A stretch of 64,000 nt of DNA from Mobula hypostoma (Eukaryota). Shown here piece after piece: positions 1 to 64,000 of the stretch (within the stretch, counting starts at the first letter, position 1; the number at the start of each line of letters is the position of its first letter). The notes under the pieces were generated by a model that was not told where the DNA came from, ran no database searches, and worked only from the letters and a program-made list of their open reading frames with translations. Position numbers and translations under genes: made by a program. Location: the NCBI RefSeq assembly GCF_963921235.1, contig NC_086108.1, positions 40,550,001-40,614,000 of the forward strand. Direction: 5' to 3'.

Positions 1-539
1 CTGGTTTCAATTATTGTCCACAGATAAAACTTGAAACCTGGGATCAACTTGACTGTTGCCAATGGACAGTGTGCATAAATCACAGAAAAAACAATATGTC
101 TTCCCCTTTGCTGGAGGCTGCAAGAGTTACCACAGGCTAGTTCACAAACCCAGCTTGACTGTAAGAGTTCTCCAAAGGGCTTTCAGTATGTGTTTACACT
201 TTCTTGAGACACACATACAGATAGTTTCTTACATTCTCATACTGATCGAGCAGAAGCCACGTGGCTTTGGCACACTGCTAAGAGGACTAATACTAAGTGT
301 TACAAGTAATGTGAAACCCTCCTCAAGGATTATCATCCAGTAGCACTGGCATCCACAGAGATGAAGTGTTTTGAGAGGCTGGTGATGAAACCCATCAACT
401 CCTGCCTGAGAAGCCAATTGGATCTGCTCCATTTTGCCTACAGCACAACAGGTCCTCAGCAGCTGCCATCTCAGTCGCTACTCACTTCAGTCTGGAACGC
501 CTGGACAGCCAAGGTACATAACATCAGGGTGCTCTTTAT

Positions 540-2454
540 CAATAAACATGAGAAAATCCGCAGATGATAGAAATCCACAGCAACGCACACAAAATGCTGG
601 AGGAACTCAGCAAGCCTAGCAACATCTATGGAAAAGAGTGAACAGTTGACATTTTGGGCCGAGACCCTTCATCAAGACTGCAAAACATAGAAACATCGAA
701 ACATAGAAAACCTACAGCACAATGCAGGCCCTTCGGCCCACAAAGCTGTGCCGAACATATCCTTACCTTAGTTCTAGGTACTTAGAACTACCTAGGCTTA
801 CCCATAGCCCTCTATTTTTCTAAGCTCCATGTATCCATCCAGGAGTATCTTAAAAGACCCTGTTGTTCCGCCTCCACCACTGCCACCGGCAGTCTATTCC
901 ACACACTCACCACTCTCTGCATAAAAAAACTTACCCCTGACATCTCCTCTGTACCTACTTCCAAGCACCTTAAAACTATGCCCTCTCGTGCTAGCCATTT
1001 CAGCCCTGGGAAAAAGCATCTGACTATCCACACAATCAATGCCTCTCATTATCTTCTACACCACTATCAGGTCACCTCTCATCCTCCGTCGCTCCAAGGA
1101 GAAAAGGCCGAGTTCACTCAACCTATTCTCATAAGGCATGCTCCCCAATCCAGGCAACATCCTTGTAAATCTCCTCTGCACGCTTTCTATGGTTTCCACA
1201 TCCTTCCTGTAGTGAGGCGACCAGAACTGAGCACAGTACTCCAAGTGGGGTCAGACCAGGGTCCTCTATAGCTGCAACATTACCTCTCGGCTCTTAAACT
1301 CAATCCCACGATTAATGAAAGCCAATGCACTGTATGCCTTCTTAACCATAGAGTCAACCTGTGTAGCAGCTTTGAGTGTCCTATGGACTCGGACCCCAAG
1401 ATCCCTCTGATCCTCCACACTGCCAAGAAAGAAGAAAGAGGAGCATTCAGAGTAAGAAGGGGAGGGTTGAAAGAAGTACAAGGTGGAAGGTGATAGGTGA
1501 AACTGGGAGAGGGGAAGAGGGTGAAATAAAGAGCTGGGAAGTTGATTGGTGAAAGAGATAAAGGGTTGGAGAAGGGGAAATCTGATAGGAGAGGATAAAG
1601 ACCATGGAAGGAGGAGGAGAACCAAAGAAGGTGATGGGGAGGTAGGAAGAGATAAGGAGAGAGAGGGAACAGGAATAGGGAGTGGTAAATTTGGGGATGA
1701 TTACTGGAAGTTTGAGAAATCAATGTTCATGCCATCAAGAGGATCCTCAGACGGAATATAAGGTGTTGCTCCTCCAACCTGAGCGTGGCTTCATCACGGC
1801 AGTAGAGGAGGCCATTGACTGACATGTTGAAAAGGGAATGGGAAGTAGAATTTAAATGGGTGACTACTGGGAGAACCCGCTCATTCTGGTGGACGGAGAG
1901 TCGGTGCTCAGCTAAGTGGCTGCCCAATCTACATTAGGTGGCACTTGTTCTGCTTGCAAGGGTAAGTACCAGAAGGGAGATCAGTGGGGAGGGATCAGTG
2001 GACAAGGGAGTAGCGTAGGGGGTGATCCCTGCAGAAAGCAGAAAGTGGAGGGGGGTGAGGGTAAGATGGGCTTGGTGGTGGGATCCCACTGGAGATAATG
2101 GAAGTTAAGGAGAATTATGTATTGGATGCGGAGGCTATGCGGGGGGGGGGGGCGGGGTTAGATGAGAACAAAAGGAACACTATCCCTGTTGTGGCAGCGG
2201 GAGGATGGGATGAGGGCAGACGTGCATAAAGTTGAAGAGATGGCAGGTGAGGACAGCGTTGATGCTGGAGGAAGGGAAGCCCTTTAAAGAAGGAGGACAT
2301 CTGAGTAGTTCTGAAATGAAAAGCCTTATCCTGAGAGCAGATGCAGTAGAGATGGAGAGAAGGGGATGGCATTTTCACAAGTGACAGGGTGGGAAGAGGT
2401 ATAGTCCAGGTAGCTGTGAGAATCAGTGGGTTTCTAAAAGATGTATCTCTTTAT
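540..2454 (-). mobile_element. Penelope-like element, 3' part (RT C-terminus, GIY-YIG endonuclease region, terminal repeat), interrupted by a CR1
   Basis: ORF 1727-1927(-) LAEHRLSV..PVVTHLNSTSHS..EATLRLEEQHLIFRL matches the PLE GIY-YIG C-terminal motif; terminus 545-680 has a degenerate hammerhead; flanked by CTCTTTAT at 532-539 and 2455-2462. Confidence 0.85.
684..1428 (-). mobile_element. CR1 LINE 3' fragment nested in the Penelope-like element
   Basis: [31 protein letters not shown] (1056-1244) and QRDLGVRVH; (aaacatag)n tail at 684-706. Confidence 0.92.
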
Positions 2455-3234
2455 CTCTTTATTGACTACAGCTAACATTCGATACCATCGTTCCCTCAAA
2501 ACTAATCAATAAGCTTCAAGGCCTGGGCCTCAACTTCTGTAACTGGATCCTCGATTTCCTTACTTGCAGACCCCAGTCATTTTGGATTGGCAACAACATC
2601 TCCTCAACAATCTTCATCAGCACAAGTTCACCACAAAGCTGTGTGCTTAGCCCCCTGCTCTACTCGCTTTACACTTATGACTATGTGGCTAAACACAGCT
2701 CCAATGCTGTACTCAAGTTTGCTGATGACACCACCGCCACTGGCTGAGTCAAAGATGGTGACAAATCAGCATATAGGAGGGAGATTGAAAATCTGGCAGA
2801 GTGGTGTCACAACAACAATCTCTCACTCAATGTCAAGAAGCTGATTATTGAATTCTGGAGAAGGAAACCAAAGGTCCATGAGCCAGTCTTCATTGGAGAA
2901 TCAGAGATGGAGAGCGTCAGGAACTTTAAATTTTTTGGTGTTATAATTTTGGAGGACCTGTCCTGGGCCCAGCTTGTAAGTGCAATTACGAAAAAAGAAC
3001 ACTTCTTTAGAAGTTTGAAAAGATTTGGCATGACATCTAAAACTTTAACAATCTTCCCATAGATGTGTGGGGGAGAATATACTGACTGTCCGCATCAAGG
3101 CTGGTATGGAAACACCAATGCCCTCGAATGGAAAATGCTACAAAAAGTAGTGGATATGGCCTAGTCCACCATAGGTAAACACCCCCTCACCATTGAGCAC
3201 ATCTACATGGAAGGTTGTCACAGGAAAGCAGCAT

Positions 3235-3370
3235 TCAGTCCTGACGAAGGGTCTCGGCCTGAAACATCGACTGCACCTCTTCCTAGAGATGCTGCCTGGC
3301 CTGCTGCGTTCACCAGCAACTTTTATGTGTGTTGCTTGAATTTCCAGCATCTGCAGAATTCCTGTTGTTT
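3235..3370 (+). mobile_element. 136-bp Penelope-terminus micro-insertion with TSD GCAGCAT
   Basis: GCAGCAT at 3228-3234 and 3371-3377; homologous to 545-680 and 5158-5248; interrupts the Rex1 frame. Confidence 0.9.
3236..3273 (+). ncRNA. Minimal type-I hammerhead ribozyme motif
   Basis: CAGTC-CTGACGA-AGG-gtctcgg-CCT-GAAA-CA-TC-GACTG: stem I CAGTC/GACTG, core CUGANGA, stem II AGG/CCT, GAAA, cleavage triplet AUC (after 3268), no real helix III. Confidence 0.75.
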
Positions 3371-4724
3371 GCAGCATCCTTAATTAGAGACCCTCACAAC
3401 CCAGGTCATACTCTCTTTTCACTGTGGAAGAAGGTACAGGAGACTCAGCGCTCACACCACCAGGTTCAGGAACAATTATTGCCCCTCAACCATCAGGCTC
3501 TTGAAGCAAAGGGGTAACTTCACACCACATCACTTGTCCCATCACTGAAATGTTCACACAATCTATGGACTCACTTTCAAGGACTCCTCATCTCACGTTC
3601 TTCATATTTATTGTTTATTTTTTTTGTATTTGCACAATTTGTTATCTTTTGTACACTGGTTGAATGCTCAAGTTGGTGCAGTCTTCCATTGATTCTATTA
3701 CAGCTATTATTCTATTATGGATTTATTGAGTATGCCCACAAAAAAGTGAAGCTCAAGGTTGTATATGGTGACATATATGTACTTTGATAATAAATTTACT
3801 TTGAACTTTGGCCAACACTAACTTCTTATCTCTTATCCTTACACCTCCCTATAAGGCTTTGCATTCCTTGCAGGGTGGACTGAAATTATCTCTTCTGTTC
3901 TCTCTAAGCATAATGTTGCATTTCATTACTCAATTTAATTCTAGCCCTGCACCTTCAAGTTGTTCATCTCAAATCAATTGAAACCGAATTATAAAATAAC
4001 TTAACACCCATTCTGACATGGTTCATTAATTCTCTGTGCTTCACCAGAGTCCTTCCCATTTTCTGCCAACCATCCCAGCAAGCCATAATTTGCTAATATC
4101 AGTTTACCCTGTACCACTGACAGACTGTTTTTAAGTTTTGTATTAATTGTGCAAAGCAAACATGTTGGAAACCATCACGTAAAGCATCAACAGATCAACA
4201 GCAACAACCACCAGCTCTAGAACAGAGAATGTCAGGGATGCACAAGGAGCAGAAATGGAGTAAAGTGGTGAGAGTTTGGAGGAGTTACAGAGAAGGGAAG
4301 GCCAAGAGCCTGGACAAGATTGAATCAATGTCAAAATTACTTTTGTCTGTAAATGGAAGTTTCACTCTAAATGACAATGCCAGAGGGCCTGCCTAGCTGT
4401 TTTACTTAGTCACTGATTTAGCGTTAATCTTCACCGCTTTTCTTGCCTGTAATAACTCTGCAGAGTCTGACAGCTTCAGGATGGAGCCAATATGAGAAAA
4501 TAATCCATGGAGAGATGTTTAAAATTAGTAGTAAGTTGCATCAATCAGCAATTGGCATCAAGTGGGAAAAGGCATCCTGGCAAAGGAATCGAGAGGCAAC
4601 AGTGGGGAGAGCTCCAGGCATCATGAGCCGCACAATTGATGACTGCATTCTTGCAGTGATATTAACACATCACTACAACCAAAGTCAAGCACAATTGAAC
4701 AATTATTTTTGAAGTACAAAATGT

Positions 4725-5010
4725 GCAGTGACAGGACAAATAGAGCTGCCCCTGCCAACTCCAACAATTTGGATTCAAACCTGAGCTCAGGTGCTGTCTG
4801 CGTGGAGTTTGCATGCTCTGCCTGTGACCACAGGTGTTTCTTACCACATCTAAATACTTATGGGTTGGTAGGTTAATTAGCTACTGTTAGATGCTGCAGG
4901 AGAGTAGGTGGATGGTAAAATCTAGGGACATGGGGAGAATAAAATGAGATTGGTGTAAATGAGTGTTTAATGGCTGACTTGAAAAGCTGATTGCACACTG
5001 CATGGATCTA
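4725..5010 (+). mobile_element. Old V-SINE (HE1-like) copy
   Basis: B-box-like ggattcaaacc followed by V-domain-like gcgtggagtttgcatgctctgcctgtg and ggtaggttaattag. Confidence 0.6.
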
Positions 5011-5157
5011 TGACATCAACTTTGAATTTACTTTTCACTTTATTTTACATGGCCTTGCCTATTCATTCTCCGAGCACACTTGTGTCAATGTCATATGCAA
5101 TGCTGACCTCCAGAGGGCACTGGAGTGAAAAAACTTAGCCAAAGACATAAGTCACTA

Positions 5158-5248
5158 CAACACACATCAAAGTTGCTGGTGAACGCAGCAGGCCAGGCAG
5201 CATCTCTAGGAAGAGGTACAGTCGACGTTTCAGGCCGAGACCCTTCGT
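5158..5248 (-). mobile_element. 91-bp Penelope-terminus micro-insertion, truncated inside the hammerhead core
   Basis: TSD CATAAGTCACTA (5146-5157) / CATAAATCACTA (5249-5260); minus strand reads (tg)acgaagggtctcggcctgaaacgtcgactg...gatgtgtgttg. Confidence 0.88.
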
Positions 5249-5296
5249 CATAAATCACTATTACTTACAAAAGGGGACATTTGAAACATTGAGCCC

Positions 5297-5590
5297 CATG
5301 GTAGTGCAGCAGTTAGCACAATGCTATTACAGTTCGAAGCATCAGAGTTCAGAGTTCAATTCCGCCACCCTCTGTAGCCAAGTTTAAACGTTCCTTCCAG
5401 TGTGCACATGGATTTCTTCTGGTTGCTTCAGTTTCCTCCCTCAGTCTAAAGACATATGTACCGGTCAGTAGATTAATTGGTCATTGAAAATTTTCCCGTG
5501 ATTAGGCTGGGGTGAAATTGGTGGGTTGCTAAGTGGTGCGGCTCGAAAGGCTGGAAGGGCCTGTTCTGCACTGAATCTCTATATAAATAT
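5297..5590 (+). mobile_element. tRNA-derived V-SINE with CR1-like 3' tail
   Basis: A-box-like tggtagtgcagcagtt, B-box gagttcaattcc, cagtttcctccctcagtctaaagac core, tail gaagggcctgttctgcactg. Confidence 0.7.
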
Positions 5591-5659
5591 AATTTGAGGG
5601 TGGAGAGAGATTGAGGGAGTGACAACTAACGAGAAAACCTAAACACCAGAAGTACCTGA

Positions 5660-7047
5660 AGTCGGTGGTGGGAAAGATGCTGGAGTCAATTATAAAAAAT
5701 GAAATTACGACACATCTGGATAGCAGTAACAGGATTGGTTCGACTCAGCATGGATTTACGAAGGGGAAATCGTGCTTGACTAACCTTCTGGAATTTTTTG
5801 AGGGTGTAACTATGAAAATGGACAAGGGAGAGCCAGTGGATGTAGTGTACTTGGACTTTCAGAAAGCCTTTGATAAAGTCCCACATAGGAGATTAGTGGG
5901 CAAAATTAGGGCACATGGTATTGGGGGCAGAGTACTGACATGGATGGAAAATTGGCTGGCTGACAGAAAACAAAGAGTAGCGATTAACGGGTCCCTTTCG
6001 GAATGGCAGGCGGTGATCAGTGGGGCACCACAGGGTTCAGTGCCGGGACCGCAGCTGTTTACAATATATATTAATGATTCAGATGAGGGAAGTAAAAGTA
6101 ACATTAGCAAATTTGCCGATGACACAAAGCTGGGTGGCAGTGTGAAATGTGAGGAGGATGTTATGAGAATGCAGGGTGACTTGGACAGGCTGGGTGAGTG
6201 GGCAGATGCATGGCAGATGCAGTTTAATGTGGAGAAATGTGAGGTCATCCACTTTGGTGGTAAGAATGGGAAGGCAGATTATTATCTAAATGGAGTCAAG
6301 TTAGGAAAAGGGGAAGCACAACAAGATCTAGGTGTTCTTGTACATCAGTCACTGAAAGCAAGCATGCAAGTACAGCAGGCAGTGAAGAAAGCTAATGGCA
6401 TGCTGGCCTTCATAACAAGGGGAATTGAGTAGAAGAGCAAAGAGGTCCTTCTGCAGCTGTACAGGGCCCTGGTGAGACCACACCTGGAGTACCGTGTGCA
6501 GTTTTGGTCTCCAAATTTGAGGAAGGTCATTCTAGCTATTGAGGGAGTGCAGCGTAGGTTCACGAGGTTAATTCCCAGGATGGCAGGATTGTCATATGTT
6601 GAAAGAGTGGAGCGACTGGGCTTGTATACTCTGGAATTTAGAAGGCTGAGAGGGGATCTTATTGAAACATATAAGATTATTAAGGGATTGGACACGCTGG
6701 AGGCAGGAAGCATGTTCCCGCTGATGGGCGAGTCCAGAACCAGAAGCTACAGTTTAAGAATAAGGGGTAAGCCATTTAGAACGGAGTTGAGGAAAAACTT
6801 TTTCACCCAGAGAGTGGTGGATATATGGAATGCTCTGCCCCAGAAGGCTGTGGAGGCCAAGTCTCTGGATGCTTTCAAGAAAGAGATGGATAGAGCTCTT
6901 AAAGATAGCGGAATCAAAGGTTATGAGGATGAGGCAGGAACTGGATACTGATTGTGGATGATCAGCCATGATCACAGTGAATGGTGGTGCTGGCTCGAAG
7001 GACTGAATGGCCTACTCCTGCACCTATTGTCTATTGTCTATTGTCTA
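5660..7047 (+). mobile_element. Young CR1 LINE, 5'-truncated (RT domain to 3' tail); one premature stop at 6430
   Basis: QHGF..KSCLTNL, YLDFQKAFDKVPH, PQGSV, KFADDTK; ORF continues in frame to 6951; tail (CTATTGT)n. Confidence 0.97.
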
Positions 7048-7204
7048 CCTTGAACATTAGGCCAACAGAGCTTTGTCTGAGTGTGCAGGAGTAATGCTCA
7101 CTTTAAAATAGGCAAATAATCATGGGTTTCCTGACGTCTGGAAATTCTTCAACACTGAAGTCAGTTGTGGAGATGCTTAGAGATCAAAACATCTGATATG
7201 AATA

Positions 7205-9526
7205 GGGAATAAGATAGGGCAAGTGACGTAGGTATGTGTTGGGGAGCACTTCAGGTCCGGTCATCATTATACCATTAGTTTCAATATAATTATGGAGAAG
7301 GATAGGACTGGACCCAGGGTTGAGATTTTTGATTGGAGAAAGGCTAACTTTGAGGAGATGCAAAAGGATTTCGAAGGAGTGGATTGGGACAATTTGTTTT
7401 ATGGGAAGGATGTAATGGAGAAATGGAGGTCATTTAAAGGTGACATTTTGAGGGTACAGGATCTTTATGTTCCTGTTAGGTTGAAAGGAAAGGTTAAAAG
7501 TTTGAGAGAGCCATGGTCTTCCAGGGATATAGGAAACTTGGTTCGGAAAAAGAGAGGGATCTACAATAAATATAGGCAGCTTGGAGTTAATGAGGTGCTC
7601 AGGGAATATAAAGAATGTAAAAAGAATCTTAAGAAAGAAATTAGAAAAGCTAAAAGAAGATAGGAGGCTGCTTTGGCAAATAAGGTGAAAATAAATTCAA
7701 AGGGTTTCTACAGTTATATTGATAGCAAAAGGATAGTGAGGGATAAAATTGGTCCCTTAGAGAATCAGAGTGGACGGCTATGTGCGGAGCCAAAAGAAAT
7801 GGGGGAGATTTCGAACAATTTCTTTTCTTCGGTATTCACTAAGGAGAAGGATATTGAATTGTGTCAGGTAAGGGAAACAAGAAGGGTAGTTACGGAAAGT
7901 ATGATGATTAAAGAAGAGGAAGTACTGGTGCTTTTAAGGGATATAGAAGTGGATAAATCTCCGGGTCCGGACAAGATATTCTCTAGGACCTTGAGGGAAG
8001 TTAGTGTGGAAATAGCAGGGGCTCTGACAGAAATATTTCAAATGTCATTAGAAACAGGGATGGTGCCGGAGGATTGGCGTATTGCTCATGTTGTTCCATT
8101 GTTTAAAAAGGGTTCTAAGAGTAAACTTAGTAATTATCGGCCTGTGAGTTTGACGTCAGTGGTGGGTAAATTGATGGAAAGTATTCTTAGAGATGGTATA
8201 TATAATTAACTGGATAGACAGGGTCTGATTAGGAACAGTCAACATGGATTTGTGCGTGGAAGGTCATGTTTGACAAATCTTATTGAATTTTTTGATGAGG
8301 TTACTAGGAAAGTTGACGAGGGTAAAGCGGTGGATGTTGTCTATATGGACTTCAGTAAGGCCTTTGACAAGGTTCCACACGGAAGGTTAGTTAGGAAGAT
8401 TCAATCGTTAGGCATTAATATCGAAGTAGTAAAATGGATTCGGCAATGGCTGGATGGGAGACGCCAGAGAGTAGTGGTGGATAACTGTGTGCCAGATTGG
8501 AGGACGGTGTGTAGCGGTGTGCCTCAGGGATCTGTACTGGGTCCAATGTTGTTTGTCATATATATTAATGATCCGGATGATGGAGTGGTAAATTGGATTA
8601 GTAAGTATGCAGATGATACTAAGATAGCTGGCATTGTGGATAATGAAGTAGGTTTTCAAAGCTTGCAGAGAGATTTAGACCAGTTAGAAGAATGGGCTGA
8701 AAGATGGCAGATGGAGTTTAATGCTGAGAACTGTGAGGTGCTACATTTTGGTAGGACTAATCAAAATAGGACATACATGGTAAATGGTAGGGCATTGAAG
8801 AATGCTGTAGAACAGAGGGATCTAGGAATAATGGTGCATAGTTCCCTGAAGGTGGAATCTCATGTGGATAGGGTGGTGAAGAAAGCTTTTTGTATGCTGG
8901 CCTTTATTAATCAGAGCATTGAGTATAGGAGTTGGGATGTAATGTTGAAATTGTAGAAGGCATTGGTAAGGCCAAATTTGGAGTATTGTGTACAGTTCTG
9001 GTCACCGAATTATAGGAAAGATGTCAATAAAATTGAGAGAGTACAGAGGAGATTTACTAAAATATTGTCTGGGTTTCATCTCCTAAGTTACAGAGAAAGG
9101 TTGAACAAATTAGGTCTTTATTCTTTGGAGCGTAGAAGGTTGCGGGGGGACTTGACAGAGATGTTTAAAATTATGAGGGGGATTGATAGAGTTGACGTGG
9201 ATAGGCTTTTTCCATTGAGAATGGGGGAGATTCAAACAAGAGGACATGAGTTGAGAGTTAAAGGGCAAAAGTTTAGGGGTAACATGAGGGGGAACTTCTT
9301 TACTCAGAGAGTGGTAGCTGTGTGGATCGAGCTTCCAGCAGAAGTGGTTGAGGCAGGTTCGATGTTGTCTTTTAAAGTTAAATTGGATAGATATATGGAC
9401 AGGAAAGGAATGGAGGGTTATGGGCTGAGTGCAGGTCGGTGGGAGTAGCTGAGAGTAAGAGTTTGGCATGGACTAGAAGGGCCGAGATGGCCTGTTTCCG
9501 TGCTGTAATTGTTATATGGTTATATG
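7205..9526 (+). mobile_element. CR1 LINE, second subfamily, 5'-truncated ORF2 (end of APE, full RT); three in-frame stops, no frameshift
   Basis: ORFs 7292-9448 all in one frame: KSPGPD, NYRPVSLTSV, DFSKAFDKVPH, KYADDTK; tail (GTTATATG)2; probable TSD ATATGAATA 7196-7204 / 9522-9530. Confidence 0.97.
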
Positions 9527-11417
9527 AATACCTCAGAGGCTTATTTCTGTTCTGTAATTGGACCAGGGATGAGGGCGCAAATCGGGAGAAGACACATAGT
9601 GAAAAGTTGGTGAAGTGGGGTGGTGATTACAGGTGACCAAAAGAGAGGGTAATGATCGCAGAGGGTCATGTTCACAGGAGGCACCATCTGTCCAATAGAG
9701 TCCACAAAGACTCAGTTCCCTTGTATTAGAAGACCAGGCACAGTGGTGCAGAAAGCTGGGATCACCAGTTTGGATGATTTGGAGAATATCTGCTCTCTAC
9801 ATAATTTGCTAGCTGCTCATTAGCAGGATTGGTGGAGGTGCTCTCTGTCCTCAGTCTTCATTTTCAGCTCACTCTGGGCACAACCAAAGCCTGATCTTCC
9901 AGTCAGCTCACGTACTTGCAAAGAATGAGTTTGTATGACCATGAATCTATGGATACTGGGACCCACATCTGTAGCTGTTTTTCCACAGCTACATATACCA
10001 TCCCTGTTGCCAAATAAATTTCCGTGAGGAGCACTGAACAGCCCACACTGAAGTTTCAGACAGATAAGCTTCAGATTCCCTGGGAGGTGACACAGTGCTT
10101 TCTCCTTGTGCTGGTACACCACTCCTCTTGTGCTTGTGGCAATGAGACACGTTATCAAACAAAGCGGGAAGTATGTGTGAGAAGCATTTCAAGTGTCTAA
10201 AGTGCTTGAAGGCCTCCTCCAGCTAGAGTGTCTATAATAACCAAGATGACGCATAGGACAGTGCAGAAATCTCAGAGGACAAACCTCTTGCTATTCTTCC
10301 ACCAGTGAGGTTTCCAATCAAAACGAGGAGAAGGTAAAGGGCATCACCACCGAGCCAAATACAGACTAAATCAGCTGGCAAGCATGTTCTTGAAGCCTCA
10401 AAGTTTCAGTAAGGCAGTTCACAAAACTGAATTTTGACCTGCCCCCATTGCACCTTCACTGACGTTAGGTTGCCAACAATCACAATTCATCACTGCATGT
10501 GCAAGAACTGGCTTCGTTCCATTTATGTCCTTTTCAGTTATGATTAAACAGTAAAAAAAAGCGTCAGTTGTCAAGAACGGTGAATATAAATTAAAACATT
10601 TTCTGTGATTTAATAACTAAATGAAACTTTCTAACAACAAAGAAGCATGCTTTTCTTCAGTAGGCTATGCGGCCCTTTCAGAACATAAACACAAGAGATT
10701 CTGCAGATGGCCTGGCAGAACATCCCAAGTGCATCCCTTGTTGTAATGTAGGAAATACATCAGACTATTTCAGCATAGTAATCTCCTAAACATTACTGTG
10801 AGAATGACTCATGGGCTTGTGATTATCAGAGACAGTCTCCCCTGCTCTCTTAGTCATTTTTCAGGCTACAAGCTGATGATAGCATTATAGGTTTCCTATT
10901 CCAAATAGCTCCAGGGGAGGTGATGGTGAGCCACTTTCTGAAATGCTGGTCTTGATTAAGCTTAAACTAAGACAGTAAAGGAGCCAGCACTACAGGCAGA
11001 CCCCTGAGGGTACGGTCCTGGGACAATGAACTTGCAGGGCAGTCACCCAACAGCGAACTCAAACAGGGTTCTAACAGGCACTGAGCCGGACTGCACACAA
11101 GCGAAGGAGCTGCTCGATGGAGACATTTTATAAATACACACGTGGCAGAAGTGTACATGTAGACATGTTCATTGACATGCGGCAGTGTAGAGGTTGCACA
11201 TGAATAGACACCAGGGACTGGGCCACTGATTCTGCAGGACAGGAAAACCACAACTCAACACTGGGCCCCGAGGGGCGCCAGTGCGCATGCGTATGGATTA
11301 GACGTGTTTGGTCAGTGTTCCTCTCCAAGGCCTCAATAAAATTACTATTATACCGTGCTTTATTCATTCATAGGCCAACAGTGCATGTCTAAACTAAGTG
11401 TCCGGAAAAGTTTGACA

Positions 11418-12271
11418 ATGCCGAAGGCAAATAAAGCCAAGACCGCCGACTGCCAAACGACTGGAGTTAGTGTTAACAACAGGTCTGTAAAGAACTTCTC
11501 GGCGTCTGAGATACCACCGGATGAAACATATGCCACGTGCAAGGAGTTGGGTCAGGAGATTTCTGAGTCAGTTCTGCGCGGCATTAACGACCGCTTTGAT
11601 GTTTTTGAGACCAAGTTTCAGACACTTGTGGCCTCACAGGCCGATCTACAAGTCCGTGTGGCTAATCAAGAACTAACCGCTAGTGACCTTGAAGCACGCG
11701 TGCAAGAGCTTGAATCTAAGTATTCAGAGCTAATGAGACAAAATAGCCAGCTCCAAGCTAAAGTGCTTGACATAGAGGCTCGTTCCCAGAGACGTAACAT
11801 TAAGATTGTAGGGATACAAGAGGGTGAGGAGGATGCTAAACCTACTGAATTTGTTTCCAGACTGTTTCCCAAGTTGCTCGGGGAAGAGCATTTCCCATAC
11901 CCAGTTAAAGTCAATCATGCACATCGCTCTCTCCAGCCGAAGCCGGCTGCCAGCGCTAAGCCGCGCACCACTTTGGCACGTATCCACTTTCAAGTGAAAG
12001 AGCTGATCCTGCACTGCAGCAGACTACGACCCATGGATACAAGGGAAACAAAGTCTTGATCTTCCCGGATTATACTAATGAGGTGATGACTCAATATCGT
12101 GCCTTTCGTGATGTACTGCAAACTCTGCGTGATGGAGGAATCAAGCACACCCTGCGGTATCCGGCTAGGCTCTATATTTATCATCAGGATGGAGGAGCGC
12201 CTATAGTATACGACGACCCGATGGAAGCAGCACAATTCTTGGAAAGGAATAACGCACACAAAAGGGAGTAG
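11418..12271 (+). pseudogene. L1 ORF1p (coiled coil + RRM/CTD), frameshift near 12040
   Basis: Heptad-rich segment then EARSQRRNIKIVGIQEGEE, HAHR, PRT, IFPDY, LRYPARL: typical L1 ORF1 motifs. Confidence 0.9.
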
Positions 12272-12794
12272 CTATATTGACACTGTTTATTCAGCTTATA
12301 TTTGTGCCCGTTTCCATGTTGGGGATAAGGGGAGGGACCTGCTTGTTATACATAGTTTTACAATGTTGTATGCCGCACTGAGATTTAATTGCAGAGAATG
12401 TTCTAAATATGTCTGTTATTATAAGGGTTAAATTTGAGTTGGTGTCATGAATGTCCAGCTTCAGGTGTGGACATTGGATAACTCTAACCCAGCCCTAATA
12501 GCATTTATCTAATGGTATTATATAGTTTGTGTTATAAATTTTCTCAGAGAGAGGGTTTGTGATAATTCTGTAATGTTAGTTACCTGCCCAGCAGCTCCTT
12601 TTGGGATGGAAATGGGGAACTATGTGTCTGGTTGTGGGAAACACGAAGGTGGGGTGGGCTAGGGTGTGTGTTGTTCTTGTTTATGGGTCAGACATGCTTT
12701 TTTTGTTTACGTTGTGTTTTTATGAGGCTGCCAGCTATTTTGCATTGTTTACTATGTTTGTGCTCAACTCTAATAATCTCTTTTTTATTCTCAT

Positions 12795-15700
12795 ATGCAG
12801 AGGCCTTGCGGAAGAACGCAGCTGGGGGGTAAAGATATTACAATAGTCTCGTGGGATGTTAAGGGCCTTGGTCATGTTGTTAAGAGGGATAAAGTTTTTA
12901 GACATCTCGAATCTCTATCTGCAGATGTGATTTTTCTACAGGAAACCCATATCAAAGTAACTGAGCTACACAGATTGAGGTCGAGCTGGATATTGCAGGT
13001 TTACCAGTCACTATTTACTTCTCATGCCCGTGGTGTGGCTACCCTCTTTAGGAAAAATATTCCATTTCAACTCACCTCCATGACCACAGATCCTCTCAGC
13101 AGGTTTATCATGACCTCTGGCACCATTAATTCGTTTCCGCTAATCTTCCTTAATATTTACAGTCCAAAGACAGACGAGCCAAATTTTTTTAGGAAAGGTT
13201 TTGATTTACTTTCAAATATAGTAATTGGCAGTGACTTGAATTGCTACTTAGATCCATATTTAGATAGATTGTCCTCCCGCCTGCCCTCAAATATCATGTA
13301 AGCGCAGATCCTAAATAATTTGATTAAATCTAGGAATTTAGCAGATATCTAGGGAGTTCAACATCCCACCGACAAGGACTATTCTTATTATTCTCATGTT
13401 CACAAATCTTATAGTAGAATAGACTATTTTTTGGTTGACTCTCATTTGATTGCTCGTGTTACCAATACAAAATATCATAATATATTAATTTCTGACCATA
13501 GGCCCTTGACAATGTCCCAAAATCTCTCCCTTCCCAAACAAATATATTCATGGTGCTTTAACCCCTCCCTACTTACTGATAAGAAATTTATAGAAAATAT
13601 CACCACCAGATTAAAAGATTTTATAGAAATTAATGATAACGGTGAGCTGTCAGATTCCACGCACTGGGAGACATTAAAAGTTGTAACTCGTGGGTATATA
13701 ATTTCATATGAAACCGCTGCTAAGAGGGAGAGAGAAGGGCGATTATTAGAGATTGGGAATACTCTCCCAACCCTCGAAGCGACATACCAGGCTTCGAAAT
13801 CCTCTGAAGATTATAATAATATAATGAAGCTTAAATACGAGTACAATTGTATCTTGGGTAGTCAAATAAATAACCTCCTCTTAAAATTAAGACAAAAGCA
13901 TTTCAAAATGGAGGACAAACCTGGGGGGGGGGGCTTCTGGCGCAGCAGCGTAGGGGTACCCAGGCCCTAAGGTCAATTCATTGCTTTAGATCGAGGGCGG
14001 ATACCCTGTTAACTAACTCCAAGGAGGTAAATGATTTTAAAAGAATTTTACAGTGAACTCTGCACTTCTAAATGCAATGCCACTCAATCTGATTTGAATG
14101 ACTTCTCTGATTCTTTTGTAATGCCAAAACTTAGTGACACTGCTCGGGAGGACCTGGATTCTGACTTCACATTGGAAGAAATAACTTCTGCCATTAAGTT
14201 ATTTCGGTCCGGCAAGGCAGCTTTGGCTGTGAATTTTATAAGAAATTTTGTGATATCCTTGCTCCACTTCTCCTCAGAATTATATCTTGCTCTAACAGGG
14301 ATAAAGTCTTATCTAAAACATTGTACGAGGCTAACATTTCCCTCATTTTAAAGAAAGGTAAAAAGGAAACAGACCCAGCCAGCTGTAGGCCCATTGCACT
14401 CCAAAATTTCGATAGAAAGATAATTACTAAAATGCTGGCTAATCGACTAAATAAGCATTTGTCATCTATCACTCATCCTGATCAGACAGGATTTATTCCG
14501 GGTAGTTTCTCTTTTTCCAATGTCAGATTCTTCTGTAATACTATATATGCTGATCATGGGAAAGTTAGTAGGGCAGCAATTTTATCCCTTGATGCACAGA
14601 AGGCTTTTGACCAGATTGAGTGGCCTTACATGTTTGAGTCACTGTACAGGTTTGGATTCAGCGAGTCATTTATTTCCTGGGTAAAACTGATATACAACAG
14701 CCCAATGTGTTTTATTATAACTAATGGTGACAATTCAATTCAATTACATCTTTGCCGTCGCGGTAGAGCCCATTGCCCTAAAAATAAGAAGTCAACCAAA
14801 TATTGTGGGTTTGAAAGTGGGAGGTATTGAAACACTTATTAGTTTATATGCCAACGATGTGATACTCTACTTACAAAACTCAGAAAAGGTAGTCCCCCTT
14901 CTTCTAGATTTAATCACCTCTTTTGGCAGACTATCGGGATACTCAAACAATTGGCCAAAAAGTGACTTCGTGACCCTATCCATCGTCTACACGTGGGGTT
15001 TTTTGGAAAGTGTCCCATTCAAAGTAGTTAAAGATCACTTTACTTATCTTGGTTTGGCAATCCCCAAAGATCCTAAATTAATATTTGAATTAAACTTTGC
15101 AGAGTTTATTTCAAAACTTAAACAAAATATAGGAAGTTGGAAAACCCTACCTCTGTCCATGATTGGTCATATAAATTCAACTAAAATGGTTTCCCTTCCT
15201 AGGTTTCTCTATCTTTGTCAAAATCTCCCCATTTTTCTTACATCAGCCTTCTTTAAAGAATTGGACTCCATAATATTGTCTTATATCTGGAATTAAAAGA
15301 ATCACAGGATTTTGAAAATTCATTTACAAAAGCCCAAGTCTGAAGGAGGGCTGGGATTACCTGTATTTAGACACTATTATTGGGCTGTCAATGCTAGGGC
15401 TTTAATGTTTTGGCAAAAGGGGCTCTGCATAACCTATCCCCTGGGGCTCGCTTATGGCTATGTATGGAGTCTAACTCTGTTGTCAATTCCTCCTTGCCAG
15501 CCATGCTGTTCTCTAAGTTAGAAAAGCCTGGGACTTCAAAAAGTTTAAGTTTTGTTTTGAAAACTTCCGTCAGAATCCTAAATCAGATTAGGAACGTTCT
15601 GAATTTACCAGAGACCTCTGTACAAATACCATTCTGTTTCAATCACTCCTTTCTACCCTCATGGTCAGATAGAACCTACCATGCTTGGAGGGAGAAGTGT

Positions 15701-16547
15701 CTAGTTTCTATTGAAGACCCGTACATAGAGGGATGGTTTGCAACATTTAGTCTGCTGAAAGAGAAATTTGAGCTGCCTCATTCGCACTTTTTTCATTACT
15801 TACAAATTAGACACTACGTTCAATCTAAGATTTGTAATTTTGAAATCCTTCCAGGGAAGCATATATTTTTTGATATTTTAAAGAACCCTCCTGACTCCAG
15901 GCATCTCATTTCTAAGTTTGTACGTTTGTTTGATGATTGTACTGTAGCGTCTACTGTGAAGATTACAGATGCCTGGAGAGAGGAGTTGGGCATTGAATTA
16001 TCTGAAGCTGCCTGGGACAAGAGTTTGTCTATGATACAGGCTTGCTCTGTTAACAACAGACACCAACTGATTCAGTTTAAATTTGTCCATTATCTCCATT
16101 ACTCTAAACTTAAATCGCACAGATTTACCCTTCTGTCTCACCAATGTGTGATAGATGCCAAGGGATGGAGGCCATGTTGTCACACACCTTTTGGTTTTGC
16201 CATCATTGACTGGATTTTGGTCCAAAATATTTGACTGGTACTCAAAGGCCTATGAAAGATCCTTCCCCTTGGAAGCTGGTCTCGCCATCTTTGGCTGTTC
16301 ACAATCTACTCTATGCTTCTCTACAGCCATACAACAGTCTCTGATGCTGAGGATGATTGTCGCGAAAAGACTTATCTTGAGGGAATGGAAATCACCCTCT
16401 CCCCCTTCCTTTCGGAGATGGATGGCTGACATGACCTCAGTCATACAGATGGAGAAACTCAGGTTCTTGAGAACCAATTCAATTAAAAAGTTTTCAGCTA
16501 TCTGGGATCCATTTCTTGCCTACCTGGATGAGGCCGGGGGCGGATGA
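12795..16547 (+). pseudogene. L1 ORF2p (APE + RT + Cys-rich C-terminus), several frameshifts and stops
   Basis: SWDVKGL, FLQETH, ISDH, RPIAL, DQTGF, SLDAQKAFD, LYANDV (degenerate YADD), GGLGLP, CDRC..HTFWFC. Confidence 0.93.
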
Positions 16548-17155
16548 GCAAATTCCGCCCATCTGATTTCTCACGGCCCTCATTTGAGATTTAATGTTTA
16601 GTATTTTTGAGCACTTTGTACAATAGGCACCCCTCTAATGTTATGTCCCTTTTTTTTTTGCTTATTTCATTTTTACACATGTCTGAGCTGGTATGTTCTT
16701 GTTGATTTCATTGTTTTTTTTTAATTTTGAAAACAAAGTACGAAAAAAACACTGGGCCCCTGGCGAATCAAGCCTGGCTTGTCCTAGAGACAGGAAGACA
16801 GCCTGTTAGCTCTTATTCTGGTAGTTTGAAAATAAGCCCCATATTTTGGAGGTCTGTTCTTGTTTCTTTTTCTCCCTCATTATTGAAGCTTGAATGAAAA
16901 ATACACACTCATTAGCCACTTTATTATTTAGAAACACTTGGTCGTTAAAGCAAAATCTAATCAGCCAATTATGTGGCAGCAACTCCATGCATAAAAGCAT
17001 GCAGATATGGTCAAGAGGTTCAGTTGTTCTTCAGACCAAATATCAGAATGGGGATGAAATGTCATCGAAGTGACTCTGACCATTGAATGATTGTTGGTGC
17101 CAGGTAGGGTGACTGGAGGATCTCCTGGGATTTTCACGGACAACAGTCTCTAGAG

Positions 17156-17239
17156 CAGGGGATCCCAAGGTTTTTTTTTAATGGCATGGACTAATATCAT
17201 TAAGCAAGGGGTCCATGGACCCTAGGTTGGGACCCCATG
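17156..17239. mobile_element. 84-bp hAT (Charlie-like) MITE
   Basis: Ends caggggatcccaa / ttgggaccccatg; 8-bp TSD CTCTAGAG (17148-17155) / CCCTAGGG (17240-17247). Confidence 0.75.
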
Positions 17240-17504
17240 CCCTAGGGTTTACAGGGAATGGTGCAAAAAACAAAAATATATCTAGTGAGCGGCAGCTCTG
17301 TGGGACAAAAATGTCATGTTAATGAGAGAGGTTGGAGGAGAAAGGCCAGACTGGTTCAAGCTGACAGGAAGACGATAGTAACTCTAATAACAATGTGCTA
17401 CAAAAATGGTGTGCAGGGAAGCATCTCTATTGCACAACACATTAAATTTTGAAGTGGATGTACTACAGCAGTCGATGACCATGAATATACACCCAGTTCG
17501 ATGA

Positions 17505-18256
17505 TTCAAAGGCTCAGTTTAAAATCAGAGCACATATACAGTATACAACCTGAAATCCTTACTCTTTGCAAACAGAGAACAAAATTCCGAAGAACGAATG
17601 ACAGAAAAACGTTTGAACCCCAAAGGCCACCCTCTCCCCCACACACATAAGTAGCAGCAAAAGCATCAACCCTTTCCCCTCCCCCTCCCTGTCTAGCTTC
17701 AGCAAATGCATCAGCACCACCCACCATTCAAGCAATAGCAAGCCCCCAGAAGCTATGATCTAGAGTCAATCAAAACCTACTGACCATCCCAACACTTCAG
17801 CATCTCAACAGGCCCTCTCTCTCACTAATGAAGGAGTGAGAGATATCAGTCCTGCCACAGCGAGAGGGAAGGCCAAAAGCCCGCTATTTTGATGTTACAG
17901 TCTGCAGTGTCACTTATTTGAGTTCCTCTGACTTGGAGCCAACAGATTCTTACTCACTATCAAAAGGGAGAGACAAAAAGATAGAGAGACAGCTGTGCCT
18001 GCTGTCTCAGTGTTTCGAACTCCTGCGACGCTTCAGTCAGTGTCACCAGCGAGGAATCGCGTCGCCCACAGAGAAGAGTGAGAACCGACTGCCCGTGAAG
18101 AACATAGTTTGAGTGCAGCTGCAGATCATGGATGCTGACAAGATCCCAGGCACCTTGAAAAGGAAAAAAGACAAATGAGAACAGGAGATTTAAGCTGTTT
18201 TGCTGATGAACTGGAAGAAGTCATCCAAGTCCCCAAAATCCTCTGGTGCCAACTTT
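17505..18256 (-). mobile_element. Non-autonomous retroposon with Rex1-like 3' tail
   Basis: Minus-strand tail aggttgtatactgtatatgtgctctgattttaaactgagcctttgaa resembles the Rex1 tail at 3755-3810; interrupts Tc1; head aagttggcacc. Confidence 0.6.
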
Positions 18257-19945
18257 TATTTAACGTGGCCTCGTCAACAAGTATAGGAGGTATCTAATAA
18301 AGCGGCCACTGTGTGCTAGGTTGTGCAATATTGGATAATTATCCCTTTAAGAATTGTAACGTGTGATCAACTGCTCCCTGTGTGTTGCTACAAACATTTC
18401 TGTCTGGAAGTGGGCAGAACCAGCCTGGCTGTGTGGAAGTCAGTCACAGCAAGAATGAGGTTCACACTTTTAGCTAATTAATCTAGTTGGTTGCCTATTT
18501 TCCAGAATCGTGGAGAGCGAGATTGAAACAGAGGTCCCTTCTGCAGTGGGGTTCTTTCTTTCAGAGACTGTGCTGACTGTTACTTGCAACGACACAGCAG
18601 TTTCTAGTGTTGGTAGCATCATCTTTGTATGTGGACAAAGGGACACTGCAGGGCAAACAGCTAATGATTGATTCATTATATCAGCCACTCCATTCATACC
18701 AATTTCCCATTCTCTGTGTGCACAGAGGCTCTGTCCTGTGTTTTATCTTGGCCTATTTCTGTATTAAAAGAAAGAATTAGTGTCTTTTCTCAACTTCAGA
18801 ACATTCCACAGTCCCACAAACAGCTAGGACTAGGAGCAGCTGCTCCAACCTCTGGGTTAATACATTGCATCAAATGTTTATACTTTGGTATGTTACGTGC
18901 TATTTTGTCTCCACAAAAGAAAGGGAATTAATTATGTGCATTGGCCCATTCATTAGGGATATACCGAGGGAAAAGACTGATTATCTCTGAGAATTAACAA
19001 CTTAGACTGAAAATGCTTACCCTGAGGCGTATCCTCATAAATCTCTCATTCAAAAATGACAGAGCCACGGCAGAGGCTACCTTTCTCCTATCTGTCTGCA
19101 AGGAATAACATCAGCACTGGTCTTGCTGGGAGGGAACAGATCGAAGGACGTGAGAGTTTATTGGGGCAGGAACCAGATCATCCAGGGTTGCCCAGACGGC
19201 CACGCTCTCACCTCGTAGCCACGATATTAAAAGTCAGAGTTGTAAAGGTGTCAGCTGACATGAGGTCTTCGAAGGGCTTAATTTCCACATTCTGTTGCTA
19301 ATTATCTCAGATATAGAAACCACTGTATTTAGTGTTTAAACTTAAACTATTGTGTTATTGCTTCTGTGTAAGTTTCTGATTCTAAGTTTGGCTGAGTTTC
19401 TCTCCTGAGTTCCAAGGTCCAGCACTAGTGTCTGATTGCAAACTGTGTGGATTCACTGTGGAATATAACAATAGATGTTAACTCGTCTTGTGAAAGAGCA
19501 TGGCTCTAAAGTTCAGATAATTGTTGGGGGGTGGAGGCTGGGTTCGTGGCAAGGGGGAAGAACACGAGGATGTGGTAGAGTACAGTACACTGGTAACTAT
19601 CTTACAAAGGATTTTCTAAACTATCTGTCTAATTTCAATTGAGCCAGATAACCAACATCAACTCTAAATACGTCATTTAAAATAATCAAAATATTGCATT
19701 GAAATTGTCCTTGTAACACCAAATATTTTACAGTGGTCAGTGTCTTGCTTGCATGGTAATCCCCCTCACATATTATTCATTATTTATAGGTTATTTGGTT
19801 GCCAAGGGGTCTGACCTTTCAGAAGAATTGCCCTGGCATTGGCGGAGGCTGCAGGTGGTGTTAGAAGGCAGATTTAGTCTGTCTTCAATTGGTTTGAGAT
19901 GGTTGTTCTGTTTTAGAATCAGGGATTGTGATTTACCTCTGCTTT

Positions 19946-20990
19946 TCAAGTCAAGTCAAGTCAAGTCACTTTTTATTGTCATTTTGACCATAACTGCTGG
20001 TACAGTACACAGTAAAAACGAGACTTTTTCAGGACCATGGTGCTACATGAAACAATACAAAAACTACACTGAACTACGTAAAACAACACAAAACGACACT
20101 AGACTACAGACCTACCCAGGACTGCATAAAGTGCACAAAACAGTGCAGGCATTACAATAAATAATAAACAAGACAATAGGCACAGTAGAGGGCAGTAGGT
20201 TGATGTCAGTCCAGGCTCTGGGTATTGAGGAGTCTGATGGCTTGGAGGAAGAAACTGTTACATAGTCTGGTCGTGACAGCCCGAATGCTTCGGTGCCTTT
20301 TGCCAGATGGCAGGAGGGAGAAGAGTTTGTATGAGGGATGCGTGGGGCCCTTCATAATGCTGTTTGCTTTACGGATGCAGCGTGTGGTGTAAATGTCTGT
20401 AACGGCAGGAAGAGAGACCCCGATGATCTTCTCAGCTGACCTCACTATCTGCTGCAGGGTCTTGCGATCCGAGATGGTGCAATTTCCGAACCAGGCAGTG
20501 ATGCAGCTGCTCAGGATGCTCTCAATACAACCTCTGCAGAATGTGGTGAGGATGGGGGGGTGGGAGATGTATTTTTCTCAGCCTTTGCAGAAAGTAGAGA
20601 CGCTGCTGGGTTTTCTTTGCTATGGAGCTGGTATTGAGGGACCAGGTGAGATTGTCCACCAGGTGAACACCAAGAAATTTGGTGCTCTTAACGATCTCTA
20701 CGGAGGAGTCGTCGATGTTCAGTGGAGAGAGGCCACTCCGTGTCCTCCTGAAGTCAAAAACCACCTCTTTTGTTTTGTTCACATTCAGAGACAGGCTGTT
20801 GGCTCTGCACCAGTCTGTTAGCCGCTGCACCTCCTCTCTGTTTGCTGACTCATCATTCTTGCTGATGAGTGAACAGCAGTGGACTGTGCACACAGCCCTG
20901 GGGGGCCCCGTGCTCAGTGTGATGGTGTTAGAGATGCTGCTTCCAATCCGGACTGACTGAGGTCTCCCAGTCAGGAAGTCTAGGATCCAG
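19946..20990 (-). mobile_element. Rex1/Babar LINE 3' fragment with internal deletion
   Basis: WILDFLTGRPQSVRIG, LSLNVNKTKEVVFDFRR, KFLGV, SFFLQAIRLLN; tail (TCAAG)n on +. Confidence 0.93.
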
Positions 20991-21029
20991 TGTTCTGACA
21001 AGTCTGCCAAATTGACCCATTTTAGGCTA

Positions 21030-24000
21030 TTATAGAACATAGGACAGTACAGCACAGGTAAAGGTCCTTCAATTCAAAATATTATGCTGAACTAATTACA
21101 TTAATAATCAAATACCCAGCTAATCCCTTTTGGCTACAAAATGACCATATCATTCCATTTCCTGCACATTCATGTGCCTATCTTAGAGCTCCTAAACAAC
21201 AGTATTGTATTTTCCTCCACAATCACCCCAGGGAGTGCATTCCAGACATCCACAACTTTGTGTGTATATAAAAAAGTACTTGCCCTGCACATCTCTGTTA
21301 AGCTTACTCCCTCTCCTTAAATGCAAGCCTTTTCTTATTAGACTCTTCAAACCTGGGTAAATAATACTGGCTGTCTATTCTATCTATGTCTCTCATAATC
21401 TTATAAACCTCTATCAGATTTCCCCTCAGCCTTCATCACCCCAGATAAAGCGACCCAAGTTTCTATAATCTCTCCTTATAGAACATGCCCACTAATCAAG
21501 ACAACATCCTGATAAACTTCTTCCACACTTTCTCCAAAACCTCAATATCTTTTATATAATGGAGTGACCAGAATTGAATGCAATACTCCAGATGTGAATA
21601 CACCATAATCTGCGCGGATTGGTGATAACATATCCTCCTCACTGACCATGAACACTGGCGCACCTCAGGGGTGTGTGCTTAGCCCACTGCTCTACTCTCT
21701 GTATACACATGACTGTGTGGCTAGGCATAGCTCAAATACCATCAATAAATTTGCTGATGATACAACCATTGTTGGTAGAATCTCAGGTGGTGACGAGAGG
21801 GCGTACAGGAGTGAGATATGCCAACTAGTGGAATGGTGCCGCAGCAACAACCTGGCACTCAACGTCAGAAAGACGAAAGAGCTGATTGTGGACTTCAGGA
21901 AGGATAAGACAAAGGAACACATACCAATCCTCATAGGGGGATCAGAAGTGGAGAGAGTGAGCAGCTTCAAGTTCCTGGGTGTCAAGATCTCCTGAGGATC
22001 TAACCTGGTCCCAACATATCGATGCAGCCATAAAGAAGGCAAGACAGTGGCTATAGTTCATTAAGAGTTTGAAGAGATTTGGCATGTCAACAAAAGCACT
22101 CGAAAACTTCTATAGATGGGTACTGTGGAGAGCATTCTGACAGGTTGGGTCACTGTATGGAGGAACTACTGCACAGGACCGAAAGAAGCTGCAGAAGGTT
22201 GTAAATCTAGTCAGCTCCATCTTGGGTACTAGCCTACAAAGTACCCAGGACATCTTTAGGGAGCAGTGTCTCAGAAAGGCAGCGTCCATTATTAAGGACC
22301 TCCAACACCCAGGGCATGCACTTTTCTCACTGTTACCATCAGATAGGAGGTACAGAAGCTTGAAGGCACACACTCAGCGATTCAGGAACAGCTTCTTCCC
22401 CTCTGCCATCCGATTCCCAAATGGACATTGAATCTTTGGACACTACCTCACTTTTTTTTAATATACAGTATTTCTGTTTTTGCATGTTTTTAAAAATCTA
22501 TTTAATATACATAATTGATTTACTTGTTTATTTATTGTTTTATTTTATTTATTATTTTTTTCTCTGCTAGATTATGTATTACATTGAACTGCTACTACAT
22601 TAAAGCTGCAAATGAACTTCTCAACTCTTGAACTCAGTTTGTTGACTGATAAAGGCAAGCATGCCAAAAATCTTGTTTACCATCCTATCAACCTGTGCAG
22701 CCACTTTCAGGGAGCTATGGACTTGGACCCCAAAATCCCTCTGCATATCAACATTGTTTAGGGTTTTATCATTTGGTTTGATTTCCCAAAGTCCAACACT
22801 TCACGTTTGACCAGGTTAAACTCCATGCATATCTGCAACAGTCCTAATGGGATATCCCTCTGTATTCTTTGCCAGTCATCTATGCTGTTCTCAATACCAC
22901 CAATGTTCATATCATTTGCAAACTTACTTGCTCATGCATTTATGTTTTCATTCACGCCATTTATAAATATCATAACCAGCAGAGGCCTCAGTACATATCC
23001 CTCCAGAACACTGCTAGTCACAGAGCTCCAGCTGGAGTCAGTCCCATCAACCACTACCCTCTGTCTTCTACAGGCAAACCAATCCTGAGTTCAAACGGTC
23101 AATTCACCATGGGGCCCATGCATCTTGATCTTCTGGGTGGGTCCATGAGGGGCCTTGTCAAACAGCATATAAAGTCCATGTAGACAACATTCACAGCTCT
23201 ATCCTCATCAATCACCTTCATCAGCCCCACAAGAGCCCCATCAAGTTAGTAAGATACACCTTGCCATGCACAAAGCACAATCTCTAATTAGTCCATGGTG
23301 TTCCAACTAGTCATAAATCCTATCCCTAAGGATCCTCTCCAGTAACTTCCCTACCACTGAAATGAGACCCACCAGTCTATAGTTTCTATAGTTATGCTTG
23401 ATCCCCTTCCTGAACAACGGAACAACATTAGTTACTCACCGGACATCTAGGACTTTACCTGTGATTAGAGAGAGCACAAAGATATTGGTCAAGGCCCTAG
23501 CAATCTCACCTCTTGCTTCTCTCTGTAACCTGGGCATATCCATCAAACCCTGGAGACTTATCCACTTTTCAAGATACTTCTGTATCTTGAAATGCCTTAG
23601 AAAATTATCATGTTTCACTATCATCCCCCCCCCACCCCCACTATCCTTCACATCCTTTGTCTTGATGAACACTGATGCAAAGTACTCATGTACTACCTCA
23701 TTCAGATCCTCCACCTCCTTTCTTTATCCTTAAATGGTCCTACCCTCTCCCTAGTTATCCTCTTGCTTTTGATGCAAGTATAGAATGTATGGGATTCTCT
23801 TTAATCCTAGTTCCCAAGGACTTTCATGGCCCCTGCTGGCTGCCCTAATTCCCTTCATGAGATTTTTTTTCTGGCTGCTTTATAATCTTGAAGGACTCTT
23901 TTTGGTTTTAGCTTCCTCAATCATACATGTGTTTCCTTTTCCTTCTTGATTAAATTCACCAACCCTGACCTTGCCATCCTCGTCTTTCCTTCCTTACTGG

Positions 24001-24535
24001 AACACATCCACCCTGTACTCTATGCATTTAGTCTTTAAACACCTTTCACCTGTCAGATGTAGTCTTACCCAAATCACCTGATCCCAATTAACTCTCCCTA
24101 GTTCCTGTTTAATATCCTTTGAATTTGCCCTGCTCTAACGTAATATTCTCCAGCAACGTCCATACTTACCCTTATCTATAGCTATCTTAAAACTTAATGA
24201 GTTGTGATCACTGTTTCCTAATTGCTCTCGTACTTAAAGGCCAGTCATCTGGCCAGACTTTTTACCCAACACCAGGACTTTACAAAATCCTTATAATGAA
24301 TTCTGCTCCATCTAAACCTTTTGCACTAAGGAGGTTGCAGTCTATATGAAAGAAATTTAAGTCACTGACGACCAGAAGCCTATTGTTTTTGCATCTTTCC
24401 CTAATCTGCTTGCATATCTATTCCTCAATGTACTGGTGGCTATTTGGGGATCTGTAGTATAATCCCATCAGAGTGATTGTACTCTTAATTTTTACTCCGT
24501 AGAAGCTTCTTCCATTATGTCCCCTCTAAGTGCAG
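21030..24535 (-). mobile_element. Older CR1 LINE (parts ~21030-21600 and ~22600-24535), split by a Rex1
   Basis: Tail atagaacatagg; EYFASVF, LQREARGEIARALTNIF remnants (23436-23714). Confidence 0.8.
21605..22597 (+). mobile_element. Rex1/Babar LINE 3' fragment
   Basis: [38 protein letters not shown] (21648-21995); RFRNSFFPSAIR. Confidence 0.93.
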
Positions 24536-25239
24536 GGTCCAGTGTACATCTCTGCATCTGGTTTTGATGCTGCCTGCGTTTGGGGTGCTCCTGTTCCCTT
24601 TGGTATCAAGAATAAGTATCTGTCTCTGTGACTGTGTACTCAAAACACCTAGCCAGCTTCAGCTAGTACTGGATAATCTGGATCCCAAATCTGAAGGTGT
24701 GGACCCCCCCCCCCCCCCCCGTGAGTGCATTGTCATTAGTGGAGCAATCCTTGAACATTATGTTGAGATGCTAAGTGCTGATCCAGGGTCTCCATCCAAT
24801 TTCTCTAGATCACCCCAATCTGGCAGCCGCAGAAAAGTGCTGGAGCCATCACCACTGTGGAATTGAAGCCTAATGGGTGCTCTGACAAGGTGTTACTGAA
24901 CATCTGGTGAGGCAGCCTGCCAAACAAAAAGCTGGCACTGAAGATCTGCACTGATTCCTAACAGCTATGTTAATCCTCTGGGAAAGGTGGTTGTCAAACT
25001 GTTTGATATTTTCCAGTTACTTACTGTCAATGTTGAACTTCTTTGCTAGTCCTGAGGGTTGACTGGGAGCAAGCTGATAGAGAACTACTTCACTACTTCA
25101 CCTGGTGATCAGGGCAATACTTGGGCTATTTCCAGCTTCAGAGAAGTAGTTAAGAGCTGTTATCTTCCTCTTTAAGTGTGCTGTTCCAGCACAATTATAG
25201 GTATACTTAAGTCTGATTATCTTTATCATTGTTACTGTG

Positions 25240-26930
25240 CTTCTAAGATGATGTGGGAAGATGGGGCGCCTTGTACAACACTGATCCACGGTAAGACCCT
25301 GGAAAACACTAACAACTCTCCATATCTGACAAGTCTCCTCTCAGTGTGGACAGACATCGATGAGGAAAATTACAATCATCTTCTGTATGCCAGCACCCCA
25401 TGAAAACCTGAGGAAAAGATGGTTTGATAGCCAAAGCATATAGCTCATTGTCTATAGCCAGCTCTGATCCCTGTGGTTTGAAAACTTTGTCTATTGCAGC
25501 AGACATCTCCAAATATTGAAAAAATGCCACCAGCGTACTTTCTGAAAAATCATCCAAATTCCCTAGAAGGATAAGTGAAGCAATATCCTCCCATTGACCT
25601 CCCACATCATGAAGACCTTGGAGAGACTTGTTCTGGAGCTGCTCCGGCCTATGGTCAGGCCACACTTAGATCCCCTCCAGTTCACCTACCAACCCCGACT
25701 AGGAGTTGAGGATGCCATCGTTACCTGCTGAACCGTATCTACGCCCACCTGGACAAGCCAGCGACCACTGTGAGGGTCATGTTTTTTGACTTTTCCAGTG
25801 CGTTCAACACCATCCGCCCTTGCTCTGCTGGGGGAGAAGCTGACAGTGATGCAGGTGGATGCTTTCCTGGTGTCATGGATTCTTGATTACCTGACTGGCA
25901 GACCACAGTACATGTGCTTGCAACACTGTGTGTCCAACAGAGTGATCAGCAGCATTGGGGCTCCACAGGGGACTGTCTTGTCTCCCTTTCCCTTCATCAT
26001 TTACACCTCGGACTTCAACTACTGAACAGAGTCTTGTCATCTTCAGAAGTTTTCTGATGACTCTGCCATAGCTGGATGCATCAGCAAGGGAGATGAGGCT
26101 GAGTACAGGGCTACGGTAGGAAACTTTGTCACATGGTGTGAGCAGAATTATCTGCAGCTTAATGTGAAAAAGACTAAGGAGCTGGTGGTAGATCTGAGGA
26201 GAGCTAAGGTACCGGTGACCCCTGATTCCATCCAGGGAGTCAGTGTGGACATGGTGGATGATTACAAACACCTGGGGATCGAATTGACAATAAACTGGAC
26301 TGGTCAAAGAACACTGAGGCTGTCTACAAGAAGGGTCAGAGCCGTCTCTATTTCCTGAGGAGACTGAGGTCCTTTAACATCTGCTGGACGATGCTGAGGA
26401 TGTTCTACAATTCTGTGGTAGCCAGTGCGATCATGTTTGCTGTGGTGTGCTGGGGCAGCAGGCTGAGGGTAGCAGATACCAACAGAATCAACAAACTCAT
26501 TCGCAAGGCCAGTGATGTTGTGGGGATGGAACTGGACTCTCTGACAGTGGTGTCTGAAAAGAGGATGCTGTCCAAGTTGCATGCCATCTTGGACAATGTC
26601 TCCCATCCACTACATAATGTACTGGTTGGGCACAGGAGTACATTCAGCCAGAGACTCATTCCACCGAGATGCAACACAGAGCGTCATAGGAAGTCATTCC
26701 TGCCTGTGGCCATCAAACTTTACAACTCCTCCCTTAGAGGGTCAGACACCCTGAGCCAATAGGCTGGTCCTGGACTTATTTTCTGGCATAATTTACATAT
26801 TACTATTTAATTATTTATGGTTCAACTGTAACGAAAACCAATTTCCCCCGGGATCAATAAAGTATGACTATGACTATGACTACTATCAGTGTCCTCACCC
26901 TGGCAACATTGCCAATACTGAAGTTGGAAT
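25240..26930 (+). mobile_element. Old RTE-clade LINE remnant (parts ~25240-25590 and ~26887-26930), interrupted by a Rex1
   Basis: agcagacatctccaaatattgaaaaaatgccaccagcgt..aaaatcatccaaatt resembles the RTE C-terminal RHL..LEK.HQR.LRKI; similar to 60891-61200. Confidence 0.5.
25593..26886 (+). mobile_element. Rex1/Babar LINE 3' part
   Basis: MFFDFSSAFNTI, WILDYLTGRPQY, GAPQGTVLSPF, KFSDDSA, RKSFLPVAIKLYN; tail (TATGAC)n. Confidence 0.93.
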
Positions 26931-27914
26931 TGCCTTCCATTTCCTTCAAGAGGCAGGCCTTGTCATTCACAAGCTGACACCAAACTGCACAGCAGATACT
27001 TTATTTCAAGCTTGAACATGGTCATAAATTGTCGGGTGCATGAGGGAAAATTTGAGAATATTTTCACAGCTCCAGTGCCCCATTGGGATATTTTCCCATA
27101 ATTGCTTATGCTGAAAGTGGAGTACTTGGAATGCCTGGAGCCCTTGCAACAGGAGCCTGCAAAACTCTGACATAAATGGTAAAAGGAATGCTCCCTTTCA
27201 AACACCTCCTGCCCACCTCTGGCAAAACTTGTGGCTTTCATGGTCTGAGCAGCTACCTCAGAATCCACAGAACTGGAGTGGAAGGAAATCCTCCTCAAAC
27301 TCATGGGAAGAGAAGAAGGAAGATGTGCAAGTTAATGAAGTCATTGATAATGGCACCTCGCAGCACCTTATCCAATTGGATGGCTGAAAATTGCTGCTAG
27401 CGTTTGAGCGCTGGTCAGGTGGCAGGTTAAAATCCTTTGTGCTGAGAGATTGACACGCACTTTATAACTACATTCATTAACTGTTCAAACCAATATGAAC
27501 CAAACCTTGATGCCCGTCTGTCCTATTGTCTAGTTGTTGTCTGATCTTGCTTTCAAAACAGTGATTCTCCATGATAGTTTTAGCACAGGGGTGCGCCAAA
27601 TGTTTCAAATATTTTTAAAGCCAGACAAAATTATTTTACCATCACTGACCCTGTTGTGTATCAGTCAGTAATTTCAAAATTTGCATACCTGAGGCTTATG
27701 AATGCTACCATTCGAGAAAAATTTGCTTTATGAATCTGCATTCCTGTCAAATAAATGAGAACAAGCTGCTGGTACAGTGAAGTCAGAGGTCAGCTCAGGT
27801 AGTCCATACACCAGTTCCTTCTTCACAATGGGTAAGGCAAGATCATGTGTTATGCAGTACCTGAGGTAACCCTGAATCATCTTCCTAGCTCTAATTATTG
27901 CAACTGAACATTTG

Positions 27915-28633
27915 TTATCGTCATCAACTTTAAATTCCTCGGTGTTATTATTTCAGAGGACCTGTCCTGGGCCCAGCACGTAAGTGCAATTAAGAAGAAA
28001 GCACAGCAGTCCTCTGCTTTCTTAGGAGTTGGCAAATATTCAGCATGAGGCATGATATCTAAAACTTTGACAAACTTCTATAGATGTGTAGTGGAGAGTA
28101 TATTGACTGGCTGCGTTACAGTCTGGTATTGAAACGCAAATGCCCTTGATTGGAAACTCCTTCAAAAAGTAACGGACACGGCCTTGTCCATCACGGGTAA
28201 AGTCTCCCCACCATTAAGCGCATCTACATGGAACGTTGTCGCAGGAAAGCAGCATTCAACAGCAGGGACCTCCACCAGAGGACATGCTCTCTTCTTGGTC
28301 CTGTCATTGGGAAGAAGCCGTAGGAGCCTCAGGTCTCACACCACCAGGTTCAGGACCAGTTGTTACCCCTCGACCATCAGGCACTTGAACCAAAGGGGAT
28401 AACTTCACTTGTTCATCTTTGAAATGTTCCCACAGCCTATGGACTCACTTTTAAGGACTCTTCATCTCATGTTTCTGATATTTATTGCTTAATTTTTTTT
28501 TTTGTCTTTGTACCGTTTGTTGTCTTTTCCACATTGGTTGAATGCCCAAGTTATTACGGTCTTTCATTGATTCTATTAACACTCTATTATGGAGCATGCC
28601 TGCAAGAAACATTTATGTACTTTGCCAATGAAT
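27915..28633 (+). mobile_element. Rex1/Babar LINE 3' fragment (same subfamily as 2455-3810)
   Basis: FKFLGV, RSLRSHTTRFRTSCYPSTIR; 3'UTR similar to 3510-3810; tail ctttgaactt. Confidence 0.85.
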
Positions 28634-29887
28634 TGACTTTGAGCTTTGAACTTTATTTTGTAGTTACTGACTAAAACACATCAGAGTCAATGATGTGTAA
28701 GTATTTATGACTGGCTTCAAAATTATTTGAAGCATTTTGTATGTTCCTGATCTAAATATTCTGCATTGAATCACTATGTTCTTAATATTAAGTGAGTCAG
28801 GATTTTCTCTGTTTTATTTTTAAATGTAACTAAGACTATCTGTAAATATGCCAAACTTGTTCCCAATTCGGCAGCCACTGCAACTAACCTACTTTAGCTC
28901 TAGAGCTGCCAGTACTTCTGCTTTGGAATCAAAATTCCAAGCTGTGACTGTAGCTCATCGGGAACTCGGAACAGCATGCAATTATTGTATCTTAGAGCAG
29001 AAATAGAACATTTGCATGTTAATGAAATTATTGGAATTATTGAAATACTGAGATTTATTTAATTTCAAAAATCTTTAATGCATACCCATGAGACCTTATT
29101 ATAAAATTGCTTCACTTAAGAAAATTTCCATTTTTATTTGGCAACCAAGATGTGTAAGTACAAAGCAGTACTATGATTAAAGTGACAAACTCTGTGTGAG
29201 TGGTGGAATAGTGGAGGGGGTGGTGATGGGAATATGGGGAGTTTTGGCATGGATTGCGTGCAAATGGGTGCCTGATGGTTGGCACAGACTTGATGAACTG
29301 CAGGGTCTGTTTCTGCACTATATTTGTGAAAAGTGAACATTTTGTCCAATAGAGGAGTTAAATTAATTTGTTCAATTAAGGAAATAACGATGCAATATGC
29401 TCCTGAGGAAAGAGGTTGGTGCCATCTCCACTGCTAGTAAACTACACTTGACTATACTTACTAACTGTATAAATTCAGTGCAGCTGCTACATAAGATCAT
29501 TGTGGATAATACTTTCATCCAGCATAAATAAATGTACATTCTCTGTGGATTTACTCTCACTATTGTCTTCTCATGTTTGTCAAGTTTAGTCAGTACTGGA
29601 GAGCTTCAGCTAATTGCAATGTCAGATTGCCAACTCACCTCAGTTAGAAGTTCCTAGTACTGATGCTGAATTGTGATGTGAAATTGTGTAGAAGTTTTTG
29701 ATCTCCTGTGGTTTGTCTATAAGTTTGTGTGCAGGTTTGTCAGAGCCTCAGAGCAGGCTATATACACGTGCACAAGGCAATGTCACCACTGGCCCAAAAC
29801 AGTCATTCATATCCGTGGCATTGTTTTCTACTAAAGTTGCAGGCCAGAATCTTTGTGATGTAAATGAGCGCAGTTCCTTTTGTCTAC

Positions 29888-30730
29888 TGTTACGAGAATA
29901 CACATAAAATTAAGATGTTTGCTGGCCTGGGCTAGCATCAGTGGCATCAGCAGTTGGTCTGCCACCTGCCCTCAGGGGAAGGAGAGATAAGGAACAATGG
30001 AGCAGCGTCTGGAGATGTGTAATGAAGGGATGTGGGAGGAAGAGCTGTCTGGAGCGGCTCCCCCCTTTGAACCCTGAACTGTTTGAAGTGATGGACAGGC
30101 GATACCCCAGCAGGGGGATAAAAAGGGACAGGTTCGCTAAGACAGACACACACGCCACCCGAGGTAACGAGACCCTGGAAGCGGTACGCTTCTCACGAGT
30201 GGGTGAGAAGTGCCAGACAACGACCAGGGTGGAAAGGTACGATCAGCGGGAACCCGGTGTGTGTCCGCCCTTGCCTGGGTGCCGGGTTCACTGCAGAGGA
30301 TCGACCGCATCTGGAGGAGGGGTCACAGTCGGTGACCTCAGGTGACATCACCAAGGACCCGCCCAAAAAGCTGTTTGTGAGCCATCTCGCTGGTCTGTGA
30401 GTGAAGCCGTTCTGAATGATGAGTTGTTCCTATTCTATCTCTCTCTTCCCCCACGTTGTCCACCGCCATGGCAACGATTACTGCGAACTGAACTTTGAGT
30501 CATTTTGAAATTGGTCATTTACCCCTAGACAACGATAGAGCTTGATTGATGCTGTTATCTTAATTCTGTGCACATGTATGGTTATCATTGTTGAATTGTT
30601 GCATTTATTATCCTTTCGATTACTGTGTTGCTTGTTTCTTTAATAAAACTTTCTTAGTTCTAGTACTCCAGACTCCAACTGAGTGATCCATTTCTGCTGG
30701 TTTGGCAACCCAGTTACAGGGTACGTAACA
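29888..30730 (+). mobile_element. Solo LTR (843 bp)
   Basis: TG...CA with perfect 7-bp terminal inverted repeat TGTTACG/CGTAACA; perfect 4-bp TSD CTAC (29884-29887, 30731-30734); gataaaa TATA-like ~30117; AATAAA ~30642. Confidence 0.92.
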
Positions 30731-31789
30731 CTACAAACCCCCACCCACTGGTCCTTCATGTCCCTTGCCACTCTGCTCCTCAATCATGCCCCAGTGCTGA
30801 TCTCTTCTGTTGTCAGGTTAAGGTAGGTCGCCCCATTACTGTCTACAACTGACACTGGGCAGTGAAGCTCAGGAAGGATAATAATTCTTAAATTGTGACA
30901 TTCCTGCTTGTTTGCCAAGATGTTTCATGATGCTGTGGTGAAGCATCTGCAAGTAGTTAAGCGGAGATCCACACAAGGTAAGTAAGAAATGTGTTTTTTA
31001 GGTGTGCTGGAAGGGACTCTGTCAACCATTTTGTGTATGTGCTTTGATGAGGTTGGAGATCCACCTTTAATGCCCTAACCTAAGGTAGTTTTGTTAAATC
31101 CGAAGAGGTGATCTGATATAAACCATCAGTGTTCAGGCAGAGTGAGACTGTAAAATTTCCAGCATGAAATTACCAAGTTAAAGTTGTTATTATGGGATGT
31201 AGCAGTTGATTGTGTTTGCATTAGGATTTAGTGCAGTGGATTGACTTTTAGTCTGCAAAATAAATCAGGCCCAGAAATTCAATGGCACTCAGAAGGGTAT
31301 ATTAAACGGGCAGAGAGTGGCATCCCGATGAATGTTTTATTCAAGGGCCAGTTACTGTTCTGGAGGATTCTCTAGTGCACTAGGCACAGTGCATTGCAGA
31401 AGAACACTTGCACTCTTTGTGCTTAAGGGCCTTTCCTTCATGTATTGAGCTCTAATCACCCCTTATAGTTCCCTCTGCTTGGACCTAAACTTCCGATTTG
31501 AGACTAAACAATAGCACTTACAAGGTTAATGCAAAATTCTGAAGTATTGTGGTCATTGTATTCTAGGAGCCCCTTTACAACAACATGAAAGGTTGTACCC
31601 AGGTTAGGCAGATTTTCATTTCTTTGAACTGTAAGTAACCTGGACAGAAATCCTGGACACGTTCTCAGGTGGCAGGAGGTAACTGTAGCCCTGCAGCGGC
31701 CAGCAAATCCATCCCTCCAGTCTCTGGAAAGCTCGTTTTTATGTTTGTACTGTACACAGGTTTGGCATTTGTAACATGGAGACAACTTG

Positions 31790-31985
31790 TAGGTTAAGGA
31801 TCCTTTCATGTTGCCCAATACTAAATCTAAAATAGCCTGCTTCCGAGTCAGTTCTTCAATATACCAGAAATCCATATTGCGTATGTTTCAATAATTTATT
31901 CACTACATCTTCCGTACTAAATGATTTGCCCAGCCTATATGTAGATTGAAATTACCATAATTACTGTCTTGTCATCGTTACTTGT
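31790..31985 (-). mobile_element. Old CR1 endonuclease fragment
   Basis: YIEELTRKQAILDLVLGN in ORF 31504-31875(-). Confidence 0.65.
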
Positions 31986-34900
31986 GTAATGGGTGAAAAT
32001 TGGAGATTAGAGCAGTAGATGGTGAGAGCCTCTATTCAGTCACAGTACTTTCACAGGAGATCAGCAAGGAGAATTTTGCCAAGGAGTAGTAAGATATTTT
32101 GCTCTATATATTTTGGATACAATGATAACATCTGACAGGTGATTGACAGCTCATCAGATGTAATTACGGCCATTCCTTGCCTGGCTTGACGGACAGCAAC
32201 CCATGGTCAATCCTTATATCTCTTGGAGATCCATGTTAAAATAGTGATGGTCACGAATTCTCAAATTGACCCCTAATGTGCTGCCCATTCATACTTTATC
32301 TGCTTCCTACTGATAGCTTTTCTCAGTGATCTAATAAACTTCACATCCCTTTATACCATTTCAATCCATCATTTCTCTTATCCATTGTCACAACACTGTC
32401 TTGAAGCTTTAATGTATCTATCAATGGAATAATGTGGATTCCTGCGAACTTGATCCTTTATTCTGTCTGTTTCAACATAGCCTTCCATGTTCACTGTACA
32501 TTTGGCCAAATATGCCAGACTGCATACCATCTGTTGTCTATCCCAGCACTACAGAAAGAAGTATCCATGCGCATATTCCTATTCAAGGTCAGGATTTCTG
32601 GCACATATATTTCATTCTGAGAGTGTACACTATGAACCAATGATGTCAAGTGGTTGCTGTCTGGGTAAACATTGTGCATTTCCATTTTAATCAACAATGA
32701 TCTTTGATCACACAGGTGTATGCTGGGGATTTCAATGGCTATTAATTATTGCAGTATTACAGAAAACAATATTTTGTGATATCAACATAGGATACAGTAG
32801 AAATGGGTTAAAGGCTGGAGCTTGCTAAATATCAATGGTTCCTATTAACACAAACTTCAAGCATGTCTCCTTCTTGTATCCATATCAAAACAAATCTTAG
32901 ATTTCCTCATTTTTACCATGTCCTACACCATAATTTCTAATCAGACTTTGGGAGACACCTTTATTTTCAGTCAATTTTTCTTAATTAGCTCCATCCAAAT
33001 TGATTCTAGTTCTTCACAACAATCTGCCAAGTCAAGATTTTTCAAACACTTTTGACACCATCCCTTTGTTCTAGCGCTTCCATATTTCCTTTTCATTTTT
33101 ACCCATTCCTTCTAAATGTTGTATTCTCTGGAGTTATTATTCCCCAACTTTGCCCATGTTTTGGTCATGACAATATGTTCATACACATATATATGACAAT
33201 CTATGCCCTTAATTATAGAACATAGAACATAGTGGCACAGGGCATGCCCTTTGTGTGGTCTTCCTTCCTACATAGCTCTCCACTTCTCGATGATCCATGT
33301 GCCTATCTCAGACTTTTTTAAACCCTTAATATATCTGTCCTTACCAGCATCCTTGGCAGGTCATTCCATGCACCCACCACTCTCAATGAAAAAAAACTTA
33401 TCTCTGACATTTGCGCTATACTTCCCTCAATCACCTTGAAATTCCATGCTCTTTCATTAGCCATTTCTGCACTGGGAAAGTCTCTGGCTATCCACTCAAT
33501 CCATGCCCCTTATTATCTTGTACACCATTATCAAGTGACCTCTTCTCCTCCTTTTCTCCAAACAGAAAAGCCCTAATTTAGTCAACCTATCCTCATAAGT
33601 CTTTCAAGCAGTGTTGCCATAAGTATCCTCTGCATCCTCTCTAAAGCTTCCACATCCTTCCAATAATGAGCCAACAGGAACTGAACATAAAATTCTAAAT
33701 ACGGCCTAACCAGGATTTTACAGAGCTGAAACATTACCTCGCATCTCTTAAATTCTATCCAATAACAAATGAAGTCCAGCACATCATAAGCCTTCTTACA
33801 ACCATATCAACTTGTGCATCAACTTTGAGGGATCTATGGACGAGACCCAGAGATCCTCCACACTGCCAATAATCCTGCTATTAACCCTGTAATTCAACCT
33901 TCCAAAGTGAATCATTCACACTTTTCCGGACTGAACACCATCTGCCACTTCTCAGTCCAGCTCCGCATTCTGTCAACGTTCTGTTGTAACTTTCGACAAC
34001 CTTCTACACTATACACAACTCCAGCAGCCTTCCTGTCATCTGCAAACTTACTAACCCACCCTTCCACTTCCGCATCCAAGTCATTTTAACAAAGAGCAGC
34101 GTCCCAGAACAAGTTCCTAAGGAAAAACACTGGTCACTGGCCTCCATGCAAAACAAGCTCCATCTACTCCCACCTTCAGCCTTCTGTGGGGAAGCCAATT
34201 CTGTATCCACACTGCCAAGTTTCCTTGATCGCATGCCCCCTGAATTTCTGAATGGGCCCACCGCAAGGAACCTTACCAAATACATTACTAAAATCCATAT
34301 ACACCACATCTATTGCTCTGTCTTTGTCAATGTGTTTTGTCACTATTCAAAGAATTCAATCAGGCTCGTGAGGTATGACATGCCCATCACAAAACTCTGC
34401 TAACTATCCCTAATCAGACTATGCTTCTCCAAATGCTTGTAAGTATGCTCTCTAAAAACCCTCTCCAATATTTTGCCCACCACTAAAGTAAGACTCACTG
34501 ATCCATAATTCCCACAACTATCTCTACACCTTTTCCTGAACAAAGGTATTACATTTTCCATGCTTCAGTCATCTGGTACAACTCCTGTGGCCAGTGAGGA
34601 CATGAAGCTCATTCCCAAAGGAACAGGAAGCTCTTCCCTTGTTTCCTTGAGATATATCCCATCTGGCCCCAGGGATTTTCCAAGTTTTTCAAAAGTTCCA
34701 GCATATCCTTTATCTTAACGTCAACATGCTCCAACACATTAACCTATTCTATGCTGACCTCATATTCATCAAGGTTCCTCTCACTGCTGAATACTGAAGC
34801 AAAGTATTCAATGAGGACCACCACTACCTCCTTCAACTCCACGCAAGTTTCCTTTTTAATTTCTAATCAGTCCTACCCTGGCATTAATTATCCTTCTATT

Positions 34901-35063
34901 TTTCACATATGTGTAGAACTCCTTGGGGGTTTCCACAATTCTACTTGCCAAGGCCTTCACATGCCCTCTTCTAACTCTCCTAAATCCATTCCTCAGCTAC
35001 TTCCTAGCTACCTTGTACCACTCAGGAGCCCTATCTGATCCTTGCTTCCTAAACTTTAAGTAA

Positions 35064-35666
35064 TTTCAAGTTCAAATTTAATTATCATTCAATCATACAT
35101 GAATATAACCAAATGAAACAGCATTGCTCCAGGGCCAAGGTGCAAAACACATTCCTGACAGCACACAGCAAACTGCACAAAAGCAGAAATGGTTACAATA
35201 GCAGAAAAACATACAGTCACAAGGAATAAAAAGAATTATAGTCTAAGTCCCTGAGTGGCGTGGCCTGGAGACTGAAGGTAAATTGTCCTGGTCCGGCTTG
35301 TTCTTCCACCGAAAACACAGGAGAGCAGCACCAAGCGAACACTGGAGGACAGCACTGACAGGAGAGGCAGCTCCCAACCCGGTACAGATCGCACGCACCC
35401 ACATCTGCTCTCTCCCACACTGCCTCCGCCCCGCAGCTTGTGTGCCTAATCCTCGCCACGACCGAGGAAATGCAGCTCCCCCACCGTCAGTCTCACCTAT
35501 GAACTAGTGAACCGGATTTGCAGTATACTACATTACCAATGTCCAGCAGGGTCTTGCAATCACAATAAAAATGTCCAAGACAATCACTATGCACCGCCTC
35601 GGCATAATTACACCTACCATTGGATCCAAAGTAGCCGCTGAGTCCGAGCAAGCCAGCATCTTATCA
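35064..35666 (-). mobile_element. Non-autonomous retroposon with Rex1-like tail
   Basis: Tail ttcaagttcaaatttaatt on +; gcaccttggccctgga (minus) resembles the 3'UTR of the 19946 Rex1; head aagatgctg; interrupts the CR1. Confidence 0.6.
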
Positions 35667-36357
35667 GCAAGCTTCTTTCTTTCTCTTGTTGAGATGTTCC
35701 ACATATTTTATCAACCATGTTTCCATTACCCTACCATTCTTTCCCTTCCTCAATGGGACATAATTATCCAAAGCCCCATGCAAGGGCTCCCTAAACAACC
35801 TTCATATTTCTTCATCCTTTTTGTGGATTCAATGTGCATTCAGACATGGTGCCTTTAAATCTCATCTTTTACCGTTTTCGTCACTCTGACTGTTTTTGTG
35901 CACGCCTTTATTTCCACTGTCTGTTTACTTATTACATTTCCGACTCCCACTTCTAGGATTGTTTCTCTCCCTCTTGGCTCTCCTCTCAGTTTCACATCAC
36001 CCTTCCCAAGCACAGGGAACACACCATTGCAAGGATAGTCCCAGTTTTGTTGAGTATAACCATTTGATTTGTACAGGTCACAACTGTCTCCAAAGTCTAA
36101 AGTCTTCCCTCATGCACTATTTCTCAACTCATGCATTCATTTATTCTGCCTTCTTTCTGTTTTTGTTAACACTGGGAGTAACCCTAAGATTACTTCCTTT
36201 CAGATTATTTATAAATATGTGTGTGTATCTTTTCACCTCCCCATCATCTTCCTCAGTTATTGATAATGCCTGTTGGTCAGAATTCTTTATTTTTTTAATC
36301 CTCTCAGCAGCAGTTCAGTGAGCTTCTTGATCCTAGGACCTGGAAGGTAACATACTA

Positions 36358-36714
36358 AGGGATTGGACACGCTGGAGGCAGGAAGCATGTTCCCGCTGAT
36401 GGGCGAGTCCAGAACCAGAGGCCGCAGTTTAAGAATAAGGGGTAGGCCATTTAGAACGGAGTTGAGGAAAAACTTTTTCACCCAGAGAGTGGTGGATATA
36501 TGGAATACTCTGCCCCAGAAGGCTGTGGAGGCCAAGTCTCTGGATGCTTTCAAGAAAGAGATGGATAGAGCTCTTAAAGATAGCGGAATCAAAGGTTATG
36601 GGGATAAGGCAGGAACTGGATACTGATTGTGGATGATCAGCCATGATCACAGTGAATGGTGGTGCTGGCTCGAAGGGCCAAATGGCCTACTCCTGCACCT
36701 ATTGTCTATTGTCT
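36358..36714 (+). mobile_element. Young CR1 3' fragment, same subfamily as 5660-7047
   Basis: About 10 differences over ~357 bp versus 6683-7040 (hand count); TSD ATACTA 36352-36357 / 36715-36720. Confidence 0.95.
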
Positions 36715-37292
36715 ATACTACTAAACAGGGACTCTTCAGAGACAGATGCACCTAGCTTCTCCCCAAGTCAAATTTCCTTTAACGTTAGCAGCTCTCGCTT
36801 CTTCATCTTCTCCTGTATAGCTGCCACACTCCCAGTTCTAGCTGTGCTCCCCAGGGGACCATTCTCCTCACCACAATCCAAATCCTGTACATGAGACAGG
36901 CAGACTCATGGGGACTCCTGGATGACCTATCTGCTTCTTCCAATTTACCTGCTGGTCTGTACGCTCTCTTACAACTCTATCAGTAGCTGATGATGAGGTC
37001 ACACCACTGAAGTGAAGACATTTAACATAATTCCCTGTTCTTTTGTTTAAAAAGATATAAAATAAATATGAGGAAACAGCAGCACTGTAGAGTTGGAAGG
37101 TTGGAGCTGATTTCAGTTTTTACTTTAATGCATGTCCAGATTTGGACTAAATTGAGGGGACATTATTTTATCATGTAAAGGGTTTTAGAGTCATATAGGA
37201 CTTGGGCTTACCGAATAGACACCAGCCATCATACAACCATTCACACTAAGCCCACACCATTTTTTTCCCCTCATCAGCCCCTCATTCCCATC

Positions 37293-37730
37293 AACCGTTC
37301 GGGCTGACCGGAAGTGCACTGAGAGCGGTAAGCGTAAAGGAGTTGGGGGCTTGCTGTTCTGGTTAACAATGGATGGTGCAATCCTGGTCATATTACGATC
37401 AAGGAACGTGTTTGTAGCCCGGATATTGAACTTTTTGCTGTTGGACTCCGGCCATATTCCACCGAGATACAACACTGGGCATCATGGGAGGTTGTTCCTG
37501 CCTGTGGCCATTAAACTTTGCGGCTCCTCCTATGGAGGATCAGACATCCTGAGTCAATAGGCTGGTCCTGGACTTATTTCCATCTGGCATAGTTTGTATA
37601 TTGGTGTTTGATTGTTTGTGGTTTTTGTATTGCTATATTTATGCTCTATTCTTGGTTGGTGCAGCTATAAGGAAACGCAATTTCCCTCAGGATCAATAAA
37701 GTATATCTATATCTATCTATCTATCTATCT
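37293..37730 (+). mobile_element. Internally deleted Rex1/Babar derivative (APE fragment fused to 3' end)
   Basis: RADR..SGKRKG.GLAVLVNNGWC..CSPDIEL..LRPY joined at ~37457 to sequence matching 26658-26860; tail (TATC)n. Confidence 0.8.
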
Positions 37731-37778
37731 AACTCTACCCCATCCCTTCCAATTTCTACAACAACGTTTCACTAATCA

Positions 37779-38196
37779 AGTCAAGTCAAGTCACTTTTAT
37801 TGTCATTTCAACCATAACTGCTGGTACAGAACATAGGGAAAATGAGACAACGTTTTCCAGGACCATGGTGCTACATGAAATAATACAAAAACTACACTGA
37901 ACTACATAAGAAAACACACAAAAACTACACTAGGCTACAGACCTATCCAGGACTGCATAGTGCACAAAACAGTGCAGGCACTACAATAAATAAATAATAA
38001 ATAATAAACAAAACAGTAGGCACAGTAGAGGGTATAGTAGGTTGGTGTCAAGCCAGGCTCCGGGTATTGAGGAGTCTGATGGCTTGGGGGAAGAAACTGT
38101 TACATAGTCTGGTCATGAGAGCCTGAATGCTTCGGTGTCTTTTTCTAGATGGTAGGAGTGAGAAGAGTTTATATGAGGGGTGCATTAGGTCCTTCA
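37779..38196 (-). mobile_element. Rex1/Babar 3' fragment, same subfamily as 19946-20990
   Basis: Close match to 19950-20357; (TCAAG)n tail; TSD TAATCA 37773-37778 / 38197-38202. Confidence 0.9.
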
Positions 38197-39619
38197 TAAT
38201 CACATACATACTAGGTGCTTTTCGTAGAGGGCAATTAATCTACCAACCCACACCTCGTTAGGACACAGGCGAAAACTGGAGCACCTGAAAGACACCTGTG
38301 AGATCACATGAGAACATGCAAACTCCAAGCGGAGAGCAGGTCAGGGTTGAAGCCAGGTCAATAAGATGAGGCAGCAGCTTTACTAACTATGGCACTGTGC
38401 CATTTTGTGCTGGCAAATTGCTTTGTATGAATTATACAACAACAGTCAAACCAAAGCTCTTTATGGTTTTCCCCAAATTCCTGCATCAAAAGTTAATTGA
38501 TGGTCCTCACACCCTTTGGTGAGATCTGCCAAAATTCTCTACTTATCCCTTTAGACAATAACTGGACACAATTTTCTCCAGAGGTTAATTGTTTCATCAG
38601 ATTTGCCCTTGCCTTGCTGTTATTTTCAAATTTTTGTAGTATTTTGCCAAAATAGTGAGCTGATGAAAGTACCTATTGTAAGGTGATATTCCCCAAAGGT
38701 GCCTGGCATCTGAATGATTGGGGCAGGTAACTATTCAGGTCTTTGATACAAGGCCAATTTTATTCCACACAATTCCTCATGACTTATGTACGCTGCTGTT
38801 CTACTGTGGGTGGGGTTGGGGCTATAGAGGGAAAAAAGTGGGCCCTGCCTTCCTTCCACCTGTTGTGCCTGTTTTAAGACACAGACAGTTTCCTTGGCCC
38901 TGAACAAATAATTGCAGTATTTAACCATATTCATTTTTCACATAATGAAAATTAGATTAAAAATTACTCTTCGCAGTAACAGCAAGCCAACACTTCACCA
39001 GTTCACCTGACTTTCAGAAAGTCAAAATAGATCAATTAACACCATCTGTTATTCTGAATGTTGGAATCAGACCATTTAATTTGACATTTACATATACTTA
39101 TCTGTTCCAGGGGAGTTTTACTTTTAAGCTTGAAGACAAAGTTGCAAGAGCTTTTAATCTGGTGGAGAATCGTCACAGAGTGAGAGAGAAAGAGAGAAAT
39201 AAAGCCATTGGCTCAATTAACATCTTCTGGGAGCAAGAAGTGCATCCTGCTGGAAAATAAATTTCTGTTCTTCAGCCTTTGTCTCCTTGAGACTCTCAAT
39301 CTGGTGCAATGGATAGGAGTACCAGTTAAGGAAAAGCAAAAACTAATGCCATTCCATCCAGTTTAGACAAAGAAAACAGGATTCAACACGGCCAAAGCCA
39401 GAAACTAGAGGTGGCTCATTAGATTATCCTGGAATCTCTTGGCATTTCTTTAGTACAGGCCTGAGAATTTGAGGAGCATTTTATTGCCTCATTAACATGA
39501 GGTGTATCAGAAAAACCTACAGAAAGGTGAAGCAATTAACATCAGTAGGGCCCAATGAGCCTTAATTTCTTCCACAAAATACACATCCCAGTTTGGTTGC
39601 TAGAACAAGTGAGATTTCT

Positions 39620-40105
39620 GATCCAGATAGTTGTTTACACAAGTCTCACTTCAGATATTTGAGTACATAATTGGGATATTCATGTGCAATACTGAGGGAG
39701 TGCAGCTTTGTTGGCAAGTTACATGTTAATTTCTGATCAACCTGAAACATTAATCAGATATCTCATTATGCAGATGCTGCCTACTTTTCTAATTGTTTCT
39801 AGAATTTTCTGATTTATTTATTTTGATAAGATGCCAAATGAAGTGCGGTTTCCCTCCTTAAAAAATTCAGTGGCACAACTTCAGGGCGATTAAGCGGAGC
39901 TGCTATCCTGGCGAATCTTTGTCAGTCTACATCACTTAAAAGTGTGAGTCATCTTGTCTTAATCATTGCTGTTTGTGAAAATTTAATGCACACAGATTGG
40001 CTGGTCCATTACCTCTCACTGAAACAGCACTTCATTGAATGGAAATTTCTGCAGGACACCCCAAAGCAGTGGAATATTTTCCATAAATATAAAAGTGTTT
40101 TGTAT
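39620..40105 (+). mobile_element. Ancient Deu-domain SINE (SacSINE1/AmnSINE-like) with an old Penelope-terminus fragment inside (~39730-39815)
   Basis: gtgcaatactgagggagtgcagc, cattgctgtttgtg, attggctg and cacttcattg appear in the order recalled for Deu-SINEs. Confidence 0.6.
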
Positions 40106-40419
40106 TGGATATTCAATTATAGGAATAAATACAATACTGGGGGCAAAATAGCAATCATACAGAAAGGAATCGAGCAGTATATGGACCAAGTATTAATCGA
40201 CTCTTTACTTGCATTGTACTGACAGTCTATACATTGGGGTAAAAAGAGAAATGTTTTATTGCTGTGAAGTGACTGTGTGCATTTTGAATTCATGGGATTA
40301 AAATCAGAAATATCTATGGTATATTGACCATGTTTATTAATTTACGAGTAAGATGATATGCAACTTCATTTGTTAATTCACGATTCATTCAGTAATATCA
40401 AAAAATCATCAAATAGAAG

Positions 40420-41330
40420 TTGGCGATATTGTGTACCTGTGTCTGCCCTTGTGTGCCTGTGTGTCTCTCCATTGGTGTCCTTCAGCACCTGCATATTTTT
40501 CTGTTGCCGTGTTTGTTTTGTGTGTGTGTGTGTGTGTGTTCTATGTTTCTGTACATCTGTGTATGTTTCTATGTCTTTTTGCATCTGAGTTTTCAGGTAG
40601 TATATCTGTGCATTTCTGCACTGGTGTGGTGTGTGCGTGCGTGCGTTACTGAGCTGGTGATGGCTCCTGCCTTTGAGTTTTGGTGTCAGCGCTTTTCTAT
40701 GTGTATTTCTGTGTCTGTGTCAGGTTTTGTAGATGATCCCATCTATGTACCTGGGCATACTTCTGTGCCTGTGTGTGTACACGCATCCGCGTACATCTAT
40801 AATTCTGCATTTCTCTGTGGGTTTCTGTTTCAGTATGTGCCTGAGAGTCTGTATCTGTGTTGTTGTTATTGCATGTTCCCGTTTCATTTATTTCTGCATC
40901 TGAGCTTTTGTATGTTACTCTGACTGTTTCTTATGTGTGTGAATATCCATGTGTGCCTCTGCGTATGTGTTTCCACAACTTGTTGCTTTCTCTCTGCATT
41001 TCTATGCTTCTGAGTTGGTGTGTGGTTCTGAATGTGTGAGTGTTTGGTTTTATATGAATGTCTCTCTGTGTCTCTATTTGCTGTAAACGTGATTGTTTCT
41101 GAACTTGTGTGATTCTGTAACTGGTTTTCTCTGTGTGTTTCTGCCTCTGTACTTGTTTCTGTGTTTTTGAGTTTCTCTGTCCCTGTACATCTGTGCTTGT
41201 GTTTGTTTCTGTCGATGCCTTTGTCTCTGCACATCTTTGACTCTTTGTTTCCAAGTGTTTCTGTGACTTTATATTTCTGTCTCTGAGCTTGTATCTTTGT
41301 CTTGATGGGTGTATATGCACAGAAACAAGC
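40420..41330. repeat. Degenerate (TG)/(TCTGTG)-rich low-complexity tract
   Basis: (TG)n at ~40519-40538 within ~900 bp of tgtgtc/tctgt motifs; strongly A-poor on +. Confidence 0.85.
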
Positions 41331-41371
41331 ACAACAGCAGAAACCACTGGAGGTTCCTCGAACTCACTTAG

Positions 41372-43728
41372 TCAGGGCCAACCTCAGAAAGGCGCTGCCA
41401 AAGTTACACCAACATGTCTCCCTGCCCCACTAGAGGCCCGAATATACTTGACCACTGCTACACAGCAGTCAAGGATGCCTACCGTTCCGTCCCACGACCT
41501 CACCGGAAAATCGGACCATCAGGACGCACTCCTCCTCCCGGCTTGCAAACAGAAACTGAAGCGGGAGGTCAAGGTGTCAAAAGTAGTGTCGCGTTGGACG
41601 GAGGAAATGGATGAGGTCCTCCGTGACTGCTTTGAATCAGTGGACTGGTTAGTATTCAAGGACTCAGCAGCTAACCTCAATGAGTATGCCTCAGCTGTCA
41701 CGGACTTTATTTGGAAGTGCACGGAAGACGATCCAGGTATTCCCTAACCGGAAACCTTGGATGAATTATGAGTTCAAGTCCCTTTTAAAGGCTAGAGCTG
41801 CAGCTTTTAGGTCCGGGGATACCAGTCGCTACACGAAATCCAGGCGTGAACTCCGGAAAGCCATTAAGGGTGCCAAGAGGCAATATCGAGCCAAGTTGGA
41901 AGCCCAGGCTAACCAAGGGATGCCAGTAGACTATGGCAGGGTCTAAATGAGATCACTGGGTGCAAAGAAAAGGCTGGGAATATCAATAACTGCGGCGCTT
42001 CTCTTCCTGATGAACTTAACATATTCTATGCATGATTCGAACAGAAGAGGAGCGTCCTGCTCCCTCCGGCTGAACCGGACCTGGTGGCATCGAGATTCAT
42101 CGTCACTGAGGAGGACATTAGAAGGGCCTTCCTGAAGATAAATCCAAGGAAGGCGACAGGCCCAGATGGTGTCCCAGGACGGGTTCTCCAGGCCTGTGCA
42201 AGCGAGCTAGCTGGAGTGTTTGCTGACATCTTCAACAACTCCTTGCTTCAGTCTAAGATCCCCTCATGTTTTAAGAAGGCAACGATAATCCCAGTGCCGA
42301 AGAAGGCAAGGTGGCACGCCTGAATGACTATCGACCTGTGGCTCTGACATCAATTGCTATGAAGTGCTTCGAGCGATTGGTTATGGCACACATCAACCAC
42401 AGCCTACCGGTCAACCTCGATGCTTTGTAATTCGCCTACCGGAGCAACAGGTCAATGGCAGATGCCATCTTTCTGGCCCTACATTCCTACTTAGAACACC
42501 TGGAGAATAAAGACGCATACGTAAGGCTCCTTTTCATTGACTACAGCTCTGCCTTTAATACTATCATTCCAAATAAACTGATTCCTAAGCTCCGGAACCT
42601 GGGCCTTAGCACTCAGATCTGCAGCTGGATCTTCAACTTCCTCACAGACAGGACCCAGGCTGTAAAAATAGGGGACAAGCTCTCCTCTACAATCACTCTG
42701 AGCACCGGTGCCCCACAAGGCTGTATACTCAGCCCCCTGCTGTACTCACTGTACGCCCATGATTGTGTAGCCAAGTTTCCATCAAACTCAATATATAAGT
42801 TTGCTGATGACACAATTGTAGGCCGTATCTTGGGTAATGATGAGTTTGAGTACAGAGAGGAAATTAAGAACCTGGTGGCATGGTGCGAAGACAATAACCT
42901 ATCCCTCAACATCAGCAAGACGAAGGAATTGGTTGTTGACTTCAGAAGGAGTAGTGGACCGCACAACCCCATTTACATCAGTGGTGTGCAAGTGGAACAG
43001 GTCAAAAGCTTTAAGTTCCTCGGGGTCAATATCGCAAATGACCTGACTTGGTCCAGCCAAGCAGAGTTCACTGCCAAGAAGGCCCACCAGCGCCTTTACT
43101 TCCTGAGAAAACTAAAGAAATTTGGCCTGTCCCTTAAAACCCTCACTAATTTTTATAGATGCACTGTAGAAAGCATTCTTCTAGGGTGCATCACAACCTG
43201 GTATGGAAGTTGTCCTGTCCAAGACCGAAAGAAGCTGCAGAAGGCCGTGAACACGGCGCAGCACATCACACAAACCAATCTTCCATCCGTGGACTCACTT
43301 TACACCGCATGCTGTCGGAGCAGTGCTGCCAGGATAATCAAGGACACGACCCACCCACCCAAAACACTTTCGTCCCTCTTCCCTCCAGGAGAAGGTTCAG
43401 GAGCTTGAAGACTCGAATGGCCAGATTTGGGAACAGCTTCTTTCCAACTGTGATAAGACTGCTGAAAGGATCCTGACCTGGATCTGGGCCGTACCCTCCA
43501 AATATCCAGACCTTCCTCGCAGTTTTTTTTCACTATCTTACTTCCCATTTTTCTATTTTCTATTTATGATTTATAACTTAAATTTTTAATATTTACTAAT
43601 TTTAACTATTATAAATATTTTAATATTAATATTTGTAAGCCAGGGAATGTGAAGCACAGAATCAAATATCGCTGTAATGATTGTATGTTCTAGTACCAAT
43701 TGTTTGGCGACAATAAAGTATAAAGTAT
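41372..43728 (+). mobile_element. Rex1/Babar LINE, 2.35 kb (end of APE, RT, 3'UTR)
   Basis: CPTRGPNILDHCY, GKSDH, KATGPDGVPG, 317-aa ORF with [11 protein letters not shown] / [13 protein letters not shown] / KFADDT; tail aataaagtataaagtata. Confidence 0.96.
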
Positions 43729-44534
43729 ATGTGGGCAACCAATTAAAACTCTGATATTCCCTATTTTCCCATACACCCCAGCTCAGACCGACCAATCCTG
43801 TCAATAACGGTAGATCAAAGGTTATATTCATTCCACGTGCTTCCCAGTCAGTTTCAGTACTCTTTAGCCCTTGCCCTACAATCTGCCCAATTTGAAAATG
43901 AGGAGAAAATCTGTTTCACACTCACTGCTGGCAATGTTGCCTCTTTCTGCAACTTCCCTGCAGCAATTTGGCGCTCATTGTTGTGACGTAATATTTGGTA
44001 TTACACAGAAGTAAGATGAACCAAATATGACAATCAACAAAATGGGAAGGAAAACACCTCCCCCAAACCACTGCTGAATGCTACATGTTGGCTTGAATTA
44101 TTTTCAATTGGCTTGATATGCTGTAATAACAAACAAGTACCTCAAGACTAAAGGGCATAGGAGCAGAATTAGGCCACTTGGCCCCTTGAGTCTACTCTAC
44201 CATTTCACCATGGCTGCAGCTCAACGCACTTCATGGATATGTAGTTATCAGGAAGACAGGGGGTCTCCCAAAGATCCCAGGTCTCTCACAAGAAATACAC
44301 CACTACCTCTCGATCCATTCTCAGCAGACTAGCTATGTACTAACCGAAAAAACACTTAATATAAACTTTCTTTCTTATTTACTTAGAACTTCCACCTGTC
44401 TTTGCCCAAGCCTGTTCTCACCTAAGCCTGTGGAACTAAAGCCAAACCACTCTAACATTGCCCCACTCCAACAATGGTCCCTCTGCTTCTGTACTCTGTG
44501 GGTATAATGACCATATTTCTGTATTTCCTTATGA

Positions 44535-44810
44535 TATGAAGGAAGCTATTCAGTCCATTGAATCTCACAGAGCAATCCCACTGCTGACTAATTTTCCTTG
44601 TAACCTAGTTTCCCCACATCCACTTGTTATCGGGGCAATTTACAGTGGCCAATCTTCATGATGGGTCAGGAACTAGAACACCTGGTAGACACCTACATGG
44701 TCGCAGGGTAAATGTGCGAACTCCACATTCATAACCAGAGGTGAGACTTGAATACTGGTCACTTGGACTGTGAGTTAGCAGCTCTACCTAGTGTGCCGCT
44801 GTGCCACACA
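44535..44810 (-). mobile_element. Old V-SINE
   Basis: ggggcaatttacagtggccaat, aactagaacacctgg, gtgcgaactccaca, gtgccgctgtgcc. Confidence 0.6.
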
Positions 44811-46649
44811 ATATAGGTACCAAAAGAAGGGAGCTTAACTCTTGGGAATGCATCCTGCAAGAGGGAGGCAGGCTAATTTTAATCACCAGCCTTATTAATT
44901 GGGTATCCTCAAAGCACCTCCTCTCTGCCCTAAATTACAGAGGTCTTTGCAATGAGACCAACATAATAAGAGCAGTCTGTGCTATTCTGTGTACCTAAAG
45001 GTGAACTCTATTAGCATCATGCAGAGTTTAGATTGCCAGCTATGAAAATTAGTCAGCAGGAGGCTATTTTAACAGCTGGTCGCCTCCACTTGTCAGATAA
45101 AGTTAAAATTATGCCCCCTGCCTACCTTAACAATGCATCTTTTGACCAACACAGGGGATTCATAAACATTCAGGCTGGATTTTTAAATTCATTTTAGAGG
45201 ATCTCAGCAGCACGAACAGGACAGCATTTATTCCCCGTCCCTAATTGCCCTTGGGACAGAGGTTGCGAGCCATTAGTTTGACCTGCTCCAGCCCATCAGG
45301 TGAAAATGCCAGAATACTACGCTGTTGCACAAACAGTTCCAGGACTTGGAGTAAGGGAAGATGAAGAATCAGTGTTATATTTATAAATTGGGGTGATGTG
45401 TGATTTGGAGGAGAATGTGAAGCTGGAGCATGCATCCACTGCCTTTGCCCTTGTTGATAATGGAGATATGCAGTCAGAATAATTTGGGTGAGTAATTGTG
45501 ACTGTGCATGATAAACACAACAGTCACAGTAGTCTGCCGGAAGAGGGAATGACTGTTAAAGGTGGGTGCTGGAGTGCCAGCTTGCTTTGTCAATGACTTC
45601 ATGAGTATTGTTAGAGCTGCACTAGGGTAAGCTTGGATATTGTGTCACATTTCTGTACCGTGCCATGTAGATGGTGGAAAGGCCTTGCAGTGTCAGGAAG
45701 CAAATAATTCACTGAAGGATATAGTAGTCAGTATCTGATTGCCTCTCATAGTCACAGGATTTATGTGATAGTCCGTTTGAGTTGCTGGTCAGTGGGGTCA
45801 CCCAAGGTGTTGATATGGGCACTCGATGATGGTAAATCCATTTGATGCTTGTTTTAAAAGAGGAATAACATGAATGTGTTTTGCATTAACAATAACACAA
45901 AATGTTCCATGTGTTTGCAGCCAAACCAGTATGAATTCAATGTTTGGCTTTCGGTTCAGGACCACCTCCAAGTGTTTGTCATCCACAGCTTAAGCTTTGC
46001 TCTTGCATCGGCACATAAAAGAAAGCGCATGCTTTAAAATCTGAATTTCAAAGTTTTCAAATGAGCTGCTAAGACGTCCTGGCAATTTGAAGTGCATTTA
46101 TGAAACGAGAGGCAGTTTACAGACTGGCATTCCAGTTAGGTGTTTGGAAAGTGGGAACTTGAGTTCAGACAACATATCCGAAACACTTCATATCCTATGA
46201 ACTAGATTTTAAAGACAGTGATTGTTATGTGCTGAAAGTCATCCAACGTACACACACGCCCCACAAAGATCAAATGAGGTGAATAGTTGGTTTGAGGTGG
46301 TGCTGGCACACTGAGAACTGCTGGCCACAACACGAGGTTTCTTTGCTCTGATGCAAGCATTCGGATCTTGCCATAACAAACTCTGGCTTAACCTCTCAGC
46401 CAAAAGACAAACCACTTCAACAATGCACCATTCCTTTGCTATTGCACTGACAACCAAAGGAGTCTGCACAACAGTTGCTGTAGTCCTTAGTAGCAAATCA
46501 GATTTTCAGCAGCATTATTTCAATTGAGATGTTCAACATACAGATGTATCGCGTTAGTTCAATGGAGGGCAAGAGGGCTGCTCTTCTAGCCCATGTTAGT
46601 TTTTCATCAAAAATCACTGTAGCTCATACTCTGGGGATGCAAGAGATGG

Positions 46650-47212
46650 AGCATAGCACAGTACAGCACAATATGGGTCCTTCAGCCCGAGATGTTGTAC
46701 CAACTTGTATAAACCTAATCCACGATCAATCTAACCCTTTCCTCCTACACAGCCCATAATCCTTAATTTTTCTTACTGTACATCCATGCGTCTAAGAGTC
46801 ATTTTAAATGTCCATATTGTATCAATCTCTACCATCCCTGGCAGTTCATTCCAGGCACCCACCACTCTCTAGGTCAAAAAAAAATCTACCTCTGATTTCT
46901 CCCCTAAACTTCCCTCCACTCACATTAAATGAATATCCTCAGAAAGGACATTGCATCTCCGGGAAAAGGGTGCTGGCTGTCCACTTTATCTGTGCCTCTC
47001 ATTATCTTATCCACCTCTATCAAATCACCTCTCATCCTTTGTTGTTCTAAAGTGAAAAGCTTTAGCTCATTCAATCTGTCCTCCTAAGGCATGCTCACTT
47101 ATCCAGACAGCTTCCTGGTAAATCTCCTCTGTACCATCTCCAAAGGTCACCCGTCCTGCCTATAATGAGGGAATCAAAAATGAACACAACTCTGTAAGAG
47201 TGGTCTAACCAT
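46650..47212 (-). mobile_element. Older CR1 3' fragment
   Basis: Similar to 700-1260 (cagtacagcac..ttccaggcacccaccactctc..aaatctcctctg). Confidence 0.8.
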
Positions 47213-48875
47213 TGAAAGGAAATCGGCACCACAACATAAGGATTTTGAAATCTCAGCTAGCTAGTTAAATCTAATGGTCAACTTAAAGATCATCTGTAAT
47301 CGAATGAGACCTTGTGTTTCTCTCATTAGACAGTGGTTAGTAATGAGCCTCCTTCAACACTGTACTTGCAGTACAAGTGAAGCTTGAAGTGCTTGAAAGT
47401 CCAAAAGCTGATGCAATTGACTTAGTTTGGGAAATAAATCAAATTAACCAAGGTATTGTTATTTCACATATTTTAGAAAGTGACGAGTAATTTTGAAATA
47501 CTCTAACCAATTTTTGCTCTTCTATGTTTGCTTATTCCTCATCTGAATGGTGTTGCTGTAGCCCACTGGTGACAGACTTCCCTCTGAGTCAGAGTATGAC
47601 TTCAAACACTTGGCCAGCTGAGTATTCAAACCAGAATGGCAATTTTATAGTGAATATTGTGTTGCTGGAAGCGCTGGATTGCACAAAGCTTTGTTGTCAC
47701 ATGCAGTGAGGTTCGATTTCCAAAGCAAAATTAGTCACTGAGGAATATTGTGGACTAAATGTAGGTTTTGTGAAACTCTGTGATTTAGGTGTTGTGATTT
47801 GCTAGCATGTAGGGGATAGGTTGTACAATCCTGAACATTTTTGGTTGAGAAAGGAGCCACTCAGTCTATCATGGAATATGCAAAGCAAAAACAGCCTATT
47901 TCATCTTACTTCCAATCTCTTGGCACAGACAAGGTGTCCAGACACCATATCTTGATGTGGATGGGTGCTTGATGGTTGATGCAGACTTGTTTTCAGTACT
48001 GTATGAATCTCTGACTCATACTGTGGTATCTGACTTTATATAAAGCACTGCTAGAAGCATCTCCATAATGTTGGTACATAATCTCTCGTCTCTCGGGCCA
48101 CACATACAAAATGCTTTTACAATGTGTGCAGTCTGCTCTGTCATGACTTATGGGGTCCTACATAGAAGTCTGGCACTGATGAACTCCCCTCGGGTAGGTC
48201 CTATTTAAAGTGTAAATCAGTCACAGTACACAAAAGTGTTCATCATCACTTCTCTATGAAAGACAGGTTGCGCAGCCCAGTCCAGCTAAATGGAATAGCC
48301 CCCAGCAACATGGTTGGGCCCATCCTAAACATCAGTGGGGACAAAGAGAACTTCAGCATGTAATCCAAGGCCACCTCATTATTGCACACTGAGGGATTAG
48401 AGTTTGAGTTAAATAAAAGTCTGAAAATCTTTGCTCAAGGAGTGTATGAAAACTGATGCCACATTGCTGTGACATAAATGAAAATATGTTTTGCTCACAC
48501 ATAAATGTACTTTTTCATATATTCAAACTTTAGAGAGAAAAATAAATCTTCCCTATAGCTAAGTTGGCTGTTACTATGATCATGGGATATGGGAGTCGAA
48601 CTAGCTCATTCAATGCATTGAGCATTGGAGCTGCGCCCAGCCACACAGTCATACTGTAAGTGTAAAGTGAGTAGAGCAGAGAACTAAACCCCAGCCATGT
48701 GGTGGACCTGTGCTGATGGTGATTATGGAGGAGACACTGTTGCCAATCTGAACTGTGTGGGGACTACAATTGAGGAAATCGAGAATCCAATTGCACAAAG
48801 AGGTATTGAGGCCAAGGTCTTGGAGCTTATTGATTAGGTTTTAGGGGAGGATGGCATTGAGTGTTAAGCTATAGT

Positions 48876-49358
48876 TGTCAGTAAGTTCACATATGACCCA
48901 AGTGTGGAGAGAGAGAGAGACATTAGAAGTGGGTCAATAGTTCACAGACTTTAATGTGAACAGAGTTTTAAGGGAAAGGAAAACAATAAATGCTCGGCCA
49001 AACAGCATCATTGAATAAAACTTTCAAACAGAAAACTAGGTACCAACACCGCAGCTGAAAGGAATTTCTAAATACAAAACAAATACCACAAGTCTTCAGT
49101 GTCAGTTGACTCGATAGTCCACTTTCTCAGGCAAGGCTGAACGCAGGCAGGCGGCGTAACATTGCTGTGCTTTGCTCAAGTCTTAACAAGTGCTACAAAT
49201 CGAAAAGAAGGGAGTTAAATACTGCCAAATTAAAGTAATAATTAGCTGCAACACACATCAAAGTTGCTGGTGAACGCCAGTAAATAATTAGCTGACAAGT
49301 GCATATTCACAAGCACAATTGCCGAATTTGCTGCGCAGCCAAGTCTGTGGTTGTGACA
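48876..49358 (-). repeat. Gypsy 3' LTR
   Basis: TGTCA...TGACA ends; aligns with 54895-55187; TATTTAA box on minus at 49215-49221. Confidence 0.9.
49249..49282 (-). mobile_element. 34-bp Penelope-terminus micro-insertion in the LTR
   Basis: caacacacatcaaagttgctggtgaacgc is identical to 5158-5186; TSD AATAATTAGCTG 49237-49248 / 49283-49294. Confidence 0.85.
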
Positions 49359-50498
49359 GGGCCCTTTCCCCAGGGCAGCTCCTGAGGCGTCAGACCTGTG
49401 CCCGCTGGAAGTCCAGGGTGAGTGAGTTGTCCAAGATGTATTTTGCCAGGATCCAAGAGGTTCTTCAGGAGAATATCCTTCAGATCCGCAAGGTACTGGA
49501 CCTTACCACATACCGGGAGAAAGGCCAGGAGGTGCCGCACCATCTACCAAGTGGGGAGGAGGGAGAGGTGGGACGACTGGGGCCAGGGGAGAGGTGGTAA
49601 TTAACTTAAGCTCAGAAACCTGGAACGTTGGGTGGATCTTCATTGATGCTGGTAGACACAATCTATACGAGAGCTTGTAGACAGCCTTTTCCACTACAAT
49701 GGTCCCATGTAGCACAGAGCCAGTTTACAACTCTCGACTTTCAGGGGAAGATCCCTTGATGCCAACCAGACCTCCTCTTCTGACTTGAATGGCCTTACCT
49801 GTCAGTGGAACTGATCAGTTTACCAGGCATGTTATTTCTGGGTGCGAAGAAGAGAAGCCCTAGCTCACCTCCAGGTGTGCTTGTAGCGCTGAATCAACTG
49901 TTCATCAGCAGGAACTCCTACATCAATCGGCTGCTCAAGGAAAAGCAGTGGCTGGAATCCTTTTTGGCATTCAAGGGGGGATATTCCCATGGAGGCCAAC
50001 TGGAGGTTATTGTGGGCAGTCTCTGCACAAAACAATTGGGAGCTCCAGGACATGGGGTTGGAAGAGGCAACAGAGTTGTCTCCAACTCTTGGTTCACTCT
50101 CTCAGTCTGGCCACTGGATTGGGGTTGGAAACCAGAGGAGAGGCAGACCGTGGCTCCTACAAGAGAGCAGAAAGCCTTCCAAAAGCAGGAAGTAAACTAA
50201 ACTGTGGTCCAAGATCAGACACTATGTCTTGAGGGAAGCCGTGGAGCCTGAACACATGTTGAACCTTGAGTGTGACAGTCTCACCAGCCGATGGGAGTCC
50301 AGGGAGGATAATGAAGTGGGCAGCTGTGCAAAATTGATCCACAATGACCAAAATGGTTGTGTTTCCATGAGACGGGGGCAGCCCAGTGGTGAAATGAGAG
50401 GTGTGGCCAGGGGCAGCAGACATAACAGACCCACAGGATGCTGGCATGACGTCTTGTTCTGAGTGCAGGTGGGACAGTTGTTGAAATCCTGGGACATA

Positions 50499-51727
50499 AG
50501 TCAACAGAGGACACCATCTCCACGGCACTTCATTCTGCCCTGACCCACCTGGACAGCCCCAACTCTTACGTCAGAATGCTGTTCATTAATTTTAGTTCGG
50601 CATTCAATACTGTGATCCCCTCCAAGCTGATCGCCAGACTTCGTCAGCTTGGTATCAGCTCATCCCTCATCAACTGGACCTTGGATTTTCTGACTAACAG
50701 ACCCCAATCAGTTAAGTTAGACAATCTCTCCTCCTCCACTCTCACCCTGAATACTGGTGTGCCTCAAGGCTGTGTGCTAAGCCCTTTTCTGTACTCCCTT
50801 TTCACCTATGACTGCATTCCTGTACATGGTTCTAGTTCCATATTCAAGTTCGCAGACAACACCATGGTGGTTGGTCTGATCAGGGAGGATGACGAGACGG
50901 CCTACAGGGACGAGGTCCAGCACCTGGCTGCATGGTGTGCCGACAACAATCTGGCCCTTAACACCCAGAAGACCAAGGAGATCATTGTGGACTTCAGGCA
51001 TGCTAGGAGCCACACTCACGTCCCCATCTACATCAACGGAGCTATAGTGGAGCATGTATCAAGCTTCAAATTCCTTGGTGTCCACATTTCCGAGGATCTC
51101 ACCTGGTCCCTGAACTCCTCCATCCTGATCAAAAAGGCACAACAGCGCCTTTATTTCCCGCAGAGCATGAAGAAAGCTCACCTCTGTCCCAGGTTACTGA
51201 CGGACTTTTACCACTGTACCATTGACAGCATACTCACCAACTGCATCTCAGTGTGATATGGCAATTGTCCTGTATTGGACCACAAAGCACTCCAGTAGGT
51301 GGTGAAAACTGCCCAGCAGATTATCGGCACCCAATTGCCCACCATTGAGAACATCTACCATAAACGCTGCCTGGGCAGGGCGAAAAGCATTATCAGGGAT
51401 GCATCTCACCCTAACCATGGACTTTTTACTCACCTCCCATCCAGTAGGCGCTACAGGAGCCTCCGCTCCCACACCAGCAGGCACAGGAGGAGCTTCTTCC
51501 CTGAGGCTGTGACCCTGCTGAACCTCACATCACAGCGCTAAGCAGTATTGCACCCATATTGTACTGTCTCAGTACTTCTATATTTGTGTACTGTAGCACT
51601 TACTTTTTATTCACAGTTATTTTGTAAATAACACTACTCTTTGCATTTCTGGTCCGATGCTAACTGCATTTCATTGGCTTTGTATCTGTACTCGGCACAA
51701 TGACAATAAAGTTGAATCTAATCTAAT
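50499..51727 (+). mobile_element. Rex1/Babar LINE inserted in the Gypsy integrase region
   Basis: 226-aa [41 protein letters not shown]; tail (ATCTA)n. Confidence 0.95.
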
Positions 51728-54700
51728 CATAGATGGCCCCCAAAATTGTCTCTTTATAATCTCCTCGGTCCATTGAATTCCCAGACTGGAGGAGCAACCC
51801 CATTCCAACACTTTGGAGTGCACCGCAGCAGGGACAAACAGCCGGTTGGGAGGTCTCCCACCTTGGTCAGGGTCTGACTGTTGGGTGGTCCTCAAATCTG
51901 CCTTTATTCCCCAGATCATCAGAGCACCAATGCATGAGTGAGGAAGGATGGGCTCCGGATCAGCATTGTCCTCAGATCTGTTGAACTATCGGGAGAGAGC
52001 ACTGGCCTTGGTATTCTTCCTGCTGGGACGATAGGGGAGGAAGAAGTTAAACCGTGTGAAGAAGAGAGCCCACCCAGCTTGACGAGAGTTGAATGTAGGA
52101 GAGGTTTGTGTGATCTGTCCAGACCAAGAATGGATGCTCTTCCCCCTCCAGCCAGTGTTGCCATTCCTCCATGGCCTCTTTGACAGCCAGAAGTTCCTGG
52201 CTCCCATCCTTGTAGTTACTTTCGGCCACAGACAAGCAGAAGGGAAAGAAAGGCACAAGGGTGCTGCCGTCTATCCACAGAAGAGCGCTGCGAGAGGATT
52301 GCTCCATTGCCAGCATTAAATATGTCCACCTCAACTATGAATGGCTGTGATGGGTCTGGGTATTGCAGCACTGAGGCAGTGGTAAAGCATCACTTTAACT
52401 CCGAAAATGCTCAGTCAGCATTGTCTGTCCAATGGAATCCTGCACAGGCCTTCCTGGTGAGGGCATCCATGGGAGCCAAGATAAAGCTGAAATTTCGGAT
52501 GAAGCAGCGATAAAAGTTCGCAATCCCCATGAAGCACCATACCTGTTTGACTGTAGATGGGTTGGGCCACTCTGAAACTGCCTGAGCTTTACTACAGTCC
52601 ATTTGAACACTGCATGGGGTAAGTATATAACCCAAAAACAACACCTGGTGTTTATGTAACTCACATTTTTCAGGCTTGGCCTACAGGTAATTTTCGAGGA
52701 GCTGTCTGAAAACCCTTCGGACATGCTGAATGTGTTCCTGATGAGAGTGGGAATAGATAAGGATGTCGTCTAAATACACAAAAATCAAGTGGTTCAACAT
52801 GTCCCTGAGCACATCGTTAACTAAGGGCTGGAATACAGCATACTCATGTTGGCCAGACTAAAGTGCATCACAAGGTACTCATAGTGGCCATTAGAGGTGT
52901 TGAAAGCTGTCTTCCTCTCATCCCCTTCTCTCATATGAACCAGATTATATGCATTGTGCAGATCAATTTTGGAAAATATGGTTGCTCTCTGGAGACGTTA
53001 GAATGCAGTCACCAGCAGGGGAAGACGGCAGCGGTTCTTCACAGTGATATTGTTCAGGGGCCAATAATTGATGCAGGGCTCGAGCTTGCCACCTTTCTTG
53101 CCCACAAAAATAGAAGCCTGCTCCTGCTGGCGAGGTTGATGAACAGATAAACCCTATGGCCAATGCCTCCTTCATGTATTCCTCCATGGCCACTGTTTCA
53201 GGATGAGAGAGGGAAAAGAGCCTGCCCCAGGGAGGAAATGCCAGGGAAGAGGCCCATGGTACAGTCATATGGGGTTAGGGAAGTGGCCTTCCTCTTACTG
53301 AAGACCTCAAGAAGATCCACATATACAGACATGCCAGCCCCCACCCTTGGAGTGCTTCCAGAGACCAATCGATCCATAGGTTATGTTGGAATAACCGGGG
53401 GAGACCAAGCACCAGTGGCAGTTCAGACGAATCAACCAGATAGATGGAGAGTTCTTCACTGTGGTTGCCTTCAAGCATAAGTTGGAGGGGTTGGGTGGAA
53501 AGGTGGATCTGGCCAGTGCCCAGAGGTTGACCATCCAGGGCCTTGATATTGACCTTTTCTTTTAATTCCTGAGTTGGAACTCCCCATCAGTGAGCTCGAA
53601 GGATGTTCATGAGATTCCTGGCTGAACCGGAGTCGATAAACGTCTTAAGTTCACGGGTCTGAGACCCCTACAACAAGGAAGTCAATAAAGAGCATTGCAC
53701 AATTAGGGGAAGCTGACTGCAGAGAGAACCAATCCATCTTTTACTGGACTGTCGGGACATGTCACCCGGAAATGTCCTGGGTCACCACAATAGAGGCAGG
53801 AACTTGTTCTCCTGCACCACTCTCGTTCCTCCTGAGACAGGCACACGCACCCCGCTTGCACAGGATCGTCCATGGACGGGGTGCAAAGTGATGAAGGAGA
53901 GGCTAAGGAAAGGTGGTGGAAGCTCGAGATATTCTTTCCCTGCACCACTTAGTTACTCGGTCGTCAACTTGAATATCCAGATTAATCCAGACTATCCCGC
54001 TCGTTACGGACAGCGATCTTGTGCTGGACCCCTGCGGTCAGTCAACTCTAGAAGGCAGTGATTGAGAGAGCTCTCATTTCATCCTGTCTCTACTGCAAGT
54101 GTGTGGAATTTGACTGTAAAGGCCCTTGACACAGGTCCAAGAATCAGTGGGCAGTCTCTTGACCTCATACTGGAAGATCACAAACCTTCCTTAACACTGC
54201 AACAAAATAGCAGAATGACTGGGGTATCCTTGCTCCCATAAAGCCTTGAAAGGGCTGAGTGGAGCTTCATCTAGGAGACTGGCCATGTACGCCAGTTTTC
54301 ATGTATCATCACCAAAACGACCAGGCTGGGCTTGGAATGTCAGCTTGCACTGGGTAATATGATTTCTGCAGCCATCAGGATTGCCAGTGTATCTGCCCAG
54401 TCGTAGAACACTTGGTTCTTGTACGGACACGGGAGGCTGTGATGGTCCAAAATCGGGAGTCAGTTCTGGACCAGGCGCGGGACTGGGAGCAGTAGTGGCA
54501 GAGGTTGTCAGGGCAACAGAAAAAGAAGGCCTGTGAGATACTGGGAGTGGGACTGATATGGCCAGAGGCTGCTGAATTGTGTTGGCAAGAACCCTAATGG
54601 CTGTCAGCTGATGAATTCAAGGACGGCAGCTGTGAGAGTGGAAATCATAGATATCTGACTCCGATTGTCTGTGGTGAGCTGTTGAACAGTTGCGACAAGG

Positions 54701-54894
54701 GATGATACCTGTTCCTCCAGATGAGGCTGGGCTTGTCGGCATGACATTATCTGCCTCATTGCTTCAGTAACTTCACCCAGAACAGATTCAATTGCCTGTA
54801 GCTTGTATCTTACCTGACTATTGAATCTCAGGGTCAGCTGCTTTCTCTCTCTCTCTCTGCTGGGTCCAGACGTCTTCGTGTTGTCAAGACGTGC

Positions 54895-55187
54895 TGTCGG
54901 TACATTCGTGTATGGTCCAGGAGCGGAGAGAGAAACACGGAAATGGGTCGATAATTCAGTCTTTAATCTGAACAGGGTTTTAAGGGAAAAGAAAACAATA
55001 AACATTAGGCCAAGCAGCATCATTAACTAAAACTCTCAAATGGAAAACTAGATGGCAACACTGCAGCTGAAAGAAATAGCTAATGTAAAATGAATAACGC
55101 TAGTCTTCAGCTCTGCTCAAGTCTCGACAAGCGCTACAATGAAAAGAAAGGAGTTAAAAACATGCAGCCGAGTTCATGGTTGTGACA
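54895..55187 (-). repeat. Gypsy 5' LTR (two deletions relative to the 3' LTR)
   Basis: TGTCG...TGACA ends; shared core ttttaagggaaa.gaaaacaataaa..gcagctgaaag; roughly 80% identity by eye. Confidence 0.9.
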
Positions 55188-57364
55188 GTAGCTGATAAAG
55201 AGTATTTTAATACTTGCATCTTTGCTGTCTAGGTGTTCCAGGAATGAGTGAAAAACCAGTAAGATGGGATCTACTGTGGACCTGTTGCTCCAGTAGACAA
55301 ACTGGTGCAGAACGAATTCGTTTTGCTGGCAGGAGTTGATGTGTTCCAACACCAATCACTCAAAACACAATCACTGTGGATATAAGTGTTACTGGGTGTA
55401 GTCATCGAGACAGGTCACTGTGTTCTTGGGCACCGGTATAATTGAAGCCTGCTTGAAACAGATGGGTACCATATACCGCTGAAGCAAGAGGTTAAGAGAT
55501 CTCAGTGAACACACCAGCCAGTTGATCAGCACAGGTCTTTAGTATTTGGCAGGTACCCCTTCTCAGCCAGATGCACTTCTTGGGTTCACCCTCCTGAATG
55601 CTGCTCAGGATCATCAGGGTAATAGGAGTTCATGATGGCTCCTCTGTGTTTTGACAGTCAAAGCGAGCGTAGGCTTTGAGCTCATCTGGAAGCAAAGCTC
55701 TGCTGTCTCCTACGTCATTTGATTTAACTTTATAAGAGGTGATAGTATTCCAGCCCTGCCACAACTTTCGTTAATTCAAGTTTGGTCCGAAATTGCCACT
55801 TCGCCTGTGAGATGGCTTTCTGGAGATTGTACCTGGACCTCTTGTAGCTTTCTTGGTTACCAGACTCGAATGCCTCTGACCTGCCCGTCAGCAGATTTCA
55901 CATCTCATTGTTCATCGAGGGCTTCTGATTGAGGAAGACTCTGAATAACTTTGTGGGGACACACTCGTCTACAGCTGTTTATTTTAATAAAAACCATTAC
56001 AGCCATGGTGTATTCATTCAGATCCCTAGATGAGCCTTTGACTCAAAGCAATCCTGTAGCCGCTCCTTTGCATCCTGTGACCACCTCTATGTTGTCCTCA
56101 TCTCTGGAGCTTTTCTCTCTAGCTTTTACCTGTATGCAGGTAGGTGAAGGCTGATTTATTTTCCCTGCTCAACCCTAGTCTCCCGGTTTCTCCTCATAAT
56201 CTTTGATGCCCTTACTAATCAAAAACTTATCGAACTCCATTTTAAACAAACCCAATAATACTTTGATACTAGTGCCAAAACTTTCTCCCCTCACCTCCTT
56301 ATGCTCTGATTTGCACCTACCCCAAAATGAGCAGCAGGTTAATACCCTTTCACCTACATTGCCCCATCCTTCCATCTCCAGCTCCCACCCTCCCAACAAC
56401 CTACCATCCCAGTCACTTTAATTAACCATCACAATATCCAACTTAGCTATGTTAAGTTCCCCGCCCCCCCCCGACTCCAGGCCTATCTCGGCCATAAACC
56501 CAACTCCCCCAGGTCCCAAATCCCATGAAAAAATGTGGTTCCTTCCTGAGCAATCAATCAAGGAAAAACGGACTCCTTTTGCCAAAAAAATTTTTTGACA
56601 TTGATGTACTTGGATGTAGGGAATATTAAATCAGTGATAGCTAACCACAGATCCTAAATTTTAAACTTCGCCCTCAGTTATGTTTTATCCTACTTGACAT
56701 AAGACCCACTTATATTGTTATCATATTTTCGACCTATATTTTTTGGTTTTCAGATGCTGAGTATGTAAGCACAGCTTTGTGTTTTTACATAGACTTACTC
56801 AATGAAGCTTTGTACAAAAAAGGGCAAGGTTCCATTTCCTCCGTGGTATTCTGTCCACTTCTTTTTCACCTGAACTTTGGTTAGCCTTTCTCTTATCTCG
56901 AGATGATCTCATCAATGTGCCAGGGTTATGGCAAGTTCAAATGGGCAAAAACAACCAATTGAATATCCACAAATAATGTTTGTCTTGTTGCTAATGGTTA
57001 ACATGCAGCAGCATTTAAGACCACTAGCTAGTGATTATGGAGAGTGGGTTATTTCAGTCAAGCCTACTCTGTGTTTACAGGAGCCTGAAATTATAAGTTG
57101 TATTTATTGCAGCTTTTTGTTTTTAAAGTTTTGAATAAGGGTTTTACATCTGTTTTGTTTCAAGAAAACCATCTATGTAGCCTACATAGTTCCCATTTTT
57201 CAGATGTTATACTTGTCTTCTAAGTCCTAATATGGTAGTTAGGAAATCATACACATTTTTCACTTAAAATGCCTGAACTATCCAGAATTAAAATAAAATG
57301 CCTCCGTTACTCAGACGAGAGGGAGCACTGGCCCTTTGAATACACAGATAATAGGCCGAACAAT

Positions 57365-57475
57365 TGTTGAAGAAGCGGACAATAAGCTGGAAGAACCCAG
57401 TGGGTCAAGCAACATCTGCAGGACAAAAGGAATTGTTGATGTTTCTGGTATAATGACTGCATCAGGACTGAGAGG
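57365..57475 (-). mobile_element. Old Penelope-terminus fragment with decayed hammerhead
   Basis: gctggaagaacccag..caagcaacatctg..gatgtttc..catcaggactg parallels 595-680. Confidence 0.55.
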
Positions 57476-57921
57476 TGAGATGGATAGGGGAGTGGCGAGA
57501 AAGGATTAAGAGGCAATTGGCGGAGTTGGAGAAAAATATTAATGAAACCATGCCATGGATCCTGATCTCCAAGTTTACATTCATTCAGTCTTGATGCCTG
57601 ATATCAGATGCATTTCTCAGAGCCACTGACCTAAGTACCATTGTGACAATGTAAGTACCTTGAACTTGCACTCCACATGACTGTTGAATTATAACCAGGC
57701 CCAATATCTGCAGGAGCTTCAATGCCATAAAGGAAGATTTGAATGTTGAACATTTGAATATTAAACTTTATACTTCTCATGCAATGTAAATGGACATTCT
57801 CCATTGCTGGATCTTGGTGTTAGGGGTTCTGCATGTTCTACTGAAGTATTTCCCTTGAAAGGAAGATGCTCAGAGAATTATCAAATACATCTTGCACCTT
57901 GCATACAGCATTGAAGCAGAT

Positions 57922-58780
57922 CTTCCCATCAAGATGGTGCTGAGTGCAGTCTCTGGTGAAGTCGTGACTCAGATTTAGTCCACTTTCGATTTTGTAGAGA
58001 TGGATTTGGGGACAGGTATAGAGCTAGGGGTGAGGGTAGGGTCCTGGATAGGGCTGTGTGAAGTTGGAGATCAGGACGGAGTCCATATCAAAGCACTCTG
58101 TAGTTGAAGACTAGGACTCCCTTGGATGGATATTGGTTTGGCAAGTGCTGTGGATGAACACCAGTGAGTAAAAGGACTGGTGACCCCCCCCGACCCCCCA
58201 CAAGAGAAAACAGGTTAATGAGTTCCCCCAACTTGGCAGGTCCAAGGACTGGTGGTCCATTTGGCCAAGTGGTATGAGGACCAATGACTCCTCTGGGTCA
58301 GCAAGTTGGCAAGTTCAGAGTTGGAGGCCTGGAGTTCATGGTCCTGCCATTGGCGCCTCCTGGGGTCGATACTGAATTTTGAAGCCCAAGGTCAAAGCCT
58401 GATGTCGGCGAGTCCAGGTGTCGAACCCTCATGGCTGAAGCCCTGGTATGCAAGTTCACCGGGGAAGTCAAGGGCCTGATGTCTGCAAGTCCAGTGGAGA
58501 GCTGGAGGCATCCTATCCTGCAATTGGAGGCCTGTGTGTGTAAGTGGGTGGGTGAGAGAGAGAGGAAAGAGGCTTGTTTTGCTTTTGTTGTTTCATTGCT
58601 GTTGTCGTGTTGCTCTTGTTGGTGCTTGTGCTGCTCTGCTGAACGTTATGGACGTGCTGTGTTGGCACTACAGTGTGTGCCAGCACTTGTGGTTAGGTTG
58701 TGTCGTTTGTTATCACCAAAGACACATTTCACTGTATGTTTTGATGTGCATGTAATAAATAAATTAATCTGAAGCTGAAT
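57922..58780 (+). mobile_element. Non-autonomous retroposon (AAGATGG head, LINE-like tail)
   Basis: Head caagatggtg at 57930; tail aataaattaatctgaagctgaat; flanked by CAGAT at 57917-57921 and 58781-58785. Confidence 0.6.
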
Positions 58781-59869
58781 CAGATGCTGTAGTGCAAATG
58801 CAGCCTTCTGCAGTGCCATGTTAGTGATAGTATCAACGAGGACAGATTGTGGGAGTTTCTGCTATCCATTTCAAATCCCTGTAGCTCATTGAAGAAAGAC
58901 CATCAGTCTTGACTGGTAGTTCAAAACAGTAAACAATGAATAGGGATCTAACACCAATCACATTGGTACACTTCACCTATTTACTCTCATTTCCCCATTA
59001 TAATTTCAGTGTTACCTCATGGTACAGTGAAATGTTGTTAAAGTTAGAGAGACTTGTTTCTGACATGACTTGACAGGCTATTGAGGCAGAACAAACTGAA
59101 ACTGTTGGCTTCAAAATCATGACAATTACAAGATGGCAGAGCAAAAAAATTCATCTGTTGTCTCCACAACACTTAATAAAACCCAAACTCCTAAGCGTGT
59201 GCTCAGGGACCAGCACATTTAAAGTGTGTAACTCAGGATTGCTTTGATTGAAGATAAGGTCATACTGCTTTAACTGTAGGTGACCTTAACATGGGTTTTG
59301 GAATGCGATAAAAATCAGCAAGATAATACTTCCTTGATTGCAACTGAGTGTGAACTGTAGAATAGGAAAAGATTCAAGCATTGCTGTGAAATTCTTCTAG
59401 CCCCAGTTATCTTCCATTGCCTTTTTCCATATGAGGTGTCAGTGGGTTCTTGGTATATGTGGAACTACTATGCTGAAGTGGTATCCCTGCTGAAGGTCTA
59501 AATATTGACAGAGGGGAATTTTGGACACAATTTCATCAGCTCACCCGCCCATCTGGAAAGAGGAGATGTACCGGGCGCCAGAAATGTACCATAATCATGA
59601 CCATTTTCGGGACAAATCTAATGGGAGGAGGTCTTCTATAGGGTAAGTCATCAGGAAGGATCTTCATCACCTCCTCTTAGTGATCTGTTCGGAACTGTGG
59701 TGTCTATTCTGTACATCCAGACAAAATGAATCTGATTTTCGCAGAGCAACAATTCCAAGTAAAATGCAGAGTTTGGCAGGAATGACAATACATGAGTCAC
59801 TTCAGATCTTTAAAAAAAAGCATCTGAATCCTTCAGTCAAGAGGAACTGTGATTAACTTTCCCAAATTC

Positions 59870-61440
59870 AGCAGGTATATCAACATCTGCTACATGACAG
59901 CGTGCAGGCAAGGATTCCAACCAATAGGCTTAGCCATGGACAAAATCCTTTGCAGAATGATGTTCAGCTTCAATCTTCTTCACAAGCTTTTATCACTCTC
60001 AGTGAGATCCCTGCTGGAATAAATCTGATCTATGGGATAGTTGGGAAAACCACTAAGCTGTTTTTACTTTCAGTACAAGATCAAGGTCACTCTCATCTCA
60101 ATAAAACAACTGAAGTGCACTGAAGCCACTAGCGGCTGGGGAGGTTTGGAGACCAGGGTCCAAATTACAGCAAGGGTCTTAACTTCTGCAAAGCAATGTT
60201 CTATCAACATTCTCCCAGCACACAATGCTGCGCTCCTATTATAAAAGTCCACAGCAAAAAGCTAGAAATTATTGGCCAATTCAATATTTCAGAAGACAGC
60301 CCTCCCTAACGGCAAAGATTAAGGATTAAATTTTCCCATCACTTCTAGTTGTCTGAAGAAACTGAATTATTAAGGCCTCAAATAGAGTACGAAGCTCAGT
60401 GTAATAGAAATTTATAAAGATGTACTGTGGAGCGCATTCTAACTGGTTGCATCACCGTCTGGTATAGAAAGGCCACTGCACAGGATCGGGAAAAAATGCT
60501 GTTGGAAGTTCTAAACTCAGCTTGCTACACCATGAGACAGCATCAATGACACTTCCAAAAGGCAATGCCTCAAAAAGATGACATCCATCATTAAGGACCC
60601 CATCACCCAGAACATGCCCTTTTCTCATTGTCATCATCAAGGAGGAGATATTGGAGCCTGAAGAGACACACTCAACGTTTCAGGATTTCTGAACCCATGT
60701 ACACTATCTCACTTCTTTTTCTTTTTTTTTTGCTTTATTTTTTGCACTACTTATTTAACTTAATTCTTTATATATATGTCTTATTGTAATTTATAGTTTT
60801 CTTTACTATCATGTATTGCAATGTACCACTGCTGCAAAACAACAAACCTCACACCACATGCTAGTGATATTAAACCTGATTCTCATTCTGACTACAGTGG
60901 CTCTTGTCCTCCTGTATGCCTGTGAGGTAAGGATCACTTGCAATACAACAGAGAGGAGCTACTAAAACCATCTCTGCAAAATTCTCCACAGGCACTGTAA
61001 GGAAACCAATGTCAGTGTTGTCTCCCTAACACTGATGTCCTGGTTACAATCAACCTGTTTCTGGGGTAGAACTCTAGGCTATCAGACCCCTGAGGCAGGT
61101 GCCCTATTCTGAGGTTCCTCACAACAGGGGATTACCAAGAGGAAAGAAGAGTTCAAGGATGCTCTCAAAGCCTCCTTGAAAACCTGACCTGTTGCAACGC
61201 CTGACCCATGGCCTCCTGAAATGTACAAGTATTACGTGGATTTCACTGAGCTTGTCTCTTAAAGCTTGTGAAGCAAAGAGGAATGAATCTTGACACTATC
61301 CCCCGCAAGAATCTGAACTGTGGGTGGACCTGTTGACACAGTAAAAATGTGCACCATCACCCATCACCTCCATTCCCTGTCAGGACTTTCCTGCCCTACC
61401 TGTGGCAGTAAGCGGGCCACACACTGCATTTACTACCTAC
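59870..61440 (+). mobile_element. Old RTE-clade LINE remnant interrupted by a Rex1
   Basis: PAGINLIYGIVGK..KIKVTLISIKQL resembles the RTE segment before YADD; gagttcaaggatgctctcaaagcctccttgaaa = FKDALKASLK. Confidence 0.6.
60407..60890 (+). mobile_element. Rex1/Babar 3' fragment
   Basis: RCTVERILTGCITVWY, SIIKDPHHP; tail taaacctgattctcattctg. Confidence 0.85.
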
Positions 61441-64000
61441 TTCAGAACTCCCACACTGGAGTGGAAACAAGCTGTCCGTGACTCCAAAGGGCTGATTAAG
61501 GGGAAGGCAGCCTGACCTTCAGAGCAGGACAGGAGAGGATTGCATGTCTCTGAATTAATCTGGGCATGAATTGCGTGCAGCTGGGGCAGCGTCTTTAAGA
61601 ATGCCATCTCTGCAATAAAACTCATCACAATCGCAGCCCTTGTTTTATGGTTACAAAAGGGAGTTTTATGTCGAGGTGCTTTCTCAGTATTGCACTGCAT
61701 TGTGAATGGGTCATGGTTTGTGTTCTGTGCCAGTTTCATTGAGTTTCAGCTGAATTCATGTGAAGCTGCACTTCTGTTAATTTAATCTTGCACAAATGAG
61801 TTGGTGGTTTAAAGGGTTTCCCTTTAAAAGAGCAGAATTGGTTTGATTTTGGAATTACACTGTTATGGTCAGTCAATTTAGTCTTTTACCTCATTAAAAA
61901 AAACTGTTGATGCCAATTCTAATTATTTTATCAACACAGAACCAATCAGACAATTGTCTTGAGATTTAAAGAAGCCCTTCGGGGTGACTTACACCTGAGA
62001 CTTCGCTTTATTTTAAAGTTTTAGTAATCAAAACTCTTGTTTATAATTCTCTGTCACTTCATATGAATTCAAGGCCAGAACAAGCAAAATGAAACGATGT
62101 TATGCTTTGGACTAAAAACAAGGTCATCGAACAGAAGGTTAAAGGTTTAGAGCAGATGGCAGAATGAAATGGGACTAATGGCTCTCTAGTCCTTTCCCCA
62201 GATTAATGGATGGAAAATGAAGCCATGTTATGTATCTCTGCAATTTCTCTCTCATTTAACATCAGATTTTTAAAAATACAAAGGAATAGTCCTTTTGGGT
62301 GTATTGTTGAGAATGTGTTCTTGTGGAGCATTTCCTATTGTGAGAACTTAAGTTCTTTGGGCGAATGCCTGACTATTAATGAAGTAGGTTAAATCATGCC
62401 CTTGAATTCACCCCATCCTTTTGTGGTGGCCATTTACTGTCGGTTGTAAGTGTTGTATGAACAGGTGAGGTCAGGTGAGGGCATCAAAATAAAGCACATG
62501 TTTCTTTCAGACAACATGAAAATCCTCACCATAGGATAAAAAGTCAATTAATATACTTAGTAAACCCCTGATGAACAGTGAACGAGTTGCCAACAGTGTA
62601 AGTTTTTGTAATGTGTCGAACAGCTAGTAACTAAAGGATATATTGGCACTTTGGGTCAATAACTCAGCAATTTCTGCTGGTTGTAGGAGTAACTATGCTT
62701 CTTGCATGGATTCTGTTAAACTATGATTCCTCGAAACCAAGCATCAGAGGAGTGCAGAGGCCCTGTGTGGACTGCGGAAGGAGTGTACCTCCCAATTTGT
62801 AGAAAACTCTGTGGTTCCCACATTAGACATATTATTCATTTCCAGATCAACAAAGCTAGAGTGGAAAGAAGACATCCTCAACTTCTGATGGATTATTGTC
62901 CAAGAGGAAGATTCCTCACTTTAATTTTTACCTGATAGAATTTCACAACTTTCCACGCTGACAGACAAGCGAGAGAATTCTGGCAAATTCTTTGATCCAG
63001 GTGGCTAAAGGCCGAATTTCAGCATAATGATGATTTTACAAATGTAAACATTGTACACAGATCACTTTAAACAAAAAAATACTTCAAAATATGGAATAAG
63101 TCTGAAAGTATTTAATCTGTTTAAAACATAGCTCCTTGTCATTGTGAATAATTATGTTTGCACCAGATGGAGGGGGAAAAACCGTCATATTTTTCCAATG
63201 ATTCCCACAAGTTAATTTGAAATTGCTTTCTTGGTTTAATATATTTATGCAGCTGGGTAGCTGAGCTTTGAAGTAAGGCATACAGGAACTGCAGTAAGGT
63301 TTGAAATACCCCATGAGGCTTGAGCTGTGACCACCAGGCTACACCATGCTGTTTTAAAATGTTGCCCATTCAAGCAGCGGGGAAACTAGTGCAGGACTTA
63401 TGTGAAGCAGTTGGATAAAATCAGAATGCATTGGAATGAAGAAGTGCATCGTTATGCTCTGCACTTGACAGCCAGGTTGAGGGGAAACAACAGATTATGA
63501 GGATGTTACATTCTTGAGGACAGCAGGCAAATGGTAAATCTAGTCCGGTAGGAAATTCTGCTCATCTATACTTAACTCCTTTTCCAGTAGGCCATACTAC
63601 GACTGGCAGTTAAACCCCTCAGTTTAATGAACAGTAGGAAAAAGAGTGGGTAAGGAGAAATTTTTTGTAATTCTTTGGTTTCAAGAGGCATAGCAATAAT
63701 GCTTGCATGATATTTTATGTGACAGAGGGATACTTCAGAGTCATTGAAAAGACACCCAAATTGAAATAAAGCTTTTGTAATGATGTGTTTCTTTAGAGAT
63801 TGTCATGACATCATTTTTTACAAATCTACTGTCTCCAACTCTACAATCCCGAGAAATATTCTCAGAATGACTCGACTGGCAGCAAAGTGAAATAACATCA
63901 GAAATTTTATTACAAAACCTAACTTCAAAGATTGATTCGTAAACACGAGCAATGAGGTAATAAATAAAGATGAAGATTGATTTTACTTTTAACTCTTGCA

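Follow-up and report, generated by a model that had tools for sequence, protein, structure and literature searches.

A truncated 3' end of a Penelope-like retrotransposon with a minimal type I hammerhead, probably inactive in this copy, in Mobula hypostoma

The insert at 3237-3372 of the window (the whole 64,000-nucleotide stretch of Mobula hypostoma DNA analysed here) is, with a probability which we put at about 0.88, what 5' truncation has left of a 3.5-kb Penelope-like retrotransposon: its 3' end, with a minimal type I hammerhead in the end repeat, the copy in question being likely inactive. The motif at 3236-3273 is a real minimal type I hammerhead, of the sort found in Penelope-like elements, and represents a decayed copy of its family. 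A sequence-only reading of the window had placed it in a 136-bp mobile insert; this insert was found to be a truncated terminal piece of a 3.5-kb autonomous element and not a small element in its own right. The features are listed below, with the basis of each in brackets; element positions are numbered from +1 = 3237, so that C17 is +32.

2584..3710, + strand: decayed host LINE, with the insert in its 3' part (67-79% identity to 21616-22141 and 27919-28590)
3228..3236, + strand: left target-site duplication, 9 bp, one mismatch between the duplicates (empty-site alignment)
3237..3372, + strand: 5'-truncated Penelope-like end piece, element +1 to +134/136, with hammerhead, spacer and tail (96-100% identical genome-wide matches)
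3236..3240, + strand: helix I, 5' strand (fold); C3236 comes from the target duplication (empty-site alignment)
3241..3248, + strand: core C3-A9 (CUGACGA, 3241-3247) and unpaired A3248 (sequence, fold)
3249..3260, + strand: helix II, 4 pairs including the G10.1-U11.1 wobble, 4-base loop (fold)
3261..3268, + strand: GAAA (3261-3264), C15.2, A for G16.2 (3266), U16.1 and C17 (sequence, variant counts)
3269..3273, + strand: helix I, 3' strand (fold)
3334..3372, + strand: optional 35-40 bp tail between two preferred 3' ends (bimodal 3' ends, 100 copies)
3371..3379, + strand: right target-site duplication (empty-site alignment)
5158..5250, - strand: second young copy, element +6 to +98, without C3 and the helix I 5' strand (alignment)
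544..2427, - strand: older Penelope copy in three pieces (544-679, 1706-1930, 1941-2427), 75-78% identity (alignment)
49248..49277, - strand: 30-bp fragment of the same Penelope family, +70 to +99 (alignment)
57380..57470, - strand: old and much decayed relative with neither core nor helix II left (alignment, fold)

The hammerhead motif and its insertion site

Both strands of the window were scanned with a descriptor that combined the core with a minimum of 3 pairs in each of helices I and II, and the only match was found to be 3236-3273 on the forward strand; a single match was obtained in 200 dinucleotide shuffles of the window (0.005 per shuffle). The minimal hammerhead core (CUGANGA ... 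GAAA ... UH) is complete in this copy, by sequence and by descriptor, and helices I and II are formed while helix III is absent, just as the letters had first been read. In the lowest-energy fold helix I has 5 pairs and helix II is GGGU/GCCU with a 4-base loop, leaving A3248 as an unpaired base between positions 9 and 10.1, in place of the AGG/CCU stem with a 7-base loop that had been proposed. This register agrees with the published account of minimal hammerheads in Penelope-like elements (PMC4209133). The 10.1-11.1 pair is a G-U wobble and not the usually conserved G-C, and 15.2-16.2 is C-A (3265-3266), which breaks the palindrome; adding the 15.2-16.2 pair to the descriptor resulted in the loss of the match. 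C3236, taken earlier as the start of the motif, does pair in helix I but derives from the target duplication, the element having T there. The folding energy was not unusual compared to shuffles (z -0.38). The Rfam scan which had been suggested as a check, run on the window and around one full-length copy, identified no hammerhead at E values up to 10. Cleavage is predicted after 3268 (C17), a position assigned from hammerhead numbering.

The empty site is visible in two host paralogs inside the window, and 21616-22198 matches 42683-43244 and 50732-51173, both of which lie in RVT_1 + PF09004 frames. The target duplication overlaps the insert by shared bases at either end, so that the insert length, previously given as 136 bp, is 134-136 bp. 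The tail sequence (3334-3372) is the start of the reading frame in full-length copies, where the frame opens at approximately +90. The related copies noted earlier at 5219-5250, 643-680 and 57435-57470 are indeed family members, but none is intact and all lie on the minus strand; in the older copy at 544-2427 the hammerhead (643-680, minus strand) is broken by the loss of C3, G12 and C15.2. No same-strand partner hammerhead for the 3236-3273 copy was found in the 64-kb window.

The parent element and its family

Close copies of the insert were found to have a common 3' end and a variable 5' extent, reaching into RT and GIY-YIG domains, and a search with the far 5' piece returned copies with a hammerhead followed by the reading frame. 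Two sense hammerheads approximately 3.51 kb apart, forming a direct repeat, were present in 11 of the 12 long regions fetched, and the frame was fully open (1041-1043 codons) in two of the 12. The full-length frame contains DKG, YIDD and GIY-YIG motifs, and its RT and nuclease parts are joined by a CX4CX2C linker, which occupies residues 910-918 in L296. When the whole frame was screened against Pfam, RVT_1 (E 3e-5) and GIY-YIG (E 1e-3) were both below cut-off, while GIY-YIG PF01541 was above cut-off for the nuclease domain alone (E 7e-6). Atlas clusters carrying RVT_1/GIY-YIG match the element at 0.96-0.98, and the best named protein relative of its frame is from bamboo shark (71%); a PDB sequence search with the RT fragment of the element gave no match. 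Partial tandems forming pseudo-LTRs and inverted 5'-truncated partners were also present among the family copies.

Judged on these sequence features, the element is an endonuclease-positive Penelope-like element with one RT + GIY-YIG frame and a hammerhead at each end. The earlier proposal of a Penelope-type minimal hammerhead of type I is upheld. From its linker the element would belong to Neptune or Nematis, a clade assignment made from motifs and not from a tree. In L296 (3662-4600), approximately 310 residues, including a proline/serine-rich stretch, lie ahead of the usual Penelope N-terminal motif, and this N-terminal extension had no Pfam match.

The 3.48-Gb genome was searched with exact patterns, which gave 85,888 matches for the intact core with CG, 15,230 for the CA variant and 12,561 for the TG variant, and none for reversed control patterns; the count of intact-core CG copies upholds the view that the family is spread genome-wide. 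With CG making up 85,888 of the 113,679 CG, CA and TG matches, the palindromic 15.2-16.2 is kept at the family level. CpG deamination on either strand produces near-equal numbers of CA and TG. Since CA is about as frequent as TG beside the far larger CG class, the CA at 3265-3266 (G16.2 to A) is read from the counts as ordinary CpG decay, as had been suggested, and the insert (3237-3372) differs at only 2 positions from the hammerhead end at the 5' side of the full-length locus L300 and at 5 from L296. Position 11.1 is T in 72 of 100 copies (G-U) and C in the other 28 (G-C), and the C-to-T change is regarded as a lineage change because of this frequency and because most of the 72 copies have other CpGs intact.

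A 30-mer at the frame start had 590 exact genome matches, an upper guide to the number of long copies, as 37 of 90 examined end soon after the frame start. The ends of these 37 (from L307-L396) cluster near +200 and +270-320, likely at minor priming sites beyond the tail. Older lineages (L038-L067) were observed to have a longer helix II, U-A and not C-G as the inner helix I pair, and often U at 17; the core is kept in older lineages with diverged flanks, which is partly forced by the search pattern.

Insertion ends and the origin of short copies

The 3' ends of the first 100 intact-core places among the matches listed were found to be bimodal, at +97-101 or +134-137. Inverted head-to-head units (L128-L203) combined one short (approximately +97) and one long (approximately +135) end in 29 of 31 cases, and no short-short or long-long unit was observed among the 31; most had 8-16 bp duplications around the whole unit. 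A 30-40 bp tail on one end only, seen in the same proportion (29/31), is as described for PLEs, and the tail and two RT start sites appear in published accounts of Penelope-like elements (PMC11167929, Craig et al. 2021).

The 5' ends were assessed in 94 copies whose choice did not depend on where they start, 6 of 100 having been dropped as belonging to other lineages. Twelve ended at -1..+2, 6 at +3..+5, 12 at -2..-20 and 9 at -21..-60, and 64 of the 94 extended 5' beyond -20. This amounts to a pile-up at the front edge of helix I, with 4.0 ends per base at -1..+2 vs 0.63 at -2..-20 and 0.23 at -21..-60. In a targeted search with a 13-base search window, 51 of 100 among the matches listed were counted by eye as starting at -1..+2, and a scripted count gave 18 of 30. 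Roughly estimated, the density of 5' ends per base is approximately 1.5% over +3..+14 and declines to 0.7-0.8% over +13..+41, the value at -8..+5 (3.1%) lying above the approximately 1.8% suggested by the unselected sample.

The pile-up depends on the class of copy. Only one of 34 long copies through the 5' hammerhead started at -1..+5, vs 18 of the 94 unselected copies (Fisher p 0.024), and 29 of the 34 went beyond -60. Among short copies that run into the reading frame, and hence come from the 5' repeat, 12 of 19 started at -22..+5 and one beyond -130; the same interval held the start of just 3 of the 34 long copies.

No excess was observed at the predicted cut site. At +32/+33, 5 of 30 loci had a 5' end where 4 would be expected if ends were even, and none of 62 5' ends lay there among copies with the frame start reaching +41. 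Starts at +33, counted by eye, made up approximately 9-10 of about 89 truncated matches vs a mean of about 6 per base, a count in which 6 may be decayed +32 ends, +32 itself has 1, and 11 of 100 matches had been dropped as internal indels. A 31-base short tandem duplication beginning at +33 was seen in L089/L090. Apparent clusters of 5' ends at -45 and -51 proved to be alignment artefacts of a C-rich tract and were gone with gapped alignment.

From published Penelope biochemistry, the insert would have arisen when the element endonuclease nicked the host LINE and the RT began synthesis at the +136 site within RNA that had not been cut. Synthesis would have run back across the hammerhead as far as +1 and left the 9-bp duplication, and the CpG at 15.2-16.2 would have decayed after insertion. 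The two hammerheads of the parent RNA would pair via the palindromic ACGU, and the dimer would cut after C17, probably weakly and with protein help.

The stop at +1 could reflect either start-site run-off, with template jumping for long cDNAs, or a protein barrier near the priming site. Under run-off, a tentative reading that would change the origin of the insert and not its identity, transcription starts at or just before helix I, the RT begins at the 5' repeat and runs off the end of the RNA, and the insert represents the first 135 RNA bases copied in full, much like a 'strong-stop' product. The pile-up at -1..+2 (12 of 94 unselected copies) fits such a fixed end, as do the 12 of 19 frame-entering short copies starting at -22..+5 with only one beyond -130, and the bases around +1 agree with what we take to be the initiator consensus, but they also resemble a 3' splice site. 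Long copies, moreover, pass helix I (1/34 at -1..+5; 29/34 beyond -60), so that a fixed RNA end would demand an efficient template jump, and a single extra G, as from copying of a cap, was present in just one of nine solo copies with a clear duplication.

A branch-point-like motif, a pyrimidine tract and an AG run up to +2, inside helix I (L296:3550-3576; lineages in L136, L160, L175 and L198). The arrangement occurs in at least three lineages, no spliced copy was recognised, and it resembles the Drosophila Penelope intron, which is described as ending at helix I. The idea of spliced copies was dropped, as inspection by eye identified no common upstream exon among copies starting at +1..+3. 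Four of 22 sequencing runs, with contigs presumed to be RNA, yielded neither usable ends nor splice joints and so speak for neither side.

A broader scheme, which we consider somewhat doubtful, would join these observations: the RNA would start at the front edge of the hammerhead, short inserts would be run-off cDNAs from the 5' repeat, and cDNAs from the 3' repeat would jump template (or use tandem or circular RNA), building partial tandems, while one protein dimer would prime both target strands at the two start sites to give a tailed and an untailed arm.

It is very improbable that the 135-bp piece is instead a non-autonomous short element (SINE- or retrozyme-like), transcribed and re-mobilised on its own and seeding active ribozymes. 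Many copies do consist of little beyond the hammerhead and tail, with their own duplications, and the copy number exceeds 85,000; against this, short and long copies grade into each other with common sequence variants, most copies reach further 5' (64/94 beyond -20), and no head-to-tail arrays of short units were found in the 76 regions of the unselected set.

Ribozyme activity and relation to described elements

The copy at 3236-3273 is likely inactive as a ribozyme, because the change of G16.2 to A loses a dimer pair and the window holds no same-strand partner. The ACGU palindrome would give two C-G pairs in a dimer; one of them survives when a CA copy meets a CG partner, neither when both copies are CA, and in co-folding 4 kcal/mol was lost per CA copy, the lowest-energy folds in question not being the catalytic ones. 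Fold prediction gave non-catalytic structures for the monomer, for the dimer and in native context, and for this reason, together with the G10.1-U11.1 pair in the dominant young lineage, the ribozyme of the family as a whole may be weak or off. Published Penelope minimal hammerheads are described as not cleaving as monomers and cleaving weakly as dimers (PMC4209133), and the hammerhead of an Anolis element as cleaving with protein help (PMC11167929). With native upstream sequence (L296:3533-3632), the predicted fold pairs -15..-3 with +5..+16, which hides the core and leaves +1/+2 in the loop of the hairpin.

Stem covariation, to which the sequence-only reading had looked for support, showed no excess over shuffles across the whole structure, with either 7 or 30 sequences. 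Only the inner helix I pair covaries (C-G 10, U-A 12, C-A 3, U-G 2, other 3; n=30), a pattern which, as read from these sequences, reflects about two lineages; the set was drawn with a pattern containing one N too many, so that indel variants and older lineages were included.

It is very improbable that the likeness to a hammerhead arose by chance or that the structure serves some other purpose (promoter, splice site or protein-binding site): a fold energy no better than shuffles, no Rfam match, no overall covariation and no insertion footprint of cutting would suit it, but all core bases and both stems are present at a background of 0.005 per shuffle with reversed patterns at 0, the end repeat lies beside the frame start as in the Anolis element with protein-helped cleavage (PMC11167929), and older lineages keep the core with diverged flanks, if partly through the search pattern.

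The motif class and the element class are both already known (PMC4209133), and the flagged copy itself is ordinary. The minimal hammerheads described by Cervera and De la Pena (2014; PMC4209133) likewise have no helix III, a short helix I, an unpaired base between 9 and 10.1 and a palindromic 15.2-16.2, and those of metazoan PLE pseudo-LTRs are reported there as mostly solo, with a few tandems approximately 3 kb apart around an RT frame. Helix II is given there as 6-8 pairs, vs 4 here, and the Mobula family differs in being mostly G10.1-U11.1 and very homogeneous. Intact-core copies number at least 85,888 here vs about 4,000 in coelacanth and about 9,000 in Xenopus in the same account, the counting methods being different.

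Poseidon PAc of Anolis carolinensis (Frangieh et al. 2024, PMC11167929) similarly has its hammerhead where the end repeat meets the frame. According to the main account, its two RT start sites mark off a tail of 30-40 bases, and uncut RNA is its main template. Its frame opens at stem II, whereas that of the Mobula element opens approximately 90 bases after helix I and has approximately 1040 codons. The Zn-finger-type linker of the Mobula element is, in the descriptions consulted, absent from Penelope and Poseidon. Neptune and Nematis, as described by Craig et al. (2021, bioRxiv 10.1101/2021.04.23.441226), resemble it in their C-terminal GIY-YIG, CX2-5CxxC linker and DKG, and in having partial tandems, inverted 5'-truncated partners and a one-end tail; the linker is common to both, so the Mobula element fits either.

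Non-LTR retrozymes (Li et al. 2026, bioRxiv 10.64898/2026.07.22.740005), reported in one chondrichthyan genome, also carry a type I hammerhead from PLE end repeats. Retrozymes are described as tandem non-coding hammerhead units, whereas the insert is a single dispersed piece, with its duplication, of a coding element. The literature searched contained no description of the abundance of this family or of the 5'-end pile-up, though the supplements of PMC4209133 and Li et al. (2026) may cover cartilaginous fishes.

The family is young and homogeneous, with over 85,000 motif copies and intact full-length members, which makes its insertion ends countable. Such counts bear on ribozyme cutting in vivo, on the RNA start and on the origin of tails and partial tandems, and the long copies that do not stop at helix I constrain the idea that the RNA starts at the ribozyme.

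In the remainder of the window no host exon was recognised in the 55 of 98 open frames scanned. The window is rich in decayed LINEs (RVT_1, Exo_endo_phos, PF09004), at 5623-16544, 20522-22200, 26262-26762, 42431-43408 and 50450-51256, and a 364-bp repeat with 97% identity was observed at 6678-7041 and 36353-36716.
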